A stretch of DNA of 64,000 nucleotides from Candidatus Woesearchaeota archaeon (GTDB lineage: Archaea > Nanobdellota > Nanobdellia > Pacearchaeales > GW2011-AR1): the NCBI GenBank assembly GCA_964385425.1, contig CAYLOQ010000001.1:1411-65410 (forward strand), in the 5' to 3' direction. The translations under genes were made by a program, and so were the position numbers. Positions 1 to 64,000 of the stretch are shown piece by piece; position 1 is the stretch's first letter; every line of letters starts with the position of its first letter. The notes under the pieces were generated by a model. That model did not search any database and was not told the origin of the DNA. It saw nothing but the letters and a program-made list of their open reading frames with translations.

Positions 1-382
1 ATTAAAATCAAGAAAAATCTTATTTATCTTTTTCATAGAGTCTTCAAATTCATCCATTTCTAGATTGTATAAATTTTCTAAAAAATTTTCAACTGATTTA
101 ACATAATCTTTTCTACTATTATTTACAATTCCCTTAATCTCCTCTTTTTCTTTTTTTGCTTCAATATTAACAGATTCTAAAATAACTATCTTTTCTCTAA
201 TCTCCTTACCGAATTTTCTAATTTTTTCCCTAATTATAACAAGTATTTCTTTTTCTTTAACCTCATTTTCTTTTATTCTATTTTCAATCCAACCTTTAAT
301 TTCGGAAAAAGCGAGCTTTTCAATAACGATTTCTTCAGCCTTGTCTTGCCTAAATAATTTTTTGAATAATTCAAAGATTCCC
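1..382 (-). CDS. Partial hypothetical protein; the 5' part lies in the window and the gene runs off the window start
   Basis: Reverse-strand reading frame is open from the ATG at 380-382 to the window edge (MGIFELFKKLFRQDKAEE...). It is not in the ORF track because no stop lies inside the window. A TATA-like box plus a conserved motif sits immediately upstream at 392-431. Confidence 0.4.
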
Positions 383-417
383 ATACTAGATTCCTAGAAA
401 TCTTATTATATAAAGAT

Positions 418-431
418 ACGCCCACGCCGAG
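418..431. repeat. Copy 1 of the GC-rich motif ACGCCCACGCCGAG (matches the tRNA-Asp 3' end)
   Basis: It is immediately flanked by a TATA-like box. The region 392-431 is nearly identical to 3191-3228, including TAGAAATCTTATTATATAAAGAT. It lies 36 nt upstream of the ATG of the partial ORF at 1-382. Confidence 0.7.
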
Positions 432-556
432 CGGTTAAGATTTGTTTAACGCCCTTATTTTTATCTTAAAATATACACGTATAATCCCTTTTTAAAATGG
501 GGTTGTTACCCAATGGGGTGCGGAAGATGAAATCATCTCAAAATTTTTTGTATTTT

Positions 557-1360
557 CTATATCCCACTCTGCCAATCTTTCAAAATATCCCTTGCTGCCC
601 TATCAGAATTAACTTCACCACCTTTTTTCAAAAAACCTTTTTTCTTTCCAATCTTTTCAATTAAATCCTCTGCATTATCAAATTTCATTTTATAAAATTC
701 CTCTAACTCTTTCTTATCGCTCTTTACAATTTCATTAAGTGCAAGTTCTGGATTCTTAACTTGATTATGCGACCTCCCACCAACCTTAACATGCCTTGCT
801 ATTTTTTCCTCATTTGTCGTAGAATATTCGTCAGAAGAAATAACCCCTGGAGAATCTAACAAGACTATACTTTCTGTAAGTCTTAATTTCTGAATCCCTT
901 TTGTAAACCCCGCCTCAGAACTTGTTTTCGCCGAATTCTTTCCAATTAAAAGATTAATCAAAGAACTCTTCCCAGTATTAGGATACCCAATAACCCCCAC
1001 CCGAACACGACGATAATCTCCTTCCAATTTCACCCTTGCTGCTTCTGCTTTAATTTTATTTCTTAACTCTGTAATTCCTGTTCTCTTTTTACATGAAACA
1101 AAAACTCGCGGATTCAAACTCTTGTCTTTTTTTCGCGTGAGGTCAGATTTATTCAAAACATAAATCATTTTCTTTCCTTTATCAAAAACCGCCTTTTCAA
1201 TTTCTTTATTTTGCATCTCTTTCACAAACCGCGCATCAAGAATCTCTAAAACAATATCAGAAGTCTCAATTATCTCCCCCAATAACTCAGGATATTTCCC
1301 TCTCTGCTTTCTGATATTCTTTAATCTTTTCCCAGAACGAGCTTGTCTCCTTGTTGCCAT
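557..1360 (-). CDS. Circularly permuted GTPase, RbgA/YlqF/Nug1-like ribosome-biogenesis GTPase
   Basis: The G4 motif NKSD precedes G1 GYPNTGKSS and G3 DSPG, the circular-permutation order. A DARF(V) motif is present, and the N-terminus is basic. Confidence 0.7.
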   Translation of the reverse strand: MATRRQARSGKRLKNIRKQRGKYPELLGEIIETSDIVLEILDARFVKEMQNKEIEKAVFDKGKKMIYVLNKSDLTRKKDKSLNPRVFVSCKKRTGITELRNKIKAEAARVKLEGDYRRVRVGVIGYPNTGKSSLINLLIGKNSAKTSSEAGFTKGIQKLRLTESIVLLDSPGVISSDEYSTTNEEKIARHVKVGGRSHNQVKNPELALNEIVKSDKKELEEFYKMKFDNAEDLIEKIGKKKGFLKKGGEVNSDRAARDILKDWQSGI

Positions 1361-1518
1361 AAAAAATTAAAGAGATAATAGTTTATTAAATAAACGCAAA
1401 CCAACAATCTTATAAACCTAGAATTTTGTTTAATATTATTATATATTGTTAAAGTCTTGGAGCTTAGCTACAAAGGCTTGGTTTCAAGAATAATTCTTGA
1501 AAATAATAATTAATTAAA

Positions 1519-2901
1519 ATGAAAACGTTTAAAGAACTCGGACTAAGTAGTGAGTTTGTATCTGTGCTTGAAAAAGACAAGATTACAACTCCTTCGGAAA
1601 TTCAGGAAAAAACAATTCCCATAGTCTTAGCAGGGCGAGATGTGATTGGAGGTTCTGCGACAGGTTCTGGAAAAACTCTTGCGTTTGCCTCAAGCATGAT
1701 AGAAAATCTTGAGAAAAGCGGAAGAATTCAAGCATTAATTTTAACACCAACAAGAGAACTTGCTGAACAAGTTTCAAATGCAATCTCAAAATTCTCCAGA
1801 CACAAAAAATTAAATGTTCTTCCTATTTATGGAGGAGTTAATATTAAATCTCAGATTAGAAAAATTCATAGCACAGATATCATTGTGGGAACTCCAGGAA
1901 GAATTTTAGACCACATGCGAAGGGGAACCTTAAATTTAGATTATGTTAAATCTCTTGTTTTAGACGAAGTTGATAGAATGTTTGATATGGGATTTCAAAG
2001 GGATGTTGAAAGAATTCTTGGTCAATGTCCCAAGAAAAGACAGACAATGCTTTTTTCAGCGACGATATCTGCTGAAATAAATTATCTTGCTAAAAAATAC
2101 ACTCAAAAACCAGCAGAGGTTTCTATTCAATCACACATCGACCCATCAAAACTTAAACAAACCTACTACAATGTTTTAGATGGTTTGAAGTTTTCATTAT
2201 TTGTTTATTTGTTAAAAAAAGAAAAAAATAATCTAGTAATGGTATTCTGCGGAACAAGACGTAATGTTGATTTTGTTGCAAATAATCTGATTAATCTTGG
2301 AATTAATGCGAAGGCGATTCACGGAGGGATGATCCAAAATAAAAGAACAAGAGTTATGGATGAGTTTAATTCAGAAAATGGTGTGAATGTTTTAGTGTGC
2401 ACAGACGTAGCTGCAAGAGGACTTGATATTTTTGGGGTGAGCCACGTATACAATTATGATTTACCAAAAACAAGTTCAGATTATATTCATCGAATCGGCA
2501 GAACAGCCAGAGCAGGACGAGATGGAATTGCAATTAGCATCTTATGCAGCAGAGATTATGAAAACTTTGGGAATATTTTAAGAGATAAAGAATTAAAAAT
2601 TAACGAGGTGAAAACTCCCTTTTTTGAAAGAGTTAGAATGATTACTAAAACTGGAAATAAAAAAAGATATTCTGATTCAAGGCAAAGATACCAAAGTCGT
2701 GGGAGAAGTAATGGACAAAGAAGAGATAGCAGAAGAAGTAAAAGTGGAGGGAGGAGTTTTAGTGGTGGAAGAAAATATAGTGATAATAAAGCAGATAGAG
2801 GAGAAAGAAAAAGTTTTGGAAGACATCCAACAAGAGGAAATGTTAAAAGAAAAAATTACAGAAAACATAATTTTAGAAGTGGTGGAAGTCAAGGAAGATG
2901 A
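1519..2901 (+). CDS. DEAD-box ATP-dependent RNA helicase with an RG/RS-rich C-terminal tail
   Basis: Q-motif TPSEIQ, motif I GSATGSGKT, Ia PTRELA, II DEVD, III SAT and VI HRIGRTARAG are all present. The C-terminus is a low-complexity R/G/S-rich tail. Confidence 0.85.
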   Translation: MKTFKELGLSSEFVSVLEKDKITTPSEIQEKTIPIVLAGRDVIGGSATGSGKTLAFASSMIENLEKSGRIQALILTPTRELAEQVSNAISKFSRHKKLNVLPIYGGVNIKSQIRKIHSTDIIVGTPGRILDHMRRGTLNLDYVKSLVLDEVDRMFDMGFQRDVERILGQCPKKRQTMLFSATISAEINYLAKKYTQKPAEVSIQSHIDPSKLKQTYYNVLDGLKFSLFVYLLKKEKNNLVMVFCGTRRNVDFVANNLINLGINAKAIHGGMIQNKRTRVMDEFNSENGVNVLVCTDVAARGLDIFGVSHVYNYDLPKTSSDYIHRIGRTARAGRDGIAISILCSRDYENFGNILRDKELKINEVKTPFFERVRMITKTGNKKRYSDSRQRYQSRGRSNGQRRDSRRSKSGGRSFSGGRKYSDNKADRGERKSFGRHPTRGNVKRKNYRKHNFRSGGSQGR

Positions 2902-2936
2902 TAAGATTAAAGAAAATTATTTTTTAATTCCTTTCC

Positions 2937-3182
2937 TCAATCAAACCAACCCAACTTCTCGTCCTTTGGCAATTTCTTTATTGCATACTCGCATTTACAC
3001 GCACCTGATTTGTCCCTGCACTGCTTAGCCCGAAGTAATTTCTTAAAACCTTTTTGAAAAACATATTTACTTCCCTTCCCCTCAGCATGCGTATTCATCC
3101 GCGCGTCAACATCTATCGTCACCCCTGTATAAAACGAACCATCCCCACATTCAAGAATATAAACATACCATTGTTTTTTCAT
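2937..3182 (-). CDS. GIY-YIG nuclease domain protein
   Basis: YVYIL...GSFYTGVT...R...H at the N-terminus fits the GIY-YIG pattern. It is a small 81-aa protein with a Cys-rich C-terminus. Confidence 0.65.
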   Translation of the reverse strand: MKKQWYVYILECGDGSFYTGVTIDVDARMNTHAEGKGSKYVFQKGFKKLLRAKQCRDKSGACKCEYAIKKLPKDEKLGWFD

Positions 3183-3214
3183 ATAATTATTTAGAAATCT
3201 TATTATATAAAGAT

Positions 3215-3228
3215 GCGCCCACGCCGAG
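3215..3228. repeat. Copy 2 of the motif (GCGCCCACGCCGAG) with extended conserved flanks on both sides
   Basis: The left flank (3191-3214) matches copy 1 and holds the TATA box of the GIY-YIG gene. The right flank (3229-3262) matches 9078-9104 and contains the hairpin GGACA-aaag-TGTCC. Confidence 0.7.
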
Positions 3229-3291
3229 GGTAGGACAAAAGTGTCCCCATTAGGGTAAAGAAAAAGGTGTCTACACCCCTAAAATTTGTGG

Positions 3292-4287
3292 TCACCTAGT
3301 TAATTTTTTTAAAGCTGAATATTCTTTGATCAATAAATCAATGGTTGGCCTTAGATTCCCTTTTGTTTGATACTCTTGTAAGGATTCATAATATTGTCTT
3401 TGATTTCTTAGATCAATATTTACTGGAGGAAAGTCATTTTTAAGTAAGATATTATTCAGCAACAACCTCCCAACCCTACCATTCCCATCAGCGAAGGGGT
3501 GTATATTTTCAAATTGGTTATGAACAACAGATGCTAATACGAGTGCAGGGTATCTTGATCTATTTTTATTATACCATCTGATAAGTTCATTAAGTAAAGA
3601 ATTTATTCTTGATTGAGGAGCTCCAAAATGAATTATATTCCCATAGCCATCTCTAACAACAACTTCTTGTCCTTTAATTCTGAATTTGCCTGCAAAATCT
3701 TTTGAATTTTTAAAAACAATTTTATGTAAATCTAAAATAAATTTTATTGATATATGTTCCCCTGTTTTTCTTATAAATTTAATAGCATCATTCACACCAT
3801 AAGTTTCTGCTATATCTTGCTTTGATTTTTTTGGCCATTTTCCCTTCTCCAAGATATCTTTTACTTCTTTTTTTGTTATTTCACTACCTTCTATTGCATT
3901 AGTATTATACGAAAAAAGCTCTGAAAAAGTTCTCCATTGTTCTTCCGATAAATGGATTATTCTTAATTTCTGACTCTTTTCTAGATTTTCAATCAGTTTT
4001 ATTTCTTTTTTTGATAACGGTGTTTTAAGAGGATCTTTAATTATTTTATATTGTTCAATTTCCTCGAGAATTATTTTTTCTGCTTTATCTAGCCTTCCTT
4101 TTAACTGTTCTTCATTTATATTTTTTCCTAGAAACTTCCTTATTTTATTTACTTTTCCATCTTCTCTAAAAGAATGTGCTAAATAATATTTTATTCTGTT
4201 TCCTTCCTTTCTCTTCTCGACATACATAACAACAAATAGGTGACTACATATATAAATCTTTCTATTGTATTGTCTACATACGCCCAC
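3292..4287 (-). CDS. Fic/Doc family protein (AMPylation-type Fic domain)
   Basis: Canonical Fic motif HPFADGNGRVGRLL. The real start is probably the internal Met near 4227 (MYVEKRK...), because the longest ORF overlaps the upstream repeat motif. Confidence 0.8.
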   Translation of the reverse strand: MGVCRQYNRKIYICSHLFVVMYVEKRKEGNRIKYYLAHSFREDGKVNKIRKFLGKNINEEQLKGRLDKAEKIILEEIEQYKIIKDPLKTPLSKKEIKLIENLEKSQKLRIIHLSEEQWRTFSELFSYNTNAIEGSEITKKEVKDILEKGKWPKKSKQDIAETYGVNDAIKFIRKTGEHISIKFILDLHKIVFKNSKDFAGKFRIKGQEVVVRDGYGNIIHFGAPQSRINSLLNELIRWYNKNRSRYPALVLASVVHNQFENIHPFADGNGRVGRLLLNNILLKNDFPPVNIDLRNQRQYYESLQEYQTKGNLRPTIDLLIKEYSALKKLTR

Positions 4288-4293
4288 GCCGAG
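4280..4293. repeat. Copy 3 of the motif ACGCCCACGCCGAG
   Basis: Upstream of the Fic gene. A TATA-like TTTATATAT box lies about 25 nt further toward the gene. Confidence 0.65.
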
Positions 4294-4333
4294 TGCTATG
4301 GGGTGTAGGACTTCGACTCCCTGTTAGGGAATC

Positions 4334-4347
4334 ACGCCCACGCCGAT
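4334..4347. repeat. Copy 4 of the motif (ACGCCCACGCCGAT variant)
   Basis: 40 nt from copy 3, between the Fic and pentapeptide genes. Confidence 0.6.
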
Positions 4348-4431
4348 AGTAGTTTGGGAGTAGTATAAGAGTGTTATAGTTGGAGAATTTTAATCCCTCC
4401 ATAGCTCAATGGTTCTGTATTAACCACTTAA

Positions 4432-5106
4432 CTATTCTTCACGAAAATCAAATTCTGGTGTAATGGCCTTTAATATAATCTTTTTTTCCCTATTCGTTAC
4501 AATAGTTTTTCTATACCCCCTATCTTCAAACTCACCCTCTCCAAATATTGCCGCTTGTATCCAGGGATTATCCCATAAACCTACCGATCCTCTAAGATCG
4601 GCCCCGCCAAACCTTACTCCATAGAGATTCGCATCTGTAAAATCTGCTTCTCTTAGATCAGCTCCATAGAGCTGAGCTTCACGGAGTTCTGTCTTTCTAA
4701 GACTTACTCCCCTTAGATCAGCCATGTGAAGAGTTACTCCTTCAAGATTTGCTAAACTAAGATCAGCCCCTTGAAGCCTTGCTCCTTTAAGATTAGCCTG
4801 ATAAAGCCTTGCTCCTTTAAGATCCGCTCCTTCAAGATTTGCATTTACCCCCCTTAAATAAGGCATATGAAGATCTCTTGCAATTAAACCTTGAAAATTA
4901 GAGTCTTCTATTGTTATTGGGTTCTCTCTGAAATAATCATTAATTAAATACTCTCTTAATACTCTAAAGCTCGGATGTCCACTTAAATTTAAATTCCTTC
5001 CCACTCTTCTAGAGAAATCTCTTCTTCCACTCAATATCCGCATAATTTCATCTGCAGTTATTGGTCTTAATTCAACACTGGTTTCTGTTTGTTCCATAAT
5101 TCCCAC
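4432..5106 (-). CDS. Pentapeptide repeat protein
   Basis: Tandem A(D/N)LxG pentapeptides, e.g. ADLKGARLYQANLKGARLQGADLSLANLEG... Confidence 0.8.
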   Translation of the reverse strand: MGIMEQTETSVELRPITADEIMRILSGRRDFSRRVGRNLNLSGHPSFRVLREYLINDYFRENPITIEDSNFQGLIARDLHMPYLRGVNANLEGADLKGARLYQANLKGARLQGADLSLANLEGVTLHMADLRGVSLRKTELREAQLYGADLREADFTDANLYGVRFGGADLRGSVGLWDNPWIQAAIFGEGEFEDRGYRKTIVTNREKKIILKAITPEFDFREE

Positions 5107-5141
5107 ACAAATTCTTCCTTTTTAAACTTTATGATATAAAT

Positions 5142-5155
5142 ACGCCCACGCCGAG
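5142..5155. repeat. Copy 5 of the motif ACGCCCACGCCGAG
   Basis: Immediately adjacent to the TATTTATATCA TATA-like box upstream of the pentapeptide-repeat gene. Confidence 0.65.
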
Positions 5156-5249
5156 AATAATACACTTTTGCATATCTAAGAGGTGTACTTTTGTGCCTCT
5201 TTAAATGACTAAATGAATAATGTTTAAATAATTTTGTATAAAAATAAAT

Positions 5250-8006
5250 TTATCTATATGTTACTTTTCTTATTTTATAATGTTTCTTAATCTTTTCCCT
5301 TTTAATTTCATTTTTTAGAATCATCCTGTTTAATTTTTGCTGCATTTTTGATGATTTCTTATCTTCATAAAATCTTTTATTAGAATAATCCTGCCCAAAC
5401 CTTATTTCTCCACGGATATTAAGAGATTTGAAAAGGACAATTATCATTAAAACAATAAACCCTATTAACAAAATTAATTTAGTGAAACTCCCAAATAATA
5501 TTGATGAATTTTCTTGAGTATTAATGTTATTTGATAGGATTTCTATAAGGAAAGAAGAGCCATAATATATTGAAATGATTAATGCAATTATTGAAACCAA
5601 AGAAATTATGATTATGAAAACTGTTTTTATGATTCCTCCAAAATTTGACTTATGATAATTGTATGGTTCTCTCTTCCTTTTCATCACTGAAATTATTATA
5701 AAAGTAGCTATTGCCAATAAAGATATGATTCCAATAAATAAAATAGGAATTTTTCCTTTAGGACCAAATGGAAAATATTCTCCTATATCAGGAATTCCTA
5801 TAATTCCTCCTGTTATTGATGGTGTATCTCCTTCATTATCTATTACTCTACCCCCACCAGAACTACTAGCACCACTTATGGTAAAGGTGTCAAAGAATTT
5901 ATCAGTTCTACTCCCTAAATTATAATATCCTGCTTCACATTGGAAAATATATGATTGAGTTGCTATAAATGTAGAAGGAACAAGAATTGCTTTATTTACC
6001 TTAAGAAGTGTCCTGTTAATCATCTGATTAAAATTAAATGAGTTATAATTATTAACTCCATCATTTAAATAACAAGTAAAATCAACTTCTTTTTCAACAA
6101 CCTGAGAGTCCTCTACTTGTGCAGATATTGAGCAAGTCATTTCGCTTCCTGAACTTGCTTGGGCAGGGCAATCAACCGAAAGATGGAAAGTCCCTGTTTT
6201 GGATTCTACTCCTTCAAGAGCAGAAGCTTGTCTTTGTTGGACTTGTAAATTTAAATCACTTGAATATCTACATGAATCTGAATTATTTACTATTATTGTG
6301 AAAGTATTATATGGTTCTACATCTGCAAATCCAATTAAAGTCATTCTATTGGTTTCTTCAAAGAAAGAAACATCTACTTCAGAAGTTCCTGCGTGTTTAA
6401 AATAAGGTATTGTAATTATATCATTTATTGTGCTTGAACTTCCTGCATCAGTTTCAATTCTTTTTTCTATACATCCTGCTATAACATCTCTATCTGTATT
6501 TTCAAAACAATATCTTGCTATAAATTTTGTTTCGTCTATTCCAAAATAATCATAAGTTATATTTACCTCCAATTCATTACAAGCACTAATTGATGAATCA
6601 AATGCACTTGTAGATATATTCACAACATCAATTATTTTAATATAGGGTGTTCCAACTTCATGCCCATAATAATTAAATTCATCTGATTCTAACTCTAAAT
6701 CTTGATCAAAATCTTCTAAATGTAAATGAAAATTAATATCAAAATCATTCCCTCCTACCACATGTGTAGGTAATAAAAACTCCTCTGAACATCTTTCAAC
6801 TACGCCCTCATCAATTTGTGGTTTTACAGAAGTCCTCATGATCACACTTTCTCCTTGTAATGTTTCCCCTGTGTCTAAACTTATTGGGAAAAAATGTTGT
6901 TCTAAGGTATCATCATCAAAACTTACTTCATTCACAAAAATAAACTTTTCTTCTGTGAAAGTATTATTTAATAATATACATAATGATGCAGGTTTTCCAC
7001 CAGTTAAAAATCCTTGACCATTTGTAGTTTTATTTCCTTCTACAGAATTATTGAAAGTACCCCAAGAAATATCTTCTTGGTTTATTCTTGTTGGTCCATC
7101 TGTTATTTGAATTTTTCCACCGAATTCATCTTTTAAATAAACAGCAGGGTACATCCCTTGACTTGCAGTAAAATCATCATGGAATCCTGTAGCGTTAGCC
7201 CATTTTTTATTTATCATAAAATCATTTAAATCATCAATTAAAAATCCCCTAGTTCCCTCCCCTGAAGAACCCTCTGCTGAGTTAGAACATTTATTGTCAT
7301 TCCCTGTTGGACAAAAACAATTAATATCTGTTAGATATTGAACCCCTGCTTTAAAATGGGCATCATCTATTTCAAAATCTACATCTAAATCTCCATTATG
7401 ATTTGATATTTCTTCTATTCCTGAAACAATAGTATTCCCACCAATTGTTTCTATATCGATTCTACAAGAAGCACCAGCAGTTCCAATTTCTGTTCCGTTT
7501 TTTACTTTTGCAGAAATTGCTAAAGTTGTTCCAATGAAGTTTTGAGTGCTTATTACAATCTCTTCTATTAATAAATCACTTCCTGTTGCAGCATTTATTG
7601 TTGCATTACTTTGTCCTGTTAAACCTCCTCCACCAGATAGTGTTGCATTAAGAACATTTCCATAAACAGATATATAAGAAGAATTAATTACGAAAGATTC
7701 AAAGAATTCATTATTTGGAGATGTAGTTGAACTTGGAGTTGTGCCTGTTGAAGTATCTACCACATGACCTGTCGCATTTGTCCAATTCACAGTATATGCT
7801 TGATTTTTCTCATTTCCTGTAGTTATTTCCATTTCTAAAGTCGCAGTTGAACCTTCAACATAGACTTCAGAATCTAAAACTGCCGTTGAAGCAGAAACAA
7901 AATTTATTAAGAATATAAATGAAAACAAAGATATTCCTAAAAGTAGGATCACAAATTTAGTTTTCATTTTTACCCCCCTCCCAATAATGTAATTTTGCTC
8001 TACCAA
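5250..8006 (-). CDS. Large secreted/surface protein of about 900 aa with an N-terminal signal peptide, three C-terminal TM helices and a basic cytoplasmic tail
   Basis: Probable start at the MKTKFVILLLGISLF... Met near 7967. The protein is Thr/Ser/Asn-rich with many N-x-S/T sequons. The C-terminus has hydrophobic segments followed by a K/R-rich tail, the same topology as the giant protein at 42624-53513. Confidence 0.6.
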   Translation of the reverse strand: MVEQNYIIGRGVKMKTKFVILLLGISLFSFIFLINFVSASTAVLDSEVYVEGSTATLEMEITTGNEKNQAYTVNWTNATGHVVDTSTGTTPSSTTSPNNEFFESFVINSSYISVYGNVLNATLSGGGGLTGQSNATINAATGSDLLIEEIVISTQNFIGTTLAISAKVKNGTEIGTAGASCRIDIETIGGNTIVSGIEEISNHNGDLDVDFEIDDAHFKAGVQYLTDINCFCPTGNDNKCSNSAEGSSGEGTRGFLIDDLNDFMINKKWANATGFHDDFTASQGMYPAVYLKDEFGGKIQITDGPTRINQEDISWGTFNNSVEGNKTTNGQGFLTGGKPASLCILLNNTFTEEKFIFVNEVSFDDDTLEQHFFPISLDTGETLQGESVIMRTSVKPQIDEGVVERCSEEFLLPTHVVGGNDFDINFHLHLEDFDQDLELESDEFNYYGHEVGTPYIKIIDVVNISTSAFDSSISACNELEVNITYDYFGIDETKFIARYCFENTDRDVIAGCIEKRIETDAGSSSTINDIITIPYFKHAGTSEVDVSFFEETNRMTLIGFADVEPYNTFTIIVNNSDSCRYSSDLNLQVQQRQASALEGVESKTGTFHLSVDCPAQASSGSEMTCSISAQVEDSQVVEKEVDFTCYLNDGVNNYNSFNFNQMINRTLLKVNKAILVPSTFIATQSYIFQCEAGYYNLGSRTDKFFDTFTISGASSSGGGRVIDNEGDTPSITGGIIGIPDIGEYFPFGPKGKIPILFIGIISLLAIATFIIISVMKRKREPYNYHKSNFGGIIKTVFIIIISLVSIIALIISIYYGSSFLIEILSNNINTQENSSILFGSFTKLILLIGFIVLMIIVLFKSLNIRGEIRFGQDYSNKRFYEDKKSSKMQQKLNRMILKNEIKREKIKKHYKIRKVTYR

Positions 8007-8163
8007 CAGGCCTAATTCTAATTAATTTTGCCCCCTTTAATTCTGCAAGAACGACGGCAACAGTGTTCCTAGAAATTTTTAAACCTCTTGCAATATCAAT
8101 TATTGTAAGTCCGTCTGTATTTTTTCTTAGAAGACTCTTAACTAATTCACCTTTTGTTTTCAT
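7957..8163 (-). CDS. Small winged-helix (MarR/ArsR-like) DNA-binding regulator
   Basis: 68 aa; LTIIDIARGLKISRNTVAVVLAELKGAKLIRIRPVG is HTH-like. It overlaps the start of the downstream surface-protein gene, so the two are probably co-transcribed. Confidence 0.5.
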   Translation of the reverse strand: MKTKGELVKSLLRKNTDGLTIIDIARGLKISRNTVAVVLAELKGAKLIRIRPVGRAKLHYWEGGKNEN

Positions 8164-8166
8164 TGT

Positions 8167-8266
8167 GCGTTAACGCTTAGTTTTATAAGTTATCTTTAAA
8201 ACTTTGTTTTATAAGTCATTTTTAAAGTTTAATGATATAAGTTATCTTTATTAATTATCTTTAATG
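8167..8266. promoter_or_regulatory. Palindrome GCGTTAACGC plus three to four tandem 25-26-bp iterons (TTTTATAAGTTATCTTTAAA) upstream of the wHTH regulator gene
   Basis: Direct repeats at 8181-8202, 8207-8227 and 8233-8253, with a partial fourth at 8254-8266. A 10-bp perfect palindrome lies at 8167-8176. Confidence 0.5.
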
Positions 8267-8390
8267 TTTATTATTGGTGCACAATAGTTTATAAATGTTT
8301 TTAATCGGTTTATGATATCAAAAAGATTTCAATAAAGCCCAGAAAGAGCGTTGGGATAATTTTAAAAAGACTTAACCCAGCTTATTTTTT

Positions 8391-8906
8391 ATGGATAATC
8401 GTAATGGAGAAGTTAGTCCTCTTGAAATAATTAGTGGGCAAGGAAGTATGGAAACCCCCGAATCATTTAGAGATAAGGCGAGGGGGTGGGTTGTAGATAC
8501 ATCCATAGCAGTTCTATGGAGTAATCTTGTTTTTGCACCAGGTGATTATGTTTTAGGTGGTTTGTGGGGGGATGAATTTGTTAAACAAAGAGTAGGAATG
8601 AGTTTGTTTAATTTGGCGTTTGGTGGGGTATTTGGAAAATTTAGAAATTATTGGACAAAAAATGTAATGAAGGCCACACCAAATAGTTCAAGATTTTACA
8701 AGGCAGTTAGTGATACCACAGCAGGTGCTATTTTTTATGGTCCTATTTATGTTGGACTTATTAAATCCCATGGGGCTTCATGGGAAGAAACATTTGCAGC
8801 ATTAGGGGGAGGACTTCTAACAGCCGCAATCACAGGTAGGCCCTATGGTTTGTGCCAAGATAAATGGAGAAAATTATTTGGAGTTAGGCCAGCTCTAGAA
8901 GAATAG
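8391..8906 (+). CDS. Hypothetical protein, paralog of 21771-22325
   Basis: Shares aligned blocks (K.R.GM..F, ASWEE/ASLEE...GGL, PYG...WRKLF/PF.EFWRTKVF) with the ORF at 21771-22325. Confidence 0.5.
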   Translation: MDNRNGEVSPLEIISGQGSMETPESFRDKARGWVVDTSIAVLWSNLVFAPGDYVLGGLWGDEFVKQRVGMSLFNLAFGGVFGKFRNYWTKNVMKATPNSSRFYKAVSDTTAGAIFYGPIYVGLIKSHGASWEETFAALGGGLLTAAITGRPYGLCQDKWRKLFGVRPALEE

Positions 8907-9063
8907 TTATAAATAAAACTCCCTCTACTCTCCCAGAAAGGGCGTTGAGAAGGTTTATTCTATGTGTTTATATGGATCTCGTTTCATATTGTGTACAATT
9001 TACAGATCTTTTTATAGAACCTGTATGTTTATTGTACACCCCACTAAAATGCAAAAATGTAGT

Positions 9064-9077
9064 ACGCCCACGCCGAG
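9064..9077. repeat. Copy 6 of the motif ACGCCCACGCCGAG with a hairpin-bearing extension
   Basis: 9064-9104 is near-identical to 3215-3262 (GAGGGTAGGA[CT]AAAAGTGTCCC). It lies between convergent genes, so it is not obviously a promoter. Confidence 0.65.
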
Positions 9078-9150
9078 GGTAGGATAAAAGTGTCCCAGTT
9101 GGGGGGTTAATATAAATCTAAACTCACCTTTAATAGAAGCTCAATAGTAA

Positions 9151-9459
9151 TTATTTCTGAACCGATAATAAATTCTTAACTGCTCCAACTAAAGAACCCT
9201 GTTGAAAATTTTTTGCTAAACTATCTATAACCGCAAGTAATCCAGGAGTATAAATCGCAATTTGTGCAACATTTGATAATTCAATTTCTTGACCTCTTAA
9301 TACCCCTGGTGCTAAAAAGCTACCTAAACAAATTGCTCCCTGAACAGCATAATTTCGGATTATTTCTCCATTACTTCTATTTTGAGAATCGTATAGCTCG
9401 TCATTGCTTCTAGCACTATACCATTCTTTTTGATCATGCAAAAAATTTTCTAATGCCAT
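9151..9459 (-). CDS. Hypothetical protein
   Basis: 102-aa ORF with a TATA-like box upstream. I recognise no motif. Confidence 0.4.
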   Translation of the reverse strand: MALENFLHDQKEWYSARSNDELYDSQNRSNGEIIRNYAVQGAICLGSFLAPGVLRGQEIELSNVAQIAIYTPGLLAVIDSLAKNFQQGSLVGAVKNLLSVQK

Positions 9460-9523
9460 GGAAATAAATGATAATAAGTGATTTATAAACTTTTCTATTT
9501 TGTCTTAATTCTTGAGTAACAAA

Positions 9524-9537
9524 GCGCCCACGCCGGG
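9524..9537. repeat. Copy 7 of the motif (GCGCCCACGCCGGG, the variant matching the tRNA in 13 of 13 core nt)
   Basis: Lies between two minus-strand genes, about 45 nt upstream of a TATA-like box for the ORF at 9151-9459. Confidence 0.6.
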
Positions 9538-9576
9538 GATAGAACTTTTTGTTAGATTTGGTGGGAGTTAAATTGT

Positions 9577-9996
9577 TTATTTACTTCTTTCAGAAACATT
9601 ACAATCAACATCAACATATCTTACTTCTACTTTAAATCCCAATTCTCTCAATTTATGTATTGTATTCTTTTGTTGATTATCCAGATGGGAAGAATTTGAT
9701 TTTACTTCCACAAAAGAAATTTCCTTTGTGTCTTGATCGATACAAACTAAATCAGGAAAACCAAGAATATTATCCTTTATTATTTTGATAACTTCTTTAA
9801 TTCTCTTTGTATCAATTTCCTCCCAAATCATCATATTTTGGATTCTTCCAATCATGGTTGTATTTATTGGGCTTATAACTTTATCATTAGTAAAATCAAC
9901 CCTCACAACATTTTGATTTTCTTCTTTCTTAAGTTTTGAAACAATATAATCTTCTGCAATTCTTCCTAAACTTGTTGTTGATATATCTTCATTCAT
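9577..9996 (-). CDS. Hjc-like PD-(D/E)xK nuclease (Holliday-junction-resolvase / restriction-endonuclease fold)
   Basis: N-terminal G..AE..V motif, then PDLVCIDQD...VEVKS, which matches the PD-x(n)-(D/E)xK catalytic core of the Hjc family. It has a longer insert than canonical Hjc. Confidence 0.5.
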   Translation of the reverse strand: MNEDISTTSLGRIAEDYIVSKLKKEENQNVVRVDFTNDKVISPINTTMIGRIQNMMIWEEIDTKRIKEVIKIIKDNILGFPDLVCIDQDTKEISFVEVKSNSSHLDNQQKNTIHKLRELGFKVEVRYVDVDCNVSERSK

Positions 9997-10044
9997 AGAA
10001 TATGGTGTTGAATTTGCCTATTTATACCTTGCTAAATGTTATGT

Positions 10045-10575
10045 TCAAGAAATAAATCTAAAACACTCATTTAAGCATTCTTTTTGAAAGCTATAGATTT
10101 TATTGTAATGTTTGATTAGAAAATAATCATTGGTGTATCTATTAAGAGGACTGTATTCTCCTTTTGGATATCTTGAAGAATTTACATGAGATGATAAAAT
10201 TTGTTGTAAGAGAAAATTTGGAGTAGTAATTTTCCCAACCCTTAAATTAGATTTACCAGAATCTATTTCAGATAATAGTGATTTGATTACTTCTATGATA
10301 GCTAAAAATATTTTTTCATTATCTATAGGAGTATTCTCTAAAATTTTAGTTTCTTCTTTCAAATCGTCATTCACCATATTTTTGTAAATATCTAGAGTTT
10401 TATGGCCATGCTTGAAGATTCCAGTAATACCTTTAGTTGTCTTTTCCACACTTTGTTGTAATAAGAAAATAGATTGAGGATATTTTCCATTTTCATAAAG
10501 TATCTTGGAAGACTCCAAATCTTCTAAGGCCATTTTTATAAAATTTTCATTTTCTTCTTTCATTTTTAACCACAT
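10045..10575 (-). CDS. HEPN domain protein
   Basis: The N-terminal helix pair ALEDLESSKILYENGKYPQSIFLLQQSVEKTTKGI matches the HEPN N-terminal pattern. It overlaps the start of the upstream secreted-nuclease gene by 10 nt. Confidence 0.55.
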   Translation of the reverse strand: MWLKMKEENENFIKMALEDLESSKILYENGKYPQSIFLLQQSVEKTTKGITGIFKHGHKTLDIYKNMVNDDLKEETKILENTPIDNEKIFLAIIEVIKSLLSEIDSGKSNLRVGKITTPNFLLQQILSSHVNSSRYPKGEYSPLNRYTNDYFLIKHYNKIYSFQKECLNECFRFIS

Positions 10576-11552
10576 AAACTCTCACAGGGAACTCCATCAT
10601 CATCACCATCTAATTCATTAACATCATAACTACAAGCATCAAATACATCCATTACTTCTGAACAAGAATTGAAATCTCCACAATTGTAAACATTTCCTCC
10701 ACAGCCAACCGTATTTACTATAACATCATCAGTCTTTGCAGATGAAGTATCCCATATCCCTATTTCTTTACCTTTTGCAATACTCTCTGCATCTTCTATT
10801 ATTGAACACTTAGAAGTATCTGGAGAATAAGGATAAGCTCTCCCATAACCTTGTAGAACAATTCTTAGATTAATAAAACAATTAGCTAAATCTGTGCAAT
10901 CTTTTTTAGTATAGATATATCTTAATAATCTTCCATACCTGTCTGTTTCTGAAATATCTTTTTCAAGATAAACTTCTTTATTAAAAATAAGATTTGTAAG
11001 ATAATCTTTTGCTTCTTGATAACCATCTTCATAAGTCTCGGGGGTATCAATGCAAATTAATCTTACTCTTTCACCTGAACTTAATTCTATAGTATCCCCA
11101 TCAATAACTCTTGTTACTTTATACCAATTTTTAGTTTCTTCAAACGTTGGAGTTTCAATAATTTCATCAGAAACAATTTCTTCTTCTGGCTCTTGGATAC
11201 ATTCTCCATTTTCACAGCCATAAAGACAATGATAATTATTAAACCACGAAGTGCCGCAATCTGAATATTGATATTTTTTTTGGATATAATTCCCATTACA
11301 TCCATATTTATCTAAATATTCTGCTTTACAATTTTCCTCTCCAATGTTAGAAATAATTTTCCCAGTTGGTATCGGGTTTTCTCTCTCTTCTTCAGTTTTC
11401 TCAGGTATAGTTTCTTCTTGAATATCCTCTTCAGACGCTTCTTCTTTAATAACATTAGAAGTGATTGTAGGTTCTTCATCTGGAAGAAAAATTCCTGCAA
11501 ATGCGAAAACAAGAACAATTCCAATAACCCATAATGCTGTTTTTGTTTTCAT
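10566..11552 (-). CDS. Secreted staphylococcal-nuclease-like (SNase/thermonuclease) protein with a C-terminal Excalibur Ca-binding domain
   Basis: Signal peptide and Cys-rich N-region. The SNase core is VIDGDTIEL...VRLICIDTPE..., and the Excalibur motif is CGDFNSCSEV...DGDDDGVPCESLC. Confidence 0.75.
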   Translation of the reverse strand: MKTKTALWVIGIVLVFAFAGIFLPDEEPTITSNVIKEEASEEDIQEETIPEKTEEERENPIPTGKIISNIGEENCKAEYLDKYGCNGNYIQKKYQYSDCGTSWFNNYHCLYGCENGECIQEPEEEIVSDEIIETPTFEETKNWYKVTRVIDGDTIELSSGERVRLICIDTPETYEDGYQEAKDYLTNLIFNKEVYLEKDISETDRYGRLLRYIYTKKDCTDLANCFINLRIVLQGYGRAYPYSPDTSKCSIIEDAESIAKGKEIGIWDTSSAKTDDVIVNTVGCGGNVYNCGDFNSCSEVMDVFDACSYDVNELDGDDDGVPCESLCG

Positions 11553-11556
11553 TTAA

Positions 11557-12312
11557 TCAGAGTCCACTACTACCTCTTATATCACATTTAGTTATATTTT
11601 TTTCAATTTTACAATAAATGTTTGGTTCGTAGTCAATTGGTTCTGGGAGGATTGTATCACAACCACCACTACAATAAACTAAAATCTGTAGATTATATTC
11701 TGTATTAAATCCAAGTCCAGAAATGATATAATCTTTTGATTCCCCAATTCCCACAGAATTATTTTCTTTGTAATATAAAAGAAACCATGCTTCAGCTTCC
11801 CTTATAATAATGGAATTGGTGCTGGATAAATCTAAAGTTAGCTGTTTGGTTTCCTTAAACAAAGAAGGAATCTCTCCTATCCATATTCCACCCCTCTCTA
11901 AACCAAGAATACGATAGTAAACTAATACATTATAGGCGAGGTTATCTCTCGAATTACTAACAGATATATTTAATGTTTTTTTAATGGGATCAGAGACTGG
12001 TTCAGATACAACAATCAAAGGATTCTCTTCATTGGTTAATTTAAAAACAACCCAACCACTTAAAAGCCCAGAAACTAGCATTCCAATTATTGTTAATACT
12101 GTCAACCTTAATTGAAATTTATGAGTTTTAAAATTAAGATATTGTCGCTGGAGTCTATCATCATAATTGGGAGCTAGACCATTAGGATAATTTCTCTCAT
12201 CTTTCCTTGCTCTTCTATGTCTCCACCTTTCCGCTTCATCAAGATATTTGTCAAAAGCTTTGTAATCTCTTTTTTCAAACCAGTTTTTTATTCTATTCCA
12301 TTCTTTTCCCAT
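11557..12312 (-). CDS. Membrane protein with a single TM and an extracytoplasmic domain
   Basis: Basic N-terminus, then the TM segment LTVLTIIGMLVSGLLSGWVVF. No recognisable motif. Confidence 0.45.
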   Translation of the reverse strand: MGKEWNRIKNWFEKRDYKAFDKYLDEAERWRHRRARKDERNYPNGLAPNYDDRLQRQYLNFKTHKFQLRLTVLTIIGMLVSGLLSGWVVFKLTNEENPLIVVSEPVSDPIKKTLNISVSNSRDNLAYNVLVYYRILGLERGGIWIGEIPSLFKETKQLTLDLSSTNSIIIREAEAWFLLYYKENNSVGIGESKDYIISGLGFNTEYNLQILVYCSGGCDTILPEPIDYEPNIYCKIEKNITKCDIRGSSGL

Positions 12313-12424
12313 AAACTTAACACAAATTGTGTAATTTTATATCTTTGCTTTGCTTTGAAATCTCCTTCAGAATTGCATAAAATACTTATAATATGCAATA
12401 TTTAAAAGAGACAATATCTTAAAT

Positions 12425-13276
12425 TTGTATATGATTGTCAAAGCAAATTATTCTAATAAAGATAGTCTCTATACACAATTTAAAGAGAGTATGAAAATAA
12501 CCTCTAAACTGGATTCTGCAGAGAAAGGTTCTGAAATAAGACTTGATTTATCTGGAATTGGAAAACTTTTACCTTGTTCAATTGTTCTTTTATCAAATAA
12601 AATAATTGAATGTAGAAAAAAAGGAAAAAAAGTTAGCATAATCTATCCTAAAAATCTTTTAATTTCAAGGTACCTTGTTGATTTGGGCTTTGGATCTGAG
12701 TGGAATGGAAAGCTAAGAAAAAATTGTTATCCTATTGCTTCTTTTACAAACAAAGAAGACTTATCTAAAATAACAAATGATATGATTAATGCTATGAATA
12801 GGGTTATACCGAAAGCTTTTGGGGGAGGGGTGATGTATTTATTATCAGAGGTAATTGATAATGTTGAAGAACATTCCAGATTTGAATACGCTTCCGTAAT
12901 GGCTCAATATTATAGAAAAGATCACATTCTTGACATATGTATTTTAGATGATGGGATTACAATTCCAACTCTTTTTAGAGAAAACAAGATTAATTTTATT
13001 AGTGATAGAGATGCTATCCATAAAGCACTTGGTGGAACTTCAACAAAAAAAGAAGGTGGAAGAGGATTTGGATTGAGAACCTCTAAAAAATTAATTCTAA
13101 GGGGTTTGAGAGGTGAATTACATATAATATCAAGAAATGGTTTTGTATCTCTTAATGCCAGGAGAATAGAAGGAGAGAGAACACCTCTGATAAAAAAATC
13201 CTTCAAAGGAACAATGTTATATTTTAGATTTAGGGTTCCTAAGAAAACTTTAAATATCCATGAATATACAGAGTAA
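12425..13276 (+). CDS. GHKL-superfamily (histidine-kinase-like) ATPase
   Basis: N-box EVIDNVEEHS, G1 DDGITIP and G2 GGRGFGL. No His-phosphotransfer domain is evident. Confidence 0.6.
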   Translation: MYMIVKANYSNKDSLYTQFKESMKITSKLDSAEKGSEIRLDLSGIGKLLPCSIVLLSNKIIECRKKGKKVSIIYPKNLLISRYLVDLGFGSEWNGKLRKNCYPIASFTNKEDLSKITNDMINAMNRVIPKAFGGGVMYLLSEVIDNVEEHSRFEYASVMAQYYRKDHILDICILDDGITIPTLFRENKINFISDRDAIHKALGGTSTKKEGGRGFGLRTSKKLILRGLRGELHIISRNGFVSLNARRIEGERTPLIKKSFKGTMLYFRFRVPKKTLNIHEYTE

Positions 13277-13592
13277 TATGAAAAAAAAAACATTTCTTTT
13301 ATTTGATTATTTCCAAAATAATGTGGTGATTCGTAATCGAATGAGAGAATTTTTTAAGAAAGTAGAAAAGGAAAAAGCAGAGGATATAGTAATAGATTTT
13401 AAAAATATAGACTTTATTTCTCGTTCTTGTAGCGATGAGTATTTAAAACTTAAAGCAAAATCCAAAAAATTCTTTAAAGAGACGAATGTCAAAGACAATG
13501 TAAGAAAGATGTTGGAACAAGTATACAAAAGTCTAATTCATGTTGTTTATGAATCTAATTCAAATAAGAAATTCATTCCCATAAAGCATTAA
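13260..13592 (+). CDS. Small STAS-like (DUF4325-like) partner protein
   Basis: 110 aa. IDFKNIDFISRSCSDEYL resembles a STAS/anti-sigma-antagonist core. It overlaps the 3' end of the GHKL ATPase gene. Confidence 0.4.
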   Translation: MNIQSNMKKKTFLLFDYFQNNVVIRNRMREFFKKVEKEKAEDIVIDFKNIDFISRSCSDEYLKLKAKSKKFFKETNVKDNVRKMLEQVYKSLIHVVYESNSNKKFIPIKH

Positions 13593-13704
13593 ACTTATTC
13601 TGTAAATCGGAAGGGCTTATATGAGTATAAATTGTTGTGTATCTATCCTTGAATGTCCCAAGAGCTGTTGAACTTCTCTAAGGAATTGTAACACAAAGTA
13701 TATA

Positions 13705-13776
13705 CGCCCACGCCGGGAGTCGAACCCGGGTTACATCCGCGACAGGGATGAGTCATAGCCGTTAGACCACGTAGGC
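13705..13776 (-). tRNA. tRNA-Asp (anticodon GUC)
   Basis: The reverse complement folds as GCCUACG / D-arm / CAUCC-CUGUCGC-GGAUG (anticodon GUC) / CCGGG-UUCGACU-CCCGG / CGUGGGC + discriminator G. CCA is not encoded. Confidence 0.85.
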
Positions 13777-14127
13777 ACAATCATCAATGTTAGAATTTGT
13801 TTTTAAAGTTTTTGTTAAGGTTATTGGTTATGGTTCAATGGTTGAAACAATATTTGCTATAATAGAAGAGAATAACCCAAAAGCAGCAATTAATAATCCA
13901 ACATTGTCTAAAGCATTTAATTGTAGTAAAAGAATTATGAAGTAGATGAATATAATAAAATTGATTATTTGTGAAAAGATAGATAACGCATCCCCAACCT
14001 TCATTTTATATTATCGCTCTTATTATCCCATAAACTAATAAACCCAAGGCGATAATTCCCAAAATCCATGCGATGATTTGAAATATTTCTAAAGTCCTCT
14101 TTTTCATATTAGATTGAATTTCTATTT

Positions 14128-15423
14128 TTATTTAAACTTTTTCCTTTCGATCTTCTTCTTGCCATTCATATATTTCTGCAAAACTTTAGGGATTTTTATG
14201 CTACCGTCTTTTTCCTGGTTGTTCTCTATTATGGCTACCATCGCTCTTGATGTAGCAATCATTGTATTATTTAAAACATGAATATACTTCTTCTCCCCTT
14301 TTTCATTATATTTGATGTTTAAAGCTCTTGCTTGGAAGTCTGTACAATTACCTGCAGACGTTATTTCTTTGTATGCTTTCTGTCTTGGGAACCACGCCTC
14401 AATGTCGTATTGTCTCGTAAATTTATCTCCTAAATCTCCAGAACAAAGTTCAACAACCCGATAATGAATTTTTAGGGTTTTAAAAAATTCTTCTGTTATT
14501 TTCTGTATTTCTTCTAACATCTTTGGGGAATTTTTAGGAGTTGTGAACACGACTTGCTCCACCTTATTGAATTGGTGCATCCTGAATAATCCTTTCGTAT
14601 CAACACCATGACTTCCTATCTCTTTCCTAAAACAAGGTGTTAAAGCACAAAATTTTATTGGAAGATTTTTTTTATTTATTGCCTTGTTTTTTAACATAGA
14701 AACCAGAGAATGCTCTGAGGTCCCTATCAAGTATAAATCTTTTTTATCTACCTTATAAACAACATCTTCAAAATCCTGTAATCCGTTAAGTGCCCCTAAA
14801 AGAGTTTCAAACTTTAAGAGCATTGGTGGAACAACAGGAACAAATCCTTTTTTTATAATAAAATCCATTCCATATCTCTGAAGAGCATGGTCTAACTGGG
14901 CAATATCTCCTAAAAGATAATTGAAACCCTGTCCAGAATTACTTCTTCCAGCATCAAAATCAGCATAACCCATGGCTTCTATAAGCTCTGCGTGATTCTT
15001 GGGCTCAAAACCAAGTTTTGTGGGTTTCCCCCATTTTCTAATCTCAACATTATCCTTGTCTGTCTTACCAATAGGGACTTTTGGATGCATTATGTTTGGA
15101 ATCTTTAGCATTATTTCCCTTATTTCTCCCCGAAGTTTCTTGGTTTTTTCTTCTATCTTCTCAATTTTTCCAGGAATTTCTTTTGCTTTTTTTATCAGCT
15201 CTTTAGCTTTCTTTTCGTTTTTTTGTTTTTTTGCTCTGTTAATATCCATAGAAATTTTGTTCCTCTGACTTCTCAGGCCATCTGCCTTATATTTCAATTT
15301 CCTCCATTCTCCATCCAATTCCCTGACTTTATCAACAAGAAATAGTTTTTCTTTCTGGAATTTCTTCTTTATATTGTCTTTTACTAACTTAGGATTTTCC
15401 CTAATTAGATTTATATCAATCAT
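14128..15423 (-). CDS. serS: Seryl-tRNA synthetase
   Basis: N-terminal coiled-coil tRNA-binding arm, class II core, GTSEHSL and other SerRS-typical blocks. Length is 431 aa. Confidence 0.9.
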   Translation of the reverse strand: MIDINLIRENPKLVKDNIKKKFQKEKLFLVDKVRELDGEWRKLKYKADGLRSQRNKISMDINRAKKQKNEKKAKELIKKAKEIPGKIEKIEEKTKKLRGEIREIMLKIPNIMHPKVPIGKTDKDNVEIRKWGKPTKLGFEPKNHAELIEAMGYADFDAGRSNSGQGFNYLLGDIAQLDHALQRYGMDFIIKKGFVPVVPPMLLKFETLLGALNGLQDFEDVVYKVDKKDLYLIGTSEHSLVSMLKNKAINKKNLPIKFCALTPCFRKEIGSHGVDTKGLFRMHQFNKVEQVVFTTPKNSPKMLEEIQKITEEFFKTLKIHYRVVELCSGDLGDKFTRQYDIEAWFPRQKAYKEITSAGNCTDFQARALNIKYNEKGEKKYIHVLNNTMIATSRAMVAIIENNQEKDGSIKIPKVLQKYMNGKKKIERKKFK

Positions 15424-15494
15424 AAAACAGAGAGAGAAATATTCTATTTAAATTTATTGAATAGATTTTTATAATCCGGATTTTTTCTTGTGTT

Positions 15495-15820
15495 ATGAAG
15501 AGATATAAATTGTATCATTCTCAAAGATTTGATAAAGATTTAGAAAAATTTAATAACAATTTTGGGATATAATAGATAGAATTGAGGATCAGCTCATTGA
15601 AAACCCTTATTCTGGTAAACCTCTTGGCACGAAATGGTTCAGAGAAAAAAGACACGAAAAATATAGAATATATTATTTAATTTACGAAGACCTTAAATCT
15701 ATTTTTATGGTTGCTTTAAGTGAAAAGAAAAATCAGCAAAGAGTAATAAATACCATTAAACTTTTATTTGATTTATTCAAAGAAGAAATAGAAAGTTTAA
15801 TCAATAAAAATTCTATTTGA
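15495..15820 (+). pseudogene. RelE/ParE-family toxin gene disrupted by a frameshift
   Basis: N-terminal 24 codons (MKRYKLYHSQRFDKDLEKFNNNFGI*) are in one frame. The remainder (...IEDQLIENPYSGKPLGTKWFREKRHEKYRIYYLIYEDLKSIFMVALSEKKNQQ...), including the RelE hallmark YRIxY...GHRK-like core, is in the +1 frame. The shift point is around 15555-15575. No antitoxin gene is upstream. Confidence 0.5.
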
Positions 15821-16042
15821 CTCTTCTCACTCTACCCTCTTTTATATCTTTAAAACCATCTATTAATTGTATTAAGAGTTCTGAATCTACATTTGCTAAC
15901 TTCGCTTCCATTTTTAATCTTTCATATTCTTTCCTTGGGACTTTTATCATTTCCATATATGATAATGTTAATGAAAGTTTATATAATTTACGATTAGTAA
16001 TTTATTGAATAGATTTAAAAATAACATTGTCTAAATTAATTA

Positions 16043-16720
16043 ATGGCAGGTGATCTTGGTTCTCAATTCTTAGAAGCATATAATTCATTTACTTCTACAT
16101 TGCCAATCGCGTTCCAAAGTTTTATCAATTTATTCTTGTTGGTCTTAGTCATATTCGTCTACTCCCTTTTTATCTGGAAATTCTACAAATTCATTGCTGA
16201 GAAAAACATCTTTGGCCTGGATTTGAACAAATATAACAAAGCAGAACATCCATTTCTTACAAAACTAACCGCGGGGGGACTTTATCTCGTTGAATACATA
16301 ATTATCTTGCCTTTCTTAATATTTTTCTGGTTTGCAATCTTTAATTTTTTCTTAATACTCTTAACTGACGAAGCCATAGGAGTAAGTACGATATTAGTCA
16401 TATCTGCTGTTGTAATAGCTGCAATAAGAATGGCCTCTTACTATCAAAAAGGCCTGGCAGAAGAAATTGCAAAGATACTCCCCTTCACCTTACTAGCAAT
16501 CTCCGTGCTTAATCCCAGCTTTTTTTCAAAAGAATTTATTATCAGGATTACCTCGCGCCTAGGGGAAATCTCTTCTTTCTTCCAAGAGATACTGATTTAC
16601 CTAGCGTTTATCATAATTCTAGAAATTATCTTAAGAGTATTTGAATTTCTTTTCTCTCTATTTGGAATAGAAGAAATAAAAGAAGAAGAAATTAAGGAAG
16701 AGACGGAAAGTGCAGGATAA
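16043..16720 (+). CDS. Polytopic membrane protein, unknown function
   Basis: Multiple hydrophobic helices and an acidic C-terminal tail (EEIKEEEIKEETE). Confidence 0.4.
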   Translation: MAGDLGSQFLEAYNSFTSTLPIAFQSFINLFLLVLVIFVYSLFIWKFYKFIAEKNIFGLDLNKYNKAEHPFLTKLTAGGLYLVEYIIILPFLIFFWFAIFNFFLILLTDEAIGVSTILVISAVVIAAIRMASYYQKGLAEEIAKILPFTLLAISVLNPSFFSKEFIIRITSRLGEISSFFQEILIYLAFIIILEIILRVFEFLFSLFGIEEIKEEEIKEETESAG

Positions 16721-16789
16721 AAAATAAATAAACAGCGACGCAATTAACAAAAACATAATTTTAAAAAGAATATAGTATTTAATTTTAAA

Positions 16790-17398
16790 ATGGGATTGGT
16801 AGAAACACTCATACTTTTAACAATTGGATTTGTGGCCTTCTTTGCGACAGGCATAGACGATACGGTGGCGTATGCTGGTTCGTATCTGAAGAGCGGGCGA
16901 AAAGACCACAAGAAATCAATATCTTTTGGTGTGATACTCGGAACTCTTATTGCACTCGGCATAGCTATTTTTGCAGGTTCTTTAATGGATGCCTTACCCT
17001 CCAAACATTTGATAGGTGGTACAGTATTGATCTCGCTTGGAATACTCATGTTCGCTCGTGGGAAGTGGTCGAGGCATCAGAAGAAAGCCCACCTCTCAAA
17101 AATAGAGAGACACTTAAAGCACCCGCGACCAGCAGACCAGAGCAATCTAAAATTCGTTGGATTAGGTATGGTACTCTTTTTTGCCACAGGAATTGACGAC
17201 ATAATTACATATTCAAATCTAATAATGGCTAAAGGAGCATGGTTAGCAATCTCCATAGGGGTGTTAATCGCTACATTTGTATCCTTAACAATAGCATACT
17301 TCCTGGCCGACAAACTAAAAAAGTTTCCACACCCGGAAAGAATCGGTGGATTAGTAATAATCCTCATCGGTATTCTCCTGGCACTAAGAATCTTATAG
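16790..17398 (+). CDS. Small membrane transporter-like protein with an internal duplication (CadD/UPF0016-like)
   Basis: Two homologous halves each carry the FATGIDD motif, separated by a basic loop. About 6 TM helices. Confidence 0.45.
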   Translation: MGLVETLILLTIGFVAFFATGIDDTVAYAGSYLKSGRKDHKKSISFGVILGTLIALGIAIFAGSLMDALPSKHLIGGTVLISLGILMFARGKWSRHQKKAHLSKIERHLKHPRPADQSNLKFVGLGMVLFFATGIDDIITYSNLIMAKGAWLAISIGVLIATFVSLTIAYFLADKLKKFPHPERIGGLVIILIGILLALRIL

Positions 17399-17458
17399 AA
17401 AAACAATTTTCCTTCTATAAAAAGTATTTTTAGTTGTATATCCGGAAAGATTTATAAA

Positions 17459-17788
17459 TTGATTCTTTATATGAATTACATGCCAAAGGTAAGAATAAAA
17501 CTAAACAGTACAGACATAGAAATGATCAATAATATCTGTGATTCTATCAGAGATGTGGCTAAAAGAGCAGGAATCGCTATAAGCGGCCCTGTTCCCCTCC
17601 CGACTAAAAGGCTAAAGGTAACAACAAGAAAGTCTCCTTGTGGAGATGGGACAGCTACGTTTGATAATTATGAGATGAGAATCCACAAAAGACTTATTGA
17701 CCTGCCTGCAAACGAAAAAGTCCTTCACCACATAATGAGGATGCAGATCCCCAAGAATGTTAATATTAAGATTGAGATGAAAGATTAA
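17459..17788 (+). CDS. rps10: Ribosomal protein S10 (uS10)
   Basis: KVRIKL...GPVPLPTKRLKVTTRKSP.GDG...FDNYEMRIHKRLIDL matches the uS10 core. The true start is probably the internal Met (MPKVRIKL) near 17480. Confidence 0.85.
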   Translation: MILYMNYMPKVRIKLNSTDIEMINNICDSIRDVAKRAGIAISGPVPLPTKRLKVTTRKSPCGDGTATFDNYEMRIHKRLIDLPANEKVLHHIMRMQIPKNVNIKIEMKD

Positions 17789-18419
17789 GAAATTTTTCTA
17801 GTTCATATATGTTTCTCAGTTGATAATCAGCTTCATCCGACGTAGCATTCACAATAGCTGTTTTTATTCCAAGAGATTTTGCAGGAATGATGTCCACTTT
17901 TTCTCTATCACCCACGAACATCATAGAATCAAAAGAAACGTTGTGGTTGGACGCAACATATTCGAAAGCAGACCCATCATTTCTGAGATACGGAGAATCT
18001 CTGTAAAGAAAGGGTGAAAACAAAGAAGATTCAATTCCCAAAGCAGATAATTTTTTACTTGCTGTATTTTTTGAACTTGAAGTTATTAAGAAAAGTTTGT
18101 ATCTTTGAGAAAGCCTATCAAACATTCCAACTAATTTTTCATCTCTCTCTAAAGATGGAGAAACATCTGCCTCTTCGAGAGAGGTTTGAACTATCTCCAC
18201 CCCTTTGGATGAACCAATCCCCATTAATGTGAGAGAACCACTGGCGCTTTGCGTTCTCTCATAGTGATCCCTAAAAATTTCTCTTATCTCTTCATAAGGT
18301 CTATCTAAAAAGGTACTGGCTTGTCCACAAATATGGTCTTGAATTGCTTCGTTTGTTTTTGCACCATCATAAAGGGTATTATCCAAATCAAATCCCAGAG
18401 AAACAATTTCTAAACTCAT
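17766..18419 (-). CDS. HAD-superfamily hydrolase (phosphatase)
   Basis: Motif I DLDNTLYDG near the N-terminus and later HAD motifs (FLITSS..., GD.E.D). It is the last gene of a four-gene minus-strand operon. Confidence 0.7.
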   Translation of the reverse strand: MSLEIVSLGFDLDNTLYDGAKTNEAIQDHICGQASTFLDRPYEEIREIFRDHYERTQSASGSLTLMGIGSSKGVEIVQTSLEEADVSPSLERDEKLVGMFDRLSQRYKLFLITSSSKNTASKKLSALGIESSLFSPFLYRDSPYLRNDGSAFEYVASNHNVSFDSMMFVGDREKVDIIPAKSLGIKTAIVNATSDEADYQLRNIYELEKFLNLSSQS

Positions 18420-19051
18420 AAAAAAGCCCCCCTTATTATATCACTACAATGTAAAAAAACTTCCTCCAAGGTAAGATCAGATGTATCAAGAGTCTCCATT
18501 TGTAAATTAGGAAAAAGACTTTGAAGAGAGCCGTAATATTTTGATAATAAATCAATCCTATCTGCCTCTTCATTTCTACTGGTTGTCTCCATTGTTACAT
18601 CACTTCTACGATGGACTCTTGATGAGCCAACATCACCTCTTACGGTTAAAACTAATGTCAAATCAGGAAAAGGTATTCTTGAATTAAGTAACCTAATGGT
18701 TTCGGGATTAACCCCCCCAAGTAAGCCCTGATAAACAAAAGTATCAAACAAACCCCTGTCTGATAAAAAATATAAATCTTGTTCATTAATTCTTGGAAAA
18801 ACACTTTCACAATAAGTCATCAACCGATCCAGACTAAAAATGTATGCTTCTGTAAGGGGGTCTTTATCTCCTCTTAACAGATATGATTTGCTCAGATCTC
18901 TTAAAGGTCCGGGCTCTATTATTCTTTTAACCTTAAATCCAGAATCAACTAACCAATTTGTCAACAGACCTTGCAATTGTGATTTTCCAGACCCTGAAGG
19001 ACCAACAATCTGAATTATTTTAGCCATTTGAAGTCCCCCTGGGAGCTCCAC
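18416..19051 (-). CDS. Thymidylate-kinase-like P-loop dNMP kinase
   Basis: P-loop GPSGSGKS, and a DR(Y/F) motif LSDRGLFDTFVYQG like Tmk DRY..S..AYQ. The start is probably MAKIIQIVG near 19027. Confidence 0.6.
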   Translation of the reverse strand: MELPGGLQMAKIIQIVGPSGSGKSQLQGLLTNWLVDSGFKVKRIIEPGPLRDLSKSYLLRGDKDPLTEAYIFSLDRLMTYCESVFPRINEQDLYFLSDRGLFDTFVYQGLLGGVNPETIRLLNSRIPFPDLTLVLTVRGDVGSSRVHRRSDVTMETTSRNEEADRIDLLSKYYGSLQSLFPNLQMETLDTSDLTLEEVFLHCSDIIRGAFL

Positions 19052-19676
19052 AACCTAATACTCCAAAATCTCTATATAATCTATAACAATTTTCTCTAGA
19101 ATAAAATTTTTTGTCTCTTTTATCAGACGGAACATCGTCAACAACAGAAACCTCGTCCCAAGAATTTGGATGTGCATAAAAAGGATATCTTTCATCAGCA
19201 CCACTAATAAATAAAGCATTAAATTCTAAACCCTCTTCTCTTGCCATAAAAACCCTGTGCGCTCCATCATTAATTACCGGAATTTGGATTTCTGTGGGGT
19301 CTTCATACCTTATTTCCCCTTCTTGAGGGATGTATTGAATAGTTCGGCGAGTAACTTCAATTATGGGGGGTGTTAAAGTCCATATCTCTCCAAGATCGTT
19401 TTTTATTTCTAAAGCACCCTCTAACATTAAAGAATCTAAACCAAATGATTTAATAAGAAGTCGTCTCAGCAGCCTCTGTCTTTCAAGACCTTCTTTTAAA
19501 ACATAGAATGTTGTCGGATTAACTTCTTGATAACCAGATCTTCTTAAACCAACCTCTGCATTTTGGTAAACAAAAATTTGCTCTCCGGATTCTCCTTTTT
19601 GTGATAAAGGAACTGAACGAACCATACTTGCCAATTCACTAAAAGGTATCTCTCTTAGCACCTCTATTTTTTCCAT
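19020..19676 (-). CDS. ParB/Srx-like (ParB N-terminal domain) protein
   Basis: INDGAHRVFMAREEG matches the ParB/sulfiredoxin (I/V)xDGxHRxxAA signature. Confidence 0.45.
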   Translation of the reverse strand: MEKIEVLREIPFSELASMVRSVPLSQKGESGEQIFVYQNAEVGLRRSGYQEVNPTTFYVLKEGLERQRLLRRLLIKSFGLDSLMLEGALEIKNDLGEIWTLTPPIIEVTRRTIQYIPQEGEIRYEDPTEIQIPVINDGAHRVFMAREEGLEFNALFISGADERYPFYAHPNSWDEVSVVDDVPSDKRDKKFYSRENCYRLYRDFGVLGCGAPRGTSNG

Positions 19677-19727
19677 CTAACATATTTGTTCTTAATTTTT
19701 TTAAAATATTGTATTCTCCAAGATATA

Positions 19728-21482
19728 TTATTCTTCACCACCTTCGGAATCAAACCAGCCATAGCCTCTTTTCCAAAGCTCTGCAGGATATTCAGATTCA
19801 TCGACCCTCAAAAATTCTCCTGTAATAGGCATTAAATCCCTGGCTTTTGCTACAAGTTCCCTAGCCATTCCAACATAAGAAAAGTTACCTTTAGAAATAT
19901 CCCCTCTTATTTTTCCCACATACCCTATTTGATTAGGTTGCCAAGAATAAAGAGACCTACAATTAGCTCCAAAAGGAACAAGTTTTTCCGCAACGTGAGG
20001 ACTTTGTTCTCTTGCACTTTCATAAAAAGTTGCTGCTTCTCCCATATCTGATCTATATTGTTCGTCAAATCCAAATACTTCAAAAATTTCAGGGGTTTCA
20101 AATCCAAGTCTCGTAGTTAAAAGTTGATTTGACCTAGGACCTCTTCTATGTCTAAAAATATCTCTATACCCATGATATGCCATAACTAACTCAACCATTA
20201 ATCCTCCATGAGATATGGAAGGGTGTAAAACATCAAACCCTCCCCTATCTTTATGTACTCGCTCAAGAACATCTCTTACATCTCTCTCGGAAATTTCTTC
20301 CATCAGATCTACAATAGATGCATCTAAATGAGGGAATAAAGAAAGCGCTGCATTAAACCTGTCAGTATACATTTCAATATCTCTCGGGGAAAGTAAATTA
20401 ACTACTCCTTCACTATGATTTCTAGGAACAACATGTCCAAATCTATCTTGAGCATATTCTCTAAACTCTCTATCGTTAGAAACTACCCAGTTATCCACCC
20501 TTACATGACTTTGATCTCCTAACAGTATGGGAGAAATCTTTTTTGCTTCCCCCCAAATTCTTTTCCCAACATCCTGATCCTCCAATCTTGGACTTGAAAT
20601 CAGCCCTGTAATAACTTCTTCCAATACTCTTGCGTCTATAGAGTATCCCATTGACGTCTTTGTTGAAGCTAACAAATAAACTCTTGATGAATCTAAAACA
20701 AACTTTCCTATATCTCTTCTTATAGATCTTTCTTCGAGACCTTTCAAAACTCTCAAACGTTCTTTTTCAAAATCTGTTGGAGTGGGAATAAACCCTTCTG
20801 TAAATTCCATCCGCTCTTCAAGTCTCGTTTTAACCTCGGTTTCAACATTTTCTGGTCTGCTCAAAAAACTTGTTACTAAACCGGTGTATCTATGATCAAA
20901 AACCCTATCTGCCAAAGCTTCTGTAACTTCGACATATCTTTGACTCATATAGGACATGTAATCCACAAAATCTTCTGCTCCTTCAAGACTCAAAACATCT
21001 GGATCTGCAAGAGATAATTCCAGAGTATTTCCAAAAGAGATATATCTCGTAGATTTAACTTGTGGTCTGTTGAGGGGATGACCTGTAATTTTCTTACCCG
21101 TTATATCTGAAATATTTTCGCAGTGACCAAATAAGGGTGTTTCTTCTTTAATTGAAGAATGACCATGTTTTAAGGGCCATTGTTTATTGAACATGGCTGT
21201 TTTAGTTGACATTTTCAAGGAACCATCAGGATTTCTAAAAATATCCATTAAACTAGGGATCATAGGTAGTATTGCCCTTGCTTGCTCTGTTTTATCTCTA
21301 TCAAGAAAAAGTAAAACTCTATCTTGGAAGGGCATATGCGTTTTAGAATAGGCTGACATCAAAGGGGAAAGTTCTTCTCCTGCAATTAGTGGTTGTGGAT
21401 AAATAAAACTTATATCCCCCCCCGGATTAGTAAATAAAAATTTCCTTAATGACTCCTCCTCTTCTGGAGAAAAATTTTCCAT
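19728..21482 (-). CDS. Large uncharacterised protein with ThyX-like sequence motifs (possible divergent or duplicated flavin-dependent thymidylate synthase-like enzyme)
   Basis: 584 aa. Contains FRHRRGPRS preceded by H-rich strands (LHPSISHGGLMVELVMAYHG), resembling the ThyX H...H...FRHR block. An SQRY motif lies earlier, but the spacing differs from the canonical RHRx7-8S. It heads an operon with ParB-like, Tmk-like and HAD genes. Confidence 0.35.
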   Translation of the reverse strand: MENFSPEEEESLRKFLFTNPGGDISFIYPQPLIAGEELSPLMSAYSKTHMPFQDRVLLFLDRDKTEQARAILPMIPSLMDIFRNPDGSLKMSTKTAMFNKQWPLKHGHSSIKEETPLFGHCENISDITGKKITGHPLNRPQVKSTRYISFGNTLELSLADPDVLSLEGAEDFVDYMSYMSQRYVEVTEALADRVFDHRYTGLVTSFLSRPENVETEVKTRLEERMEFTEGFIPTPTDFEKERLRVLKGLEERSIRRDIGKFVLDSSRVYLLASTKTSMGYSIDARVLEEVITGLISSPRLEDQDVGKRIWGEAKKISPILLGDQSHVRVDNWVVSNDREFREYAQDRFGHVVPRNHSEGVVNLLSPRDIEMYTDRFNAALSLFPHLDASIVDLMEEISERDVRDVLERVHKDRGGFDVLHPSISHGGLMVELVMAYHGYRDIFRHRRGPRSNQLLTTRLGFETPEIFEVFGFDEQYRSDMGEAATFYESAREQSPHVAEKLVPFGANCRSLYSWQPNQIGYVGKIRGDISKGNFSYVGMARELVAKARDLMPITGEFLRVDESEYPAELWKRGYGWFDSEGGEE

Positions 21483-21625
21483 TTGATTTAAAGAGAAAAT
21501 TTATATTTAAACAAATGTATTCCTTAGGGTACACTTCAAAAAAGCTCTGCATCCGGTTAAATTTAAATAATTCTCTTTTTCACCTAAAGGAAAGTTTGAT
21601 AAAGAAAACCTTGGTTGTCTTTATA

Positions 21626-21707
21626 GCCCGTATCGCATAGTGGTTATTGCACAAGACTGGAACTCTTGGCCCTTCGGGGCTCCCAGGTTCAATTCCTGGT
21701 GCGGGCG
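21626..21707 (+). tRNA. tRNA-Ser (anticodon GGA), type II with a long variable arm
   Basis: GCCCGUA acceptor, anticodon stem CAAGA/UCUUG with loop CUGGAAC, 14-nt variable arm, T-arm CCAGG-UUCAAUU-CCUGG, 3' UGCGGGC + G. Confidence 0.85.
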
Positions 21708-21770
21708 TGATGTTACTTCTAAGTTAAGACAAAAGGAAGGGTTTAAAAATCACTATCTAATTGAATTTGT

Positions 21771-22325
21771 ATGGATTATGAAGAGAGAAGACCAGACCAT
21801 AATAATGATCATGACACTACTTCAGTTAGTGACAGCTCTAGAGAAAAAGAATCTTCATTACTGAAAAAAGTAAAACATGTTGGTGCGACCGTAAAAGATA
21901 TTGCTGCAAGCACAACCGCAGGATGGGTTGCTTACACACCAATTATGGCTCCGATTGAATATTTCTGGGCCGGTATGGATGGGGGAGAAGTGCTAAAAAC
22001 TAGAGCCATGGCTGGCTTCGGACACTTAATTGGTTTGCCCCTATATCAAAAATCAAGAGAATATTTTGGAAGAAAGTTTAATGTAACAGAGGATAGTAGC
22101 AAATTGAAAAAAAGAGCGCTTAATGCTCTTGCATTTGTACCTGTTCATCCCCCAACTTATGCTTTGTTCTTAGCCCTTTCAGGAGCCTCGTTAGAAGAAA
22201 TGAAATACGCACTTCCGGCAGGCCTAGCAGTAGTAATGGTAACATCCCCCATATTCACACCCTTCATGGAATTTTGGAGAACAAAAGTATTTAAGGAAAA
22301 ACCGACCCTTAAGAAAAAGTGTTAA
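21771..22325 (+). CDS. Hypothetical protein, paralog of 8391-8906
   Basis: See 8391-8906. It lies immediately downstream of tRNA-Ser. Confidence 0.45.
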   Translation: MDYEERRPDHNNDHDTTSVSDSSREKESSLLKKVKHVGATVKDIAASTTAGWVAYTPIMAPIEYFWAGMDGGEVLKTRAMAGFGHLIGLPLYQKSREYFGRKFNVTEDSSKLKKRALNALAFVPVHPPTYALFLALSGASLEEMKYALPAGLAVVMVTSPIFTPFMEFWRTKVFKEKPTLKKKC

Positions 22326-22420
22326 CCCCCTAACTGAGACACTTTTATGCCTCTCTTGGCGCGGGCGTTTTTTATCTTTTACTACAACAATATTTAAAAA
22401 GGAGTTATCGTCTTAATTTT

Positions 22421-23110
22421 ATGGAAGGATCAATGCTTTCTACAATTGTAAGAGGATATTTAGAACAATTAGACGGCTTAGAACAGCCCCCAGAAGCATT
22501 TTATTCTAGATTAAATAATGGTGAGCCAGAAGCAGTCGGAAAAATTGTTGACAGTTTAAAGAGTTATATATCTGAACAGGTTGGAGAAGGAAATTATCTG
22601 GTTGCAGGTGTTGGAGGAATTTTTAGGCTTCCACATCCAGGAATGGCTCAGGATATTGACCTCGCTGTTGTTGGGTTAAATTATACTAGTAAACCAGCTT
22701 CACAAAGAACCCATGATTTTGATCACGTTACAGCATTCACACGTACTGTTCAAGAATATTTTGAAAGATTACATCAAAAATTAGTTTCTGAGTTTGGATT
22801 AAACAGCCAAGAGGCAGGTTTTGATAGGAGGGGAAGTGGATCTTTTGCGCACTGGGATAAGAAGTATTCTTTAGGTACAAAGGAAGAAGAACCCCTAATA
22901 ACAACTTTAGAATCTGATTTGGAAAGTTTTGGTTGGTGGAATTCAAAAGGACTAAGGGTTTGTTTTCCAGCCATCAGACCAATAGATGTGCAATTTGTTT
23001 TCAATCAAAATCCTGAAGAATGGATACAGAATCAAAGAACATTAAAAGAAGAACCAAGTAAAACAAGAAGAAAGATTTCTGAGTATTTTCCTTATGCGAT
23101 ACTGTCATAA
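22421..23110 (+). CDS. Putative minimal nucleotidyltransferase (Pol-beta superfamily)-like protein
   Basis: AGVGGIFRLPHPGMAQDIDLAV fits hG[GS]x9-13DhDh. Confidence 0.35.
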   Translation: MEGSMLSTIVRGYLEQLDGLEQPPEAFYSRLNNGEPEAVGKIVDSLKSYISEQVGEGNYLVAGVGGIFRLPHPGMAQDIDLAVVGLNYTSKPASQRTHDFDHVTAFTRTVQEYFERLHQKLVSEFGLNSQEAGFDRRGSGSFAHWDKKYSLGTKEEEPLITTLESDLESFGWWNSKGLRVCFPAIRPIDVQFVFNQNPEEWIQNQRTLKEEPSKTRRKISEYFPYAILS

Positions 23111-23179
23111 TCGGTCATTCTTGTCCGTAAGGTCTATGAGAGTCAAAAACTTTAAATAACACCCATTCATAACCAAAAC

Positions 23180-23509
23180 ATGGAAAAAGACATTGGAAAA
23201 ATAAAAAAAGGTGAATATCAGGGAGCAGTTACCGATGTTGTTATAGGAATCAGAGAATACAATGGAAGAGTTGGTGTTGATATAAGAGAATTCGTGACAA
23301 GTGAGAGATACACCGGACCCACAAAAAAGGGATTGAGAATTCCTGCAGAAAGTTTTCCAGAATTCAAAGAAATGATAAATTCTATAACAGATGAAGATTT
23401 AAAAGAAGGGGAGAAGCCAGAAGAACCTGAAAGTTCAGAAGAAACCCCTAAAGGACAAAAGACCCTTGGAACAGAAAAAGAAGAATCAAGTGAAATGCCT
23501 GATTATTAG
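23180..23509 (+). CDS. Small acidic hypothetical protein
   Basis: 109 aa with an E/K-rich C-terminus. Confidence 0.35.
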   Translation: MEKDIGKIKKGEYQGAVTDVVIGIREYNGRVGVDIREFVTSERYTGPTKKGLRIPAESFPEFKEMINSITDEDLKEGEKPEEPESSEETPKGQKTLGTEKEESSEMPDY

Positions 23510-23548
23510 AACAATAATCTTTAAAAACTATCTTTCTACATTTGTTCT

Positions 23549-23971
23549 ATGTTAAGAGATACTTTAATGAAATATAGGGGACCGTTATTGGTAGCAGGTA
23601 TCGGTGCCTTAGGAGTTGGGGGAAGCTTTACAAACATGATACAAAATTTAGGATATAGTCCACCTCCAGTAGTAGAAGAGATAGATCAAACTAGGAAAGA
23701 AGTTTCTGACATAAACGCCTACCTAGATTCACACCCAAAACCAGGCTCAGAAACATATCTTGATGCTCAAACAACGAGAGATTCTCTTGAAGGAAGGAGG
23801 GACAAACTGGAAAACACCGTCGAAGCGGTAAATGCTATAAGTGAAAGAGAAAGAAGGGAAGAGACGAGAAATAATTCTTCTATCCTTTACATAGTGTCTG
23901 CTATTCCTTTTGCACTTGGTATTGCATGGGGATTTCTGAAAAAAAAGAACCTGGGATTTCCCCGACTCTAA
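23549..23971 (+). CDS. Membrane protein with two TM segments, unknown function
   Basis: N-terminal and C-terminal hydrophobic segments flank a charged coiled region. Confidence 0.4.
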   Translation: MLRDTLMKYRGPLLVAGIGALGVGGSFTNMIQNLGYSPPPVVEEIDQTRKEVSDINAYLDSHPKPGSETYLDAQTTRDSLEGRRDKLENTVEAVNAISERERREETRNNSSILYIVSAIPFALGIAWGFLKKKNLGFPRL

Positions 23972-24575
23972 ATTCCCCGTAGCTATTTAAGTAAAGCCTG
24001 ATTATTAAGCTTTCTTCATAATTTTATGGTAGTACAAAAGCCTTAAAAACTCTAAAAACAGGATAATATCCTAGTTAAGAGGGGGGCGGAACAATTGGTT
24101 AAAGTTGATCTTCGGGTTTGCTTTGCCAGCTTCGGTCGCTCTTTCCCTTGACTTTTTCTCTATATTTTAAAATTTAAAAAAGAGCCTACTTATTAGATCC
24201 ATTTGACTCTGTAATGATTCTGGTACTCTTAAACTTAAATCCATTCCAGTCTCCTCTTCAAACTGATCTGCAATCTCTCTATTTCTATCTGAGGAACGAG
24301 AAGTAACACTCAATATAACGTTATATCCTAAAGGTGATAGTCTTCTCTCTTTTTGTTGTGAAACCATTAGCAAATAAGAATCTGGATTTTCCCCTAAAAA
24401 AGCATACTTAACCGTATTCCCTAGGCCAAAAGTCACCTCTAAGAGATCTTCACTAGATTTCTCGACGGCATCAGCCAGGGGATTTTCATATACCCCCCAC
24501 CTTTACCAAAGTTTCAGGAACCCTCTGAATCACCATGTTTTCCAATAAACTCCCTATCTCAAACTTTAAAAATGA

Positions 24576-26336
24576 ATGTATTCTCAAAAATATACTATGA
24601 AACCAAGAATAAGACAGCCAATAGTGACTGTTGTAGGGCATGTGGATCATGGGAAAACAAGTATCCTTGATCGTCTTAGAGATAGCTGTATTCAGGACGG
24701 CGAGGCTGGAGGAATAACTCAAAAAATATCTTTCACGCTTTATCCAATGGACCAACTGAAATCAGCCTGTCATCTGATAGATAAGTCTGGAATAAAACTC
24801 AGTATTCCCGGATTTTTGCTTATCGATACACCAGGACACGCAGCATTTTCTAATCTCAGAAAAAGGGGAGGAAGCTTGGCGGATCTTGCTGTTCTTGTAA
24901 TAGACATAAACGAAGGAATAAAACCACAGACAGCAGAAGTCATCCAGATCCTAAAGATGAACAAAACACCATTCATAATCGCCCTGAACAAAATAGACAA
25001 TATTTCTGGGTGGAGGAAATTAGACGAAGATCTAAAAAAAAGCATTGAATCCCAGGCACAGAACATAAAACAGATTTTTGATGAAAAATATCTAACACTA
25101 ATCGGATCCTTACATAGTTATGAATTTGATGCAGACCTTTATTACAACATAAAAGATTTTACAAAAAAGATAGCTCTCGTGCCTTGCTCTGCAAGAACAG
25201 GAGAAGGGATCCCGGAGTTAATCATGATGTTGTGTGGAATGAGTAAGAAATATTTAGAAAACAAACTCACGTTGGGACAAGAGGCCAGAGGAGTTGTCCT
25301 AGAAATAAAAAAGGAGAGAGATTGTTATTACATCGAGGCAATTTTATACGATGGTGAACTAGGAAAAAAAGACGAAATAGCTATTGCAAATTTGGAAAAA
25401 GGGCCAACAGTAACTAAAATAAGAGTCTTGGAAGAAGTGCAAGCTTTGTGTGATCGATTTGCCCCTGTAGAAAAAGTTCAGGCATCTACAGGAATAAGGA
25501 TGCAGATTGTTGAAAAAGCCGAAATTCTTCCAGGGATGCCTTTTGTAGCTTATAAAGGAGACAAGGAAAAGATAGAAAATAATTTCAAGAAAGACCTATC
25601 TAAAACTATCGAAACAGAAAAACAAGGAATCATTGTTAAGGCAGATTCTCTAGGAAGCCTTGAAGCTCTTTTAGTAATACTAAAAGAAAACAAAATTCCT
25701 GTAGTAAAAGCAGGTATAGGAAAGATAAACAAATCTGATATAACTTATGCGAAAGCAAACCTAAAAATAAACGAGTTGGACGCTTTAGTTGTTGGATTTA
25801 ACACTGATCTAGATGAAGAAGCAAAAGAGATTAAAGGAAACGTTGGTGTTTTTATGGACGATGTTATTTACAAACTAGTTGAAGAGCTGGTAGAATTTAG
25901 AAAAAACAAAGAGAGAGAGATTGAGAAAAATAGGATGATGGGGCTAACAACTCTGGGAAAAATAAAGGTTCTTCATAAGTATGTTTTCAGAAACACGAGT
26001 CCTGCAATCTTCGGAGTCAGGGTAGAGGCAGGAAAAATAATTCCAGGACTTAATCTCATAGATGAAAAAGGGGAGAAAGTCGGAAGAATAAAAAACATGC
26101 AAGCAGAGAATAAATCTGTAGAAGAAGCTGGGGAAGGAAAAGAACTTGCAATTTCTGTTCCAGGAATTAATTTTGATAGGAGGATGAAAAATGTGGAATT
26201 TATGTACCCTAATATTACAGAGGCCCAGTTTCGTAATTTCAAGAAAAACAAAGATCTGCTTTCTCAGAGAGAAATTTCTCTTCTCCAGGAAATCGCAGGA
26301 ATCAAGCGGCAGGGAAAAGCAGAATGGGGAAGTTAA
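24576..26336 (+). CDS. infB: Translation initiation factor aIF5B (IF2 homolog)
   Basis: IVTVVGHVDHGKTSILD G1, DTPGH G3, NKID G4 and the aIF5B domain order. About 586 aa. Confidence 0.9.
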   Translation: MYSQKYTMKPRIRQPIVTVVGHVDHGKTSILDRLRDSCIQDGEAGGITQKISFTLYPMDQLKSACHLIDKSGIKLSIPGFLLIDTPGHAAFSNLRKRGGSLADLAVLVIDINEGIKPQTAEVIQILKMNKTPFIIALNKIDNISGWRKLDEDLKKSIESQAQNIKQIFDEKYLTLIGSLHSYEFDADLYYNIKDFTKKIALVPCSARTGEGIPELIMMLCGMSKKYLENKLTLGQEARGVVLEIKKERDCYYIEAILYDGELGKKDEIAIANLEKGPTVTKIRVLEEVQALCDRFAPVEKVQASTGIRMQIVEKAEILPGMPFVAYKGDKEKIENNFKKDLSKTIETEKQGIIVKADSLGSLEALLVILKENKIPVVKAGIGKINKSDITYAKANLKINELDALVVGFNTDLDEEAKEIKGNVGVFMDDVIYKLVEELVEFRKNKEREIEKNRMMGLTTLGKIKVLHKYVFRNTSPAIFGVRVEAGKIIPGLNLIDEKGEKVGRIKNMQAENKSVEEAGEGKELAISVPGINFDRRMKNVEFMYPNITEAQFRNFKKNKDLLSQREISLLQEIAGIKRQGKAEWGS

Positions 26337-26445
26337 TCTATTTCTATGCCTTCTAAACATCTAGACTATATAAACTTTTCTTCTCCGTTACTACCCCAAA
26401 GTAACATTTATAAATAAAAGGCCGGTAGTTAAATTAAAGTAAACA

Positions 26446-28236
26446 ATGAAGGGAACAAAAAATTTAGATAAAAGAGATAAACCAAAATACTCTAATTGGA
26501 AATTTGCTAAAGACCTTTGGCATTTTTATAGTAAGCACAAAAAGAAATTCATTCTATTCACCTTTCTGCTTGCTCTGGCCTCAACAACAGCAATAATTAC
26601 CCCATTAATCTTGGCAAAAATGATTGATCTCTTTATTACAGAGGGCACAGATCCCTCTGTCTTTTATTATTATATTCTAGCTCTTCTAGGGTTGCAAATC
26701 TTTTCATCAGTTACCAGATTACGGGCAAAGTATAATCTCACGGGAATTAGGGATAAAATACAACGTGATGCAAAAGTAGAATCATTCAATAAAATAATGC
26801 AAGCCAACATGCTCTGGCACGAAGAGTCTATGATTGGATCAAAAATCCAAAAACTCCATGAAGGGGAAAGGGCATTTGACAAATTCAACAATTTCTATAA
26901 CAATCAAGGAGTATCAATGGTTATTGGTTTTGTGGGTATTCTAGGAGTGTTTACCTTTTTTAGCATCAAATATCTCTTACTTGCACTACTATTTATTATA
27001 ACATATTTATTAGTTGAATACCAATTTAACAAACGAATCGCCCTTAAGACATACAATACAAATATTATAAGGGAAAAATCAACAGGAAAACAATTTGATA
27101 TTTCATCAAATATCTCTACAATCAAAGCTTTAGGAATAGAATCATTCTCGAGTAAAGAGATTTCCAAAATAGAAGAAAAATTACTTAGAAGCAAGAAAGA
27201 GAAAAGACAAATAAACAACACAAAATGGATTTCAATCCAATCAATCGCCGCTATCTTTTTTGCCCTGTTTTTATTTTTTGTTGGAAAAGATATTATCCAG
27301 GGGGCACTTACGGCAGGCTCTATTATAATATATGTTAGTTATCTTAACCAATTAAGGAGTATGCTTAATACAATCTCAAGCCAATCTGACAGCCTCATAG
27401 AAGCAAAATATGGTATCTACAGGATGATGGAAATATATAACCTTCACCCATCAAATGATGACCCTGGAGCCAAACCACTAAAATCTTGGAAAAAGATCAT
27501 AATAAAAAATTTGGGATTTAAATATAAAGATGAGCCAGTTTTAGAAAATCTTAATCTAACAATACATAGTGGAGAAAAAATAGGTATTGTTGGAAAATCG
27601 GGATGCGGAAAATCCACTTTTTTCAAATTACTATTAAAACTATATGTTCCAAAAAAAGGAAATATTTTCTTTGATTCAAAACCAATTAATAAAGTTAAGA
27701 GGGATTCAATTGTAGATAAAATCTCAATTGTCTTACAAGACACTGAAGTTTTCAACCTTTCACTAAAAGAAAATATAACAATCTCAAGAAACAGTAAATT
27801 TGATAAAAAACTCTATAAAAGAGCACTCGAAGTTTCTCAACTAGACAACTTCATAAAAAATCTAAAAGACCAAGATAAAACAATTATTGGAGAAAAAGGG
27901 TTCAGACTTTCAGGAGGACAAAGACAGAGACTCGGAATTGCAAGAGCCATATATAAAAACTCAGACATAATAATTTTTGACGAAGCAACCTCAAACCTTG
28001 ATTATGAGACTGAAAGGAGAATTCAAGGTTCATTAGACAAAATAAAAGGGAAGACCATTGTGGTGTCGGCTCATAGATTAACAACGCTTAAAAATATGGA
28101 CAAAATTCTCATCATGAAAAAAGGCAGAGTAATTGAACAAGGAACCTATGATGAACTCCTTAAAAAACAAGGGCACTTTTACAAACTCTTGAAACAACAA
28201 GGGGGTTGGAAAAAGAAAGCTGATTGGGGGGGTTAA
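26446..28236 (+). CDS. ABC exporter, fused permease/ATPase
   Basis: Six N-terminal TM helices, Walker A GKSGCGKST, signature LSGGQRQRLGIARA and Walker B IIIFDEATS. Confidence 0.9.
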   Translation: MKGTKNLDKRDKPKYSNWKFAKDLWHFYSKHKKKFILFTFLLALASTTAIITPLILAKMIDLFITEGTDPSVFYYYILALLGLQIFSSVTRLRAKYNLTGIRDKIQRDAKVESFNKIMQANMLWHEESMIGSKIQKLHEGERAFDKFNNFYNNQGVSMVIGFVGILGVFTFFSIKYLLLALLFIITYLLVEYQFNKRIALKTYNTNIIREKSTGKQFDISSNISTIKALGIESFSSKEISKIEEKLLRSKKEKRQINNTKWISIQSIAAIFFALFLFFVGKDIIQGALTAGSIIIYVSYLNQLRSMLNTISSQSDSLIEAKYGIYRMMEIYNLHPSNDDPGAKPLKSWKKIIIKNLGFKYKDEPVLENLNLTIHSGEKIGIVGKSGCGKSTFFKLLLKLYVPKKGNIFFDSKPINKVKRDSIVDKISIVLQDTEVFNLSLKENITISRNSKFDKKLYKRALEVSQLDNFIKNLKDQDKTIIGEKGFRLSGGQRQRLGIARAIYKNSDIIIFDEATSNLDYETERRIQGSLDKIKGKTIVVSAHRLTTLKNMDKILIMKKGRVIEQGTYDELLKKQGHFYKLLKQQGGWKKKADWGG

Positions 28237-28312
28237 TTATCTTCTATTAATTTCTAGCATGGGCGATTTCTATCACAGAAATGTTTAAAAACACAGAATT
28301 TGTGAGGTTTTT

Positions 28313-29383
28313 ATGGTGGTAATATTTAAAGGTCAAGAATCAACAAAGAATGTTGATGGAAAAGAAAAGAAAGTAATCCCTTTTGCTGGAACAGATAGGG
28401 ATGGAGAATTCTCACAAATGGGAGTTGGATTGATCTACCCTAATGAGAAAAGTGGTTCTGTTTGGGGTCTTGTATGTCCTCGTGATATTGTTGCCTCATA
28501 TAGGGGTATGAAAATTGCTGAAGAAGTTCCGCAATTTGGTCATGGAACTTTGGCAGCTTGTTGGTATGCGGGTAAGAGAGATGTTCACAATTCAGATCAA
28601 AAATATATTGATGATATTAACGAAATGATTGGAGCAGATAAAAGACAAGAAATTATTCGGGCTCCACTGCCTTCTTTTGATGATGCTATAAGACTTATGC
28701 AAGAAAAAGATATTGATTTTGATGCAGGTTACTTCTTAAAAGAAATTGAACAAGGAAGTCTATCAATCACACCTGTACTGGAACAAGTAATAAATGATTA
28801 TTCTGATCGGGTTTTACTTTTTAGAGATTTAGCAGGAAACTTTAAAAGAGCATACGAGGTATTAACAGAAAAACCAACAGGTTTGTTAGCAAAATTTAGA
28901 GGCAGAAAAATAAATGCTGAACATTTAGATTCTGCAAGAGCATACGTTACAATGGTCGAACAAATGTTACCTTCTTTTATACCCGAGGTTGAAAGACAAT
29001 ATGGTCTTCTTGTACAGAATATTGAAGGTACTAATATGGATTCGGCTCAATTTAGTGAACATTCAAGAGAATCTATTGAACCAGCAAGAACAAGAATTTA
29101 TGATAGCAAAATGAAATTCGATGAAGCAGCAGCTAAATTAAGACAAACTACTGCAAGTCAAATGTCTCCTGAAGAAAAATTTGTTGAATACCACACTGCA
29201 TTAGAAAATATGATGAAGGCAGCTTCAGAAATTTCAAGTGGATTTTCAACATTTGAAATCTATGCAAGAGGAGAACCTACTGAAGATGCATTCGGAGCAA
29301 CAAAGTCTCTAGCTGAAGGAACTGTAAGAGTGATTAATAGAGCTGCAAGAGAAAAAATGCAGGGTGCTTATGCATTAAGTTAA
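28313..29383 (+). CDS. Hypothetical protein
   Basis: 356-aa ORF with coding-like composition. I recognise no motif. Confidence 0.45.
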   Translation: MVVIFKGQESTKNVDGKEKKVIPFAGTDRDGEFSQMGVGLIYPNEKSGSVWGLVCPRDIVASYRGMKIAEEVPQFGHGTLAACWYAGKRDVHNSDQKYIDDINEMIGADKRQEIIRAPLPSFDDAIRLMQEKDIDFDAGYFLKEIEQGSLSITPVLEQVINDYSDRVLLFRDLAGNFKRAYEVLTEKPTGLLAKFRGRKINAEHLDSARAYVTMVEQMLPSFIPEVERQYGLLVQNIEGTNMDSAQFSEHSRESIEPARTRIYDSKMKFDEAAAKLRQTTASQMSPEEKFVEYHTALENMMKAASEISSGFSTFEIYARGEPTEDAFGATKSLAEGTVRVINRAAREKMQGAYALS

Positions 29384-29511
29384 TTAACCCCCCCTAATAT
29401 AGCACATCCATACAAAAAATTCTTTTCCTTTTATAGACACTAGAGACTTTATAGACTATGCTTAATATAACAACAAATTTATAAATCCCAACCTCTTAAT
29501 AAAAGCATAAA

Positions 29512-29706
29512 ATGGGTGCATTAAGTACTGTCCTGATAATTATTGGAATCCTAGCATTGTTAGAGAGCCTCATTGTTCTTTTATTTCCTAACTGGTCGAT
29601 AAGAATAGGAAGAAGATGGATAAAAAATAAGAAAAATGTAAAGAAAGCAGGATTAGTTGAACTTATCGTTGCAATTATCTTAATTTTAATCGGAATGAAT
29701 GTTTAG
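29512..29706 (+). CDS. Small membrane protein
   Basis: 64 aa with two hydrophobic helices around a basic loop. Confidence 0.3.
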   Translation: MGALSTVLIIIGILALLESLIVLLFPNWSIRIGRRWIKNKKNVKKAGLVELIVAIILILIGMNV

Positions 29707-29745
29707 AACAGCAAATTTTAAATAATGGTTATCTTATAATATTTT

Positions 29746-29943
29746 ATGGACATTAAAATTGTTTTAGAAGATCAAGAAGAAGGTGGGTTTACAGTGTATG
29801 CTCCTTCATTACCCGGGTGTATTTCACAAGGGGAGACTATAGAAGAATCTTTAAAAAATATTAAAGAGGCTATTGAATTATATTTGGATATCAACGCGGA
29901 AGAGATAAAAGGCAAGGGAAAAATTATGAATATAGAAATATGA
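29746..29943 (+). CDS. hicB: HicB-family antitoxin (UPF0150)
   Basis: EEGGFTVYAPSLPGCISQGETIEESLKNIKEAIELYL is the HicB N-domain. It overlaps the hicA start by 4 nt. Confidence 0.7.
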   Translation: MDIKIVLEDQEEGGFTVYAPSLPGCISQGETIEESLKNIKEAIELYLDINAEEIKGKGKIMNIEI

Positions 29944-30164
29944 AACTTCCCCAGATTTCTGGATTTAAACTTATAAAAATTCTTAATAAAGCTGGTTTCG
30001 GGGTGATGAGAAAAAAAGGAAGCCATGTTAGATTAGAAAAGATAACTGGTGGAAAAATAATAAAGTTAACAGTTCCTATGCATGATAGACTAAAGAAAGG
30101 AACCTTGTCAAGAATAATAAAAGATTCTAAATTAAGTGAAGAAGAATTTGAAAGATTATCGTAA
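29940..30164 (+). CDS. hicA: HicA-family mRNA interferase toxin
   Basis: KLIKILNKAGFGVMRKKGSHVRLEK...KLTVPMHDRLKKGTLSRIIK matches HicA/YcfA. Confidence 0.75.
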   Translation: MKLPQISGFKLIKILNKAGFGVMRKKGSHVRLEKITGGKIIKLTVPMHDRLKKGTLSRIIKDSKLSEEEFERLS

Positions 30165-30225
30165 TATAAGAAGTATTAAAAAACCTTCCAACAAACTTTA
30201 AAAACTCCCTGAAATAATAATTACC

Positions 30226-30804
30226 ATGTTTAAGATAAATATTGCGGATAAGAATGGAAAAACATTCAAGTTAGAACTCGAAACAGAGGAGCTCATGGGA
30301 AAAGCTCTCCATGACAAGATTGAGGGAAAAGAACTTCTTCCAGATCTTCAAGGTTATGAATTCGAAATTTCAGGAGCCAGTGATAAATCTGGATTTACTG
30401 TAATGAAAAACGTTCCAGGTATTGGGCTAAAAAGAGTTCTATTGACTTACGGGAAGGGGATGAAGAAGAGACCTAAAAGAGAAGGGAAAAAAAAGAGATC
30501 AAACCCAACTCCAAAAGGTTTAAGGCTAAGAAAAACAGTTCGTGGCCAAGTTATTTCTCCTGAAATCACTCAGATTAACCTAAAGATACTTAAGGCTGGA
30601 GCAAAAAGCCTCGCAGAAGTTTTCCCTGATCAAAACCAAGAAAGAGAACCCAAAGAAAATAGGGCATTGAAAAGAAAGAAAACACAGGAAGCACCAAAAG
30701 AAACCGAAGAAGAAAAACCAGAAGAAACCACAGGGAAAGAACCTAAACAAGAAGCTCCTATAGAACAAAAAACAGAAGAACAAAAATCTGTTGCAGAGAA
30801 TTAG
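30226..30804 (+). CDS. rps6e: Ribosomal protein S6e
   Basis: FKLELETEELMGK...GASDKSGFTVMKNVPG...KRPKREGKKKRSNPTPKGLRLRKTVRG matches the eS6 core. Confidence 0.85.
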   Translation: MFKINIADKNGKTFKLELETEELMGKALHDKIEGKELLPDLQGYEFEISGASDKSGFTVMKNVPGIGLKRVLLTYGKGMKKRPKREGKKKRSNPTPKGLRLRKTVRGQVISPEITQINLKILKAGAKSLAEVFPDQNQEREPKENRALKRKKTQEAPKETEEEKPEETTGKEPKQEAPIEQKTEEQKSVAEN

Positions 30805-30854
30805 CAAAAAAATCAAACCCAAACCTTAAAAAACTGCTTCTATTATCATATTTC

Positions 30855-32057
30855 ATGACAAAACTACCAGAAATTAACGTTGGTGTTGTAGGTCACATTG
30901 ACCATGGAAAAACCACGCTACTCAGAAGTCTGACAGGCAAATTCACGGATACTCATTCAGAAGAGCTGAAGAGGGGGATTACAATCAAACTAGGTTATAC
31001 AGAAATGTTAATCTATGAATGCGGGGAAAAATTCACAAACAAAGAAGAAATAGATGGAAAAGCCTGTGTTCCAGTAAGATACATCAGTTTCATAGACGCG
31101 CCAGGACACGAGATGCTCATGGCAACCATGCTTTCCGGAGCTGCAATCATCGACGCTGCAATACTCGTAATTGCTGCAAATGAAGGAATAAAACCACAAA
31201 CTAGAGAGCATTTCATAGCGCTTCAAGCAAAGAAGATAAAAAATATAATTGTTGTTCAAAATAAGATAGACCTCACGAGCAAAGAACAGGCCCTTAAAAA
31301 TTACGAAGAAATTAAAGAATTTCTAAAAAATACAATAGCGGAAAATTCCCCCATAATCCCAATATCTGCACAGCAAGGAATAAATATTGATGCATTAATA
31401 GAAGAGCTTGCAAAATTAAAAATTCCAGAAAGAGAAATAACTGAAAAGCCAATTTTCTTAGTAGCTCGAAGTTTTGATATAAATAGACCTGGAACAACTA
31501 TTGATAAATTAAAAGGCGGTGTGCTCGGAGGAATCTTAAAAAAGGGTAAACTGAAATTAGGGGACGAGATAGAGATAAAACCAGGATTAAATGTCAAAAA
31601 ACCACATGGAGAAATGAGTTACCAAACACTAAATACAAAAATTATTTCTCTGCATAGAGGAAAAGAATCTGTAAAAGAAGTTTCTCCAGGAGTTAGCATC
31701 TCTATTGAAACCTCTCTGGATCCTTTTTTAGCAAAAACAGATTCTTTAACAGGCTGCCTAGTCTCTCTTAAAGGAAATCTTCCTGAAATAAGCTATAAGA
31801 TAAAGATAAAATCAAGGCTTTTTGAAGAGGTATTGGGAATTGGGGAACACAGAAAAGTTGATCCCATAAAGATAAGAGAAATCCTGATGTTGAGCATCAA
31901 TACAACAATAACAGTGGGAACTGTGGAGAAAATATCAAAAGACGAGATTGAACTTTCTTTAAATATTCCTGTTCTTGCATTAAAAGGTGATAACCTAGGA
32001 ATTGCCAGAAATATTGAAGGACATTGGAGATTAATTGGGTGGGGGGAAGTTTTATAA
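30855..32057 (+). CDS. eif2g: Translation initiation factor aIF2 gamma subunit
   Basis: INVGVVGHIDHGKTTL, DAPGH, NKIDL and the zinc-knuckle region. 400 aa. Confidence 0.9.
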   Translation: MTKLPEINVGVVGHIDHGKTTLLRSLTGKFTDTHSEELKRGITIKLGYTEMLIYECGEKFTNKEEIDGKACVPVRYISFIDAPGHEMLMATMLSGAAIIDAAILVIAANEGIKPQTREHFIALQAKKIKNIIVVQNKIDLTSKEQALKNYEEIKEFLKNTIAENSPIIPISAQQGINIDALIEELAKLKIPEREITEKPIFLVARSFDINRPGTTIDKLKGGVLGGILKKGKLKLGDEIEIKPGLNVKKPHGEMSYQTLNTKIISLHRGKESVKEVSPGVSISIETSLDPFLAKTDSLTGCLVSLKGNLPEISYKIKIKSRLFEEVLGIGEHRKVDPIKIREILMLSINTTITVGTVEKISKDEIELSLNIPVLALKGDNLGIARNIEGHWRLIGWGEVL

Positions 32058-32079
32058 ATAAACCTTCATAATATAAAAA

Positions 32080-33666
32080 ATGCAAAAAGGCATATTAATT
32101 ATTTTTTTAGCTCTTTTAATATTTGGAATTGCATTTAATTCTCCGATTCTTATAGCAGATGATGAGGATAATTCAAAAAACAAAAAGGTGATTGAGCTTT
32201 CAAGCCATGACAATTCTGGTTCAGGAAGTTCAGATGGTGATTCTGATAGTTCTGGCCCTAGCGATTCCGATGATGATTCTGATGACAAAAATGAGGATGA
32301 TGAAGAAAAAACCAGGGAAAGAACAAGAGAGAGAATAAGAGAAAGAGATGGTGAGGTTGAAATAGAATCCAGAAAAGAAATAAGAACTGCAGATGGAAGA
32401 TTGATAAAAGTCGAAAGAAAAATAAGAATAAGAGATGGTGAGGTTGAAATTAGAACCAAATTAAAAGTTGAGGGAAAAGGTTCAAACCTGTCTGTTGTGG
32501 ATTCTGATGGAGAAAGGCATAGAATAAGGGTAACTCCTGAAAGGCTAAGAATATTAATGAGGGAAAGATTAGGGGCAGATAACGTAACTGGTTTTTCTCT
32601 GGATGAAGTAGAACACAAAAACATCCCAAGGATTGTTTACAAGGTTAACTCAGAGCACCCTGGAAGATTTTTAGGAATATTTAAACTTTCGATGAAAGCC
32701 GAAACCCTTGTTGACCCAGAAACAGGAGAAATTATAAGTGTAAATGTGCCCTGGTGGGCTTTCCTGATAACAGGAGAAGGAATTGCTGATTCAGATGAAA
32801 TAATAGGGAATGAGACTCTGGAAGAAGAAGTAGTTGCAAATGATGAGGAGCTTGAGGATGAATTCGGGGATATTGAGATAGATGAAGAATTAGAAATAAA
32901 AGCTGAAACATTTAACGGAGTTTCCGAAATTAAAATAGAACTTGAATTTGATACCGAAACAAAAAACACAGACAGTATTGTCATGGAAGTTTTAAGCAAA
33001 CTATCATTAAGTTCAGAAGAAATAGATGGTTTTCTTGAAATGAAAGTAAGTGATGAGCCCATAGAGAACAAAGAAAAATTGGAATTTGAAATAGAATTTG
33101 AAGACGGGACAACGGAGGTTGAATTTGAATGGAAATTCTTTTTTGATAATGATAACAGAGAAGAAATAGTCAATGTAATATCAGAAAAACTTTCTTCTCT
33201 TACAGAAGAAACGATTAACAACGTTCTGGTTATAAAAGAAGAAATAGAAAGCGCGGAGGAGGATTTGTGTGAAGTTTTCTCTGATGTGAAATTTAAATCA
33301 ACTGAACAATATGAAGGGGGTCTTGGTTCAGATGGAATAGTACTTGGGTATTGGTTTGTAAGTTTTTCAAATGATGAAGTGCAATGGTCTTATTCGGATG
33401 TTGCAGAGGTTGGCTCTTTTACTTGTGACAGAGGGGAAATAGAGGCGGATCTCAATGGTTTCAATGGTTTGATGGTTGAGGGGGAATACGATGCAAACCG
33501 AAAGGTTTTGTTCTGGGATGGAATTGAATACAAAATTGTAGATGATAATTCTGAAGAAGATAACGAGACAATAGAATGTCCTGATGCTCCAACATGTTCT
33601 ACAGGAACAACATTAATAACTGGAGATCCTCAGAGTGGAAATTGTCCTGTATATTCCTGTATATAG
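32080..33666 (+). CDS. Secreted highly acidic protein with a Cys-rich C-terminus
   Basis: Signal/anchor MQKGILIIFLALLIFGIAF, then long D/E/S-rich low-complexity stretches. The C-terminal motif is CPDAPTCSTG...GNCPVYSC. Confidence 0.5.
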   Translation: MQKGILIIFLALLIFGIAFNSPILIADDEDNSKNKKVIELSSHDNSGSGSSDGDSDSSGPSDSDDDSDDKNEDDEEKTRERTRERIRERDGEVEIESRKEIRTADGRLIKVERKIRIRDGEVEIRTKLKVEGKGSNLSVVDSDGERHRIRVTPERLRILMRERLGADNVTGFSLDEVEHKNIPRIVYKVNSEHPGRFLGIFKLSMKAETLVDPETGEIISVNVPWWAFLITGEGIADSDEIIGNETLEEEVVANDEELEDEFGDIEIDEELEIKAETFNGVSEIKIELEFDTETKNTDSIVMEVLSKLSLSSEEIDGFLEMKVSDEPIENKEKLEFEIEFEDGTTEVEFEWKFFFDNDNREEIVNVISEKLSSLTEETINNVLVIKEEIESAEEDLCEVFSDVKFKSTEQYEGGLGSDGIVLGYWFVSFSNDEVQWSYSDVAEVGSFTCDRGEIEADLNGFNGLMVEGEYDANRKVLFWDGIEYKIVDDNSEEDNETIECPDAPTCSTGTTLITGDPQSGNCPVYSCI

Positions 33667-33747
33667 AGGTATATCAGTAGCCGAGACTAACGCAACTGCT
33701 TGAGAATTCTTATCAAATTTTATAAAGGGTTTTTCTTTTTCAATTGA

Positions 33748-34548
33748 ATGAAAATATATTCTCATTCAAAGTTAAGTATGTTTGAGCAATGCAAGCTTAA
33801 ATATAAATTCAAATACATAGATAAAATAATTCCCGAGATTGAAAGAAGCATTGAGGTCCACCTCGGAGATTCTGTTCACAAAGCTCTCGAATGGCTCTAC
33901 AGCCAAGTAAAGCAAAAAAAGATACCTCCTATCGATGAGTTTATTTCTCGTTATGGAAGAATCTGGGAAGAAAATTATAGGCCAGAAATGGTGATTGTTA
34001 AGAAAAATATAACTCCTGGAGATTATTTTAACCAAGGAATTAAATTTCTCGTTGAATACTACTTATCAAACAAACCTTTTGAGGACAATACAATAGAAAT
34101 TGAAAAAAGGATAATCATAAATCTAGACGGCTCTGAAAAATACAGGATCCAAGGATTTATAGACAGAATTGTCCACAATCTTGATAATGGCGAATATGAA
34201 ATCCATGACTATAAAACAAGTAATTCTCTTCCCTTTAAAGAAAAAATAGACAACGACAGACAACTCGCTTTATATGCAATTGCAATAAAAGAGCTATTTG
34301 GAAAAGACAAGGAAGTTTCTCTGATTTGGCACTATCTGGCACACAATAAAAGGCTTATTTCCAAAAGAACAAATGAACAGCTAGAAAACCTGAAAGAAGA
34401 AACGATAGAACTCATAAAAGAAATTGAAAGAACAACAGAATTCCCCCCAAACAAGGGTCCTTTGTGTAATTGGTGTCAATACAAAGATATTTGTCCTGCC
34501 TGGGTTGGGAGACCGCCAGTACAAAAGAATTTAAAAGAATTTGATTAA
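33748..34548 (+). CDS. Cas4/RecB-like PD-(D/E)xK nuclease with a 4Cys cluster (standalone)
   Basis: N-terminal Cys (EQCKLKY), GFIDRIV...EIHDYKTS in the D-x(n)-(D/E)xK arrangement, a conserved QxxxY, and C-terminal [10 protein letters not shown]. No CRISPR or cas genes are nearby. Confidence 0.6.
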
Positions 34549-36977
34549 TTCTCTTCTCCGTTAGCTTCTTGAACCTTGATTAAATCAGTAACAGTGTCGC
34601 CTTCCTGTAACTTAACAATTCTGACTCCTTGGGTAGCTCTTCCCATGACCCTTATATTCTTAAGAGAAGTTCTTATTACCATTCCTTTAGCAGTCGTGAT
34701 TATTATACCATCTTCAGGATTAACAGAAACTGTTGTTATAACATCTCCAGTCTTTTGAGTAACTTTTAGATTAATAACACCCTTACCAGCTCTCGCTGTC
34801 TTTCTATAATCCTTGACAGCAGTTCTCTTCCCATATCCGTTTTTTGTTATCGTAAGTATCGCCTGAGTTCTCAAAACTTCAAGACCCACAACAACATCTT
34901 CTTTTCTCATTTTTATTCCTGTAACCCCATAACTAGCCCTTCCCATTTCTCTGACATCCTTGCTATTGAATCTTATTGCCTGCCCCTTCTTTGTGGCTAG
35001 AAGAACTTCTTCTCCTTTTTTCACAACATGCACACCAATCAAAATATCTGAATTGTCTGCAGGAAGATTGATTGCTCTTACCCCAGAAGCCCTTGGTTTT
35101 GAAAAATTGTTCAGAGATATTTTCTTAACTATTCCTTTCTTCGTGGCCATAAAAAGAGCATCTTCAAAATTATTTACAGAAATAACACTCGTAACTCTCT
35201 CGTCTTTTAGATTCAGTAGATTAATCATCGCCTTTCCTTTACTGTATCTCTCTGCCTCTGGAATATCATAAGCCTTCAACCATAAAACCCTCCCTCTGGT
35301 TGTAAAGAACATTAAATAATCATGAGTCGAACAAGTTATCAGTTGCTTTACAAAATCCCCTGTTGCTAGATTGCTTCCTATGACCCCTCTTCCACCCCTT
35401 CTCTGTTCTCTGTAAGTCTTCACATCCATTCGCTTGCAATAACCCTTTTCTGTTATCGTAACAATCACTTCTTTCTTCTGTACTATATCTTTCTCCGAGA
35501 TCTCTGCAAGCCTCTGTAAAACATATGTTCTCCTGTTATCTCCATATTTATTCTTTAACTCGTTAACTTCCTTCACAATGATTTTTAGAATTTCTTTTAT
35601 GTCTCCTAAAATCTTCTCAAATTCAGAAATCTTTTCTTTCAAATCCTTATATTCTTTCTTGAGTTTATCCTGTTCCAGAGAAGTGAGCTGTTGGAGTTTT
35701 GTTTCCAAAACAGCCTGAGCCTGTTTCCTTGTGAGTCTGAATTTTTTAACTAAATTCTCCAAGGCTTCTGTTGTTGCCTTTGATTTCTTAATCGTTGTGA
35801 TAACAGCATCGATATTTTTCAGAGCAATCAAAAGACCCTCAACAATTTCTAATCTTTCTTTTGCTTTCTTTAACTCAAATCCAACTCTATTGGCTATTAT
35901 TTTTTTCCTATAATCTACATAATTTTCAACAACATCTTTAAGATTCAAAATTTTTGGTTGTCCCTTAACCAATGCCAGGAAATTAACATTGAAGTAATCC
36001 TGGAGTCTGGTGTATTTGAAAAGAGCATTAGTCACAAATTTAGAATTGGTTCCTTTTCTCATCTCGATAACTATCCTTATCTTTCCTTTAGAAGATTCAT
36101 CCCTCAAATCAGAAATATCTCTGAGCTTCTTTTTCTGGATTAAATCAGCAATCTGTGTCATCAAGGAAGATTTGTTCAGCATATAAGGAATCTCTGTAAT
36201 AACAATCGCTTCTTTCTTTCTACTCATCTCTGTAGTTGTTCTTCCTCTGAGAGTCATTCTTCCTCTCCCTGTTTTATAGAGTTCAAGCATATCTCCAAAG
36301 ACCATTCCTCCCGTAGGAAAATCAGGACCAGTCACAATCTTAGCGAGCTCTTCTATGGTCATTTTTGGTTTCTTAATATAAGCAATAATTGCGTTACAAA
36401 CTTCTGTCAGATTGTGTGGTGGAATATTTGTCGCCATTCCAACAGCGATACCAGAAGCTCCGTTCAACATCAATGTAGGAAGTTTCCCTGGAAGAAGTTC
36501 TGGCTCTTTCACACTTCCATCATAATTAGGAACAAACTTAACTGTTTCTTTGTCTATGTCTTGAAGAAGTTCCATTGAAATACTTTTCAGTTTTGCCTCA
36601 GTATACCTCATGGCTGCTGCACTGTCCCCATCAACACTCCCGAAATTACCCTGACCAAAGACGAGAGGATACCTTAACGAAAAATCTTGAGTCATTCTAA
36701 CCATAGCCTCATAAATAGAATTATCTCCGTGAGGATGATACTTACCCATAACATCTCCAACCACTCGTGCAGATTTTTTAGTTTGGGTATTTGGTTTCAA
36801 CCCCATTTGATGCATTGCATAAAGAATTCTTCTTTGAACAGGTTTTAATCCATCTTCTATAGAGGGTAATGCTCTCGATACAATGACAGACATGGCATAG
36901 TCCAGATATGCCTTCTTCATTTCCCCTGATATTTCTGTGTTCAAAACATTCTTGTTGTTATTATTTTCTTCTGTCAT
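34545..36977 (-). CDS. gyrA: DNA gyrase subunit A
   Basis: [13 protein letters not shown], the active-site region, and C-terminal beta-pinwheel repeats. 810 aa. Confidence 0.92.
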
Positions 36978-37384
36978 TTTATTAAGCTTAAATCTCCATT
37001 TATTATTGTGGGATTAAATCCCTCAATTTCATCTCTTAAAATATTATCTGGAATTTGATTATACAAAAAAATCTTTTTTCCAAATTTATATGCTTCATAC
37101 ATCTCTAAAAAAGTTGCTCCACCAACATAGTTTAGATTTTTCTTTTTTTCAAAGTTTAAAACTAAAATTCCTTCATTATCTCTCACTTTTTGAGCAGCTT
37201 CCACAAAAGCTTTTTGTTTCCAATCAGCATGTTTTTCTTTTCCCTGTTGCTTAAATTTAAACTCGGCAAAAGGTTCGTCAAAACTAACAGGTAAGGTAAT
37301 CTTGTGTCCTACTTTTTCAAGTTTAGATTTTATTTCTTCAATTTTTTCATAAAAGTGTTTGCTTCCAACAATAAAAATTTTCAT
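36974..37384 (-). CDS. Nucleoside 2-deoxyribosyltransferase-like (flavodoxin-like fold) protein
   Basis: MKIFIVGS... N-terminus and overall pattern resemble the NDT-like family. This call is weak. It overlaps the gyrA start. Confidence 0.35.
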
Positions 37385-37614
37385 TCTTCTACCTCCTTTT
37401 CTTCTTCCCCTTCTTCATCGTCATAATTTATCAATAATTCATTGTCGTCATCGACTTCAAAATCAAAACTTGTTTTTGTGTGTTTCAATTCAACGAGTTT
37501 AGCAATGAGTTCGTTAATCTCATCTTCATATAACGAGAATTCAAAAACTTCTACTTCTTTTTCTTCTTCAGACTCTGAAGTTTCTTTATTTAAATTTTGA
37601 TTTTCTTCTGTCAT
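37381..37614 (-). CDS. Small acidic protein
   Basis: 77 aa, E/D-rich, translationally coupled to neighbours. Confidence 0.3.
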   Translation of the reverse strand: MTEENQNLNKETSESEEEKEVEVFEFSLYEDEINELIAKLVELKHTKTSFDFEVDDDNELLINYDDEEGEEEKEVEE

Positions 37615-37934
37615 TTTTTTATTTTCCTTAACTCGGCATCGCTAGGACGAGTTTCTTTCATCTTATCGAGATGCTCCATGAATTCGTTTTCTGAAAGTTC
37701 TTTTTCTTCTGGATTTTCTCCCTTCCATTTACAACTCTTACATCCCCATCCCTTGCTTCCCTTTCCTTCCTCTCCACTAAGAATAACTTCTACTTCTGTG
37801 CTTCCGCATTCAGGACATTTTTTCACCCTAAAGGTCTTGCCTTTCTTCTTTTCTTTATGAATACCCTTGGCCTTCTCATAATCTGCTTTAGAGTCGTATC
37901 CTTCATTTATCCAGTTTGGTGTTTTCATTGCCAT
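37611..37934 (-). CDS. Zn-ribbon protein
   Basis: CPECGSTEV...CKSCKWKG four-Cys ribbon. Confidence 0.45.
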   Translation of the reverse strand: MAMKTPNWINEGYDSKADYEKAKGIHKEKKKGKTFRVKKCPECGSTEVEVILSGEEGKGSKGWGCKSCKWKGENPEEKELSENEFMEHLDKMKETRPSDAELRKIKK

Positions 37935-37935
37935 T

Positions 37936-38586
37936 TTAATTTAAGTTTTTTATTAAATCTAAGTTTAATTCATTAAGAGAATTTATAACTAAATCTGCCT
38001 CTTTAAGTTCTTCTTTTGTATGAAAATCCGTTAATAATGCTATTACTTTCATTCCAGCATTTTTTCCAGATTGAATTCCATTTACAGCATCTTCTATAGC
38101 AACACAATTTTTAGGATCTACTTCCAACTTTTCTGCTGTTTTTAGATATATTTCAGGGTCTGGTTTGTGTTTTTCTGTATCTTCTGCAGTAATAATTATA
38201 TCAAATTTGTTTTTTATACTCAATAATTCCAAAATCTTATCTGACCTCCACCTATGGCTTGAAGTAGCCAGTGCAAATTTTATTCCTTCACTTTTCAAAG
38301 CTTCTAAAAAGTTTATTATAACACTATTCTTCTTAATGTTTCTCTCATAAATCTCAAATTGTATTCTTCCCAATTTTTTAGAAAATTCATTTACATCGTG
38401 CTCTTTTATTCCATAATCTTCTTTTAACATTTTTAATTGATCTTTTAAGGATCTTCCCAAATATTTTTTAATCTCCCCATCACTAACATTAACTCCTTCT
38501 TCTCCAAGTAATTTATTCATAGCCTTCCAATTATATTTTGGAGAATCCACTAAAACACCATCCATATCAAAAATTACTGCTTCCAT
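37936..38586 (-). CDS. HAD hydrolase, beta-phosphoglucomutase-like subfamily
   Basis: Motif I IFDMDGVLVDS, later motifs ATSS and EDAVNGI..GKNAG. Confidence 0.8.
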   Translation of the reverse strand: MEAVIFDMDGVLVDSPKYNWKAMNKLLGEEGVNVSDGEIKKYLGRSLKDQLKMLKEDYGIKEHDVNEFSKKLGRIQFEIYERNIKKNSVIINFLEALKSEGIKFALATSSHRWRSDKILELLSIKNKFDIIITAEDTEKHKPDPEIYLKTAEKLEVDPKNCVAIEDAVNGIQSGKNAGMKVIALLTDFHTKEELKEADLVINSLNELNLDLIKNLN

Positions 38587-38587
38587 C

Positions 38588-38977
38588 TTAATTTAAATCC
38601 CCTAACTGTTTAATTAAATCATCAGTATTTTCAAATTCAATTACTTTCTCAGCCATATCTCTTAGATAAGTATTTTTAACACCTTTCTTAATTGCTAATA
38701 TTAATTTTTTCTTTTTGGATAAAACATATCCAATTTCGATTAACATACCCTCGCTTCTTCTTTCAGATCTAACAATTGCCAAAAAAGCATCTGCTTTATC
38801 TATCTCTTCAAATGCATGATTCAACATTTCTTTTTTATTTTTTTTCTGGAATTCTTTTTCATCTTCTTGAAGAGTACAATAATACTCATGATCTTCTAAA
38901 GAAGTATAAATTTTTTCCATTTCCTCATAAAGTTTATTCATGTCTTCTCCGCTAACAGCCTGACCAATAAAAATTTT
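38588..38977 (-). CDS. Nucleoside 2-deoxyribosyltransferase-like protein (paralog-like of 36974-37384)
   Basis: MKIFIGQAVSGEDM...ADAFLAIV...EIGYVLSKKKKLILAI fits the NDT-like pattern. The start is taken at the internal Met just downstream of the gyrB stop. Confidence 0.45.
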   Translation of the reverse strand, partial: KIFIGQAVSGEDMNKLYEEMEKIYTSLEDHEYYCTLQEDEKEFQKKNKKEMLNHAFEEIDKADAFLAIVRSERRSEGMLIEIGYVLSKKKKLILAIKKGVKNTYLRDMAEKVIEFENTDDLIKQLGDLN

Positions 38978-38981
38978 CATT

Positions 38982-41900
38982 CTAAATATCCAACTGGGCC
39001 TCCATTGCATTTTCCTGAATAAATTGTTTCCTTGCCTGGACATCATCACCCATGAGCATGCTGAAAGTCATGTCTGCTTCTACAGCGTCTTCGATAAATA
39101 TCTTCTTGATTTTCCTAGTCTTTGGATTCATGGTAGTATCCCAGAGTTGTACAGAACTCATCTCCCCCAAACCCTTGAACCTCGTCACATTGGTCGCTCC
39201 CAGCCTCTCGACAGTTCTTTTTAATTCTTCGTCTGTATATACGTAATGGTCTTTCTTCTTTCTTATTCTATAAAGTGGCGGCATAGCAGCATAAATATTT
39301 CCATTCTCAATTAATTTAGGCATGAACCTGAAGAAAAACGTCAAAAGCAGAGTCTTAATATGTTCTCCATCTACATCTGCATCTGTCATGATAATTATTT
39401 TATTGTATCTCAGTTTTTCTATGTTAAAACCTTCCCCAACACCTGTTCCAATAGCTGTTATCATATTTGTAATCTCTTCACTGGAAAGAGCCCTCACGGG
39501 GTTTGATTTCTCAACATTCAGAATTTTTCCTTTCAAAGGAAGTATAGCCTGAATTTCTTTGTTTCTCGCCATTTTTGCACTATTATGAACAAATATCCCG
39601 GATTCAAGAGCAAAATTATTGGTGTCTTTAACCTCTAAATCATAAACATCCATTCTTTCATTTACTCTTTCAATTTTCGTTATCTTATGATTGTAATTTT
39701 TAACTGCTTCTAACATAGTTTCATTATTCTTATCAAAAAATCTTGAACAAAAAGTTTCCATACTCAAGATAGAGCGGTCTTTATTTCCTATTCTTATTTT
39801 ATCAAAATTATCCAAATTTCCATAATTTTCAAGGACTTTTTTTGCTAATTCAATTGTTTTTCTATAATAGGTTTGATTATAGGTCTCCATTCTCCTCTTT
39901 CTAAACTCGGGGGTCCATTGCTCTTTGGTTTTTTGTCTTCTCCAAATTAACAAAATTTCATCTTTCCATTGTTCTTTAGCTAAACTTGAAAGATATTCCT
40001 TCGCATCAGGATTTTCTTCAAAGAATTTTTTAACTTTTTTAGAAGCTTTTTCTCTATTTTCAGAATCAGACCAATATTCTTTCTGTTGCTGATAAAGCCT
40101 TTTCTTTAAATTTTCTCTGTATTCTTCATTGGAATTATAAAATTCCATATATTTTTTCATAATATTCTGTTTATATTCTGGATTCTTCCATAATTGTTTT
40201 GACCTTTCTGAAAGCATCTTTCTTACATCTGGTTGTTTTGCCCACATCCTTACTTTTTCTCTATATTCTGGTTTTCTATGAGCTTGCCTAGCTTTTTCTT
40301 TAACATCTTCCCTATGCAAGGTCTTTTCTAAATGTTCTGTATGAAGAATTAAATGATCTTCTTTAGACATCCGTATAATATTCGTCGGGTTATTATTAAG
40401 TTTATTAAAATCTATATGGTGCCTAGAATCTCCTTGAATTTTAGAATAAACATTATTTTCCAAATTGTATTCATCTGAGATCATATGTGTAAAAATCCAT
40501 TTACCATCTGTATTTAAAACCATTTCATATCCATCAATTGTGATTCTCCCCCCCATCTTAGAAATTTTTTTATATAATGGCATTAGTGAATCTTCCTTTG
40601 TTAAATTTTTGGCTTCTTTATACTCCTTATTTCTTAACATAAATTTGTGGTCTGGAGTACAAACAATTTCTTCATTATTATCTAAAACAACTTTGATAAC
40701 AGAAGTGTTTCTTTTTGTTATCCGAGGATTTTCTATTCTGGCTATTCCAATACTTGCATCTTTTCTTATTGTATAACAAAAATTTTCTTTCCCGTTCTTA
40801 TATTCTTCAACTAGTTGTTTAAAAGAAAGGTTTCTCCCGTCAGCCAATGCGATTTTTGTATCTCCAGAAAAACACCCACCGGCGCTTTCTCCTTCAACTA
40901 AATAAAGTTCTGTATTTTCTGATTTTTTACTGGAACAATCCGCAAGCTTTCCGGGCAATCCTCCAAGAGAGAAAGCGTTCTTTCTCCTTACAAGATCTTT
41001 GGCTTTCTTAGCAGCCAGTCTGGCCTTGGAAGAATCTATAGCCTTAGATGTTATTTTTCTGGCGACAGAAGGATTTTCCTCAAAAAACTCTGAAAGTGCG
41101 GTTGTAACCATAGAATCTACAAAACCCTTGATTTCAGAGTTTCCTAATTTTGTCTTTGTCTGTCCTTCAAATTGGGGCTCCCCCATTTTCAGACTAAGAA
41201 CAACAGTTAACCCTTCCCTAACATCTTCTCCAGACAGAGAGCCATTTTTAAGAAGGCCTTTCTTTCTTGCATAATCATTGATAACTCTCGTGAGTGCTGT
41301 TTTAAAACCAGAAACATGAGTCCCCCCTTCAACAGTATTAATGGTATTTACAAAACCAAAAATATTTTCCTGATAACCTGTGTTGTACTGAACAGAGGCC
41401 TCTACAATCGTATGATTTACTTCTTTCTTGAAGTATATTGGTTTGTGCAGAACTTCCTTAGATTTATTCAGCCATTTTACAAACTCGATAAGACCCCCTG
41501 CAGAAAAGAATTCTTCTTTCTTTTTCTGGTTCTCATCCACCAGAATTATCCTCAAACCAGCGTTCAAAAACACAATTTCCCTAAACCTTGTCTCTAAGAC
41601 CTTATAATCAAAATCTAATTTAGAAAAAATTTCAGGGTCTGGCCAAAAAGTTATTTTTGTTCCTGTTGATCCGTTCTTTCCAACAACCTTTAGCCTGGTT
41701 TTAGCGTCTCCTCTCGAATATTCTTGTTGATAGATCTTTCTGTCTCTGCTAATATCAATAATTAATTTCTTAGAAAGGGCATTGACTACAGAAATTCCAA
41801 CTCCGTGCAACCCACCAGAGATAGCATAAGATTTTTTATCGAACTTTCCACCTGCGTGTAGCTTAGTCAAGGCGACCTGGACAGCAGGAATCTTAAAAAC

Positions 41901-42149
41901 AGGGTGTGGGTCCACAGGAATTCCCCTCCCGTCATCTTCAATTGTCGCAGAACCGTCCTTATTTAATGTTACTTTTATTTCCTTACAATATCCTGCAAGT
42001 GCTTCATCCACAGAGTTGTCCACAACTTCATATACCAGATGATGTAGCCCATCTTTTCCAGTTCCGCCTATGTACATGGCAGGTCTTTTCCTGACCCCTT
42101 CAAGCCCTTCAAGCACCTTTATTTCAGATGCTCCATATTTTTCTTCCAT
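38982..42149 (-). CDS. gyrB: DNA gyrase subunit B, interrupted by an in-frame intein
   Basis: GHKL ATPase N-domain and a TOPRIM domain. The conserved LYLVEGESAGG | SAK...AILPLKGKILNVEK block is split by a 431-aa insertion. The exteins total about 624 aa. Confidence 0.92.
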   Translation of the reverse strand: MEEKYGASEIKVLEGLEGVRKRPAMYIGGTGKDGLHHLVYEVVDNSVDEALAGYCKEIKVTLNKDGSATIEDDGRGIPVDPHPVFKIPAVQVALTKLHAGGKFDKKSYAISGGLHGVGISVVNALSKKLIIDISRDRKIYQQEYSRGDAKTRLKVVGKNGSTGTKITFWPDPEIFSKLDFDYKVLETRFREIVFLNAGLRIILVDENQKKKEEFFSAGGLIEFVKWLNKSKEVLHKPIYFKKEVNHTIVEASVQYNTGYQENIFGFVNTINTVEGGTHVSGFKTALTRVINDYARKKGLLKNGSLSGEDVREGLTVVLSLKMGEPQFEGQTKTKLGNSEIKGFVDSMVTTALSEFFEENPSVARKITSKAIDSSKARLAAKKAKDLVRRKNAFSLGGLPGKLADCSSKKSENTELYLVEGESAGGCFSGDTKIALADGRNLSFKQLVEEYKNGKENFCYTIRKDASIGIARIENPRITKRNTSVIKVVLDNNEEIVCTPDHKFMLRNKEYKEAKNLTKEDSLMPLYKKISKMGGRITIDGYEMVLNTDGKWIFTHMISDEYNLENNVYSKIQGDSRHHIDFNKLNNNPTNIIRMSKEDHLILHTEHLEKTLHREDVKEKARQAHRKPEYREKVRMWAKQPDVRKMLSERSKQLWKNPEYKQNIMKKYMEFYNSNEEYRENLKKRLYQQQKEYWSDSENREKASKKVKKFFEENPDAKEYLSSLAKEQWKDEILLIWRRQKTKEQWTPEFRKRRMETYNQTYYRKTIELAKKVLENYGNLDNFDKIRIGNKDRSILSMETFCSRFFDKNNETMLEAVKNYNHKITKIERVNERMDVYDLEVKDTNNFALESGIFVHNSAKMARNKEIQAILPLKGKILNVEKSNPVRALSSEEITNMITAIGTGVGEGFNIEKLRYNKIIIMTDADVDGEHIKTLLLTFFFRFMPKLIENGNIYAAMPPLYRIRKKKDHYVYTDEELKRTVERLGATNVTRFKGLGEMSSVQLWDTTMNPKTRKIKKIFIEDAVEADMTFSMLMGDDVQARKQFIQENAMEAQLDI
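39582..40874 (-). mobile_element. GyrB intein (Hint domain plus HNH endonuclease domain)
   Basis: Starts with Cys immediately after SAGG (CFSGDTKIALADG, block A) and ends ...GIFVHN followed by Ser+1. The internal HNH motif is GDSRHHIDFNKLNNNPTNIIRMSKEDHLILH, and the K/E/R-rich NPEY-containing repeats are NUMOD-like. Confidence 0.85.
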
Positions 42150-42164
42150 TTTTCTATTATATAG

Positions 42165-42197
42165 CTTTTGCTAAAACCTCATATTTTTTAGCAAAAG
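42165..42197. promoter_or_regulatory. 12-bp perfect inverted repeat (CTTTTGCTAAAA n9 TTTTAGCAAAAG) in the gyrB promoter region
   Basis: Seen directly at 42165-42176 and 42186-42197, 16-48 nt upstream of the gyrB ATG at 42149 on the minus strand. Confidence 0.45.
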
Positions 42198-42366
42198 TTG
42201 ATAGAAAATTTATCCGAATTTCTACCGATTCTATACTTAAAAAAGAGGTTTTACTTTATAAAGTTTTCTACCTAAAAAACAGTTTTCCCGACGATAAAAT
42301 CTGAAAGAAGGCCAATTTCTTACGAAACAACAATAGATTTAAAAACCCTAAATAAATGCTAACTTC

Positions 42367-42627
42367 ATGAAAAAAACAGTAATTTTACTGTCAATTTTAA
42401 TGCTAACCTTAGCAAGTATTATATTTTTAACGGCAGAGCAGGACCCACCTTACACACATTCATGGACAAAAGCCATTTGTGATGAAAATAACCACTGTCA
42501 GGACCACATAATTTTCTGTAAAGGAGAAAAATTAGTCAGCACAACTCCAATAACAGGGGCTACAGTTCAACTCTCCAAGAATTGGGAAGATCCAAGAGAT
42601 GAAGAAATAAGAGAGAAATTTTGTTAA
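42367..42627 (+). CDS. Small secreted Cys-containing protein
   Basis: Signal peptide MKKTVILLSILMLTLASIIFL. 86 aa. Confidence 0.4.
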   Translation: MKKTVILLSILMLTLASIIFLTAEQDPPYTHSWTKAICDENNHCQDHIIFCKGEKLVSTTPITGATVQLSKNWEDPRDEEIREKFC

Positions 42628-45600
42628 GAAATATCAAATCCATAACCTTCTTTTTTATCAGACTCTTCATCAGGCTTTTCTTCTGATTCCCCTGGCTTTT
42701 CTATCTTTTCCCCTTCTTCACCAATTAATTCTTCCATAGCCTCTTCATCAGATTCTAATTCTGGGAGTTGAGGCTTATATGTTTCTTGTTTTTCTTTAGT
42801 TTCTCCAGAATCTGTTTTTCTAAAGGCTTTTCTATATAATCTTTTTATTGTTGCAGGAGCCTTCATGTATTGGTCCACCTCTTCTTTTATTCTTTTCTTC
42901 TCTTCTGTATTGGATTCTTCTAAATAATCTATCAAATCCCTGATTAAAACTTTAGCTTCCTTTTCTATCTCATTAATATTGTAATAAAGGTTGGATTTGG
43001 TTGTCTTAAACTCTATATGTGCATTTATTATGTCTCTCAGAGTTTTCAGGTGTCTCTTAGTAAACTTCCCTGGTTCAACGAATGCTTTTTCAAAATCACG
43101 TAAAAGAAATTCTTGAGATTTTTTTCCGAAAATCTTTTTTAATAAATAAAAGGTGTTCCTATGTATTCTTTCTATAGCTGCTCCTGCCCTCCTAGAAATT
43201 ATTCTCTCTTCTTTTGCTAATTCTTTTTCACCCTTTGATATAAATAACCTTAATGGTCTAGTAAGCTTTCTAATAAGGGATGTGAAAGAAAATCCTTTTT
43301 CAACTCCCTTCCTAATTTTCTTAATCGGCTTCTTAATTTCTTTAACAGGTTTCCTCCCAACCTCCCAAAATGCTTTGATTTTTTGATCAGCACCCAATCC
43401 TAAGATATCCTGTCTCTCTGATACTCTTCTGATGGCCTTTAGTAAAAATCTATCTAACTCTTTTGCCTGTCTTTTAAATCTTTTATAGAATCTATTAATG
43501 GAAATGTAGATAGCATTTAAGATTCTCTTCACCTTAAATCCTATCCTCAACCTTCCAAGCTCTATTCTTAATTTTTGTTTCGGTTTTTTAACCGGTTTAA
43601 ACTTTTTCTTCTTTTCAATATGTGTTCTCTCCCCCCTTAATTTAAATTTAAATAGACCAGATAGGTCAAATTTAACAGGGGTTATTTCTAGATGTTTGAG
43701 TCCCCTAAAGAGAATGATTGTTCTCTTTCTTATTGCTCTTGAAAATATTTTAATTGCCCTAAACACCTTTCCACTGAATCTAGAAAGTGCTATAACCACA
43801 TTCTCAATAAATCCAGAGATAGAACTAATAATCCTGATAAATATCTTCTTAAATTGTCCCCTTTGTCTAGGCCTTTCAACTAATGACTTTATTTTTGGTT
43901 TTACCTTAATCACTCTCCTTGCTTTAAGTCTTTTTCTCTCTCTCTTCAACCGTTCAGTTTCTCTTCTTCTTGCTCTCCTCAATCTATTAATCGCTCCTCT
44001 TTCTGCCATCCAGGATTTGAATCTCTGGAAAAAATTGGTTTTATTTATTATAAATACTATGATGAAAAATACAAACAAAACAAAAAGTGTTTTTAGGAAA
44101 TAATTAAAAGCGGTGCTCTTGACTATCGATGATAAAAAGGAAAATATATTCAAGAAATAAGTCAGAACTCCAAGTACAACAAATAAAGAAAATGCTAAAA
44201 CAGAAATCTTATGTTTTTTAATCCACCTTGTCTCTCGTACGAGTCCTACCTTTATCTTCTTCCTTTCCAAATAGAATATGAGGAAGGTTATGATGACAGC
44301 TAAGATAATCAAAGTAATAATCGCATAGACCCTAATACCTTCAACGTCTTTCGATGTTATTATCGCAATACCCCCCTCAACCCTTACCTCAATAGTTCTT
44401 TCTGATCTTGCAGAATAACTCTCATGATCGACTTCAACAACAAAAGTATAAATTCCAGATTCTATACTAGATGGTAAGAAGATCCTTGTTGTTTCTGTTT
44501 TTTCTTCAAAACTACCGAGATAAATAGTATCCAAACCAGAGGTTACTATTTCTCCATCTTTCTCAATCCAAAAATTAACCACAACGTCTGCATTAATTTC
44601 AGCTACACCTTTTATAAAATAGACAAACTCAAAGAATTCTCCAAGTCTTACAGGAGATTCAAAATCAATTATCTTAACATCAAATAGTTTTATACATTGA
44701 TAATTAAAACAAGCTTCATCAGCACTACAGGAACTATCATTGAGACACTCGACACTGCTTGAGCTTCCACCTCCACCACCCGCATCATCAACATCATCAC
44801 CCGCATCATCGTCTACAGGTGTTTCTTCTGCAGAATAAACAGTGAACCCAGTTACATTAAAGCTTAAAGTGCCTCCAGAATAACTGTTCTGCGTACAAAT
44901 TGATGAGGAACAAAGAGATCCATCCCTCAAAATCCTCGGGGTTGTAAATGTTAAATTATATAGGGAGAGTGTTGCACTTTTGTTGAAGTTGGGAAGGGCT
45001 GTAGAATTTAATTCAATTCTGTTTGATGAAATATTTACATGAATATCTAAATCAACCTTGTTGTTTGTTAGGTTAAGGTCGTCTGTTACATTAATAGCTT
45101 CATTAAAATTTATTTTCCCTGCATTTATCCTTTCTAAAATAATGCCACTCAAATTCTGTAAATCTTCATGAGATGTTTGATTAAAGGCTGTTGATAGTCC
45201 CTTTAAAAGACCACCAAATTCGTCAAAAATTACAGAGAATTTAGTTATATTAACTGTAAAGGTGACATTTTTTACAGTTTCTCCGTTACTATTATTTGCA
45301 TATAATTTAAGAGTATGCTGCCCTTCTGTAGTATTAAAAGTTGTATTTCCAGTTATCGTTGTATTCGGTGGTATATTATCAATATTATAAAACACAAAAT
45401 CCTCTAAACTAGCAACATACTCTAATAAAAGAGACTCGTTTGTAATATAAGTTTCATTTTCTGGCTTAATAATTGTTAAATTTGGGGCAACGAGAGAAAC
45501 ATTTCTTGTTTCTGTTTGGTTGGTGTTTCCGGCAATATCAATTACATAAGCTTTGTAATCATATGTTCCAGCATTTAAGTTAGTGAAATTATTATATAAA

Positions 45601-48600
45601 CTGTATAAACCGGCATTATATGAGGCATTAATTTCTGCTTGTGATAAGGCTCTATTGTGAATACGGACTTCGTCTATTGAACCATTGAAATATCTTGAAA
45701 AACTAGGTAAGTTTCCAATTAATAAATCACTTGTCGATGTAATTGTAGTTGGAATATCTCCAGTAAAAGCTAATGGTTCATTAACCCCATTTACATATAT
45801 TTTTAATTGGTCTGCATCTGCAACTTGGGTACCATCATATACTGAAATTATATGATACCAGTTTCCTACAGCAATAACATTATTATCTGTTGTTCCAAAA
45901 TCACTACCAGCACCTATCTGGGTTAATATTTTTCCAGTAACACCAGTTATTTCTACAAAAAATCCATTACTGCCATCCCACCAACCTAAAAAGTCTTTTT
46001 GATGTATTAAGGCATCTGGTTTGACCCAAAACTCCGTAGTTATTTGGTCTTCGTTTGAAAGAGTTAAACCTGTAATATTTATAGAATCATCAACCCCATC
46101 AAACTCTATTCCTTTACCATATTTTCCATCAATAGTTGTGTTTGAAGAAAAACTAATCATAGTTCCATCATTCCCATAACTTGAATTATCATATACTGTT
46201 CCATTGCTTAAAACAGTTTCAAAATTCCACCATCCCACTAAACTATAATTCCAGTCAATAAATGCGGAATGGTCATTAGTATCAGAAGTTGAAACATTAA
46301 CATAAACCGAATTTTCTTTTATAGATAATCCATTTTCAAGTGTCGGGGTTACAAAGTCTATCAATGGGTTAATTGAATCAACAAAGAAAGTTACAGAAGA
46401 TGAATTCTCATTTCCACTCGTGTCATTTGCATAAATCCTCCATGTCTGACTTCCCTGGCCAGAATCAAGACCTGTAACATTAACACCACAAGAAATTGTG
46501 GTATTTGTGGCTCCGCCGTCTATCGAATACCAACAAACATCTAGGGCTTGATTATCAACAGCAGTATAATTCAGCTGTGTTTGGACAGAGGTGTAAGAAA
46601 TGTTTTGTGGCTCAACTAAAGAAACGTTTGGGGGAGTTAAATCCACCTCGAGAACATTAACCCACCATATTTCTATTGCAGATGTATAGTTTGTATTTCC
46701 TCCATAAATGGTTGTTATGTTAAATAATCCAAAGTCTGTGAAGTTGGTTAAGTTACTCAAGGGAGAAGTTCCTTGATTGATTAAGGTTCCGTTATTATAC
46801 AATTCAATAGTCCCTGTTCCTGTATCTAAAGTTGAATTCAAATAAATTTCTTCATTTTGATTAATTGTTATATTTGCCCTTGAATTATTTAAGTATGTAA
46901 ATACAACTCCTGTTGCTTGGTTGACAGTTAAAATCTCTGACACAGAAGCAGAAGTGTAATTTATATTTCCTGTGGTGTTAAAAGTATAATTATATGTTCC
47001 CACTCCAAGAGTTGCTGTTTCTGAATTGCCAACAGAAATGCTGTCTCTATATAGGGTGCAGGTTAACTGGGAAGGGCAACCTGTTCCATTCGCTGTTGTC
47101 TCTGTCAGATATGTTACAGTATTGCTCGGAGTTATTGACAGGCTTATTGAAGGTGTTCCCTGATCTATCGTATAACTTCCATTTTCAGTACTATTTATAT
47201 TTCCACTAGTGTCATTTGCATACCATCTGTAATTGTAAGTTCCAACTGAAAGACCTGTTAGTGTAAGATTATAAATATTTCCTGTTAAATTAACAGCAGT
47301 GTAATTTGTTCCATTAAAATCTATAATCACTGTATCAACAACCCTATTATCTGTTATTGTTGCATTGAATTCATAAATTGTTCCCTCTGAATAAACAGCC
47401 GGGTCGCTCGGGTTTTCTGTGAGGGAAGAAACACCTGGATTTGTTTCATCAGGGGCTTCTGTCACATTTACATACCAGGTTTCAAAACTGCCTGTAAAGT
47501 TCTGACTTTCCTCGTAAATTCCAGTTATATTAAAAATCCCTACAGAACTAAATTGTGTAAAGTTACTCAAAGGACTTGCGCCTTGATTTATCAGAGTTCC
47601 AGCATTGTATAACTTCAAAGTTGCTCCAGAATCTCCTGTTGCAGTTGTGGCATTAAGATAAATAAAAGAATCCTGAACAATTGTAACATTCCCGTCTGTT
47701 ACATTTAAGGTCAGGTTTACCTCACTACTTATTTTTGTAATAGTTACAAATCTTGTTATCGAGGCAGAGCTATGGTTCTGATCTCCGCTTGAAACAGCTG
47801 TATAATTATAATACTCGACCCCTAAAGTTACAAACACATTATTATCTCCTGTGACATCGGTGGCATTTCTGTACAAGGTAACCACTCCAAATTGTGTTGC
47901 TGCGCTTGCATTTGTTTGAGTATTATATGGTGCTATTTGATTTGCTGCAGAGCCATTGATTAATAGAGTTATGTCTCCTGTTGCATTACTTATGGTATAT
48001 GTCTGAATAGAAGTTGAATTAACATTATTCACAGTGTCATTTGCATACCACCTGTAATTGTAAGTTCCTGCTGCTAAATCTGAAATAGTAAAATTATAGA
48101 CATTCCCAAACAAATTAGTAGGAGTATAATTTGTTCCATCAAATTCAATTAAAACAACATCTAGGTTGTCGTCAGTTATTGTTGCATTAAATTCATAAGT
48201 TGTTCCTTGAACATACATCGTAGGGTCACTCGGGCTTTCCGTTAAACTATCCAGTGAGGGATTTGTCGTATCTAAAGTTACACTTACAGTTGCTAAATCT
48301 GCTTCATTGCTGAATGTATCATTAGCTGTGGCGTTGTAGAAATAAAGTCCGTCACTCAATCCAGTGAAGTTGATAAAATTCGGAGAAGTTGAAGTTAGAG
48401 AAGAATTTATCTGTTCATCTGAAGAATTGTAGAGCCTGATTAAAATTTTATCTAACTTAGGGTCTGATGCTGTTACATTTATTTCTATAAAGTTCTGTGA
48501 ATAATTTCCTGTTGCAGTTATTGGAGAAACATAATTCATTGCCGGTGGCCCTGTGTCTGTTGTGACTGTTCTAGTTACAGTTGAATTTTCATTGCCAAGA

Positions 48601-51600
48601 GTATCATTGACAGTAGAATTAAAGAAATATACTTCATCTGGAAGTTCTGTGAAATTAGAAAAGAAGGGTGAAGTTGATGATGTATTTTGTGTAACTAAAC
48701 CTGTAGAATTATACAAGAAGATTGTAATTATATCTACACTATCTGTTGCAGTTACATTAACTTGTATATAATCTCTGGTTAATGAAGAATCGTTTGCTTC
48801 TGTAGGAGCTACAAAGTCTATGTTTGGGGGTATTGTATCAATATTTATTTCCCTAGTTTCAGTCTGATTTGTGTTTCCTGCTATATCATTGGCTGTTGAA
48901 AAATAAGTATAAGTTCCAGCATCTAAACCATCTGTTGAATTCTTTGATTGATTCGTGTATAAAATCCATTTATCTGTGTCATATTTTCTTAAATTTGAGA
49001 AGTATTGTTGTTGGATTTCTGTTGCAGAAAGTGAACGATTCCAGATACGGACTTCATCTATTGAACCATTGAGTTTCTGTGAGCCATCCCCAATATCTCC
49101 AATAAAAACATTATTATCACTTTGTACAATAGCTGCAGCAGACCCACTGTTTTCCTCAATCCCATCAATATAAATTCTCAATGTTGAACCATTGTGTGTC
49201 CCAACAACATGATACCATCTCACTGTTGTTGCTAAGGTAGAAGATAATAAGACATTAGTCCCCTCCCATACTGCAAAGGCATTGTTTGCACCGCTTCTTT
49301 TTAATAATGCAAAACCACCACCCCCACCACTTTTTCCAACTATTGTATCTTGTGCTAATTCTTCCAGAGAATCAAAGTTTACCCAAGCTTCCAGGGTAAA
49401 TTCAGTAAGGTCTATATCACTAACATTTATAAAATCATTAACACCATCAAAATCAAAAGCCCCGTTGTATCTTCCACTTGAATTAAAAGTTGCACCGCTT
49501 ACAGTTCCGTCATTTCCATATTTACTTAAATCAACAACAAAAGTATCATTTTCACCCAAGGCACTAATATTATCAAAATTCATCATTAAAACCAGAGAAT
49601 CGTTATAAATTGTATAATTGGTTGAATTCCAGTTGAATTTGACTTCGTTTAAGTTCAATTCAGTAATTGTTACATTAATTTCTACACTTGTATTGGCAGT
49701 TGTTGTGGCATTTGGCGGTGTTGGAGATACGAATTGTATTTGAGGGTTGATCGTATCTATCGTGATGGTCCTCGTTTCTGTCTGATTTTCATTTCCAACT
49801 GTGTCATTTGCTGTTGAATTCAAATAATAATTTTCATCTGGCAAACTTGTGAAATTAACAAAAAACGGTGTGGTCGAAGATATGTTTTGTTGTACCAAGC
49901 CTGTTGAGTTATACAAAAAAATAGTTATTATGTCTAGGTTCGTGTCTGAAGCAGTTACATTGGCCTGAATATAATCTCTGGTAAGTTGGGAGTTGTTAGA
50001 TTCTGTTGGGGATACAAAATCTATATTTGGATTCGTTGTATCTACTGTAAAAAATATGGTGCTAAAGTTATCATTTCCAACAGTGTCATTCGCATAAAAA
50101 GTAATATTATGTAAACCATCTGTAAGTATTGGATGGTCACCACTTAAATTAAAGAAATTAGTAGTTGAATCGTTAGTCAGGGTCATGTTTGCTAAACCAT
50201 CAACAGATGCCAGTGCGTTGGTTAAACTTTCATCTACAGTTATGTTATAATCAATACTACCAGTTGCAAAAGTCGAATTTGTTGGAGAAATTATTGTTAT
50301 TACTGGGGGAGTTGTGTCTGCTGTTATAAGAGTAATTTTTCTCGTCTCTGTTTTATTTGTATTATTTACAGTGTCATAAATAGTTACGTTATAGAAATAA
50401 TCAACACCACTATTATTCAAACTTGTCCAGTTTATTGTTGTAATTAATGTCGTATAGGTCGTTTCATTTACTACTCCTGATCCATTGTGTAAAGCATAAG
50501 TAATATTTTTGAAATTAACTTCTGTTACAGATACATTCACAAAAACATAATCTTGATTGACAGAGGTTCCATTAGCTTCTGTTGGAGCCACAAATTCTAT
50601 CTGAGGGGGGGTTGCGTCAACACCAATTGTTCTTTCTTCAGTTTCATTTATATTTCCTACAGCATCGATAACATGGGCTTTAAAAGTATAGTCTCCATCA
50701 GCCAGGTTTGTGAAGTTGTTGGAGAGCCCGTAAGTTCCTGCCTGGTATGAGGCGTTAACCTCTTCTGGTGATAAAGTACGATTAAAAATCATGACTTCAT
50801 CTATAAAACCGCCCGCCCAATCTAAAACCTCTGGAGAACCCCCCACAGTTATATTTATTTCGGGAGCATAAAGGGTTCCAAACCCATAAGATGAATTACT
50901 ACTTTCCAAAACACCGTTTACATAAAGGCGTGTCTCTGTTGTGTTATAGGTTCCAACCAAATGATACCAGTTGTTGTTACTAAGTCCACTACTAAAAAGA
51001 CAACTTCCAATAGCAGGATTACCGGAGTATAAGCACCACCAGACAGGCCAAGGATTTTCTCCATCAACAAATAAGCTATATGACCTGTACCCAGTAGTGT
51101 GATTCTGATACCTATTTACTAAATCATGATTAGATCCCCCAACAAGACCTGTTGGCTTGAACCATATAGAAACAGTAAAAGATACATTTCCCATCCCAAC
51201 TGTTGAATCGTTCCCGAAATTAACATAATTATCTAAATCTGCCCTATTAAACTCTAATGCCTTACCTCTTTTACCCTCTGTTATATTATTAGTCCCGAGA
51301 TTTCCATTAAACGTTCCAAATTTATCATAAGTAGAATTATCAAATACTCCTGTCGTATTAAAGAAATCAAAACTCGCCCATAATTCTAAACTCTTGTTCC
51401 AATCTATAAATGCTGAATGTTCTGAAGCGTCGCTTGTTGAAACATTCACATAAACATAATCTTCGGTTTGGTTTGTGTTGTTGTCTGGGGTTGGAGCCAC
51501 AAAATTTATGTTTGGGTTTGTAGTATCAATTGTAAATGTTCTGTTTGTGTCTGTGAAATCCTCATTTCCTAAGGTATCATTACCCCATGCTGCCCAGACA

Positions 51601-53513
51601 TAGTATCCATCAGGAATTCCTGTAACAGTTATATTCCAATAGCTGTCATTTATAGCAGTCATGTTTGTTTGGTTTGCAACCCAACTTCCGCTCCAGTTCC
51701 CATACAACCTCAAGGCATCAACATTAAGATTATCTGAAACCTTTAAATCAAAAGTAATAATGCCAGAGCTTGAATTAAAATTATCAACAGGATTTGTTCC
51801 AAATGAGGCATTAGGAGCTATATTATTAACAGTATATGTCTGCAAGTCTGTAACATTCCATTGCCCTGCAGAATCATTTGCCCATTGTTTCCAGCCAATT
51901 GCTTTGCCTTCACACGCATTAGGAACCAACCATGTTAAATTTGCCCATGAAGAACCTCCTGAAATAGTTGTTTCAGAAACATTTGCTGCAGTGTTACAGC
52001 TTGCCTCTGTTCCATTAACCTCAAGTGTGGCATAGCTTAGTGCTGTGTCATCTGTCCAGTTTATGTTGTGTCTAACAGCCCTGTTTGGAAGTGGTGTCGA
52101 GTCATTTACAGAGGGGAATTGCCATGCTGGAGGATTGTCTGAGGTTGTAGTGTAAGCAAAAATATCAGTAACATTAAACTGATTTGTAGAATCATTAGCA
52201 TAAACTCTCCATCTTATTGTTGAGCCTTCTGTAGAATTAACTACCTTAGTTACATTGCTCCAGTTGTTTGTTCCAGTCATTGAAACAAAGCTATCATTAA
52301 CAAAAGTCCCTGCACCGTTATCAAAACTAAAAATATATCCTGCAAGATTGGTTTCATCTGTCCATCTTACTCTATGCTCTACAGCTTCTCCTGCTGCAGT
52401 GGAATTTGTTGAATTATCAAACCATTTTGGGGGATTGTCTACCCCACTATAATTCACATCTAGATACACATAATCAATAGTTATGTCTTGAGGACCGCCT
52501 GCATCATTATTATTCATTCTTAACCACACACCGTTAGCCAATTGTGTTGGTGTAATTGAATTACAAACAAGAGAATTTCTTGTTTCAGAAGCATCCTCTG
52601 GTGCAGGATCAACACTACAAATTGTTGTTCCATCTCTTGTATCTGTAACAAAAACAGCCCAATCACCAGACAAAATTCCAGAAGAATCATAAAATAACGT
52701 GGCTGAATTTACTGTACTTACATCTCCTTGTGTTTGGAAAGGAGCATCAATATGTTTTCCTTTTGCTATAACAAAACTTGTTCCTCCATCAGCAGATATA
52801 GCATCAAAACAAGGCGTACTTGCAACATCATCAGCATCACATGATGTAACAGTTAAATTTACAAATGGATCAAAAATATAATCAAACTCCAAGCTTCCAT
52901 CCAGAACTTTTAAATCAAAAGTGTCTTGGATTCCTTGTAGGCTTGTAAGAAAAACTTTGTTATATTCGTTACTATTAATATTAGAAAACTCTGCAATTAA
53001 GTTATTCTCATTTTCTTCATAAACTTCAATTCTTGGATTCCCATCAACAACACGAGGATAAATTGTTATATCGTTTTTGGAAGTTAATTGTTGCTCAAAT
53101 ATAACTCTTGCATATTCTTCATCTGAAACAGGTTCAGACCAGATATCATCAAGTTTTTTTGTTTCTTCATAAATATCACTTATGAATTCTTTGTTTGAAT
53201 CCAAGTGCTCTGCCCCAGATAATTCAATTACAAATCTTATAGATACAGTATTTTCACTCTCAACCGTTTCAATATCTTTTATATCTTCAGAAACTATTAA
53301 ACCAAACGGATTTATTATTTTAGTAGGACCAAAAGTTGATATAAAAATCAAAAGGAAAAGAAGAGATAATCCGATAATTAAGGAAGCTATTGCCCAATCT
53401 TTATGATGTTTTCCCCTATATTCAGAAATTACACTACCATCTTGTTTTCTGCTATGATAGACATAAGGACCGTAAAGTTTCCCACCCCTTTTAATATACC
53501 TTTTATAAGCCAT
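42624..53513 (-). CDS. Giant (3629 aa) surface protein with LamG/ConA-like and Ig-like repeat modules, C-terminal TM anchors and a long basic cytoplasmic tail
   Basis: N-terminal signal-anchor (WAIASLIIGLSLLFLLIFISTF). At least three LamG-like signatures (IDEVMIFNRTLSPEEV, IDEVRIWNRSLSATEI, IDEVRIHNRALSQAEI). Six or more repeats begin DTTNPNIDFV(A/S)PT. A Cys-rich stalk precedes TM helices near residues 3045-3110. The last roughly 550 aa are K/R-rich, ending in an acidic stretch. Confidence 0.8.
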   Translation of the reverse strand: MAYKRYIKRGGKLYGPYVYHSRKQDGSVISEYRGKHHKDWAIASLIIGLSLLFLLIFISTFGPTKIINPFGLIVSEDIKDIETVESENTVSIRFVIELSGAEHLDSNKEFISDIYEETKKLDDIWSEPVSDEEYARVIFEQQLTSKNDITIYPRVVDGNPRIEVYEENENNLIAEFSNINSNEYNKVFLTSLQGIQDTFDLKVLDGSLEFDYIFDPFVNLTVTSCDADDVASTPCFDAISADGGTSFVIAKGKHIDAPFQTQGDVSTVNSATLFYDSSGILSGDWAVFVTDTRDGTTICSVDPAPEDASETRNSLVCNSITPTQLANGVWLRMNNNDAGGPQDITIDYVYLDVNYSGVDNPPKWFDNSTNSTAAGEAVEHRVRWTDETNLAGYIFSFDNGAGTFVNDSFVSMTGTNNWSNVTKVVNSTEGSTIRWRVYANDSTNQFNVTDIFAYTTTSDNPPAWQFPSVNDSTPLPNRAVRHNINWTDDTALSYATLEVNGTEASCNTAANVSETTISGGSSWANLTWLVPNACEGKAIGWKQWANDSAGQWNVTDLQTYTVNNIAPNASFGTNPVDNFNSSSGIITFDLKVSDNLNVDALRLYGNWSGSWVANQTNMTAINDSYWNITVTGIPDGYYVWAAWGNDTLGNEDFTDTNRTFTIDTTNPNINFVAPTPDNNTNQTEDYVYVNVSTSDASEHSAFIDWNKSLELWASFDFFNTTGVFDNSTYDKFGTFNGNLGTNNITEGKRGKALEFNRADLDNYVNFGNDSTVGMGNVSFTVSIWFKPTGLVGGSNHDLVNRYQNHTTGYRSYSLFVDGENPWPVWWCLYSGNPAIGSCLFSSGLSNNNWYHLVGTYNTTETRLYVNGVLESSNSSYGFGTLYAPEINITVGGSPEVLDWAGGFIDEVMIFNRTLSPEEVNASYQAGTYGLSNNFTNLADGDYTFKAHVIDAVGNINETEERTIGVDATPPQIEFVAPTEANGTSVNQDYVFVNVSVTEVNFKNITYALHNGSGVVNETTYTTLITTINWTSLNNSGVDYFYNVTIYDTVNNTNKTETRKITLITADTTPPVITIISPTNSTFATGSIDYNITVDESLTNALASVDGLANMTLTNDSTTNFFNLSGDHPILTDGLHNITFYANDTVGNDNFSTIFFTVDTTNPNIDFVSPTESNNSQLTRDYIQANVTASDTNLDIITIFLYNSTGLVQQNISSTTPFFVNFTSLPDENYYLNSTANDTVGNENQTETRTITIDTINPQIQFVSPTPPNATTTANTSVEINVTITELNLNEVKFNWNSTNYTIYNDSLVLMMNFDNISALGENDTFVVDLSKYGNDGTVSGATFNSSGRYNGAFDFDGVNDFINVSDIDLTEFTLEAWVNFDSLEELAQDTIVGKSGGGGGFALLKRSGANNAFAVWEGTNVLLSSTLATTVRWYHVVGTHNGSTLRIYIDGIEENSGSAAAIVQSDNNVFIGDIGDGSQKLNGSIDEVRIWNRSLSATEIQQQYFSNLRKYDTDKWILYTNQSKNSTDGLDAGTYTYFSTANDIAGNTNQTETREINIDTIPPNIDFVAPTEANDSSLTRDYIQVNVTATDSVDIITIFLYNSTGLVTQNTSSTSPFFSNFTELPDEVYFFNSTVNDTLGNENSTVTRTVTTDTGPPAMNYVSPITATGNYSQNFIEINVTASDPKLDKILIRLYNSSDEQINSSLTSTSPNFINFTGLSDGLYFYNATANDTFSNEADLATVSVTLDTTNPSLDSLTESPSDPTMYVQGTTYEFNATITDDNLDVVLIEFDGTNYTPTNLFGNVYNFTISDLAAGTYNYRWYANDTVNNVNSTSIQTYTISNATGDITLLINGSAANQIAPYNTQTNASAATQFGVVTLYRNATDVTGDNNVFVTLGVEYYNYTAVSSGDQNHSSASITRFVTITKISSEVNLTLNVTDGNVTIVQDSFIYLNATTATGDSGATLKLYNAGTLINQGASPLSNFTQFSSVGIFNITGIYEESQNFTGSFETWYVNVTEAPDETNPGVSSLTENPSDPAVYSEGTIYEFNATITDNRVVDTVIIDFNGTNYTAVNLTGNIYNLTLTGLSVGTYNYRWYANDTSGNINSTENGSYTIDQGTPSISLSITPSNTVTYLTETTANGTGCPSQLTCTLYRDSISVGNSETATLGVGTYNYTFNTTGNINYTSASVSEILTVNQATGVVFTYLNNSRANITINQNEEIYLNSTLDTGTGTIELYNNGTLINQGTSPLSNLTNFTDFGLFNITTIYGGNTNYTSAIEIWWVNVLEVDLTPPNVSLVEPQNISYTSVQTQLNYTAVDNQALDVCWYSIDGGATNTTISCGVNVTGLDSGQGSQTWRIYANDTSGNENSSSVTFFVDSINPLIDFVTPTLENGLSIKENSVYVNVSTSDTNDHSAFIDWNYSLVGWWNFETVLSNGTVYDNSSYGNDGTMISFSSNTTIDGKYGKGIEFDGVDDSINITGLTLSNEDQITTEFWVKPDALIHQKDFLGWWDGSNGFFVEITGVTGKILTQIGAGSDFGTTDNNVIAVGNWYHIISVYDGTQVADADQLKIYVNGVNEPLAFTGDIPTTITSTSDLLIGNLPSFSRYFNGSIDEVRIHNRALSQAEINASYNAGLYSLYNNFTNLNAGTYDYKAYVIDIAGNTNQTETRNVSLVAPNLTIIKPENETYITNESLLLEYVASLEDFVFYNIDNIPPNTTITGNTTFNTTEGQHTLKLYANNSNGETVKNVTFTVNITKFSVIFDEFGGLLKGLSTAFNQTSHEDLQNLSGIILERINAGKINFNEAINVTDDLNLTNNKVDLDIHVNISSNRIELNSTALPNFNKSATLSLYNLTFTTPRILRDGSLCSSSICTQNSYSGGTLSFNVTGFTVYSAEETPVDDDAGDDVDDAGGGGGSSSSVECLNDSSCSADEACFNYQCIKLFDVKIIDFESPVRLGEFFEFVYFIKGVAEINADVVVNFWIEKDGEIVTSGLDTIYLGSFEEKTETTRIFLPSSIESGIYTFVVEVDHESYSARSERTIEVRVEGGIAIITSKDVEGIRVYAIITLIILAVIITFLIFYLERKKIKVGLVRETRWIKKHKISVLAFSLFVVLGVLTYFLNIFSFLSSIVKSTAFNYFLKTLFVLFVFFIIVFIINKTNFFQRFKSWMAERGAINRLRRARRRETERLKRERKRLKARRVIKVKPKIKSLVERPRQRGQFKKIFIRIISSISGFIENVVIALSRFSGKVFRAIKIFSRAIRKRTIILFRGLKHLEITPVKFDLSGLFKFKLRGERTHIEKKKKFKPVKKPKQKLRIELGRLRIGFKVKRILNAIYISINRFYKRFKRQAKELDRFLLKAIRRVSERQDILGLGADQKIKAFWEVGRKPVKEIKKPIKKIRKGVEKGFSFTSLIRKLTRPLRLFISKGEKELAKEERIISRRAGAAIERIHRNTFYLLKKIFGKKSQEFLLRDFEKAFVEPGKFTKRHLKTLRDIINAHIEFKTTKSNLYYNINEIEKEAKVLIRDLIDYLEESNTEEKKRIKEEVDQYMKAPATIKRLYRKAFRKTDSGETKEKQETYKPQLPELESDEEAMEELIGEEGEKIEKPGESEEKPDEESDKKEGYGFDIS

Positions 53514-53690
53514 TAGACGTTTTTACTTATTAAAACGGCTTTGACGAAATTTCTATTTCAATCTCAACCCTCTTTTTAATAGAGAAATGTGGTAGTGTAA
53601 CTATTTAAATCTTATCAACTATGTATAGAAATATATATAATACAATATATATTTAAAAAAATCTTACTAATTATTTTTATCAATCCTAAT

Positions 53691-53891
53691 TCAATTTTGA
53701 GACTCTTTCTTCTCTTCAGCCCCAGTTTTTATTTTCTTTTTCTTAGAAATCCACCTAACCTTCCTTCTCTTCATCTTCATATTTTTTCTACATTTGCCGG
53801 AACAGAGGTAATTGACAGTCCCATCATTCATTACAAGGGTCAAACCACGAGGAAACTCATATTCTTTCCCGCAATATACACATTTAGGCAT
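53691..53891 (-). CDS. rpl24e: Ribosomal protein L24e
   Basis: MPKCVYCGKEYEFPRGLTLVMNDGTVNYLCSGKCRKN matches the eL24 zinc ribbon. Confidence 0.85.
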   Translation of the reverse strand: MPKCVYCGKEYEFPRGLTLVMNDGTVNYLCSGKCRKNMKMKRRKVRWISKKKKIKTGAEEKKESQN

Positions 53892-54123
53892 GTTTTTTTC
53901 CCACGTATTTTAAATATAAGTTATAAGTTACCTGGTTAGGACTACTAGCATCTATAGCTACTTCCCTTTCAATCTCATAATCTCTATTCCCTGCAAAACA
54001 ACCATGAACTAAGATCATCAAATCTTCTGGTAAATCGAAAACCTTAATAATATCTCCTTTTCCAATATCTCCTTCTTCAACAAGACTTTCTATTTTACTT
54101 TTTATTTGATCAACCCTATTCAT
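53884..54123 (-). CDS. Hypothetical small protein in the ribosomal cluster
   Basis: 79-aa ORF translationally coupled between rps28e and rpl24e. I recognise no motif. Confidence 0.4.
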   Translation of the reverse strand: MNRVDQIKSKIESLVEEGDIGKGDIIKVFDLPEDLMILVHGCFAGNRDYEIEREVAIDASSPNQVTYNLYLKYVGKKHA

Positions 54124-54168
54124 CTCAAGTATACGCCCCTTCGTGTTTTTTATTTATAAAAAATGCTT

Positions 54169-54459
54169 TCATGTGTATGCTCCCTTTGTTACCTTAGATT
54201 TAATTCTTCTTGCCTCTATTTCCGTTTCCCTTAACATTAAATAATCTCCCACCCTAATAGGACCCTTAACGTTTCTTCTCATTACACGCCCTTCGTCTCT
54301 TCCTGCTGTAATCAAGCAGCGGACCTGTGTAATCTCTCCCCTAAAACCAGTTCTTCCTATTAATTCCTGAACTAATGCGGGAACAACCTTCCCTAGAATT
54401 CTATCACTTCCCTTACTCCCTGTCTGTTTCCCTTCCTTTTGTTGCTGTTGTTTTGCCAT
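54169..54459 (-). CDS. rps28e: Ribosomal protein S28e
   Basis: [16 protein letters not shown]...[15 protein letters not shown] matches eS28. Confidence 0.85.
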
Positions 54460-54460
54460 T

Positions 54461-54760
54461 TTATTTCAACCCAGAAATATCTTTTTCAGCTTCTCCAGCC
54501 TCTATCACTGCAACAGAAGATGCCGAAACAGGAATCCCAACAGCAATTCCTAATTTTTGTTTGCTGTCAACTTCCTTACAAAGAATTCCTTTCTCCTTAC
54601 ATAGAACAGGAATATGCTGAACAATTTCTTTTGGCTCTACATCGGTGGCATAAACAACGAGTTTTGCTGTTCCCCTCTCTATAGCCTTAGTAACTTCATT
54701 TGTTCCCTTCTCTACCTTCCCCGTCTTTCTCGCTTTTTCAATTATAGTATATGCATCCAT
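54461..54760 (-). CDS. rpl7ae: Ribosomal protein L7Ae (K-turn binding)
   Basis: [26 protein letters not shown]...LCKEKGI matches the L7Ae/L30e family. Confidence 0.9.
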
Positions 54761-54958
54761 TTTATATTCCAGAACAAAACCCTCACGAAATTCAAAGGTT
54801 CGTTCATCGGATGAATATTAAGACAAAAATCAATTTAAAAATGTTTCCCTATCGTAAATCTTATTGCTTTTAATTTAAAAAAAGGATACAAAAACATAAA
54901 CAATCTGAGAGAAGGAACAACATTTTTCTTGAATAATATATCTCGTAATCGTAGAAAC

Positions 54959-55378
54959 TCAAATCTTCAATGGCAAATAAGGTTTAATTGCTTTTCTTAG
55001 TTGAGGATGAGTCCATTTTTTATTAAATATTGACTGTTTCATTTTCTTAAACTCTGGATGAATTTCACTTATCTTTTTTCGTGAATCTGTTACTTCTAGA
55101 ATAATTAATTTTTTTCCTTTGATATTATAACATTCTTTTAGAATTGATTCATGTTTTTTTCTTACTGCTATTATGACATCTGCCCATTCAATATCTTTTG
55201 GACATACTGGATTCGCTGGCTGAGAGTCAATTTTACAAGGCCCGATTCCCCCATATTTGGTCTTATAACCTTTTCTTTTCAAATATGTGGAGAGATATTT
55301 GCTCCTGTTAAGGCCCATTGTGCAAACGCAAAGAACTTTTGGTTTTTTTATTTTAAATTTGTAATTTTTTATTTTCAT
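54959..55378 (-). CDS. Low-molecular-weight phosphotyrosine phosphatase / ArsC-like protein
   Basis: CX5R P-loop VLCVCTMGLNRSK near the N-terminus. 139 aa. Confidence 0.5.
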   Translation of the reverse strand: MKIKNYKFKIKKPKVLCVCTMGLNRSKYLSTYLKRKGYKTKYGGIGPCKIDSQPANPVCPKDIEWADVIIAVRKKHESILKECYNIKGKKLIILEVTDSRKKISEIHPEFKKMKQSIFNKKWTHPQLRKAIKPYLPLKI

Positions 55379-56390
55379 CTTTCAATCTTTTTGAATATAG
55401 TCTTTTATAAATTGGTATTGCAATTTTTTTCAAATACTCTTGAACAGCAACTGGAAATTTATCAATAGTAATTGAAGTTTCTATATGAGATTTTACAAAA
55501 CTACTATCATTAATTGATGAATACCACACTTCCCCAACATGTTTATACGCCCCTTTCTTCCAAGTTAACATATCTTTTTTATATTTTATTCCCCACAATT
55601 TGCAAATCTGTTTTGCATATTTTTTGGGATTGGTTCTAAAATCTGTACTGTCTATAATAAGCAACGTCATCTTTTTATTTTCAAGATATTTCTCAATTAT
55701 ACTTATTTCTTCCCATCCAAAACCCATCATAAATCTTTCTTTATCTGAGAATAAAAAATCTTCGAATTCCCTATAATCTCTCATCTCAATAAAATTATTA
55801 ACATAATCTTCCCAGCAGACATAATTCATAATTTTTGCATATGCATCTAATAATTTTCGATTAAATTCTGTTGAATCATTCTTAAGATATTTATTATAAA
55901 TCTCATTAAATTCATATTTTTCCATTCTTTTTTTTAATTTATTTAGAATGAATTTTTTCGTGGGATCTTTTAGGGCAATAGGCGAAGCTCTTAACATTGC
56001 TTTAATCCTTGATTCAGCACATAAAAATGGATCCCGAATATTAAGTATTATTATTTTATTAGTTAAACAAAGAAGCTTTTTGAAAACATTTTTGCGAATA
56101 ATATCTTGAGACATTTCTTTTATCAATATATTTTTTGACTTATTTGGTGATTTATTTAATAAATTGCATATTTTTTGATACGCTTCATTAATATTCCCCT
56201 CTCTACGTCCAAATTCCATGAAGGGCTCATGGATATCCTCAGATATATTTTTTGATCCAGATAATACTTTTTCAAGTAAAGTAGATCCGCTTCTTGGGGG
56301 GGCTATGATTAGATAAAGCTTATTAAGTTTATTATTAAATAAATCTTGCAATTTAGAATAATAATTTTCTTGAATAATTATTTTACCCAT
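55353..56390 (-). CDS. Sulfotransferase family protein
   Basis: 5'-PSB-like APPRSGSTLLEK and 3'-PB-like LNIRDPFLCAESR. Confidence 0.55.
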   Translation of the reverse strand: MGKIIIQENYYSKLQDLFNNKLNKLYLIIAPPRSGSTLLEKVLSGSKNISEDIHEPFMEFGRREGNINEAYQKICNLLNKSPNKSKNILIKEMSQDIIRKNVFKKLLCLTNKIIILNIRDPFLCAESRIKAMLRASPIALKDPTKKFILNKLKKRMEKYEFNEIYNKYLKNDSTEFNRKLLDAYAKIMNYVCWEDYVNNFIEMRDYREFEDFLFSDKERFMMGFGWEEISIIEKYLENKKMTLLIIDSTDFRTNPKKYAKQICKLWGIKYKKDMLTWKKGAYKHVGEVWYSSINDSSFVKSHIETSITIDKFPVAVQEYLKKIAIPIYKRLYSKRLKDENKKLQI

Positions 56391-56393
56391 TTT

Positions 56394-56840
56394 CTATTTA
56401 TTTTTTCTGAGTTTTTGATATTCATCAAGAAATTTTATCGTACTTGGCAAACAATCAAGTTTATCAATTTCATCTAATTCAAACCATTTGACTTCACTAA
56501 CTCCATGATCTTCAAGAGATATTTCTCCATCAACAGGAATACATTTGTAACAAATGATAATTTGTTGTGTTTCCCTATCTGGATATACCCAACCACCAAC
56601 ATGTATTTTTGGTAATAGATAATCAATTTTTACATCCATTCCACTTTCCTCTTTAGCTTCTCTAATGCAGGTTTCCTCTGGTGTTTCTCCAAAATCAATT
56701 TTTCCTCCAGGAAATTCCCACTTCCCATGAGATTCTTTATGCCATTTTCGGTCTCTTTTTACCAGCAATATTTGCCCTTTTTCATTGATAATTAAAGATT
56801 TAACAATAAAAAATTGTTTTTGGGTTTTTTTTGTTTCCAT
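56394..56840 (-). CDS. Nudix hydrolase
   Basis: Nudix box GKWEFPGGKIDFGETPEETCIREAKEESGMDV. Confidence 0.8.
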   Translation of the reverse strand: METKKTQKQFFIVKSLIINEKGQILLVKRDRKWHKESHGKWEFPGGKIDFGETPEETCIREAKEESGMDVKIDYLLPKIHVGGWVYPDRETQQIIICYKCIPVDGEISLEDHGVSEVKWFELDEIDKLDCLPSTIKFLDEYQKLRKNK

Positions 56841-57511
56841 TATGCAAGAACCCCTCTTATGCTTTTGAAAGATTGTTCTAAATCATCATTAATAAAAACA
56901 TTTCCTTCAATACCTAAACAACTGCAAAATTCACCAAAATATTGACGATTTCTTTCCAATTCTTGTTGAATATGTTCAGGTTCTAATTTTCTTTTTCTGC
57001 TTGAATCTCCCATTCTTCTTCTTAAGACTGTATAAGGATCTGAATCTATAAGCACAAATCTCAAATCTTTTATTTGGTTTAATCTATACAATGAATCGTA
57101 TATGCCATTTCTTTTAAACCCTTCGCCATTATACACAGCATAATGTGTATCTAAGATTACTCTTTCAGGTGTTAAGATTAATCTATCTAATTCTTGTCCA
57201 AAATCAATGTCGCGCTCTATAGAATATCTTTTAACTTTCCCAGTATTAACTACTTTAACTACTTCTTCGCTCCCTAATCTCTCTAATAATGCGGTTTTGC
57301 CTACTCCTTTCGCCCCCCCAATAAAAATTAATTTCCCCTTATCCATTTTACTTCTTGCCCCCATTCTTTCTACCAACATAAACCCAACCAGAAGCTTCAC
57401 CTCTTCCTTCTTGTTTATCTTTACTAATTGAATAATGTTCAAGATCTCCCTTATGCCTATAATAATGTGGACTTCGTATTGGATAAAAATCAATTGTTTT
57501 GAATCCGCCAC
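56840..57511 (-). CDS. P-loop kinase/NTPase, unknown specificity
   Basis: Walker A GGAKGVGKTAL. The start is probably the internal Met (MDKGKLIFIGG) near 57346. It shares a stop/start overlap with the Nudix gene. Confidence 0.5.
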   Translation of the reverse strand: MADSKQLIFIQYEVHIIIGIREILNIIQLVKINKKEEVKLLVGFMLVERMGARSKMDKGKLIFIGGAKGVGKTALLERLGSEEVVKVVNTGKVKRYSIERDIDFGQELDRLILTPERVILDTHYAVYNGEGFKRNGIYDSLYRLNQIKDLRFVLIDSDPYTVLRRRMGDSSRKRKLEPEHIQQELERNRQYFGEFCSCLGIEGNVFINDDLEQSFKSIRGVLA

Positions 57512-57971
57512 CCTCCAATAAAGTTTTTAATTCATTTCCATATCTCCTGATGTGTCCATATCTTCTATCTTGTTCAGATTTGTCTACTCTAATATTATTA
57601 TTTATTGTAGTTAAAAATAATAATCCCCCCTTTCTCAATTGATTATTCATAACTTCAATTGCACACAGATCATCTTCAATATGTTCAATAACTTCACTAC
57701 AAACTACTAAATCCGCATTTCCTTGTTCCTTTCCCAACCATAAAATGTCCCCTTCAATATAATAAATATCTTCGAATACTTTTTTTGGAGTTAAATCATA
57801 CCCTATCTTTTCTCTTGCATCTACATTATGAATTAACCAACCTTCTCTACATCCTAACTCAACAGCTTTTTGAAAAGGTGCGTGTCTTCTCATAGTTTCT
57901 TGTAGATGTTTTAGTCTAACATTTTTTCCATAACTTCTTTCGCATTGTCTTATTAGATTCTCTCCTGTCAT
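57348..57971 (-). CDS. Class I SAM-dependent methyltransferase
   Basis: Motif I-like VELGCREGWL, motif II-like DLVVCSEVIEHI. Confidence 0.65.
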   Translation of the reverse strand: MTGENLIRQCERSYGKNVRLKHLQETMRRHAPFQKAVELGCREGWLIHNVDAREKIGYDLTPKKVFEDIYYIEGDILWLGKEQGNADLVVCSEVIEHIEDDLCAIEVMNNQLRKGGLLFLTTINNNIRVDKSEQDRRYGHIRRYGNELKTLLEGGGFKTIDFYPIRSPHYYRHKGDLEHYSISKDKQEGRGEASGWVYVGRKNGGKK

Positions 57972-59131
57972 TTCTTTCCTCTGTTACTATTATCTCTATA
58001 AACTTGGTCAAAGTGATGTTGCTTGTTTTCATAATCTACATGTCTACTTAAATTATGTCTAAAAAAAGTCAAATCTTCCTTTGTCATGGGTTCATTAAAT
58101 ATAACTCTACCTTCATCAGTTATTCTAAATTTTCTGTCTTCATATCCAATTTTGCTTTGTAATCCCTTAACCTGTTCTTCTGTGGGACTATTACCTGAAG
58201 TATTAAAATCAGAACATCTTTGTTTCTGTGATGGCCTGCAAGGAAGAGGACAACTGTCTTCACAGCCGTCTTCTCCAATAACTCTTAAAAAATCTAAATG
58301 TGCATTGTAATCTGGTATGCCAAAAATTGATGAAACTGCACAACTAGTATATCTATAAATTGGCTTTGTATCGCCATAGGCTTCGACTATTTGTTCTTGT
58401 AATTCGACCGGAAAATATTTATTTGTATGATTCGGAACTTCTGGGATAGGCAAACCCCTACTTTGTATCTTACTAATTATTTCAGGAGTAAGTCTCAAAC
58501 CACTCATAACAACCCCATCAACAATTCCGTCCACTTCTTGACTTGTTCTTTCAAATTGTCCTTCTTTAACCCATTCTTTTACAACTGGACGTAAATATTG
58601 TATTGTTGGGATTCCCCTCTCATGTATCTTCCTCATTAAATCTAATCGTTTACTATTTGGTGCTAATTCAATTTTCCTGTCTTCATATCCCGCATAACTT
58701 ACATAGATTATTGGTCTTAAATGTTTCAAATTAGCAATACTATCTAAAACGGTATTTGGTGCATTGGTTCTAGTGATTAATCCGACTACGTGTTTAAATT
58801 CTCTTTCATCCATACCTTTCAATATTTTAACTAAATCTGAAGTATTTTGAGGTAAAAAAGGATCTGAGAAATTATAAAAAGTGAGGGGCGACTTATTTGT
58901 GACACGGGGATCTGTCATAATCTCGGCAACTACCTCTTCTGGTGTAAATCCAACCCCATCTCTTTTAACTCTATGAACCTTTCTATAATCTGAAGTATCA
59001 AAAAATCTGTCTTTATGTTGAATACAATATACACAATCCCAAATACATCCAAAACTGGGATTTATAGCCATCCAGCTTTTCAATTGTGTTATTAATTGAA
59101 GATCATTAGAATATTGATATTCTTTTTCCAT
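57968..59131 (-). CDS. Radical SAM protein, SplB/COG1533-like (DNA-repair-photolyase-like family)
   Basis: INPSFGCIWDCVYC carries the CX3CX2C cluster in the NP.xGC...C.YC context typical of COG1533. Confidence 0.6.
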   Translation of the reverse strand: MEKEYQYSNDLQLITQLKSWMAINPSFGCIWDCVYCIQHKDRFFDTSDYRKVHRVKRDGVGFTPEEVVAEIMTDPRVTNKSPLTFYNFSDPFLPQNTSDLVKILKGMDEREFKHVVGLITRTNAPNTVLDSIANLKHLRPIIYVSYAGYEDRKIELAPNSKRLDLMRKIHERGIPTIQYLRPVVKEWVKEGQFERTSQEVDGIVDGVVMSGLRLTPEIISKIQSRGLPIPEVPNHTNKYFPVELQEQIVEAYGDTKPIYRYTSCAVSSIFGIPDYNAHLDFLRVIGEDGCEDSCPLPCRPSQKQRCSDFNTSGNSPTEEQVKGLQSKIGYEDRKFRITDEGRVIFNEPMTKEDLTFFRHNLSRHVDYENKQHHFDQVYRDNSNRGKK

Positions 59132-59498
59132 TTTGATTTACGGGGTCAAGAACATATCTGTTTTTTAAATTTTTGATACTTTCTTCCACAATCAAGTAAA
59201 ATCGATTTTTGCTCATCTATTTTATCTATTTTTTTCATTTATAACCTTTACTATTATTAATTTTTAAGTAGTAACGAAAGATTAAGAATTATGAAATTTT
59301 TTATACCCATTAAATTCTTCCTCGGTTGCCAACCCCAAATATTTCGCTAATTCCTTTGCTTTGAATACATGCGTCTTTAGAATGGGAACTTTTTCTTTCG
59401 ACACAAACTGATGCTTTTCTGAGGTTTCAATAAATGTATCTGCTGGAACTTCATACACATAAATAAATCAGTTTAAAAAAATTGTTGTAATCTAAAAT

Positions 59499-60485
59499 TT
59501 ACTTCCAGCTAACAACCACATCATCAGTCCTCTGCCTTGGTTTTATATCCAGACCTTCTGCTTCTTTTCCATCAAAGCTTATTCCGGATTTAAACATAAT
59601 TTCTCCGAGATAAGCAATCATTGCTGCATTATCCACGAGCAAAGACTTATCTGGAACAAAAAACTTCGCATCGCGTTCCCTACACATTATTTTACACATT
59701 TCCTGCAACCGAGAATTACAAGCAACACCCCCTCCCAAAAGCAATTCTTTTTTTCCTGTGTGGGCCAAAGATCTTTCTGAAACTTCTACGAGCATTGCAA
59801 AAACAGTCTCTTGCAGTGAATAGGCAAGATTTTTCAACCCATATTTTCCACTTTCAAGTTTTTGTTTTAAGTTTGTAAGGATTCCGCTCAAAGAAACATC
59901 CATCCCCTTAACGCTGTAAGGAAGTTCTATATACTCTCTTCCTTGCTCTGCAAGTTCCTGGATTTTCGGTCCTCCTGGAAAACCAATTCCTGCATATCTA
60001 GCAAAAGTATCTATGAAGTTCCCTGTTCCTATATCAAGGGTTTCTCCAAACACCCTGTACTTCCCAGAGGCATAGGCAATTATTTGTGTGTTTGCTCCAG
60101 ATGCATATAACATTACAGGATCTTTTGCCCCTGTAAGCATTCCAATTTCAAGGTGGGCAACACAATGGTTAACAGGCACTAATGGTTTTTTCAATTTTTT
60201 AGCAAGATCCTTAGCAAACCGGACTCCTTCCAAAAGACAAGGAGCTAAACCAGGTCCTTGGGAAAAGGCGACAGCATCTATCTCCCTCTCCGCTATTCCT
60301 GCCTCCTGCAATGACTTAAGATATATCTCCTCTTTATTTTCCTTGTGGTGTTTTGCAGCTTCTATTGGAATTATCCCGCCTTTTTCAGTAGTATAACTTC
60401 TCCGAACATTTGAGAGAACCTTTCCATTCTTAACTATACCAATCCCAAAAGTATGCGCTGTTGATTCAATGCCTAAGACAATCAT
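59499..60485 (-). CDS. kae1: Kae1/TsaD tRNA N6-threonylcarbamoyladenosine synthase
   Basis: MIVLGIESTAHTFGIGIV, metal-binding HCVAHL, and an ASKH fold pattern. 328 aa. Confidence 0.9.
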   Translation of the reverse strand: MIVLGIESTAHTFGIGIVKNGKVLSNVRRSYTTEKGGIIPIEAAKHHKENKEEIYLKSLQEAGIAEREIDAVAFSQGPGLAPCLLEGVRFAKDLAKKLKKPLVPVNHCVAHLEIGMLTGAKDPVMLYASGANTQIIAYASGKYRVFGETLDIGTGNFIDTFARYAGIGFPGGPKIQELAEQGREYIELPYSVKGMDVSLSGILTNLKQKLESGKYGLKNLAYSLQETVFAMLVEVSERSLAHTGKKELLLGGGVACNSRLQEMCKIMCRERDAKFFVPDKSLLVDNAAMIAYLGEIMFKSGISFDGKEAEGLDIKPRQRTDDVVVSWK

Positions 60486-60535
60486 GTATACTGTAGAAAA
60501 AGCATATTTATAAAATTGGTTAATTACAAATTAAC

Positions 60536-60841
60536 ATGGACGAAAGAGAGAGTTCTTTAGATATTTATGATATAAGAGTGGCTCTAAGAAAAAGCTTTGA
60601 TGGTGAAAAAACAGCAAGAGTTTACATTCGATATTCTAAAAAAGGTAAAACAGTAAAAAAGGATTTCCCTTGGCCAGAAAAAGTCGACGAAAGTGGTTTG
60701 CTTTTAAGAAATATGGGAAAAGAAATGGTTGCATCCTATCAGAGAAGGGGGAATTTAGAGTACTACGATTCAAAATGGGAAGTAATACCAACAGATCTAG
60801 CCCAAAGACTGGAACCCCTCGTCCACAAAGCGCTAAAATAA
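60536..60841 (+). CDS. Hypothetical protein
   Basis: 101-aa ORF with no recognisable motif. Confidence 0.35.
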   Translation: MDERESSLDIYDIRVALRKSFDGEKTARVYIRYSKKGKTVKKDFPWPEKVDESGLLLRNMGKEMVASYQRRGNLEYYDSKWEVIPTDLAQRLEPLVHKALK

Positions 60842-60874
60842 TAATTAATTAAAAAAATAATGAAAAGGAAAATT

Positions 60875-61039
60875 TTATCTCTTCCTTTTTGCAGGCTTTC
60901 TCTTAACAGCTTTCTTTTTGGATTTCTTTTTCTTTCCCCCACGAGCCATCTTTGCCTCGCACACATTACCTGCACCATCAATATAGTAAAGATGTCCTGG
61001 TTTTCTTGTGATAACTTTTTTAACAATAATTCTTCCCAT
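60875..61039 (-). CDS. Small basic protein of 54 aa that is not in the ORF track
   Basis: Manual translation of the minus strand gives MGRIIVKKVITRKPGHLYYIDGAGNVCEAKMARGGKKKKSKKKAVKRKPAKRKR*. A purine-rich stretch (ggaggtg) precedes the ATG. Confidence 0.35.
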   Translation of the reverse strand: MGRIIVKKVITRKPGHLYYIDGAGNVCEAKMARGGKKKKSKKKAVKRKPAKRKR

Positions 61040-61498
61040 TTTACACCTCCCTTTTGAACATTATATCTTATTGTAACTAATTCCATATTTAAATGTTTCT
61101 AGTCACCGACGAGCAATTTCACGAAGGACAAATTGTTTTATAAATAACTAAGAGATTACGAAAAGAGAAGCTTAACAATATCCCTGTATCTTCCATTAAT
61201 CGGGATTTCTAAAACTCTAAAATAAGGTTTCGGCGTCGGAACATGCCATGTAAATGGACTAACTTTCTTCATTTTAATAGTATTATTTTTTTCATCTAAA
61301 AAAAGAATTAAGAAAGGAAAGAATACAAAAAAACCAGAGAAAGAAAAATCCTTCGGTTTTTTAAAATCAAATAAAAGAGCATTAGCTTTTTTTCGAGAAA
61401 GAAACATCAGACCAGTTGTAAAATTTCTAAGTCCTTCGAAATGTTTAACATTCAAATTAAACTTCCTTTTCTTGAAGGTAAAGGAAAATTTTTTCATT

Positions 61499-61975
61499 TT
61501 AAAACCAATTCTTTTTTTCATCTTTCCTCTGCTTCTCAATTTCTTTTAAATTATCTTCATTTTTCCATTTCAGCTCTCGGAGCCCCAGGAAATCTTCTTT
61601 CAACAAATCTTTTTTCTTTATCTTGTAAGATCTATAACACCCTTCAATATTTTTATCGCACACGTGGTCATGGTGTCTGAACCCGCCGCCAAAAGTATTA
61701 GGAATATGCATCAATTCATGAATTACAACTTTTATTTTTTCTTCGTCATCAAGTTTGTCAAATCTCTCAGATAAAAATTCCAAGGCATAAAATGCGTCAA
61801 CCCTCATTGCTTTTTGCATCAGTTTCCCAATAGTATGGCATCTAGCTATTGTCCCCCTAGAACTTGTTCCCCAGCTCCTAAAACACCTAAGCTGATTCAG
61901 CCTTACATGAGGGAACAAAAGTCTCGAGATCTCTTCCGCAACTTTCTGTATGTCTGATGCAAATTCGTATTTCAT
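61499..61975 (-). CDS. HExxH metal-dependent hydrolase (DUF45/SprT/WLM-like)
   Basis: HELMHI zinc-binding motif with a downstream HHDH. Confidence 0.5.
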   Translation of the reverse strand: MKYEFASDIQKVAEEISRLLFPHVRLNQLRCFRSWGTSSRGTIARCHTIGKLMQKAMRVDAFYALEFLSERFDKLDDEEKIKVVIHELMHIPNTFGGGFRHHDHVCDKNIEGCYRSYKIKKKDLLKEDFLGLRELKWKNEDNLKEIEKQRKDEKKNWF

Positions 61976-61976
61976 T

Positions 61977-63170
61977 TTACCTAGTCACAATCTCCAAAGC
62001 ATCCCTGTTTTTTAAAACATGATTTTTTCCTAAGGCTCTTTTTGTTCTTGCATCTATCGCTTTTATAAAATTATTTCCAAAATCTGTATGCAGGAAGAAA
62101 GCAAAATCAAGAGCCGTGCTTTCTCCCGGAAGCAAGAAACAGTCGGGAAGAATATTCCCTTTGCTGTCTGCCAACTTGTGAGCTCCTGCAGGAAAAACAG
62201 CTATGTATTTTAATAAATCAAAAACAGCATGGTTTAGAATTGCCTGAACTCCTGTTCCCTCTTCAAATTTTTCCAGAACATCTTTTTTAATTTTATCCAA
62301 GGCTTGTTTTTGTTTCTCTGTTAAGTTTCCGGTAATTTTAAAATTTTTTTCTCCCGGAATATATTCTATTAATTCATCCTTAGCAGCCTCTCTAAGAGCA
62401 AGCTCTGAATCTGCAGAGCAAGGCATGATAGTCAAATCAGGGAATTTTTTCTTTAATCTTTCATAATTCTCTCTTCCTTTTTCAAGATCAACCTTGTTCG
62501 CAGCAATAATTGTTGGCTTACTCAATCTTCTCAAGGAAGATGCAAACTTCATTAACTGTTCTTCTTTCCAAGTACTTGGTTTTTCTGGAAGATTTAATTT
62601 GAGCAGGGTTTTCTTTACCTGTTCTTCTGTGACTTTTAGGCCAGAGAACTGCTTTGAAACAGATTCTGAAAAACTAGTATTTTCTACTTCTGCCTTTCTA
62701 GCAAAGCTCTTCCAAGCTTTTACAAGGATATTATAATACCACTTATTTAATTCTTCCTCCAAAAATTCTACATCATCACAGGGATCATAATTTTCTTGTG
62801 CTGGTAAAATCTTGCCTTCTACATCTGTTGTCCCAGACGCATCAACAATATGAATAAATGCGTCTGCCTGCCTTAATTCATCCAAAAACTGATTTCCTAG
62901 TCCTTTTCCTTCACTTGCTCCGGGGACTAGGCCAGCCACGTCCATGAGCTCTACAGGAACAAATCTCTTATTTTTAATGCAGAATCCATGAGAAGGATTA
63001 CATTGGACTCCAAATTCCTTATCTATACAATCTATTTTTACATATCCTACTCCATGATTAGCCTTTATTGTTGTGAAAGGATAGGATGCTATTTCAACTT
63101 CTGCTAGAGTCGCTGCTTTGAAAAAAGTTGACTTGCCACATGAAGGCTTACCTACCAAACCCAAAATCAT
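61977..63170 (-). CDS. ychF: Obg-family GTPase YchF/OLA1-like
   Basis: GLVGKPSCGKSTFF, YPFTTIKANHGV, DVAGLVPGASEGKGLGNQFL, NKVD. About 397 aa. Confidence 0.8.
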   Translation of the reverse strand: MILGLVGKPSCGKSTFFKAATLAEVEIASYPFTTIKANHGVGYVKIDCIDKEFGVQCNPSHGFCIKNKRFVPVELMDVAGLVPGASEGKGLGNQFLDELRQADAFIHIVDASGTTDVEGKILPAQENYDPCDDVEFLEEELNKWYYNILVKAWKSFARKAEVENTSFSESVSKQFSGLKVTEEQVKKTLLKLNLPEKPSTWKEEQLMKFASSLRRLSKPTIIAANKVDLEKGRENYERLKKKFPDLTIMPCSADSELALREAAKDELIEYIPGEKNFKITGNLTEKQKQALDKIKKDVLEKFEEGTGVQAILNHAVFDLLKYIAVFPAGAHKLADSKGNILPDCFLLPGESTALDFAFFLHTDFGNNFIKAIDARTKRALGKNHVLKNRDALEIVTR

Positions 63171-63246
63171 TTCTTAAACTCCATAAATCCAATTTGGATC
63201 ATTTTTATTTATTACCTTAATTTTTTATTTCTCATTTTTATAAATA

Positions 63247-63603
63247 TTAATTCAAAGCCAAACTTATTTCTAACGCTTTTTCCACCTTATGCATGATATA
63301 AGAATCCAAAGAGCCGACTTTTTTGAGTAATCTTGATTTGTCTAGTGTTCTAATTTGATTTAATAAAATTGTAGAATCTTTATCTAAACCAGAATCTTCT
63401 CTTGAAACAAAAACATTTGTTGGGAATTCTTTTGAGAATATCCTTGAAGTAATCGCTGCAACTATTGTTACAGAGGAATACATATTAGATTTATCATTTT
63501 GAATTATTAAAACAGGCCTTATTCCTCCCTGTTCACTACCTTTTACAGGCTCTAAATTTGATAGAAAAATTTCTCCTTTTTTTATGATAATCACCATTCC
63601 CAC
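63247..63603 (-). CDS. MazF/PemK-family endoribonuclease toxin
   Basis: GEIFLSNLEPVKGSEQGGIRPVLIIQND...VTIVAAITS matches PemK/MazF. Confidence 0.75.
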   Translation of the reverse strand: MGMVIIIKKGEIFLSNLEPVKGSEQGGIRPVLIIQNDKSNMYSSVTIVAAITSRIFSKEFPTNVFVSREDSGLDKDSTILLNQIRTLDKSRLLKKVGSLDSYIMHKVEKALEISLALN

Positions 63604-63821
63604 CTACTTAAATCTTCAATTGCTTCAAATTCTTTAGTTATCTTTAAATTCTCTTCCGCCATTTCTTTGCAACCTTCTATAAGCAATTGCTCTTGTTCTC
63701 TTTTAGATTTTTCAGCAATTTCCATGAGTTTTAAAATTACATCTTCATAAGTTTGTTTACCGATTTTTAGTCTATCTAAAATCTTTTTCACATCTTCATT
63801 AAGTTGAATGGTTGTTACCAT
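63591..63821 (-). CDS. Putative antitoxin (RHH/AbrB-like) paired with MazF
   Basis: 76-aa ORF overlapping the mazF start by 13 nt. Its N-terminus TIQLNEDVKKILDRL is typical of small DNA-binding antitoxins. Confidence 0.5.
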   Translation of the reverse strand: MVTTIQLNEDVKKILDRLKIGKQTYEDVILKLMEIAEKSKREQEQLLIEGCKEMAEENLKITKEFEAIEDLSRWEW

Positions 63822-64000
63822 ATAACTATAGAATAACTATAGTTTATAATCCCTCCTATTGGGTTTGCATTATCCCTCCCTGATATTGTGCTTCTTCCTC
63901 CTTCTTTTTCTTCCTACGTCTCCAGATTAAGATTATCAAAATCAATATTGCCAATAATAAGATCAAAGAGATTAAAAAGAGGGTTATTTTTCCAAAAATT

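Follow-up and report, generated by a model that had tools for sequence, protein, structure and literature searches.

Three adjoining nuclease-type genes in a repeat-segmented stretch downstream of tRNA-Asp in a DPANN archaeon: a probable patchwork of independent accessory genes

Introduction

Tandem accretion at tRNA genes is known from 'gene capture' in Sulfolobus chromosomes and from the integrase-less CIMEs of streptococci. Integron cassette arrays and integrase-less attC clusters (CALINs) have been reported in Archaea, including Nanoarchaeota (PMC9668308, Ghaly et al. 2022). In the VRR-Nuc family of nucleases, a family-specific Gln bonds the catalytic Lys, and the stand-alone bacterial and phage members are dimeric Holliday-junction resolvases, whereas a two-helix insertion in FAN1 blocks both dimerisation and Holliday-junction cleavage (PMC4103454, Pennell et al. 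2014). The HEPN-T variant of the HEPN site retains the Arg and has an acidic residue at the position of the motif His, with another conserved His located elsewhere (PMC3710099). The locus described here lies in a 64,000-nt stretch of DNA from a Candidatus Woesearchaeota archaeon (contig CAYLOQ010000001.1), the whole of which is referred to below as the window, and places three nuclease-type genes within an array of repeats of a tRNA-Asp 3' end.

Results

Genes and repeats of the tRNA-Asp-linked stretch

The block consists of three adjoining minus-strand ORFs, each belonging to a nuclease superfamily (VRR-Nuc, HEPN and SNase-Excalibur). An earlier note on this DNA had described three consecutive minus-strand genes of nuclease type, which was confirmed by the ORF list and the Pfam scores, and its domain calls (PD-(D/E)xK, HEPN and SNase-Excalibur) proved broadly correct. 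However, it had counted three genes only in an interval starting at 9151, which also includes a fourth ORF (9151-9459) that was left undescribed and that gave no match in Pfam, NCBIfam, PADLOC or PHROGs. With about six nuclease-type genes among the roughly 60 genes of the window, three would run consecutively in about 3% of random orders, and the run is only mildly unusual. The GC content of the block is 30%, as against 36-37% at 16-26 kb of the window. The features of the stretch are as follows.

13704-13777, minus strand: tRNA-Asp(GTC) gene (ARAGORN; Rfam, 56 bits; motif search)
12425-13276 and 13260-13592, plus strand: HATPase_c gene and STAS-like DUF4325 gene, respectively (Pfam HATPase_c, 27.6 bits; PHROGs)
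11557-12312, minus strand: p251, a 251-aa single-pass membrane protein (ORF spacing; hydrophobic segment 66-93)
10566-11552, minus strand: SNase-Excalibur nuclease, 328 aa (Pfam, residue alignment, hydropathy)
10045-10563, minus strand: solo HEPN protein (HEPN-T type, PF05168), 172 aa from the revised start (Pfam, fold, start alignment)
9577-9996, minus strand: stand-alone VRR-Nuc (PD-(D/E)xK) nuclease, 139 aa, with a predicted FAN1-type two-helix insertion (Pfam, alignment, structure model)
9525-9537, minus strand: exact copy of the tRNA-Asp 3' end (CCCGGCGTGGGCG), 40 nt past the VRR-Nuc stop, closing the segment with the three nucleases
9151-9459, minus strand: 102-aa orphan ORF, in a segment of its own between copies 9525-9537 and 9065-9077
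9065-9077, minus strand: motif copy (CTCGGCGTGGGCG) within a 56-nt long form (9063-9118)
419-431, 3216-3228, 4281-4293, 4335-4347 and 5143-5155, minus strand: other array copies (motif search)

The 3' end of the tRNA-Asp gene (13705-13717) is the first copy of the motif C[CT]CGGCGTGGGCG and the anchor of the array; eight co-oriented copies were found in the window, against 0.02 expected, and they bound a 13-kb array that holds the nuclease block. For the copy at 9525, similarity to tRNA-Asp spans about 21 nt, including 3 mismatches. The motif copies previously proposed to bound the block are real repeats of the tRNA-Asp 3' end, but those at 9525-9537 and 13705-13717 bracket six genes (encoding the STAS-like, HATPase_c, 251-aa, SNase, HEPN and VRR-Nuc proteins), not three. 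The HATPase_c/DUF4325 pair, which shares this segment with the nucleases but lies on the opposite strand, matches PHROG families (phrog_3364, E 8e-41; phrog_20761, E 1e-7). Copy 5143-5155 closes a segment (5156-9064) carrying a 918-aa surface protein, a wHTH protein and an AlaE-like protein, while the segments of the array at 419-5155 carry GIY-YIG/DEAD helicase/GTPase genes, a Fic protein matching SoFic/PDC-S04 at 1e-33 and a pentapeptide-repeat protein. No further motif copies were found in the 10 kb past the window start. Outside the block, the Fic protein and the HATPase_c/DUF4325 pair are cargo of an accessory or defence type; the segment closest to the start of the window, whose DEAD-box helicase and GTPase resemble core genes, speaks against an accessory reading.

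The 56-nt long-form element also follows a gene beside a tRNA-Ser. Direct repeats that duplicate the 3' portion of a target tRNA and flank the DNA concerned, one of the criteria for genomic islands, are present here. Repeats of this kind typically mark recurrent site-specific insertion at tRNA genes, suggesting that the array arose in this manner. Scans of the ORFs at 1-13.7 kb of the window against Pfam, PADLOC and PHROGs returned no integrase or recombinase family, and we therefore infer insertion at the tRNA from the repeats only.

A stand-alone VRR-Nuc protein

The protein encoded at 9577-9996 had been labelled Hjc-like, with a housekeeping Hjc role as one option. The label is not supported, as the protein belongs to the VRR-Nuc family (VRR_NUC PF08774, 42.7 bits, E 6.7e-11, cut-off 23.8), and a canonical Hjc alignment was absent by profile and by PDB sequence search; nor is the role, as far as the scanned window ORFs show. 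The relatives at loci L014 and L015 likewise match PF08774. Hjc was rejected at each level: no PF01870 match was obtained at E<=1, no Hjc chain was returned by the PDB sequence search at E<=10, and as structural neighbours Hjc structures ranked below those of VRR-Nuc and FAN1. Unlike Hjc/Hje (PF01870; PDB 1gef, 1hh1, 1ob8, 2wcw), to which it has no profile or sequence match, the protein contains the VRR-Nuc-specific Gln, and its two-helix insertion has no counterpart in Hjc. The catalytic set is intact, with P81, D82, E97, K99 and Q109 invariant and E15 nearly so among 20 aligned sequences.

The long insert noticed previously is real: strands 1 and 2 are separated by a pair of helices (residues 43-58 and 63-75), so that the AlphaFold model has the fold order αβααββαβ, as in FAN1. 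This FAN1-like reading is made by analogy, from the model and from alignment lengths. As with the FAN1/VRR-Nuc proteins (PF08774; PDB 4qbn, 4qbo, 4qbl), the E...PD...ExK motif and the family Gln are present, and the sequence alignment with a bacterial FAN1-like protein continues across the insertion. However, the SAP, TPR, HTH and UBZ domains of FAN1 are lacking from this 139-aa protein, which is a nuclease domain alone; its insertion helices span about 16 and 13 residues, where those of FAN1 span about 10 and 18; no I/L-G/P linker dipeptide is evident; and its host is an archaeon (DPANN), unlike those of FAN1 and the bacterial and phage VRR-Nuc proteins. By analogy, the two-helix insertion and the FAN1 fold order would predict a monomer that cuts flap or branched DNA, and not a dimeric Holliday-junction resolvase. 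With a TATA-like promoter of its own within a 48-nt spacer, the gene would be transcribed separately, and its product would be a minimal structure-specific DNA endonuclease that depends on Mg2+.

The subfamily is very rare, with 36 matches at E<=1e-3 among 1.8 billion representatives and 2 full-length matches among 185,579 species genomes. Its members elsewhere adjoin a Bsp6I/C5-methyltransferase restriction-modification pair and an HNH gene, or form a zinc-ribbon fusion. At the locus of the one close orthologue (L003), on which the comparison rests, the gene order is SerRS, tRNA-Asp, VRR-Nuc and a repeat copy (7059-7071), and 3.7 kb of the window (13701-10001) corresponds to 41 nt. As VRR-Nuc directly follows tRNA-Asp in L003, the 3.7 kb that includes SNase and HEPN constitutes an indel. 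Simple att-site recombination does not explain this indel, since no repeat copy separates HEPN from VRR-Nuc. Identity at third codon positions was 0.58 for VRR-Nuc and 0.43 for the adjacent SerRS, and this lower divergence, silent sites included, suggests a more recent exchange of VRR-Nuc, although it is a weaker sign of horizontal transfer than that obtained for HEPN.

A solo HEPN gene that has moved recently

The HEPN assignment of the earlier note is supported by profile (PF05168, 38.5 bits, cut-off 22). A PDB sequence search returned 1wol at E 1e-4, and the AF2 model (pLDDT 79.6) gave 1wol, 1ufb, 2hsb, 1o3u and 3o10 as top Foldseek matches, all of them HEPN proteins and the best two at a probability of 1.0, with E-values of only 0.016-0.035. 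The gene had been described as overlapping the SNase start; any overlap would concern the 3' end of SNase, and only if the first ATG (10575) were used, as in the mechanical ORF (10045-10575, 176 aa). All 17 of the 17 aligned orthologues begin at the equivalent of M5, and DNA similarity to orthologues runs exactly from start codon to stop codon (10563..10045); the start is therefore probably at 10563, leaving a 2-nt gap after the SNase stop.

The previously noted lack of an adjoining MNT partner holds true, no NTP_transf_2-type gene being located beside HEPN in the window or in the six other loci with called genes, and no MNT partner being seen at any of the 13 HEPN loci. The canonical Rx4-6H motif is absent: R135 is followed by YPKGEYS, and a His at +5 to +7 occurs in 0 of 18 sequences. 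R135-Y-P is invariant, E or D is found at +5 in 14 of the 18 (a hand count from the alignment), and H58, H130 and H156 are invariant histidines in the same 18-sequence alignment. This is the variant-site pattern of HEPN-T proteins (PF05168; ST0689 1wol, TT1696 1ufb, AF0298 2hsb, TM0613 1o3u), whose helical-bundle fold is also shared. Without Rx4-6H, the protein may be non-catalytic. It would probably act as a dimer that binds or cuts RNA via the variant site formed by Arg135, the acidic residue at +5 and the alternative His58.

The reported top structural neighbours of the AbiV toxin are those of this HEPN protein. However, AbiV models reach only its N-terminal 60 or so residues and remain below cut-offs, and AbiV membership was rejected (PF18728, 12.5 bits vs 27.1; TIGR04498, 15.7 bits vs 27, E 0.014); the PADLOC AbiV match (21.5 bits, 3.7e-5) covers residues 5-66 only. 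Unlike HEPN-T and AbiV proteins, this one carries about 45 extra residues inserted between its second core helix and its C-terminal half, and no antitoxin RNA or protein was found for it. A role in defence is possible, in which the protein would act as a defence or addiction factor, but is unproven given the missing canonical catalytic motif.

The HEPN DNA is 90-94% identical to copies in genomes whose remaining genes are saturated at silent sites; identity at third codon positions was 0.83-0.87 for HEPN, whereas an ABC transporter compared between the same pair of genomes gave 0.38. Such near-identity, despite the saturation of other genes, demonstrates a recent transfer of HEPN. Orthologues at 59-92% identity adjoin Laminin_G/Sua5, HNH_3, Fic/UvrD, HNH_2/kinase, a 115-aa ORF or DUF8203, and at none of these loci does SNase, VRR-Nuc or MNT adjoin. 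The gene lies beside tRNAs or tRNA-derived repeats in five of the 12 other loci, or in six if the L024 repeat, whose origin is unproven, is counted. HEPN would appear to travel between DPANN genomes as a single-gene cassette of about 0.65 kb, usually beside tRNA genes. As only its coding sequence survives here, 2 nt past the SNase stop and with no promoter of its own, its expression would be by read-through.

A putatively surface-associated SNase-Excalibur nuclease

The SNase protein comprises, in order, an N-terminal anchor or signal (1-27), an acidic linker, a Cys-rich module, the SNase domain (about 146-273) and a C-terminal Excalibur Ca-binding motif. The SNase match (PF00565) scored 53.3 bits (cut-off 21), and S. 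aureus thermonuclease chains were matched at E 4e-11. The equivalents of the catalytic and Ca-binding residues (D151, D153, R164, D169, T170, E172 and R208), for which D21, D40, T41, R35, E43 and R87 in S. aureus numbering served as the criterion, are all invariant in the alignment. Excalibur (PF05901) scored 19.6 bits, just below the cut-off of 22; the DxDxDGxxCE motif (D315-x-D317-x-D319-G320-x-x-C323-E324) is nevertheless intact and invariant, and PF05901 is among the precomputed assignments of many close homologues. By hydropathy, residues 1-27 are hydrophobic, with K2 and K4 ahead, and this segment could be a signal or an uncleaved membrane anchor.

The architecture is common to thousands of proteins (5923 homologues were found, many with SNase plus Excalibur), and the same ligand residues, N-terminal segment and DxDxDGxxCE are shared with the secreted thermonuclease-Excalibur proteins of Patescibacteria, DPANN and Gram-positives (S. 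aureus Nuc; 'thermonuclease family protein'). One Cys-rich module, the number of which varies among homologues, precedes the nuclease domain here, after the acidic linker. Even the nearest relative shares only about 50-58% identity, so that no close relative is available for judging transfer history, and the NCBIfam NucI equivalog score was below its cut-off (70.6 vs 250 bits). In two homologous loci, the next gene is HNH-like or SLFN_AlbA_2.

Through its hydrophobic N-terminus, the protein would either stay attached to the cell surface or be released from it as a Ca2+-dependent nuclease, most likely degrading extracellular DNA or RNA and thereby supplying nucleotides and phosphate for salvage. 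Extracellular DNA salvage by SNase has precedent (PMC11495043, PMC7414124). DNA scavenging by a nucleotide-auxotrophic symbiont had been suggested previously; scavenging is plausible, but purE, purC, purB and purH-type genes just beyond the window show that the organism is not a complete nucleotide auxotroph. The gene is probably co-transcribed with p251, which ends 4 nt upstream and would head a p251-SNase-HEPN transcription unit; p251 gave no family match in profile searches and is unlike the gene upstream of an SNase homologue.

Discussion

The block is probably a patchwork, in which independent accessory genes lie side by side in a variable tRNA-Asp-linked stretch and do not form one system. 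The arrangement of SNase, HEPN and VRR-Nuc was never repeated among the 13 HEPN, 2 SNase and 3 VRR-Nuc loci examined. As the relatives of each gene are found in differing neighbourhoods, comparison gives no support for treating the block as a single functional unit. According to this reading, a variable low-GC stretch directly downstream of tRNA-Asp would have been divided into segments by directly repeated copies of the tRNA 3' end, and three mutually independent accessory genes would have come to adjoin within it. The 4-nt and 2-nt spacings of p251, SNase and HEPN count against a patchwork, as they imply co-expression and could reflect a functional link.

The same tight spacing would be expected of a cooperating defence or abortive-infection module, in which a surface or secreted DNase, an intracellular HEPN RNase and a structure-specific DNase act from one operon against invading DNA. 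Such a module would also accommodate the weak AbiV-like matches of HEPN (PADLOC, 3.7e-5; TIGR04498, 0.014), the match of SNase to the PADLOC candidate 'SNc+LTD' model at 1.4e-18, the SoFic-like Fic protein among the nearby cargo and the rarity of a triple nuclease run in random gene orders. It is nonetheless very unlikely. The three genes co-occur in none of the HEPN, SNase and VRR-Nuc loci examined; VRR-Nuc is served by a separate promoter and differs in its history; HEPN is without the Rx4-6H motif, and its AbiV matches cover only part of the protein and score below the curated cut-offs; and an outward-facing SNase would not act jointly with cytoplasmic partners. A decayed virus or plasmid that integrated once, delivering all six genes of segment 13703-9538 together, is less probable again. 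The L003 boundaries are alike but enclose VRR-Nuc alone, indicating stepwise assembly, and the history of HEPN is independent and much more recent; HEPN has no match in IMG/VR, VRR-Nuc is matched there by its generic core only, and no integrase, capsid or replication gene was found in Pfam, PADLOC or PHROGs. These observations outweigh those that a single element would explain, namely boundaries formed by the tRNA 3' end and its exact 13-nt copy, the PHROG matches of HATPase_c and DUF4325, the 'virus-type' character of the VRR-Nuc nuclease and the low GC content.

It was also considered whether VRR-Nuc may be the lineage's housekeeping Holliday-junction resolvase, replacing Hjc and ancestral beside tRNA-Asp, with SNase and HEPN inserted later. 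Consistent with such a role are the resolvase activity of the dimeric stand-alone bacterial and phage VRR-Nuc proteins (PMC4103454), a match at 3.8e-7 to phrog_5702 'Holliday junction resolvase', retention of the SerRS, tRNA-Asp, VRR-Nuc order in a genome with only 55% SerRS identity, and the lack of Hjc among the scanned window ORFs. The explanation is unlikely, however, given the rarity of the subfamily, the restriction-modification or HNH contexts of its other members and a divergence below that of the adjacent SerRS. Furthermore, the tRNA 3' end and its repeat bracket VRR-Nuc in both genomes, and an insertion equivalent to that of FAN1 would be predicted, by analogy, to block dimerisation and Holliday-junction cleavage.

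Under the patchwork reading, the three genes themselves are ordinary, and the interest of the locus lies in the integrase-less, tRNA-anchored cassettes and in a stand-alone FAN1-like VRR-Nuc. A speculative extension, which we regard as having a small chance of being correct, is that Pacearchaeota/Nanoarchaeota DPANN carry undescribed, tiny integrase-less cassettes at tRNA 3' ends that form integron-like arrays. Each cassette would measure 0.5-4 kb, often consisting of one gene with a promoter of its own and a conserved element at the 3' end, and would insert beside tRNA 3' ends (Asp and Ser here; Ser, Thr and Gln elsewhere), with solo HEPN, FAN1-like VRR-Nuc, Fic and AlaE-like genes as cargo. 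VRR-Nuc, kept beside tRNA-Asp in two diverged genomes, might even take part in cassette insertion as its structure-specific nuclease.

Comparison with known mobile arrays

The array resembles the accretions of Sulfolobus and the streptococcal CIMEs in that co-oriented repeats of a tRNA 3' end lie downstream of the gene and delimit accessory segments, and in that these segments vary among related genomes. It differs in having no integrase or split int gene, in repeats of down to 11-13 nt, in segments of down to 40 nt-0.45 kb or a single gene, and in the occurrence of the 56-nt long form at a second tRNA (Ser). CALINs are similar in their single-gene, mostly promoter-proximal cassettes, each with a terminal element resembling a recombination site, and in their toxin, defence and signal-peptide cargo without an integrase. 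By eye, the inter-gene elements contained no consistent RYYYAAC...GTTRRRY pair or attC-like imperfect palindrome. Unlike those of integrons, the elements here copy a tRNA end, and it is a tRNA gene, not attI, that anchors the array.

Gene content and setting of the block

The earlier note had described three adjacent nuclease-family genes on the minus strand, and the order of the open reading frames (ORFs) and their Pfam matches bore this out.

11557-12312, minus: 251-aa ORF (membrane protein), no Pfam match
10566-11552, minus: 328-aa ORF, Pfam SNase (53.3 bits) plus sub-threshold Excalibur (19.6 bits; cut-off 22)
10045-10575, minus: 176-aa ORF, Pfam HEPN (PF05168; 38.5 bits; cut-off 22)
9577-9996, minus: 139-aa ORF, Pfam VRR_NUC (PF08774; 42.7 bits; cut-off 23.8)
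9151-9459, minus: 102-aa ORF, no Pfam match

The same families were returned for the block proteins by NCBIfam, PADLOC and PHROGs. The span originally assigned to the block (9151-11552) did contain the three nuclease genes, but it also took in the orphan 102-aa ORF, which had gone undescribed. Since only 4 nt separate the 251-aa gene from SNase and 2 nt separate SNase from HEPN, these three genes probably share one transcript; a TATA-like element was seen upstream of VRR-Nuc, in the 48-nt spacer behind HEPN. The window has a GC content of ~30-37% and carries archaeal genes (aIF2-gamma, aIF5B and ribosomal protein S6e), the SNase protein has an identical counterpart on a metagenomic scaffold of 505 kb (ENA ERZ23499938, scaffold_2), and close homologues of the studied genes are named Nanoarchaeota, Pacearchaeota or Woesearchaeota archaeon. 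This makes the source an archaeon of DPANN type.

Neighbourhoods and separate histories of the three genes

Comparison with other genomes gave no support for the block as one unit. At 12 other HEPN loci the neighbours included Laminin_G/Sua5, NosD/HNH_3, Fic/UvrD, HNH_2/kinase/resolvase, a 115-aa ORF and DUF8203, and an SNase, VRR-Nuc or MNT neighbour was present at none of the 12. Two full-length SNase homologues were followed by an HNH-like gene in one case and by an SLFN_AlbA_2 gene in the other, and the genes upstream of both were unrelated to the 251-aa protein. The latter was rejected as a conserved partner of SNase, as it has no similarity to the gene upstream of the SNase homologue at locus L011; the gene downstream of that homologue was also compared and was not HEPN-like. 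A VRR-Nuc relative in a Woesearchaeota genome lies between a Bsp6I-type restriction enzyme/C5 DNA methyltransferase pair and an HNH_2 protein (L014 2515-7614), in what looks like a defence or mobile context, and another in a Pacearchaeota genome is fused to a zinc ribbon. In the related genome L003, the sole close VRR-Nuc orthologue follows SerRS, a small membrane protein gene and tRNA-Asp, in that order. DNA alignment reduced the 3.7 kb of window 13701-10001 to 41 nt in L003, the indel comprising the STAS-like gene, HATPase_c, the 251-aa gene, SNase and HEPN.

Identity of window genes to their counterparts at other loci (amino-acid; third codon position)
HEPN, L024 (HEPN locus): 92%; 0.87
HEPN, L004 (Nanoarchaeota bin): 85%; 0.83
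ABC transporter, L004: 49%; 0.38 (saturated)
VRR-Nuc, L003: 69%; 0.58
SerRS, L003: 56%; 0.43

For the four closest HEPN orthologues, DNA similarity of 84-94% spanned the ATG at 10563 to the stop codon, and none was detected in the flanks of HEPN. Because third-position identity is high and similarity is limited to the coding sequence, HEPN has undergone recent horizontal transfer. A similar but fainter signal was seen for VRR-Nuc, and SNase has no close relative (best ~58%, near saturation). A promoter (TTTAAATA, ~30 nt upstream) and a 3' element are conserved among the other HEPN loci, and the window HEPN has lost both.

A tRNA-end repeat array with accessory cargo

The motif C[CT]CGGCGTGGGCG was present in 8 copies in the window, all on the minus strand, against 0.02 expected. 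One of these is the 3' end of tRNA-Asp, as called by ARAGORN and Rfam.

13705-13717, minus: 3' end of tRNA-Asp
Starts 9525, 9065, 5143, 4335, 4281, 3216 and 419, minus: other copies, 30-126 nt past co-oriented stop codons
22355-22367: related copy after an AlaE-like gene beside tRNA-Ser, 2 mismatches to that tRNA's 3' end
21626-22369: tRNA-Ser(GGA), the AlaE-like gene (21771-22325) and a 56-nt element ending CTTGGCGCGGGCG

Each copy is followed by an A/T-rich promoter-like stretch, and the copies divide the array into 7 segments, 40 nt to 4.2 kb long, with accessory genes. Three copies have a common 56-nt long form, and the tRNA-Ser-linked 56-nt element is ~80% identical to the long forms at 9063-9118 and 3214-3269. 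The arrangement of tRNA-Asp, VRR-Nuc and repeat copy was the same in L003. No further copy was detected in the 10 kb beyond the array end (past the window start). As no copy lies between HEPN and VRR-Nuc either, simple recombination between known copies does not explain the 3.7-kb indel.

The further cargo of the array was likewise of accessory type, comprising a SoFic-like Fic protein, a pentapeptide-repeat protein, a HATPase_c and DUF4325 pair, a GIY-YIG ORF and a large surface protein.

12425-13592, plus: two-gene module of HATPase_c and overlapping STAS-like DUF4325 (phrog_3364, 8e-41; phrog_20761, 1e-7)
3292-4287, minus: Fic-domain protein (PADLOC defence candidates PDC-S04 and SoFic, E ~1e-33)
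2937-3182, minus: 81-aa GIY-YIG nuclease-domain ORF (source annotation), immediately after copy 3216-3228

The HATPase_c/DUF4325 matches were strong, and the module resembles an anti-sigma factor and its antagonist; both phrogs are phage protein families of unknown function. The GIY-YIG ORF is a fourth small nuclease-family gene of the array. The copy at 4281-4293 overlaps the longest possible start of the Fic gene, and at HEPN locus L008 a Fic gene lies immediately upstream of the orthologue. The array contains a second AlaE-like paralogue (8391-8906), and three to four tandem 26-nt A/T-rich repeats between it and a small divergent wHTH gene (7957-8163) could be operator or iteron-like sites (8170-8263). 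Elsewhere in the window, a DNA gyrase B gene (38982-42149, minus) contains an intein (Intein_splicing match, residues 434-856) and is followed by GyrA (34545-36977), and a giant single ORF of 3629 aa occupies 42624-53513 (minus). Other genes of mobile or toxin type encode a 'phage metallopeptidase' domain protein and a MazF/PemK toxin (61499-61975 and 63247-63603, minus) and, just outside the window start, a HicB-HicA pair (L013 13290-13761).

The HEPN orthologues of other DPANN genomes and of metagenomes were ~0.65-kb cassettes that lie beside a tRNA gene (Ser, Thr or Gln) or have direct repeats on both sides, with the common promoter and 3' element GAATYTTTAACTCTC...GATTGTGCCAYGATGG...CGGTYGGRGCGT.

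L024 619-1294: between copies of a 32-nt direct repeat of unproven origin
L025 1486-3566: between 50-nt repeats that copy the 3' half of the neighbouring tRNA-Thr (three copies in L025)
L030 762-1487: between two tRNA-Ser genes
L006 6001-6684 and L031 50-716: at most 80 nt from tRNA-Ser or tRNA-Gln

A reading of the repeats as tRNA halves was rejected, as they have no T-arm and just two true tRNAs were called by ARAGORN and Rfam. Archaea, Nanoarchaeota among them, are known to carry integrons and attC clusters that lack an integrase (PMC9668308); an attC-like reading of the repeats was unsupported by inspection, and no common structure emerged when the repeat contexts were folded as RNA. Searches of the array ORFs with Pfam, PADLOC and PHROGs returned no integrase or recombinase, and two 15-nt motif scans of viral contigs gave single matches in unrelated contigs, consistent with chance. 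The repeat pattern fits recurrent site-specific insertion at tRNA genes. Three nuclease genes in a row would be expected by chance at ~3%, which is only mildly unlikely. The three genes, all intact and from known families, do lie side by side, and an insertion-prone, tRNA-anchored accessory stretch explains this better than shared function, so that the error of annotating a chance neighbourhood as a defence operon is avoided. The setting, in which tRNA-end repeats delimit single-gene cargo with no integrase, was also seen at further tRNAs and in further genomes; it suggests that tiny-genome organisms have a simple route of gene flow that has gone unrecognised.

The SNase-Excalibur protein

The nuclease domain aligned to S. 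aureus thermonuclease (E 4e-11), with all Ca2+ ligands and catalytic residues invariant among relatives. For the Excalibur domain, the C-terminal DxDxDGxxCE motif is complete, and the Pfam score lies under the cut-off. The N-terminus consists of a 27-residue hydrophobic segment, then an acidic linker and a Cys-rich module. The family is large (5923 homologues, many having both domains and titled 'thermonuclease family protein' in archaeal genome bins, those of Nanoarchaeota included), and this gene is one of its ordinary members. A salvage role in Patescibacteria has been proposed for secreted SNc-type nucleases, and use of extracellular DNA has been proposed for DPANN (PMC11495043, PMC7414124). 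The protein is the expected nucleic-acid-scavenging enzyme of tiny-genome organisms, and extracellular nucleic-acid degradation is its most likely activity. The nucleotide-auxotrophic symbiont previously suggested is not a complete auxotroph, because purine genes are present: purE, purC, purB and two AICARFT/IMPCH-type (purH-type) genes lie outside the window, 13-19 kb beyond its start (L013 15084-20068). Thymidylate kinase, a long ThyX-like protein and a nucleoside 2-deoxyribosyltransferase are encoded within it (18416-21482, 38588-39049), where a ParB-CE protein is also found.

The HEPN protein

Assignment to HEPN was confirmed by the PF05168 profile match and by the neighbours of the AlphaFold model (pLDDT 79.6), the best structural matches being ST0689, TT1696, AF0298, TM0613 and sacsin HEPN. 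About 30 orthologues were found (59-92% identity), all annotated only as 'HEPN-domain'. Their alignment identified M5 of the mechanical ORF as the start (ATG at 10563). The gene caller's 162-aa start (M15) was rejected, as invariant K6 and N11 would be lost, and so was the 176-aa start, on the orthologue alignment and the limits of DNA similarity; with M5 preferred, the reported overlap with SNase disappears. Invariant residues were D19, E44-K45, H58, H130, R135-Y136-P137 and H156. The canonical R-x4-6-H motif, proposed as a check, was absent: no His lies 5-7 residues past R135 in the 18 sequences aligned, and position +5 is acidic in 14 of them by our own count. The same variant pattern has been described for the HEPN-T family (PF05168), with an acidic residue in place of the motif His and a conserved His elsewhere, by Anantharaman et al. 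(PMC3710099), who also connected AbiV to the HEPN-T family. The structural neighbours reported for the AbiV RNase are the same as those of the window model, and AbiV-like matches in NCBIfam, PADLOC and PHROGs scans were weak. RNase activity is accordingly something we infer; the protein most likely binds or cleaves RNA, as the product of a mobile gene for defence or addiction. The reported lack of an adjacent MNT partner held in the window and at the 12 other loci; no MNT was found among nearly all window ORFs of at least 100 aa (the window's 64 kb, out of a genome that is at least 505 kb long), and no HEPN was found in the viral contigs searched. This is a solo HEPN without the canonical catalytic motif, exchanged between otherwise very distant DPANN lineages, which implies selection for some function.

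The VRR-Nuc protein

The 139-aa protein had been called Hjc-like, an assignment that was rejected: neither an Hjc profile nor an Hjc PDB sequence was matched, and FAN1 accounted for all of the best 22 Foldseek matches of its model. No canonical Hjc was found among nearly all ORFs of at least 100 aa in the window, which covers 64 kb of the genome of at least 505 kb, and naming the gene 'hjc' would be an annotation error. The C-terminal core gave a PHROG match to 'Holliday junction resolvase', and viral contigs yielded generic core matches only. HMMER, run exhaustively against 1.8 billion representative proteins, returned only 36 relatives at E<=1e-3, one of them close (69% identity). In an alignment of 20 relatives, E15, P81-D82, E97-x-K99 and Q109 were conserved. 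Together these make up the complete VRR-Nuc active site, the Gln being the family-specific one that Pennell et al. (PMC4103454) described; branched-DNA cleavage is its most likely activity.

The AlphaFold model built from that alignment was confident (pLDDT 88.6), with the order α1, β1, α, α, β2, β3, α, β4, and the 'atypically long insert' noticed earlier proved genuine and informative, corresponding in the model to two helices between β1 and β2. Alignment of a bacterial FAN1_HTH+VRR_NUC+exonuclease protein to residues 50-129 (E 4e-7) passes through this insertion. The protein is best described as a VRR-Nuc with a FAN1-type insertion. At 139 aa it offers a minimal archaeal model for how the two helices govern substrate choice, and a lead on the origin of the FAN1 nuclease module. 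Such a stand-alone FAN1-like VRR-Nuc is worth following up, together with the integrase-less single-gene cassettes beside tRNA genes. According to Pennell et al. (PMC4103454), the two-helix insertion between β1 and β2 sets FAN1 apart, the order αβααββαβ is 'likely unique', and the insertion was proposed to prevent dimerisation and to move specificity from Holliday junctions to 5' flaps. In its model, the archaeal protein shares with FAN1 both the two helices and this fold order, one considered peculiar to the FAN1 nuclease domain.

Follow-up and report, generated by a model that had tools for sequence, protein, structure and literature searches.

A predicted archaeal two-gene relative of the VapK/VapS and CapK/CapS kinase-STAS pairs, located in mobile or defence-type DNA

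Two adjacent genes within a 64,000-nucleotide stretch of archaeal DNA (referred to below as the window) encode a putative GHKL-type serine kinase, here called K, and a small single-domain STAS/DUF4325-like protein that is its putative substrate, here called S. Sequence comparisons indicate that these two genes are archaeal relatives of VapK/VapS and CapK/CapS, which are bacterial pairs, and that they have no known output. Both reading frames are real genes and the locus is a two-gene operon. By analogy with the characterised relatives, the module is most likely a mobile stress or virus-defence switch. This kind of system has already been known in bacteria since 2026; the novelty lies in a two-gene form that is predominantly archaeal and lacks an effector and, as judged from the alignments, in an atypical residue at the predicted sensor position of the window K.

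The two open reading frames, both on the + strand, extend from 12425 (TTG) or 12431 (ATG) to 13276 and from 13260 to 13592, respectively. Counted from the ATG, the kinase gene (12431..13276, +) encodes 281 aa, and a start at the TTG would give 283 aa. For the substrate gene the ATG at 13260 would give a protein of 110 aa, but the start is probably the ATG at 13278 (13278..13592, +; 104 aa), since this codon is used by the gene calls of the source contig and falls in the same alignment column in nearly all relatives. The gene calls of the source scaffold (ZHAO22-1_SAMN11268109, 505 kb, metagenomic) give proteins of 281 and 104 aa encoded 1 nt apart. With this start K and S are therefore separated by a single nucleotide (TAA-T-ATG) and do not overlap; of the initial annotation of the locus, the two + strand reading frames stand, whereas the overlap and the length of 110 aa for the small protein were probably mistaken. 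The archaeal context that it had assumed was confirmed by the S10 protein of the host, which scored 141.7 bits against the uS10_euk_arch equivalog (cut-off 96), and the nearest relatives of S were found in Woese-, Pace- and Nanoarchaeota. Downstream of S in the window lie a tRNA-Asp gene and then serS.

K consists of an N-terminal STAS-like domain (residues 1-105; 12431..12745, +) followed by a GHKL (Bergerat-fold) kinase domain (12752..13273, +), and resembles serine kinases of the anti-sigma type. The kinase domain carries an N-box (E140/N144/H148; 12848-12874, +), a G1 motif (D173-x-G175; 12947-12955, +) and a G2 motif (G212-x-G214; 13064-13072, +). All of these residues (E140, N144, H148, D173, G175, G212 and G214) occupy invariant columns in an alignment of 70 sequences and were present in 45-46 of 46 kinase sequences, i.e. 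the window K plus 45 from related loci. The match of K to the Pfam HATPase_c profile is a narrow pass (27.6 bits, cut-off 26.4) and a profile search of PDB sequences returned marginal DesK matches only. The best structural matches of K were SpoIIAB, RsbW and UsfX, in agreement with the previously proposed likeness to anti-sigma/anti-anti-sigma pairs. Readings of K as a histidine kinase or as a MORC/MutL-type protein were rejected because of this fold ranking and the lack of a DHp domain. The N-terminus of K is STAS-like and not a helical hairpin, and no response regulator gene was present nearby in the window. When K alone was used as query in a word-indexed search only three relatives were found; the family became visible by exhaustive profile search, in which 374 clusters (at the 50% identity level) were obtained at E < 1e-30 and 1781 at E < 1e-10, nearly all of them of 250-300 aa.

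By analogy with CapK and VapK, the STAS-like domain of K is presumed to be signal-sensing. CapK (HTH-STAS-GHKL) binds ssDNA in its STAS-GHKL groove, aided by an aromatic residue that is conserved, and is activated by ssDNA via W68, the activation of VapK by ssDNA has been modelled and is supported by one mutant only, and the substitutions VapK F54A and CapK W68A abolish function (PMC13373217). Using the VapK, CapK, VapS and CapS sequences given in the appendix of that paper (PMC13373217), the K-family profile (70 sequences) aligned with VapK over the full length (hhalign 96.7%, E 3.6e-10, 249 columns) and with CapK from the last STAS strand onward and through the GHKL domain (hhalign 95.6%, 158 columns). 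The family motif D-L-S-x-x-x-[W/F]-x-x-P was aligned with C-R-F54-L-R-P57 of VapK, such that the Trp/Phe and the following Pro of the K family correspond to F54-x-x-P57; the numbering of F54 and P57 was verified in the authors' AF3 coordinate file. In the window K this motif reads DLSGIGKLLP (residues 39-48; 12545..12574, +), and K45 (12563-12565, +) occupies the Trp/Phe column that hhalign places opposite VapK F54. The column contains W, F or Y in 67/69 and in 43/44 relatives, and Lys was found at this position in the window K alone, compared with more than 110 relatives. Given that Lys replaces the aromatic residue implicated in sensing, the window K may be unable to perceive the signal or may be tuned differently.

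The predicted structure of S has a STAS fold, with RsbV, RsbS and SpoIIAA as structural matches, which upholds the earlier reading of the small reading frame as STAS-like. The 104 residues comprise the STAS domain and a 12-residue tail. Against Pfam DUF4325 (PF14213) S scored 12.7-12.9 bits, which is below the gathering cut-off of 23 bits. A profile built from four relatives of S retrieved about 930 proteins, some of them annotated as PF14213, and members of the S family gave E-values of 1.7e-7 with DUF4325 and 5e-4 with STAS; on the basis of these comparisons, S is tentatively assigned to a divergent DUF4325 subfamily. For reference, VapS scored 62.7 bits with DUF4325 and ORFC of the Methanothermobacter prophage psiM100, a member of the S family, 29.4 bits (cut-off 23). 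The sole relevant match of the S profile among PDB sequences was 9z7o chain A, Escherichia VapS (E 0.014), and the hhalign match between S and VapS (66%) was weak and covered only the N-terminal 43 columns.

In anti-sigma factor antagonists the phosphorylated serine is located at the start of helix 2, as is Ser58 of SpoIIAA. In S the ISRS motif (residues 47-50; 13416..13427, +) lies at the N-terminus of helix alpha2, which begins at residue 49 in the predicted structure. The corresponding family motif is F-I-S-R-S-(C/F)-A-(D/H)-(E/Q)-Y, in which S48, R49 and S50 are invariant among 37 sequences. The candidate phospho-acceptor S50 (13425-13427, +) is the likely acceptor, with S48 as an alternative. 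Preference is given to S50 because SRS50-F-A-D-E resembles DSS54-F-P-R-E of CapS, in an alignment made by eye, and matches it better than the VapS register; in the ungapped register of S and VapS, S48 of VapS is placed opposite the invariant Arg49 and not opposite a serine. The C-terminal tail of S (13554..13589, +) has a short hydrophobic end, KFIPIKH, and belongs to a region predicted with low confidence (pLDDT about 50 for residues 91-104). The relatives of S end in similar hydrophobic tails in the alignment (LIPA, MIPV, ITL).

K and S were found together in 4/4 of the first matches for which flanking DNA was available. One genome per GTDB species was scanned with the S motif and 56 loci were obtained, of which 55 were archaeal (Woese-, Pace- and Nanoarchaeota, Nitrososphaerales/Nitrosopumilus, Micrarchaeia, Aenigmatarchaeota, Nanohaloarchaea, Thermoplasmata and methanogens) and one belonged to Bacteroidota. 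In 53 of these loci the sequence extended far enough upstream; a K homologue was located directly upstream of S on the same strand in 47 of the 53 and S was alone in 6. The reverse scan, in which K motifs were searched for on metagenome contigs, gave 48 loci, 43 of which extended far enough downstream, and S followed directly in 41 of these 43; one of the two exceptions is a chimeric-looking fragment and the other a 23%-identical outlier. The distance between the two genes was 1 nt in 14 loci, a 4- or 17-nt overlap was seen in 6, and most of the others were separated by less than 60 nt. Conservation of the gene pair thus holds in both directions, and neither of the two findings that would have refuted the initial reading, a small protein without a STAS fold or a pair not conserved elsewhere, was obtained. 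The pair also occurs in prophage psiM100 and on a plasmid of Halobaculum in which the S gene has no annotation. A scan of IMG/VR with the S motif returned psiM100 only, which indicates that the archaeal S subfamily is not mainly virus-borne.

The genomic surroundings place the pair in DNA of a mobile or defence type. One Nanoarchaeota lineage has PIN/MazE and HepT/MNT modules close to the pair and a variable flank, in a further lineage HepT/MNT, Pif1 and PIN genes are found near the pair, and in Methanomassiliicoccus the order is integrase, K/S, an MmeI-type R-M gene and terminase. In psiM100 the pair corresponds to ORFB and ORFC (K profile, 248 bits, and S profile, 88.7 bits, respectively) in the "inserted fragment IFa", which is present in comparison with psiM2; the record notes their similarity to MTH315/MTH316, and all of these are annotated as hypothetical. 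More distant two-gene versions adjoin the integrase in Burkholderia phage vB_E188, are situated between the lysis genes and paratox (an accessory-gene or moron slot) in Streptococcus agalactiae prophages, and are annotated as "ATP-binding protein" and "DUF4325 domain-containing protein" in Bacteroides phage BF1-TP2. By the description given in the respective paper, a Francisella prophage carries a pair of 293 aa and 112 aa (DUF4325) in the interval from the CI repressor to the integrase (PMC7924643). The PHROG families matched by K and S of the window are of unknown function. NCBIfam gave no match for K or S, a fragment of VapS used as tblastn query against plasmids gave none either, and PADLOC returned matches at noise level only (REase_II, E 0.025; ABC permease, E 0.005), i.e. 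the pair is uncatalogued in that release.

All-against-all clustering of 521 neighbouring ORFs from about 58 loci revealed no conserved third gene; the only recurrent neighbours were HEPN/nucleotidyltransferase (HEPN/MNT) pairs, in 6-7 loci. On this basis a linked effector was rejected. A two-gene unit of this kind could be a self-contained toxin-antitoxin-like pair, in which K would be harmful through promiscuous phosphorylation or ATP consumption and S would act as a decoy substrate or antitoxin. Besides the lack of a conserved gene adjoining K/S, such a pair would account for the asymmetric decay of the two genes, in that S was alone in 6 loci and no convincing case of K alone was seen. It would also fit the loss of the conserved sensing residue from the window K, the frequent occurrence of TA modules as neighbours of K/S, and the finding that K is broken by frameshifts or in-frame stops in six loci where S is intact (L012, L014, L024, L039, L041 and L062), with an identical K stop in two separate MAGs. 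These numbers are small, however, and errors in MAG assembly could explain some of the K frameshifts; moreover, in VapKSC the toxin is VapC and not the kinase (PMC13373217). We consider this explanation unlikely.

The accessory character of the region next to tRNA-Asp, to which the initial annotation had drawn attention, is evident from the marks of insertion left by tRNA-derived repeats. The tRNA-Asp(GUC) gene (13704..13777, - strand; ARAGORN, and 56 bits with Rfam) has its 3' end facing the K/S pair and is presumed to be the integration target. An imperfect direct repeat of this 3' end is located at 9525..9545 (+), where 18/21 positions are identical to 13705-13725. The 3'-end repeat CGCCCACGCCG is present in 8 copies, which all lie on the + strand and are confined to the interval 419-13715; by chance, no copy would be expected. 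The 4.2-kb block from 9546 to 13704 is therefore bounded by att-like direct repeats; its genes are those for VRR-NUC, HEPN, SNase, a 251-aa membrane protein, K and S. A search for an integrase in the part of the window that the repeats enclose gave no match. The idea of a conserved synteny with tRNA-Asp was rejected, given that the related loci adjoin tRNA-Tyr, tRNA-Ser or no tRNA at all; these differing neighbours indicate independent insertions.

A segment lacking an integrase and flanked by decayed att-like repeats raises the question of whether K and S in the window genome are a decaying, non-functional remnant of an integrated element, and both the presence of K45 in place of the conserved aromatic residue and the K pseudogenes among the relatives would fit with this. 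Against such decay, both reading frames are intact, all of the catalytic and ISRS residues are kept and the two genes still have the 1-nt spacing that is typical of intact loci, which makes a remnant very improbable.

We regard it as fairly probable, from the analogy with the characterised relatives, that K is activated by stress and phosphorylates S, and that the binding properties of S are altered as a consequence. A stress cue, which for CapK is ssDNA, would turn on K; K would then phosphorylate S at S50 (or S48), and phosphorylated S would release a partner that it had held. Given that S has no DNA-binding domain and that the pair has no linked toxin gene, the partner held by S should be either the product of a gene elsewhere or K. 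Several observations tell against this mechanism: the direct match of S to VapS is weak, no effector is linked to the pair, neither protein has a convincing PADLOC match, and the window K lacks the aromatic residue whose substitution inactivates CapK and VapK. A more specific version, which we put forward tentatively and with some doubt, is that K/S is a self-sufficient archaeal or prophage immune or stress switch in which the kinase senses nucleic-acid damage and the phosphorylated STAS protein unleashes either an unlinked effector or the toxicity of K.

Classical partner-switching would be a different arrangement, with K inhibiting an unlinked regulator (e.g. a TFB/TBP-type factor) that is displaced by unphosphorylated S. 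The folds are suitable for it, with K resembling SpoIIAB/RsbW/UsfX and S resembling RsbV/RsbS/SpoIIAA, and an unlinked target would be consistent with the lack of any effector linked to K/S. The host being archaeal, no sigma factor is expected as the target, and no gene for a sigma factor, another sequestered target or a PP2C phosphatase was found in the window, in the annotated related loci or among the recurrent neighbours. The missing PP2C-type phosphatase, i.e. an equivalent of RsbU or SpoIIE, speaks against partner-switching, as do the extra STAS domain of K and its full-length homology to the VapK/CapK kinases, which act through their substrate and not by sequestering a target. The patchy distribution in prophages and islands also suits an accessory module more than a core regulator. 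We judge partner-switching quite unlikely, and regard the stress-activated phosphorylation of S as the most likely mechanism.

The pair is devoid of both known outputs of such systems, a repressor domain and a PIN toxin, and thereby poses the question of what the target of the phosphorylated STAS protein is. The answer could reveal a new class of effector, or the kinase as the effector. If the reading as a self-sufficient switch is true, K/S would represent the first signalling pathway based on an anti-sigma-type Ser-kinase to be described in Archaea, including the DPANN lineages with minimal genomes, and the CapK/VapK family would gain a new class, one without an effector. We know of no experimental study of GHKL-type serine phosphorylation in archaea, for which the pair provides an entry point. 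Cultivable carriers are available in Methanothermobacter (MTH315/316 and psiM100 ORFB/C) and in the form of the Halobaculum plasmid.

When K/S is compared with known systems, the SpoIIAB/SpoIIAA and RsbW/RsbV pairs of Bacillus and Mycobacterium differ from it in that K has an extra STAS domain and K/S is mobile and patchily distributed. [quoted passage not shown] The psiM100 ORFB/ORFC and MTH315/MTH316 pairs belong to the same two families as the window pair and have the same gene order, and psiM100 ORFB differs from the window K by retaining the conserved Trp (LSWVYP).

CapK and CapS regulate CBASS, Bub, Thoeris and other immune operons, and phosphorylation of CapS (STAS-wHTH) by CapK at S54 causes the repressor to leave DNA (PMC13373217). 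K/S shares with them a GHKL kinase that contains an internal STAS domain, a STAS partner that is encoded immediately downstream and an N-box Asn equivalent to CapK N218. In contrast to CapK, K has no N-terminal HTH, the hhalign match starting at CapK residue 114, and in contrast to CapS, S has no C-terminal winged-helix DNA-binding domain and is therefore not a CapS-type repressor. There is also no immune operon consistently downstream of K/S.

VapKSC, known from Escherichia sp. E4736 and from further bacteria, is a toxin-antitoxin system directed against phages, and the VapS-VapC structure is available as PDB 9Z7O (Chambers et al., EMBO J 2026, PMC13373217). [quoted passage not shown] Both CapKS and VapKSC have been reported from bacteria only, sense DNA damage and do not target a sigma factor (PMC13373217), and a survey of PIN domains had described a VapC clade "transcriptionally coupled to DUF4325 genes" (PMC5499597). 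K/S differs from vapKSC in that the pair is followed by a VapC/PIN gene neither in the window nor in the related loci, and in that its hosts are almost all archaeal. The window K differs from VapK in having Lys at the F54 equivalent, and thus lacks the conserved aromatic residue, and the helix-2 motif of S, ISRS(F/C)A(D/H)(E/Q)Y, differs from FAS(48)PFF of VapS. Shared with vapKSC are the association with defence islands or prophages, the same order of STAS and GHKL domains without an HTH, the position of the kinase gene directly before the STAS gene, and a partner protein of about 100 aa that is of the STAS/DUF4325 type, has a conserved Ser where helix 2 begins and is slightly extended at its C-terminus.

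The 3' acceptor end of the tRNA-Asp, CGCCCACGCCG, was present in eight exact copies in the 64-kb window, all on the same strand (positions 419, 3216, 4281, 4335, 5143, 9065, 9525 and 13705), where no copies are expected by chance, and no copy was found in the rest of the 64 kb outside 419-13715. Every copy was located past the 3' end of a single gene or a block of genes on the minus strand, at a distance of about 40-140 nt. These genes and blocks comprised a GTPase with a DEAD helicase, Fic, a pentapeptide gene, a 918-aa gene with AlaE, a 102-aa ORF and the block that holds the nucleases together with the predicted STAS and GHKL serine kinase gene (K) and its small STAS/DUF4325-like partner (S). 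The array looks like a set of cassettes derived from serial site-specific integration at tRNA-Asp. Two observations count against such a reading: no integrase was found in the repeat-bounded region of the window, and some genes of the distal blocks are housekeeping-like.

The block divergent from K/S shares one repeat-bounded segment with the pair and consists of four minus-strand genes (9577-12312). One encodes a membrane protein of 251 aa and another a VRR-NUC nuclease. The third product is a secreted-type SNase/Excalibur nuclease of 328 aa (PADLOC 'SNc+LTD', E 1e-18), and the fourth is an AbiV-like HEPN protein (E 4e-5), whose gene has a 10-nt overlap with that of the SNase. In other loci, conservation beside K/S was seen for none of the four.

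The neighbouring tRNAs also differed between genomes. In one other archaeal genome a tRNA-Tyr (L013, 4992-5082) was located 12 nt upstream of K and in another a tRNA-Ser (L019, 4590-4671) about 135 nt upstream of the K/S pair, and these differing neighbours are consistent with separate tRNA-targeted insertions of the K/S module. In one Nanoarchaeota lineage (L115-L119, 4186-5013) K/S is directly preceded by a divergently oriented MMR_HSR1 (YlqF-like) GTPase gene, and the window carries a YlqF-like GTPase (557-1360) 11 kb from K/S, where the repeat-marked region ends on the side away from the pair. The GTPase may be the ancestral K/S neighbour that was moved apart in the window by later insertions.

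In six related genomes (L012, L014, L024, L039, L041 and L062) a frameshift or in-frame stop interrupts K, but the S gene next to it was intact, and in L060 only a kinase remnant was present upstream of S. The stop was identical in L039 and L041, and K was intact in their relative L040. A broken K beside an intact S may reflect selection against the kinase, or else errors in the MAGs.

On the Halobaculum marinum plasmid NZ_CP119990.1, the K homologue WP_276239583.1, which is annotated as 'hypothetical protein', is immediately followed by an unannotated S-family ORF (L065, 5856-6149; plasmid ~67137-67430) that matched the S profile at E 1.7e-9; the RefSeq annotation omits this small S gene. In psiM100, the third gene of the inserted fragment IFa is ORFD (L063, 4907-6385; 492 aa), which had no match in Pfam but a full-length match to phrog_10674 (E 1e-224), along with a weak one to an acetyltransferase phrog; it was not found beside K/S in other loci. 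At the right end of two Nitrososphaerota-type contigs (L123-L124, ~11100-12315), a 930-aa eRF1 gene with Hint/intein and LAGLIDADG domains encodes an intein-containing release factor, which has no relation to the K/S finding.

In the aligned S proteins (alignment A3) the STAS domain is followed by about 12 residues that form a low-confidence tail (window 13554-13589), and this tail recurrently ends in hydrophobic residues (…FIPA, …LIPA, …MIPV and …ITL; …FIPIKH in the window S). It could be a docking peptide, and its position is comparable to that of the C-terminal region with which VapS, the STAS protein of the bacterial VapK/VapS/VapC system, blocks the PIN toxin VapC.

Follow-up and report, generated by a model that had tools for sequence, protein, structure and literature searches.

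A tandem ThyX-like protein and its conserved operon in DPANN archaea, with a predicted role in thymidylate supply and homeostasis

Canonical ThyX, represented by T. maritima TM0449 (PDB 1O26), depends on FAD and NAD(P)H and forms a homotetramer in which three subunits meet at each active site, and ThyX and Tmk genes adjoin in many prokaryotes. Bacteria and other archaea also encode long tandem ThyX-like proteins of about 470–600 aa, which are automatically annotated as "FAD-dependent thymidylate synthase"; the Chlamydia enzyme is presumably of this long type. We found neither a PDB entry nor a biochemical or structural study of the tandem form. Here we describe a four-gene operon (genes A to D) in a 64,000-nucleotide stretch of a Candidatus Woesearchaeota genome (hereafter the window). 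It shares with the canonical ThyX–dTMP kinase pair the ThyX fold, a predicted dUMP to dTMP to dTDP logic, and, across its relatives, the same kinds of neighboring gene (RNR, Dcd, and dCMP deaminase). It differs from them in that A carries two Thy1 folds in one chain, with a helical insertion in the N-terminal half, and in that C is a kinase paralog below the Tmk cutoff.

The sequence-only reading had proposed four co-directional ORFs, and all four were recovered on the minus strand. Gene A (21482..19728; 584 aa) encodes the tandem Thy1–Thy1 protein, a predicted flavin-dependent thymidylate synthase; gene B (19676..19020; 218 aa) a ParB/sulfiredoxin-fold protein matching PF24392 (Parb-CE), predicted to be an NTP-binding phosphotransferase or switch; gene C (19051..18416; 211 aa by the GTG call) a Tmk-family P-loop dNMP kinase; and gene D (18419..17766; 217 aa) a HAD-IA phosphatase. 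Pfam profiles match A as Thy1 (27.4 bits, cutoff 24.8), B as Parb-CE (58.8), C as Thymidylate_kin (61, cutoff 27), and D as HAD_2 (45.6), in keeping with the families first suggested for all four proteins. For C, an ATG at 19027 with GGGGGA ahead of it is a likelier start than the GTG; with that start, B and C overlap by ATGGCTAA, and C and D overlap by ATGA. These start/stop overlaps indicate translational coupling. The overlap originally claimed for all the genes thus holds at these two junctions, but not between A and B, which are separated by a 51-nt spacer. A putative archaeal TATA-like box, TTTAAATATAAA (21500..21511, minus strand), lies 18–29 nt 5′ of the A start codon. The impression that the segment is GC-richer than its surroundings was not sustained: operon GC is 0.361 versus 0.337 ± 0.019 in equal-sized windows, a non-significant difference (z = 1.24), and 12.6% of such windows reach this value or exceed it. 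Operon GC3 falls inside the range of the remaining genes, and neither measure, set against the window, gave a compositional sign of transfer. The neighbors of the operon include the housekeeping genes for ribosomal protein S10, SerRS, and aIF5B.

The unusual size of A, remarked on at the outset, reflects the presence of two Thy1 folds, seen both in profiles and in a structure model. The N-terminal fold (20508..21482, minus strand; about residues 1–325) matches Pfam Thy1 on residues 97–318, aligns collinearly with the verified T. maritima ThyX in hhalign, and contains a large helical insertion at about residues 150–270. The C-terminal fold (19731..20507, minus strand; about residues 326–584) aligns with the same enzyme in hhalign, collinear over 185 columns, and, of 17 members, three have a C-terminal half that matches Pfam Thy1 on its own (best E-value 2.8e-09). 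In the AF2 model (pLDDT 92.4), the top 50 Foldseek matches in the PDB are all ThyX with probability 1.00, each covering ~40% of the model, at target-normalized TM-scores of 0.44–0.60. Among DPANN, A has 66 homologs of the full-length type.

Each catalytic residue of T. maritima ThyX survives in exactly one half of A. The N-terminal half keeps, at positions invariant in the family alignment, HGHxSIKEE (H106, H108, S110, E113), KSTRY (S144, R146, Y147), R267, D283, and R285, and so holds the equivalents of H53, S88/R90/Y91, and R147; it lacks the RHR motif, having G134-H135-P136 there instead. The C-terminal half keeps YRDxFRHR (R440, D441, R444, H445, R446), Q453, and R526 (the candidate for R174), and so holds R78-H79-R80 and R174, while the equivalents of H53, Y91, and R147 are gone. 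The contiguous ThyX motif RHRxxSxxxxSxRY is accordingly absent from either half alone: the N-terminal half reads GHP...KSTRY, without R78 and R80, and the C-terminal half reads RHRRGPRSNQLLTTRL, without Y91 and with S88 replaced by T. Only when the halves are combined is the motif complete, and A as a whole has, like canonical ThyX, equivalents of H53, R78-H79-R80, S88, R90, Y91, R147, R165, and R174. Such complementary loss implies that neither half is self-sufficient. One of the two ThyX-like blocks first picked out in A, FRHR (443–446), is conserved; the other, SQRY (180–183), is present, although family-wide conservation is limited to Y183, and the true equivalent of the ThyX motif is KSTRY at 143–147.

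This split is common to 130 distant tandem ThyX from bacteria and archaea, in which the N-terminal residues are kept in 105–129 and the R78/H79/R80/R174 equivalents of the C-terminal half in 122–129. A is a member of this tandem ThyX-like superfamily, sharing its double-domain architecture and its division of residues. The DPANN clade differs in having P for R at the N-terminal R80 position, K for Y at the C-terminal R147 position, and an insertion of its own; furthermore, tandem ThyX outside this clade are usually stand-alone genes annotated as thymidylate synthase, and those examined lack B, C, and D. The ThyX residues that contact dUMP and FAD are all kept in A and throughout the tandem family. 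On these residue patterns A is predicted to be a ThyX-type enzyme converting dUMP to dTMP, and its conservation is compatible with that activity.

Gene C, as read from sequence, has a P-loop GPSGSGKS and a DRG...YQG motif; the kinase family proposed earlier stands, but the DR(F/Y) form of the motif does not. C scores 62.8 bits on the Tmk equivalog TIGR00041, below the cutoff of 83.25. A canonical Tmk above that cutoff lies near the operon in two relatives (L019, 86.1; L004, 88.6, with a further 39.1) and fills the C position in a third, the B-less L011 (128.1), beside the same A and D; on the C profile, C-type genes score above 185 bits and second copies 30–36 bits. The separate canonical Tmk of these three loci indicates that C is a paralogous subfamily. 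Since it falls below the equivalog cutoff and coexists with canonical Tmk, its substrate might not be dTMP. Gene D carries HAD motif I as FDLDNTL at residues 10–16 (DxDxT) and also matches Pfam Hydrolase (39 bits); its nearest NCBIfam families are CTE7 (53.1, cutoff 169.75) and Pyr-5-nucltdase (43.1, cutoff 142.9), both scores being below cutoff. In other lineages D is replaced by HAD-IIIA/PNK3P-like or NT5C phosphatases.

The ParB/Srx-like character ascribed to B from the motif INDGAHRVFMAR (residues 135–146) is upheld by its Pfam match and core fold. The 218-aa model is single-domain, and its structural neighbors are sulfiredoxin, SbnI, and the archaeal free serine kinase SerK, with no detectable sequence similarity to any of the three. 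B differs from these proteins in its own N- and C-terminal elements and in its context of deoxynucleotide metabolism rather than cysteine/serine or redox metabolism. It is not a sulfiredoxin, because no Cys is conserved family-wide, distant members included; at the position of the catalytic Cys of (F/S)GGCHR it reads DGAHR, with Ala139. Nor is it a canonical ParB: it shares the core fold alone, Pfam searches gave no PF02195, HTH, or dimerization-domain match, and no parA occurs in any examined neighborhood of the operon. The invariant E/D/H/R/K and aromatic residues of B fit a nucleotide site. ParB folds can hydrolyze CTP and other NTPs (PMC12704722; PMC5512222), and their nucleotide specificity is not predictable from sequence or models (PMC12704722). 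The predicted role of B as an NTP-binding phosphotransferase or switch is a guess.

In a sample of one genome per GTDB species, with A identities of 43 to 62%, A, B, C, and in most cases D lie side by side on one strand in 18 of the 24 informative DPANN loci: ten have four genes, one is cut by a contig end, six have C and D fused, and one has the order A-B-D-C. The check on conserved neighborhoods proposed with the original reading therefore supports a retained gene set, and this recurrence, together with the gene fusions, places the arrangement far beyond chance. It could be argued that this is an ordinary ThyX–Tmk pair with B and D as unrelated, fortuitous neighbors, given that ThyX–Tmk adjacency is itself common and that in four loci, all from a divergent A clade, none of B, C, and D lies near A. 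These four loci indicate that A needs no B, C, or D in cis. However, the 18 loci do not come from near-identical strains, the start/stop overlaps point to coupling, B travels with a kinase and a phosphatase even in lineages without A, and the kinase–phosphatase fusion arose at least twice independently, which indicates that kinase and phosphatase act together; we regard fortuitous association as extremely improbable. The core of B, kinase, and phosphatase also recurs from non-orthologous parts: it is built in one form with Tmk fused to a HAD-IIIA/PNK3P-like phosphatase, a distant B context has a D-type HAD fused N-terminally to Tmk, and at another distant locus an ADK-family kinase and an NT5C-family deoxynucleotidase stand alongside B.

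The sequence-only reading had likened the operon to a hypermodification cassette, in which A would make a non-canonical 5-substituted pyrimidine dNMP, C would be its kinase, B and D would clear the canonical nucleotide, and a DNA base would be modified. The resemblance to phage cassettes (T4 gp42-gp1-gp56; 5-hmdU pathways) is superficial, consisting of a pyrimidine C5 enzyme, a dNMP kinase, an NTP-hydrolyzing protein, and a phosphatase. Consistent with such a cassette, C is below the Tmk cutoff and coexists with canonical Tmk, A scores 15.6 on the thyX equivalog (TIGR02170) against a cutoff of 87.9, a dedicated phosphatase is always there, and ParB folds can hydrolyze NTPs (PMC12704722; PMC5512222). 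The DPANN operon is, however, cellular, chromosomal, and vertically conserved, without a compositional sign of transfer; neither A nor B has relatives among the 2.9 million viral contigs of IMG/VR, A, B, and D have no PHROG or PADLOC matches, and B has no significant viral structural match. A keeps its thymidylate-synthase residues in a family that is mostly stand-alone, and L011 pairs the same A and D with canonical Tmk. Moreover, glycosyl-, amino-acyl-, and other transferases or modification enzymes are absent from every examined neighborhood, and the neighbors are those of the classical dTTP pathway: NrdR with RNR; canonical Tmk; in L016, a Dcd–NUDIX fusion (dCTP deaminase–NUDIX) that overlaps the last operon gene; next to the operon in L004/L013, L014, and L005, homologous NUDIX genes; a kinase-like gene with dCMP deaminase in L007 and L023; a pyrophosphatase with aspartate/ornithine carbamoyltransferase in L011; and DHFR beside a distant B. 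The hypermodification reading is thus disfavored and seems to us very unlikely, exotic DNA modification being without support; what survives of the original suspicion is that C is a paralog coexisting with canonical Tmk in some genomes.

A further possibility is salvage of nucleic-acid ends or 3′-nucleotides, with C and D resembling T4 polynucleotide kinase/3′-phosphatase and B acting as a ParB-type nuclease or NTPase, such that host DNA fragments or 3′-dNMPs would become 5′-dNMPs for A. DPANN archaea rely on hosts for nucleotides, and NT5C-type enzymes (the dNT family) hydrolyze 3′- as well as 5′-dNMPs. As in T4 polynucleotide kinase and mammalian PNKP, the fused proteins run from P-loop kinase to a HAD-IIIA domain that matches PNK3P (Pfam 24.6 and 32.3, cutoff 22) and, weakly, DNA 3′-phosphatase models; ParB domains have also been reported as nucleases (PMC5512222). 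Yet C clearly belongs to the Tmk family, which phosphorylates a 5′-phosphate and not a 5′-OH, the genes in the window are separate, and the phosphatase here and at most loci is a HAD-IA nearest to the pyrimidine 5′-nucleotidase/CTE7 type. B has no DNA-binding domain and is nearest to small-molecule phosphotransferases, the context is de novo dTTP synthesis, and we saw no sign of polynucleotide action; salvage of this kind appears unlikely.

The reading we prefer is a module for thymidylate supply and homeostasis. A, as a fused double ThyX with complementarily degenerated halves, would use FAD, NAD(P)H, and methylene-folate to methylate dUMP to dTMP, as its catalytic residues, fold, and context suggest; the dUMP may come from the dCTP deaminase–NUDIX or dCMP deaminase encoded beside the operon in some relatives. 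The complementary degeneration suggests that A, as a dimer, imitates the ThyX homotetramer while forming a smaller number of complete active sites, probably two. C, judging by its family, would convert dTMP, and possibly dUMP, to the diphosphate, and D would dephosphorylate pyrimidine dNMPs; opposed in this way, the two enzymes would form a substrate cycle governing the dTMP/dUMP pool. The step given to B is the most speculative: it may bind NTP, its structural neighbors being ATP/ADP-dependent phosphotransferases, and could serve either as a deoxynucleoside kinase making dUMP and dTMP from dU and dT, a thymidine-kinase analog closing the cycle, or as a nucleotide-sensing switch on the kinase–phosphatase pair. 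Mammalian cycles of deoxynucleoside kinase and 5′(3′)-deoxynucleotidase (NT5C, NT5M) similarly pair a kinase with a HAD deoxynucleotidase, with a proposed role in dTMP/dUMP pool balancing, and the distant B locus noted above has a true NT5C-family enzyme. They differ in that kinase and phosphatase in DPANN are co-transcribed or joined in one protein, with a ParB-fold protein alongside, and in that the DPANN kinase is a Tmk-family dNMP kinase and not a nucleoside kinase, an activity that B might instead provide. Opposing kinase and phosphatase activities on one phosphate would amount to a futile cycle in the absence of regulation. This counts against such a module, as do the scores of A and C below their equivalog cutoffs and the lack of a contiguous ThyX motif in either half of A. 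We nevertheless assign a probability of about 0.62 to the operon being a lineage-specific dUMP to dTMP to dTDP supply-and-homeostasis module of Woesearchaeota/Pacearchaeota-type DPANN.

The four minus-strand genes at 17766–21482 are most readily interpreted, from domain content and conserved residues, as a putative thymidylate synthesis and homeostasis operon with a tandem-ThyX architecture. All four co-directional genes proposed by the sequence-only reading were found as ORFs: A (21482..19728; 584 aa), B (19676..19020; 218 aa), C (19051..18416; 211 aa), and D (18419..17766; 217 aa). Pfam agrees with the ThyX-like, ParB-like, Tmk-like, and HAD assignments, matching Thy1 in A (27.4 bits against a cutoff of 24.8, over residues 97–318 only), Parb-CE (PF24392) in B (58.8 bits), Thymidylate_kin in C (61 bits), and HAD_2 in D (45.6 bits). 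The genes had also been described as overlapping, which is true for B/C (ATGGCTAA) and C/D (ATGA) but not for A and B, which lie 51 nt apart. A putative TATA-like box is present 18–29 nt 5′ of A, and no second thyA, thyX, or tmk was found among 39 ORFs scanned in the 64-kb window.

The window, from a DPANN archaeon, has a low GC content (0.336). The impression that the operon is GC-richer than its surroundings did not survive measurement (0.361 versus 0.337 ± 0.019; z = 1.24, not significant), and its GC3 is ordinary; horizontal acquisition was therefore rejected. Genes for ribosomal protein S10, seryl-tRNA synthetase, aIF5B, and aIF2-gamma surround the operon, and its nearest homologues are found in MAGs of Pacearchaeota and Woesearchaeota. 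One of two paralogous AlaE-like (L-alanine exporter family) membrane-protein genes lies immediately upstream (21771–22325, plus strand; the other is at 8391–8906, plus strand), with a tRNA-Ser (21626–21707) between it and the operon. A protein with a PC4/p15-like (PF02229) ssDNA-binding transcription-coactivator domain is encoded at 23180–23509 (plus strand).

Protein A contains two Thy1 folds. Its AlphaFold2 model, built on 26 homologues, has a pLDDT of 92.4, and its best PDB matches are all ThyX (probability 1.00), each spanning only about 40% of the chain. The N-half bears the Pfam match; of 17 C-halves scanned alone, 3 match Thy1, the best at E 2.8e-09. Comparison of the two halves by hhalign gives no significant self-similarity (E 0.17), the halves being too diverged; the duplication is thus supported by the independent Thy1 matches and by the fold. 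Sequence searches of the PDB with A and with a C-half profile returned nothing significant, and neither these searches nor one with the A model found a solved tandem ThyX structure. Residues were mapped on T. maritima ThyX, whose sequence is identical to PDB 1KQ4/1O26; both halves are collinear with it over about 190 columns, with weak statistics owing to the single-sequence template. The N-half retains H53, E58, S88, R90, Y91, R147, and R165 (H108, E113, S144, R146, Y147, R267, and R285 of A) and carries G-H-P at the R78-H79-R80 position. The C-half retains R78-H79-R80 as R444-H445-R446 and has R526 where R174 is expected, and it has lost H53, Y91, and R147. The SQRY block previously described as ThyX-reminiscent lies at residues 180–183, where only the Tyr is conserved; the equivalent of the ThyX motif is KSTRY at 143–147.

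The same split recurs in 130 tandem ThyX proteins, each residue being lost from the opposite half: the N-halves keep H53 in 105, S88 in 122, R90 in 122, Y91 in 121, R147 in 129, and R165 in 118, and the C-halves keep R78 in 129, H79 in 122, R80 in 128, and R174 in 129. This pattern is textbook complementary degeneration following duplication and tandem fusion, and the partition of residues speaks for a functional composite site; A is accordingly predicted to be an obligate pseudo-heterodimer in which the number of active sites is halved. Full-length homologues of A (n = 66; 43–62% identity) are all about 590 aa long and all from DPANN. An exhaustive profile search of 1.84 billion representatives, the source of the 130 proteins above, recovered 371 clusters when the limit was E ≤ 1e-30 and 1473 when it was E ≤ 1e-10, mostly of 470–600 aa with two matched stretches. 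This wider family extends to Armatimonadota, Eisenbacteria, Myxococcota, Tectomicrobia, and other archaea; its members are automatically annotated as FAD-dependent thymidylate synthase, and the gene stands alone in all three contexts read. For one divergent homologue, P0067, the contig is only 3 kb and the context uninformative. The ThyX of Chlamydia is probably a long form.

Gene order is conserved in related genomes. Among 25 loci, one genome per GTDB species, L021 ends at a contig edge, leaving 24 informative. A, B, C, and D occur as separate genes in 10 of these, with one more cut after C; in six, A and B are followed by a fusion of C to a HAD domain, such as the 385-aa protein of L002. 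Single loci show the order A-B-D-C, B on the opposite strand upstream, and A-D-Tmk without B (L011), and A stands alone in four, all of a divergent A clade. The HAD domain of the C+HAD fusions is HAD-IIIA, above the PNK3P cutoff, and so belongs to another family than D. Distant B homologues (33–38% identity) repeat the association with different parts: at L034, an HTH-NUDIX gene lies upstream of B, an ADK-family kinase, and an NT5C deoxynucleotidase, and at L037 and L038, DHFR and B precede a 451-aa protein with a D-type HAD (E 2.5e-36) N-terminal to Tmk. The conserved core is therefore B with a (d)NMP kinase and a dNMP phosphatase, and the kinase–phosphatase fusion arose at least twice independently, in opposite domain orders. 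Loci (L006 and L024) and proteins (P0099 and P0027) that are clearly of DPANN type bear other names in their source records ("uncultured Methanosarcinales archaeon," "Candidatus Uhrbacteria," or "Patescibacteria group bacterium"), probably through mis-binning or mislabelling of MAGs.

Kinase C scores 62.8 bits against the dTMP-kinase equivalog, whose cutoff is 83.25. Canonical Tmk genes above that cutoff lie less than 7 kb from the operon at L019 (86.1) and L004 (a split gene, 88.6 + 39.1), and at L011, the sole locus with A and D that lacks B, canonical Tmk (128.1) takes the place of the kinase. C is therefore a Tmk paralogue whose presence tracks with that of B. The phosphatase D belongs to HAD-IA, has its DxDxT motif intact, and is closest to the CTE7 and pyrimidine 5′-nucleotidase families. 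A second small nucleotide-salvage pair is encoded in the window: a nucleoside 2-deoxyribosyltransferase-like gene (38588–39049, minus strand) directly followed by a strongly matching HAD_2 phosphatase (37936–38586; 136.9 bits).

The paralogous kinase and the unexplained B leave a low probability for the nucleotide or DNA hypermodification cassette that the sequence-only reading proposed. Yet relatives of A and B are absent from 2.9 million viral contigs; A, B, and D have no PHROG or PADLOC matches, the sole matches of C being to a generic thymidylate-kinase PHROG and, weakly, to PDC-M51B; and B yields only weak, generic ParB/Srx matches, none significant, in a viral fold library. Transferases are absent nearby, composition is not anomalous, and A keeps its thymidylate-synthase residues. 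The other nearby genes belong to the classical dTTP pathway. NrdR and RNR lie near the operon at L002 and L026, and L016 encodes a 610-aa two-domain dCTP deaminase (DCD_N + DCD_C) fused to a NUDIX hydrolase (10588–12420, plus strand) that overlaps the operon end. Homologous standalone NUDIX genes (~206 aa) adjoin the operon at L004/L013, L014, and L005 (L004 9665–10285, minus, without a precomputed Pfam match; L014 10652–11263, minus; L005 6295–6927, plus); together with the Dcd-NUDIX fusion they look like a dCTP → dUTP → dUMP route. A kinase-like domain is fused to dCMP deaminase at L007 and L023, and L011 is flanked by pyrophosphatase and aspartate/ornithine carbamoyltransferase genes. Hypermodification is thus a very unlikely reading. 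The gene set observed by the sequence-only reading stands, and its interpretation is supported in part. It is very improbable that A makes a 5-substituted dUMP or dCMP rather than dTMP, with C specific for that product and B and D purging the competing canonical nucleotide; if so, the genomic DNA of an entire clade of cellular DPANN archaea would contain a modified base.

B is an uncharacterised conserved component of the thymidylate operon, and PF24392 is annotated as "hypothetical" in every source naming the family. It has no significant PDB match by sequence. No motif equivalence with sulfiredoxin was drawn, because the hhalign comparison of the B profile with human sulfiredoxin fell short of significance (E 0.07) and was apparently mis-registered. 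B might represent a new phosphotransferase class that acts on deoxynucleosides or deoxynucleotides and is built on the ParB/Srx fold, although this is tentative and rather doubtful; a dUTPase-like supplier of dUMP is possible, and there is less need for one at loci with an adjacent Dcd-NUDIX or dCMP deaminase. The ParB-CTPase fold was surveyed on a large scale in 2025 with PF02195 as seed, and that study mentions neither thymidylate nor ThyX (PMC12704722). Literature searches on ParB-CE, ThyX with ParB or DPANN, fused or Chlamydia ThyX, and ParB-like proteins with thymidylate kinase or nucleotidase found the module undescribed, and the meaning of "CE" was not found. At L020 (2632–3336, plus) and L029 (2259–2984, minus), a CARF/Csa3-type regulator (HFX_2341_N 59.7 bits, Csa3_N 42.2 bits) lies between A and B, which hints that the operon is controllable by a nucleotide-derived ligand.

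The folds, the conserved residues, and the linkage and fusion of the genes are observed; every catalytic activity in the following scheme for a thymidylate operon is inferred. Dcd-NUDIX or dCMP deaminase would convert dCTP or dCMP to dUMP; A, as a dimer of the pseudo-heterodimer with probably two sites, each expected to combine RHR and R526 of a C-half with H108, S144, R146, Y147, and R267 of an N-half, would convert dUMP to dTMP; and C would phosphorylate dTMP to dTDP. D may act as a deoxynucleotidase against the kinase in a regulated substrate cycle. In the weakest step, B would bind NTP and either phosphorylate dU/dT, as a thymidine-kinase analogue, or sense nucleotides and control C and D.

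Elsewhere in the window, a minus-strand conflict/nuclease-type run (3292–11552) includes Fic (3292–4287), pentapeptide-repeat (4432–5106), VRR-NUC (9577–9996), and HEPN (10045–10575) genes and a 328-aa staphylococcal-nuclease homologue (10566–11552) that could be relevant to DNA scavenging. A 3629-aa ORF (42624–53513, minus) adjoins one of 1055 aa (38982–42149, minus) in this DPANN genome of roughly the 0.5-Mb class; such giant size is common among the surface or host-interaction proteins of DPANN/CPR. A co-directional run (55353–59131, minus) of sulfotransferase-like, NUDIX, AAA_17 kinase-like, SAM methyltransferase, and radical-SAM genes may be a cluster for modifying small molecules or nucleotide sugars, and a PhageMetallopep-domain gene lies at 61499–61975.

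If the thymidylate reading is true, the operon represents variation on a known pathway and no new principle. Gene order, non-orthologous partner replacement, and independent fusions link PF24392 to a dNMP kinase and a deoxynucleotidase in thymidylate metabolism, so that a new branch of the ParB/Srx fold, itself of wide current interest, gains a defined range of functions that can be tested. For host-dependent DPANN archaea, the operon would set dTTP supply and balance, likely a vulnerable metabolic point.

What the first reader, a model, noticed from the sequence alone, without database searches (positions are those of the whole stretch)
42624..53513. 3629-aa giant surface protein with LamG and Ig-like repeat arrays and an exceptionally long basic cytoplasmic tail
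This single 10.9-kb ORF occupies 17% of the window. Topology: N-terminal signal-anchor, then about 2900 aa of extracellular repeat modules. These include at least three LamG/ConA-like signatures, six or more repeats starting DTTNPNIDFV(A/S)PT, duplicated YNYRWYANDT blocks, and dozens of N-x-S/T sequons. A Cys-rich stalk and TM helices follow. The tail is a roughly 550-aa K/R-rich cytoplasmic region ending in an acidic patch. Giant glycosylated adhesin-like proteins are a hallmark of episymbiotic small-genome archaea. The very long polybasic intracellular tail is unusual and could bind nucleic acid or cytoskeletal partners. The 918-aa protein at 5250-7967 repeats the same C-terminal architecture on a smaller scale.
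Basis: partly seen in the sequence, partly recalled or inferred. Interest (0 to 1): 0.65.

Follow-up and report, generated by a model that had tools for sequence, protein, structure and literature searches.

The report
Giant archaeal adhesin with self-cleaving joint
This is a real 3629-residue sugar-coated surface protein of a tiny symbiotic archaeon; it is an ordinary member of a large family of such giants, except that next to its membrane anchor sits a clear relative of the self-cleaving domain of the eukaryotic nuclear-pore protein Nup98, which probably acts as a breakaway joint.

Summary
The 10.9-kb ORF (42624-53513, minus strand) is real, intact and already in public databases on a 505-kb contig. 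Its repeats are old (30-58% protein identity, 60-78% DNA identity), so repeat collapse is unlikely.

- N-terminal anchor helix.
- About 3000 extracellular residues with 176 N-x-S/T sequons (71±7 expected).
- Three LamG domains.
- About 14 clear Ig-like units.
- A 4-Cys knot, three TM helices and a basic tail with an acidic end.

Corrections:
- The tail is 473 aa, not about 550.
- It is a family trait, not an oddity. Of 164 proteins sharing the same anchor cassette, tails reach 776 aa with 25-42% K/R.
- The 918-aa neighbour shares topology only, not sequence.

New findings:
- The family-defining N-terminal domain has a CBM32-like jelly-roll fold.
- The LamG domains are nested inside Ig-like units.

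Best reading: a host-binding adhesin with a MAIN/GAIN-like self-cleaved joint (F2890|T2891), held by a cationic amphipathic tail. Cleavage, glycosylation and adhesion are all inferred, not shown.

The parts
42624..53513 (-). Complete ORF, 3629 aa plus stop codon
   Evidence: identical protein P0001 in NCBI/ENA on a 505-kb contig
53394..53513 (-). aa 1-40: conserved basic cytoplasmic N-terminal motif (MAYKRYIKRGGKLYGPYVYHSRK...)
   Evidence: Found at the N-terminus of 45 of the 120 listed giant homologs. Net charge about +7 by direct count. No Pfam family.
53337..53393 (-). aa 41-59: TM1, N-terminal signal anchor
   Evidence: Kyte-Doolittle 19-residue mean 2.72. No AxA-type signal-peptidase site seen by eye, so retention is an inference.
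52866..53264 (-). aa 84-216: family-defining jelly-roll domain with a galactose-binding-like (CBM32 / F5-8 type C) fold
45309..52436 (-). aa 360-2735: array of Ig-like beta-sandwich units of about 95 aa. 14 are clear units; further beta modules lie at aa 1842-2021, 2117-2290 and 2675-2735.
   Evidence: Self-HMM iteration; weak Big_13 / Big_3_3 Pfam hits; internal identities 30-58%
50754..51233 (-). LamG domain 1 (aa 761-920), nested inside the Ig-like unit that starts at aa 663 and resumes at aa 898
   Evidence: PF13385 E=2.1e-24; split Ig-like HMM match
49011..49442 (-). LamG domain 2 (aa 1358-1501), nested inside the Ig-like unit 1253 / 1482
   Evidence: PF13385 E=1.7e-28
45627..46100 (-). 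LamG domain 3 (aa 2472-2629), nested inside the Ig-like unit 2379 / 2608
   Evidence: PF13385 E=5.6e-25
44829..45311 (-). aa 2735-2895: homolog of the Nup98/Nup145N/Nup116 autoproteolytic domain (peptidase S59-like beta-sandwich)
44841..44846 (-). F2890-T2891: predicted scissile bond (FNVTGF|TVYSAEE), in the turn between the last two strands of the domain
   Evidence: HMMER aligns it on Nup98 'FKVSHF|SKYGLQD'. In the 70 scorable domain copies P1 is Phe (Trp in a subgroup, Leu once) and P1' is always Ser or Thr. The turn position comes from the DSSP of the model.
44364..44771 (-). aa 2915-3050: Gly/Ser end of the acidic linker, a 4-Cys knot (C2923, C2929, C2935, C2940) and a conserved beta-rich pre-TM module
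   Evidence: Alignment A3 has 69% mean column identity and 4 invariant Cys. 389 cluster representatives match aa 2900-3629 at E<=1e-3, mostly over this module and the first TM. Fold not identified.
44046..44330 (-). aa 3062-3156: three TM helices (3062-3080, 3103-3121, 3138-3156) with a basic cytoplasmic loop between the first two
   Evidence: In the family, 88 proteins have 1 TM and 58 have 3 TM after the module.
43194..44045 (-). aa 3157-3440: polybasic, helically amphipathic part of the cytoplasmic tail (net +67)
   Evidence: Whole-tail mean helical hydrophobic moment 0.416 against 0.265±0.020 in shuffles; charge count
42915..43181 (-). aa 3445-3533: conserved helical tail module, specific to this family
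   Evidence: Alignments A2 and A6. Found in 16 proteins, sometimes twice. No relatives elsewhere. PDB gives only designed helical bundles.
42627..42788 (-). aa 3576-3629: acidic C-terminal patch (net -15)

Best explanation
The ORF encodes an intact, heavily N-glycosylated giant cell-surface adhesin of a DPANN archaeon (Pacearchaeota/Woesearchaeota-like).

Proposed topology. A conserved basic 40-residue motif stays in the cytoplasm. TM1 anchors the N-terminus. About 3000 residues lie outside. Three TM helices and a 473-residue tail anchor the C-terminus.

Extracellular part, in order:
- a CBM32-like jelly-roll that defines the family;
- about 20 Ig-like sandwiches, three of them carrying a nested LamG lectin-type domain;
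- a homolog of the Nup98/Nup145N autoproteolytic domain;
- an acidic/Gly linker, a 4-Cys knot and a beta module.

Proposed mechanism.
1. The lectin-like modules bind glycans on the host cell envelope.
2. The Nup98-like domain cleaves its own chain between F2890 and T2891 by an N-O acyl shift. The two halves stay joined non-covalently through the shared beta-sheet.
3. This joint parts under load, as proposed for bacterial MAIN, animal GAIN and SEA domains.
4. The C-terminal stub is held by three TM helices and by cationic amphipathic helices lying on the inner membrane face. A conserved helical module and an acidic tip are available for a cytoplasmic partner.

Shown here: the ORF, the domain identities, the homology to the Nup98 autoproteolytic domain, the conservation of the cleavage-site residues, and the family-wide anchor cassette and tail.

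Inferred: glycosylation, host binding, actual self-cleavage, retention of TM1 and tail function.
For: ORF and family. The ORF is intact and colinear with homologs. Named relatives are giants of 2000-6000 aa, nearly all from Pacearchaeota, Woesearchaeota or Nanoarchaeota. The window carries archaeal-type genes (L7Ae, S28e, L24e).

Topology. Four TM helices with positive-inside charges.

Glycosylation. 176 sequons against 71±6.8 expected, confined to the predicted outside. Cysteines occur as nearby pairs only in the ectodomain.

Nup98-like domain.
- Profile search gives E=1.5e-8 to human Nup98, and the alignment places F|T exactly on HF|S.
- In the 70 scorable copies P1 is Phe (Trp in a subgroup, Leu once), P1' is Ser or Thr in every copy, and Tyr (one Leu, one Ala) sits two residues after the Ser/Thr, matching the Tyr of Nup98's HF|SKY.
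- The site lies in a turn between the last two strands of the model.
- Nup98 H862A/Q mutations barely affect cleavage, whereas the buried Phe and the Ser nucleophile are essential (PMC3210808). CARD8 and NLRP1 cleave at SF|S.

Architecture. The order signal - adhesion domains - autoproteolytic domain - surface anchor matches that shown experimentally for bacterial MAIN proteins, which cleave at HF|S (bioRxiv 10.64898/2026.05.12.724683). The Nup98-like domain sits 16-45 aa upstream of the anchor module in 36 of 76 informative family members.

Tail. It is conserved as a trait across 164 proteins and is strongly amphipathic in helical register.
Against: - No experimental or proteomic evidence for cleavage, glycosylation or host binding.
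- The His of the canonical HF[ST] motif is Gly in this protein and is His in only about 7 of 70 copies.
- Pfam's own PF04096 model scores only 16.7 bits, below its 28.4-bit cut-off.
- Nup116 and Nup100 show that this fold can serve as a pure binding domain without cleavage (my own knowledge).
- One homolog has five copies of the domain spread along the chain, which is odd for a single breakaway joint.
- 40 of 76 anchor-cassette proteins lack a detectable copy, so the pairing is not obligatory.
- If TM1 is retained, cleavage would not release the ectodomain.
- The tail's role is inferred from composition only.
Confidence: 0.6

Rival explanations
1. The Nup98-like domain is a non-catalytic structural or protein-binding beta-sandwich. 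It would act as a rigid spacer or docking module before the anchor, and the chain would stay in one piece.
For: The P2 His is missing in most copies. Pfam PF04096 is below threshold. There are five copies in P0053 and two in P0083, away from any anchor. Nup116 and Nup100 use the same fold only for binding (my own knowledge).
Against: Ser or Thr, and nothing else, occupies P1' in all 70 copies, with the two residues interchanging freely. Phe is kept at P1 and Tyr two residues after the Ser/Thr. The motif aligns exactly on Nup98's scissile bond. The His is dispensable in Nup98 and absent in the self-cleaving CARD8 and NLRP1 (PMC3210808).
Confidence: 0.3
2. The protein is a structural envelope component, that is an S-layer-like or glycocalyx scaffold that shapes or protects the cell's own surface. 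It would not be a host-binding adhesin.
For: Anchoring at both ends, extreme glycosylation potential, ectodomain net charge -241, and a housekeeping neighbourhood of ribosomal proteins and gyrase.
Against: The module content differs strongly between close relatives: the best homolog is 54% identical over 41% of the query. That is typical of fast-evolving interaction proteins. Lectin-type domains (LamG, CBM32-like) dominate. DPANN literature links such proteins to host contact (PMC5498576, PMC6792436), although only by inference.
Confidence: 0.2
3. The polybasic tail binds nucleic acid or ribosomes. This would tether the nucleoid or the translation machinery to the attachment site.
For: 27% K/R and net +67 over 284 residues. 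Tails of relatives reach 42% K/R.
Against: No known nucleic-acid-binding domain was found. The charge is arranged on amphipathic helices, with a hydrophobic moment about 7.5 SD above shuffles. That pattern fits lying on an anionic membrane or packing into helical bundles. Tail length varies from under 100 to 776 aa in the family, as expected for a loosely constrained anchor.
Confidence: 0.15
4. The giant ORF is an assembly artefact produced by collapsed or chimeric repeats.
For: It comes from a metagenome assembly, and the protein is repetitive.
Against: DNA repeats are only 60-78% identical. No stop or frameshift occurs over 10.9 kb. The conserved N-terminal and C-terminal modules sit in the same order as in about 17 independent homologs from other samples.
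Confidence: 0.02

Closest known systems
Giant LamG/Ig-like surface proteins of DPANN archaea (Pacearchaeota, Woesearchaeota, Nanoarchaeota; described in general terms in PMC5498576 and PMC6792436)
   Same: Size class (2000-6000 aa), LamG expansion, Ig-like arrays, membrane anchoring, presumed host interaction. 97 of the 120 listed homologs share the N-terminal hallmark domain.
   Different: I found no published dissection of this family's N-motif, CBM32-like hallmark domain, Nup98-like domain, anchor cassette or tail module. The module order of the ectodomain differs even from the closest relative.
Nup98/Nup145N/Nup116 C-terminal autoproteolytic domain (peptidase family S59, Pfam PF04096)
   Different: The domain here is extracellular and sits in a prokaryotic surface protein. 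The P2 His is usually absent. Two Cys form a probable disulfide inside the domain (C2868, C2873). The score against the Pfam model is below its cut-off. Cleavage has not been shown.
MAIN domains: microbial GAIN-like autoproteolytic domains (Brogan & Rudner, bioRxiv 10.64898/2026.05.12.724683)
   Same: The architecture signal - adhesion/lectin domains - autoproteolytic beta-sandwich - surface anchor. F|S-type cleavage motif in a beta-turn. Large proteins. Proposed force-triggered separation. The family is reported in bacteria and archaea.
Adhesion GPCRs (GAIN domain + 7TM) and SEA-domain mucins
   Same: A giant adhesive, glycosylated ectodomain. A self-cleaved juxtamembrane beta-sandwich that stays non-covalently joined. 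A multi-pass or single-pass anchor with a cytoplasmic tail.
CBM32 / F5-8 type C (galactose-binding-domain-like) modules
   Different: Only 6-15% identity. No Pfam hit and no PDB sequence hit. Sugar-binding residues were not assessed. The domain lies next to the N-terminal membrane anchor.

Membership tests
Laminin_G_3 (PF13385, ConA-like lectin/glucanase superfamily) | Match to the Pfam model above its gathering score (27.6 bits) | tested here: met
   225.8 bits overall. Three separate domains score 86.8, 100.1 and 88.7 bits.
Peptidase S59 / Nup98 autoproteolytic domain | The beta-sandwich fold of the Nup98 C-terminal domain | tested here: met
Peptidase S59 / Nup98 autoproteolytic domain | Statistically significant sequence similarity to family members | tested here: met
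   A profile of 32 archaeal copies against PDB sequences gives human Nup98 at E=1.5e-8. The top 21 hits are all nucleoporin autoproteolytic domains.
Peptidase S59 / Nup98 autoproteolytic domain | Score above Pfam PF04096's gathering threshold (28.4 bits) | tested here: not met
   16.7 bits, E=0.008 for the window protein. The precomputed Pfam list for homolog P0053 does include PF04096.
Peptidase S59 / Nup98 autoproteolytic domain | HF[S/T] motif: buried Phe at P1, Ser/Thr nucleophile at P1', His at P2 | tested here: inconclusive
   Phe and Thr are present and aligned on Nup98's F|S. Ser or Thr occupies P1' in all 70 copies. P2 is Gly here and His in only about 7 of 70 copies. Nup98 H862A/Q mutants still cleave (PMC3210808).
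Peptidase S59 / Nup98 autoproteolytic domain | Demonstrated self-cleavage | not testable with these tools
   Needs protein expression or proteomics.
MAIN domain (microbial GAIN-like; Brogan & Rudner 2026 preprint) | GAIN_B-like fold, or homology to YfkN-type MAIN domains | tested here: inconclusive
MAIN domain (microbial GAIN-like; Brogan & Rudner 2026 preprint) | Architecture: secretion signal - adhesion/enzymatic domains - autoproteolytic domain - cell-surface anchor | tested here: met
   TM1, the CBM32-like domain, the Ig/LamG array, the Nup98-like domain, then the TM anchor about 170 aa further on.
DPANN giant-protein family defined here | N-terminal basic motif + TM + conserved jelly-roll domain of about 130 aa | tested here: met
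   The motif is in 45 of 120 homologs and the domain in 97 of 120. Both are present in the window protein.
C-terminal anchor cassette (4-Cys knot + beta module + 1 or 3 TM + polybasic tail) | Pre-TM module followed by TM helix or helices and a K/R-rich tail | tested here: met
   389 cluster representatives match. Of 164 proteins analysed, 88 have 1 TM and 58 have 3 TM, with tails of 25-42% K/R.
CBM32 / galactose-binding-domain-like | Jelly-roll fold | tested here: met
CBM32 / galactose-binding-domain-like | Carbohydrate-binding site residues or activity | not tested
   Identity is only 6-15%, and no site comparison was made.
HEPN domain (considered for the tail module) | Rx4-6H motif and a match to HEPN models or structures | tested here: not met
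   No Pfam HEPN hit. PDB profile hits are only designed helical bundles. The R...H spacing seen in the window protein is not conserved in alignment A2.

The most novel reading that the evidence does not exclude
The module 'Nup98-type autoproteolytic domain + 3 TM + conserved cytoplasmic tail' may be an archaeal analogue of an adhesion receptor. Host contact would pull the self-cleaved joint apart. The exposed stub, or the unloaded three-helix bundle, would then pass the event to the cytoplasm through the conserved tail module. In parallel, the nucleoporin Nup98/Nup145N autoproteolytic domain, usually treated as a eukaryotic invention, would descend from such extracellular prokaryotic surface-protein domains.
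Probability: 0.15. Interest if true: 0.85.

Novelty: new variant of a known kind. Interest (0 to 1): 0.6.

Why it matters
The giant protein as such is one more member of a known class. Three points are nevertheless worth follow-up.

1. Origin of the Nup98 autoproteolytic domain. Archaeal surface proteins carry a sequence-detectable homolog of this domain, with the scissile Phe|Ser/Thr conserved. This gives a concrete prokaryotic relative for a nuclear-pore component. It also adds an S59-type member to the recently recognised set of self-cleaving mechanical joints on microbial surfaces (MAIN, SEAL).

2. A possible signalling output. Here the joint is wired to a multi-pass anchor and a large conserved cytoplasmic tail. 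Bacterial MAIN proteins lack both. It can therefore be tested whether contact sensing in episymbiotic archaea has an intracellular output.

3. Better annotation. The family definition (N-motif, CBM32-like hallmark domain, anchor cassette) lets hundreds of unannotated DPANN giants be described.

Tried and rejected
- Tail module as HEPN. A resemblance noticed by eye (R...H) is not conserved. Pfam and PDB give nothing but designed helical bundles. Rejected.
- Tail module in other protein contexts. The profile search found only one extra fragment. No functional lead.
- Profile A1 against the 5.8-billion-protein index. It returned only 18 short fragments, which says little about distribution.
- 918-aa neighbour as a small paralog. 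BLASTP and four module HMMs were negative. The resemblance is in topology only.
- N-terminal motif shared with the Fic-family ORF at 3292-4287. HMM E=0.069, too weak to claim.
- Pre-TM module fold. The PDB profile search gave only marginal hits to RPA70 and Dumpy DPY. Left unassigned.
- NCBIfam has no model for the giant protein.
- The afdb50 fold library was unavailable. The link to bacterial MAIN domains therefore could not be tested structurally.
Taxonomy rests on the named homologs.
- Literature searches for prokaryotic S59/Nup98-like domains found nothing.

Full report
**The object**

The window holds one uninterrupted ORF on the minus strand, 42624..53513, coding for 3629 residues. With 33% G+C, the chance of 3629 stop-free codons is about 1e-122.

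The identical protein is already in NCBI/ENA on a 505,019-bp metagenomic scaffold. It lies between an L7Ae-S28e-L24e ribosomal-protein cluster and an intein-containing gyrB.

Internal repeats are only 30-58% identical at protein level and 60-78% at DNA level. The conserved N- and C-terminal modules occur in the same order in about 17 independent homologs. A repeat-collapse artefact is therefore very unlikely.

Hydropathy gives one N-terminal helix (aa 41-59) and three C-terminal ones (3062-3080, 3103-3121, 3138-3156). The charge distribution fits N-terminus in, about 3000 residues out, tail in:
- net +7 before TM1;
- a +7 loop between TM2 and TM3;
- a nearly neutral loop between TM3 and TM4;
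- a strongly basic tail.

The predicted outside carries 176 N-x-S/T sequons against 71±6.8 in shuffles. The cytoplasmic parts carry one. The ectodomain has a net charge of -241, and its 18 Cys come as nearby pairs.

Pfam confirms three Laminin_G_3 domains (aa 761-920, 1358-1501, 2472-2629; E 1e-24 to 1e-28) and weak Ig-like hits. A self-built HMM finds 14 Ig-like units of about 95 aa, most starting D-x-x-x-P. It also shows that each LamG is inserted inside an Ig-like unit (663/898, 1253/1482, 2379/2608). YNYRWYANDT occurs twice.

The tail after the last TM is 473 aa. It is 27% K/R, net +67 over aa 3157-3440 and net -15 over the last 54 residues.

**Family context**

A whole-protein search returned 296 relatives, the 120 listed being 2000-6200 aa long. 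Those with names come almost all from Pacearchaeota, Woesearchaeota, Nanoarchaeota or unclassified archaea.

Two N-terminal features unite them:
- a basic 40-residue motif (consensus MVYKKYIKRGGKLYGPYLYESKR...), present in 45 of 120;
- a beta domain of about 130 residues (aa 84-216 here), present in 97 of 120.

LamG-rich and large surface proteins are already regarded as typical of DPANN and are linked by inference to host contact (PMC5498576, PMC6792436).

**The C-terminal anchor and the tail**

An exhaustive HMMER search with aa 2900-3629 found 389 cluster representatives. Most match a conserved 4-Cys knot plus beta module (aa 2915-3050; alignment A3) and the following TM.

Among 164 such proteins, 88 have one TM and 58 have three TM after the module. 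Tail lengths have a median of 113 aa, a 90th percentile of 471 aa and a maximum of 776 aa, with 25-42% K/R. The window's tail is therefore long, but it is an ordinary expression of a family trait.

Its mean helical hydrophobic moment is 0.416 against 0.265±0.020 for shuffles. The charge thus sits on amphipathic helices.

One stretch of about 90 residues (aa 3445-3533) is conserved in 16 proteins, sometimes in two copies. It has no relatives outside the family and no informative PDB match. My first idea that it was HEPN-like failed.

**The unexpected part**

Residues 2735-2895 are highly conserved among relatives (alignment A1). The evidence that they form a Nup98-type autoproteolytic domain built up in steps:
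- They gave a weak Pfam hit to PF04096, 'Nup98-96 autopeptidase S59' (E=0.008).
- A first profile search against PDB put Nup116, Nup145 and Nup98 on top (E=0.006).
- With a broader profile of 32 copies, human Nup98's autoproteolytic domain scores E=1.5e-8. The top 21 hits are all nucleoporin autoproteolytic domains. The alignment sets the archaeal 'FnVtsF|tvYsaee' on Nup98's 'FKVSHF|SKYGLQD'.
- Foldseek independently lists 16 nucleoporin autoproteolytic domains first.

In the model, F2890-T2891 lies in the turn between the last two strands.

Across the 70 scorable domain copies (77 copies were detected in 72 proteins), P1 is Phe (Trp in one subgroup, Leu once), P1' is always Ser or Thr, and Tyr (one Leu, one Ala) sits two residues after it. 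P2 is His in only about 7 copies.

The missing His is not disqualifying. Nup98 H862A/Q mutants still cleave, the buried Phe and the Ser nucleophile are the critical residues, and CARD8 and NLRP1 cleave at SF|S (PMC3210808). Chaetomium Nup145N uses Thr (PDB 5hb6 title).

The domain sits 16-45 aa before the anchor module in 36 of 76 informative proteins.

**Comparison with prior art**

A 2026 preprint (bioRxiv 10.64898/2026.05.12.724683) shows that bacterial 'MAIN' domains cleave themselves at HF|S and stay non-covalently joined. These GAIN-like domains always sit between adhesion or enzyme domains and a surface anchor, and archaeal members are mentioned. The architecture here is the same.

The differences are:
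- This domain is a sequence-level relative of Nup98, a link the preprint does not discuss.
- It is followed by three TM helices and a large conserved cytoplasmic tail, not by a wall anchor.
- The N-terminus is probably also anchored.

I could not compare it directly with a MAIN sequence, because afdb50 was unavailable. I found no paper describing prokaryotic S59/Nup98-like domains.

**Mechanism and confidence**

Most likely (0.6) this is a host-binding glycoprotein adhesin whose Nup98-like domain self-cleaves at F2890|T2891. That would create a load-sensitive joint next to a stub that is strongly anchored by three TM helices and a cationic amphipathic tail.

What is shown: the ORF, the domain identities, the homology and the family conservation. 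What is inferred: glycosylation, binding, cleavage, retention of TM1 and tail function.

Main rivals:
- a non-catalytic Nup98-like spacer or docking module (0.3);
- a self-envelope scaffold rather than an adhesin (0.2);
- a tail that binds nucleic acid (0.15);
- an assembly artefact (0.02).

**Verdict**

The 'exceptional tail' is a family trait, and the 918-aa neighbour is not homologous.

The protein is a new member of a known class. It carries a new variant of a known device, namely an S59-type self-cleaving joint in an archaeal adhesin coupled to a multi-pass anchor and a conserved tail. Interest 0.6.

Noticed in passing
window 38982-42149 (-): The gyrB gene next to the giant ORF is 1055 aa and carries an intein (Pfam Intein_splicing is listed among its domains).
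   Followed up: no
window 3292-4287 (-): A Fic-family ORF (NCBIfam Fic hits) has an N-terminal stretch 'YVEKRKEGNRIKYYLAHSFREDGKVNKIRKFLGK'. This resembles the giant protein's cytoplasmic N-motif. An HMM of 45 N-motifs scores it only E=0.069.
   Followed up: partly
window 5250-8006 (-): The 918-aa ORF has a signal peptide, a Cys-containing ectodomain of about 715 aa with 15 sequons, three TM helices and a basic tail of about 55 aa. It contains none of the giant protein's modules. The topology is the same, but there is no detectable homology.
   Followed up: yes
window 53691-54760 (-), by conversion from L001 1754-2823: L7Ae, S28e and L24e ribosomal-protein genes lie directly upstream of the giant gene on the same strand. 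Co-transcription was not examined.
   Followed up: no
homologs P0053 (5817 aa) and P0083 (2333 aa): P0053 carries five copies of the Nup98-like domain along its length, and P0083 carries two. If all copies cleave, the protein would be a chain of non-covalently linked pieces. If not, the fold also has a non-catalytic use.
   Followed up: partly
window 45627-51533 (-), aa 663-965, 1253-1558 and 2379-2674: Each of the three LamG domains is inserted inside an Ig-like unit, whose HMM match is split around it. The composite module has been duplicated as a whole.
   Followed up: partly
homologs P0005, P0006 (cytoplasmic tails): Some relatives' tails contain long runs of 'LPKFKLPK / LPRLKLPH'-type Pro-Lys repeats (sequences). 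These are unlike the window's tail.
   Followed up: no
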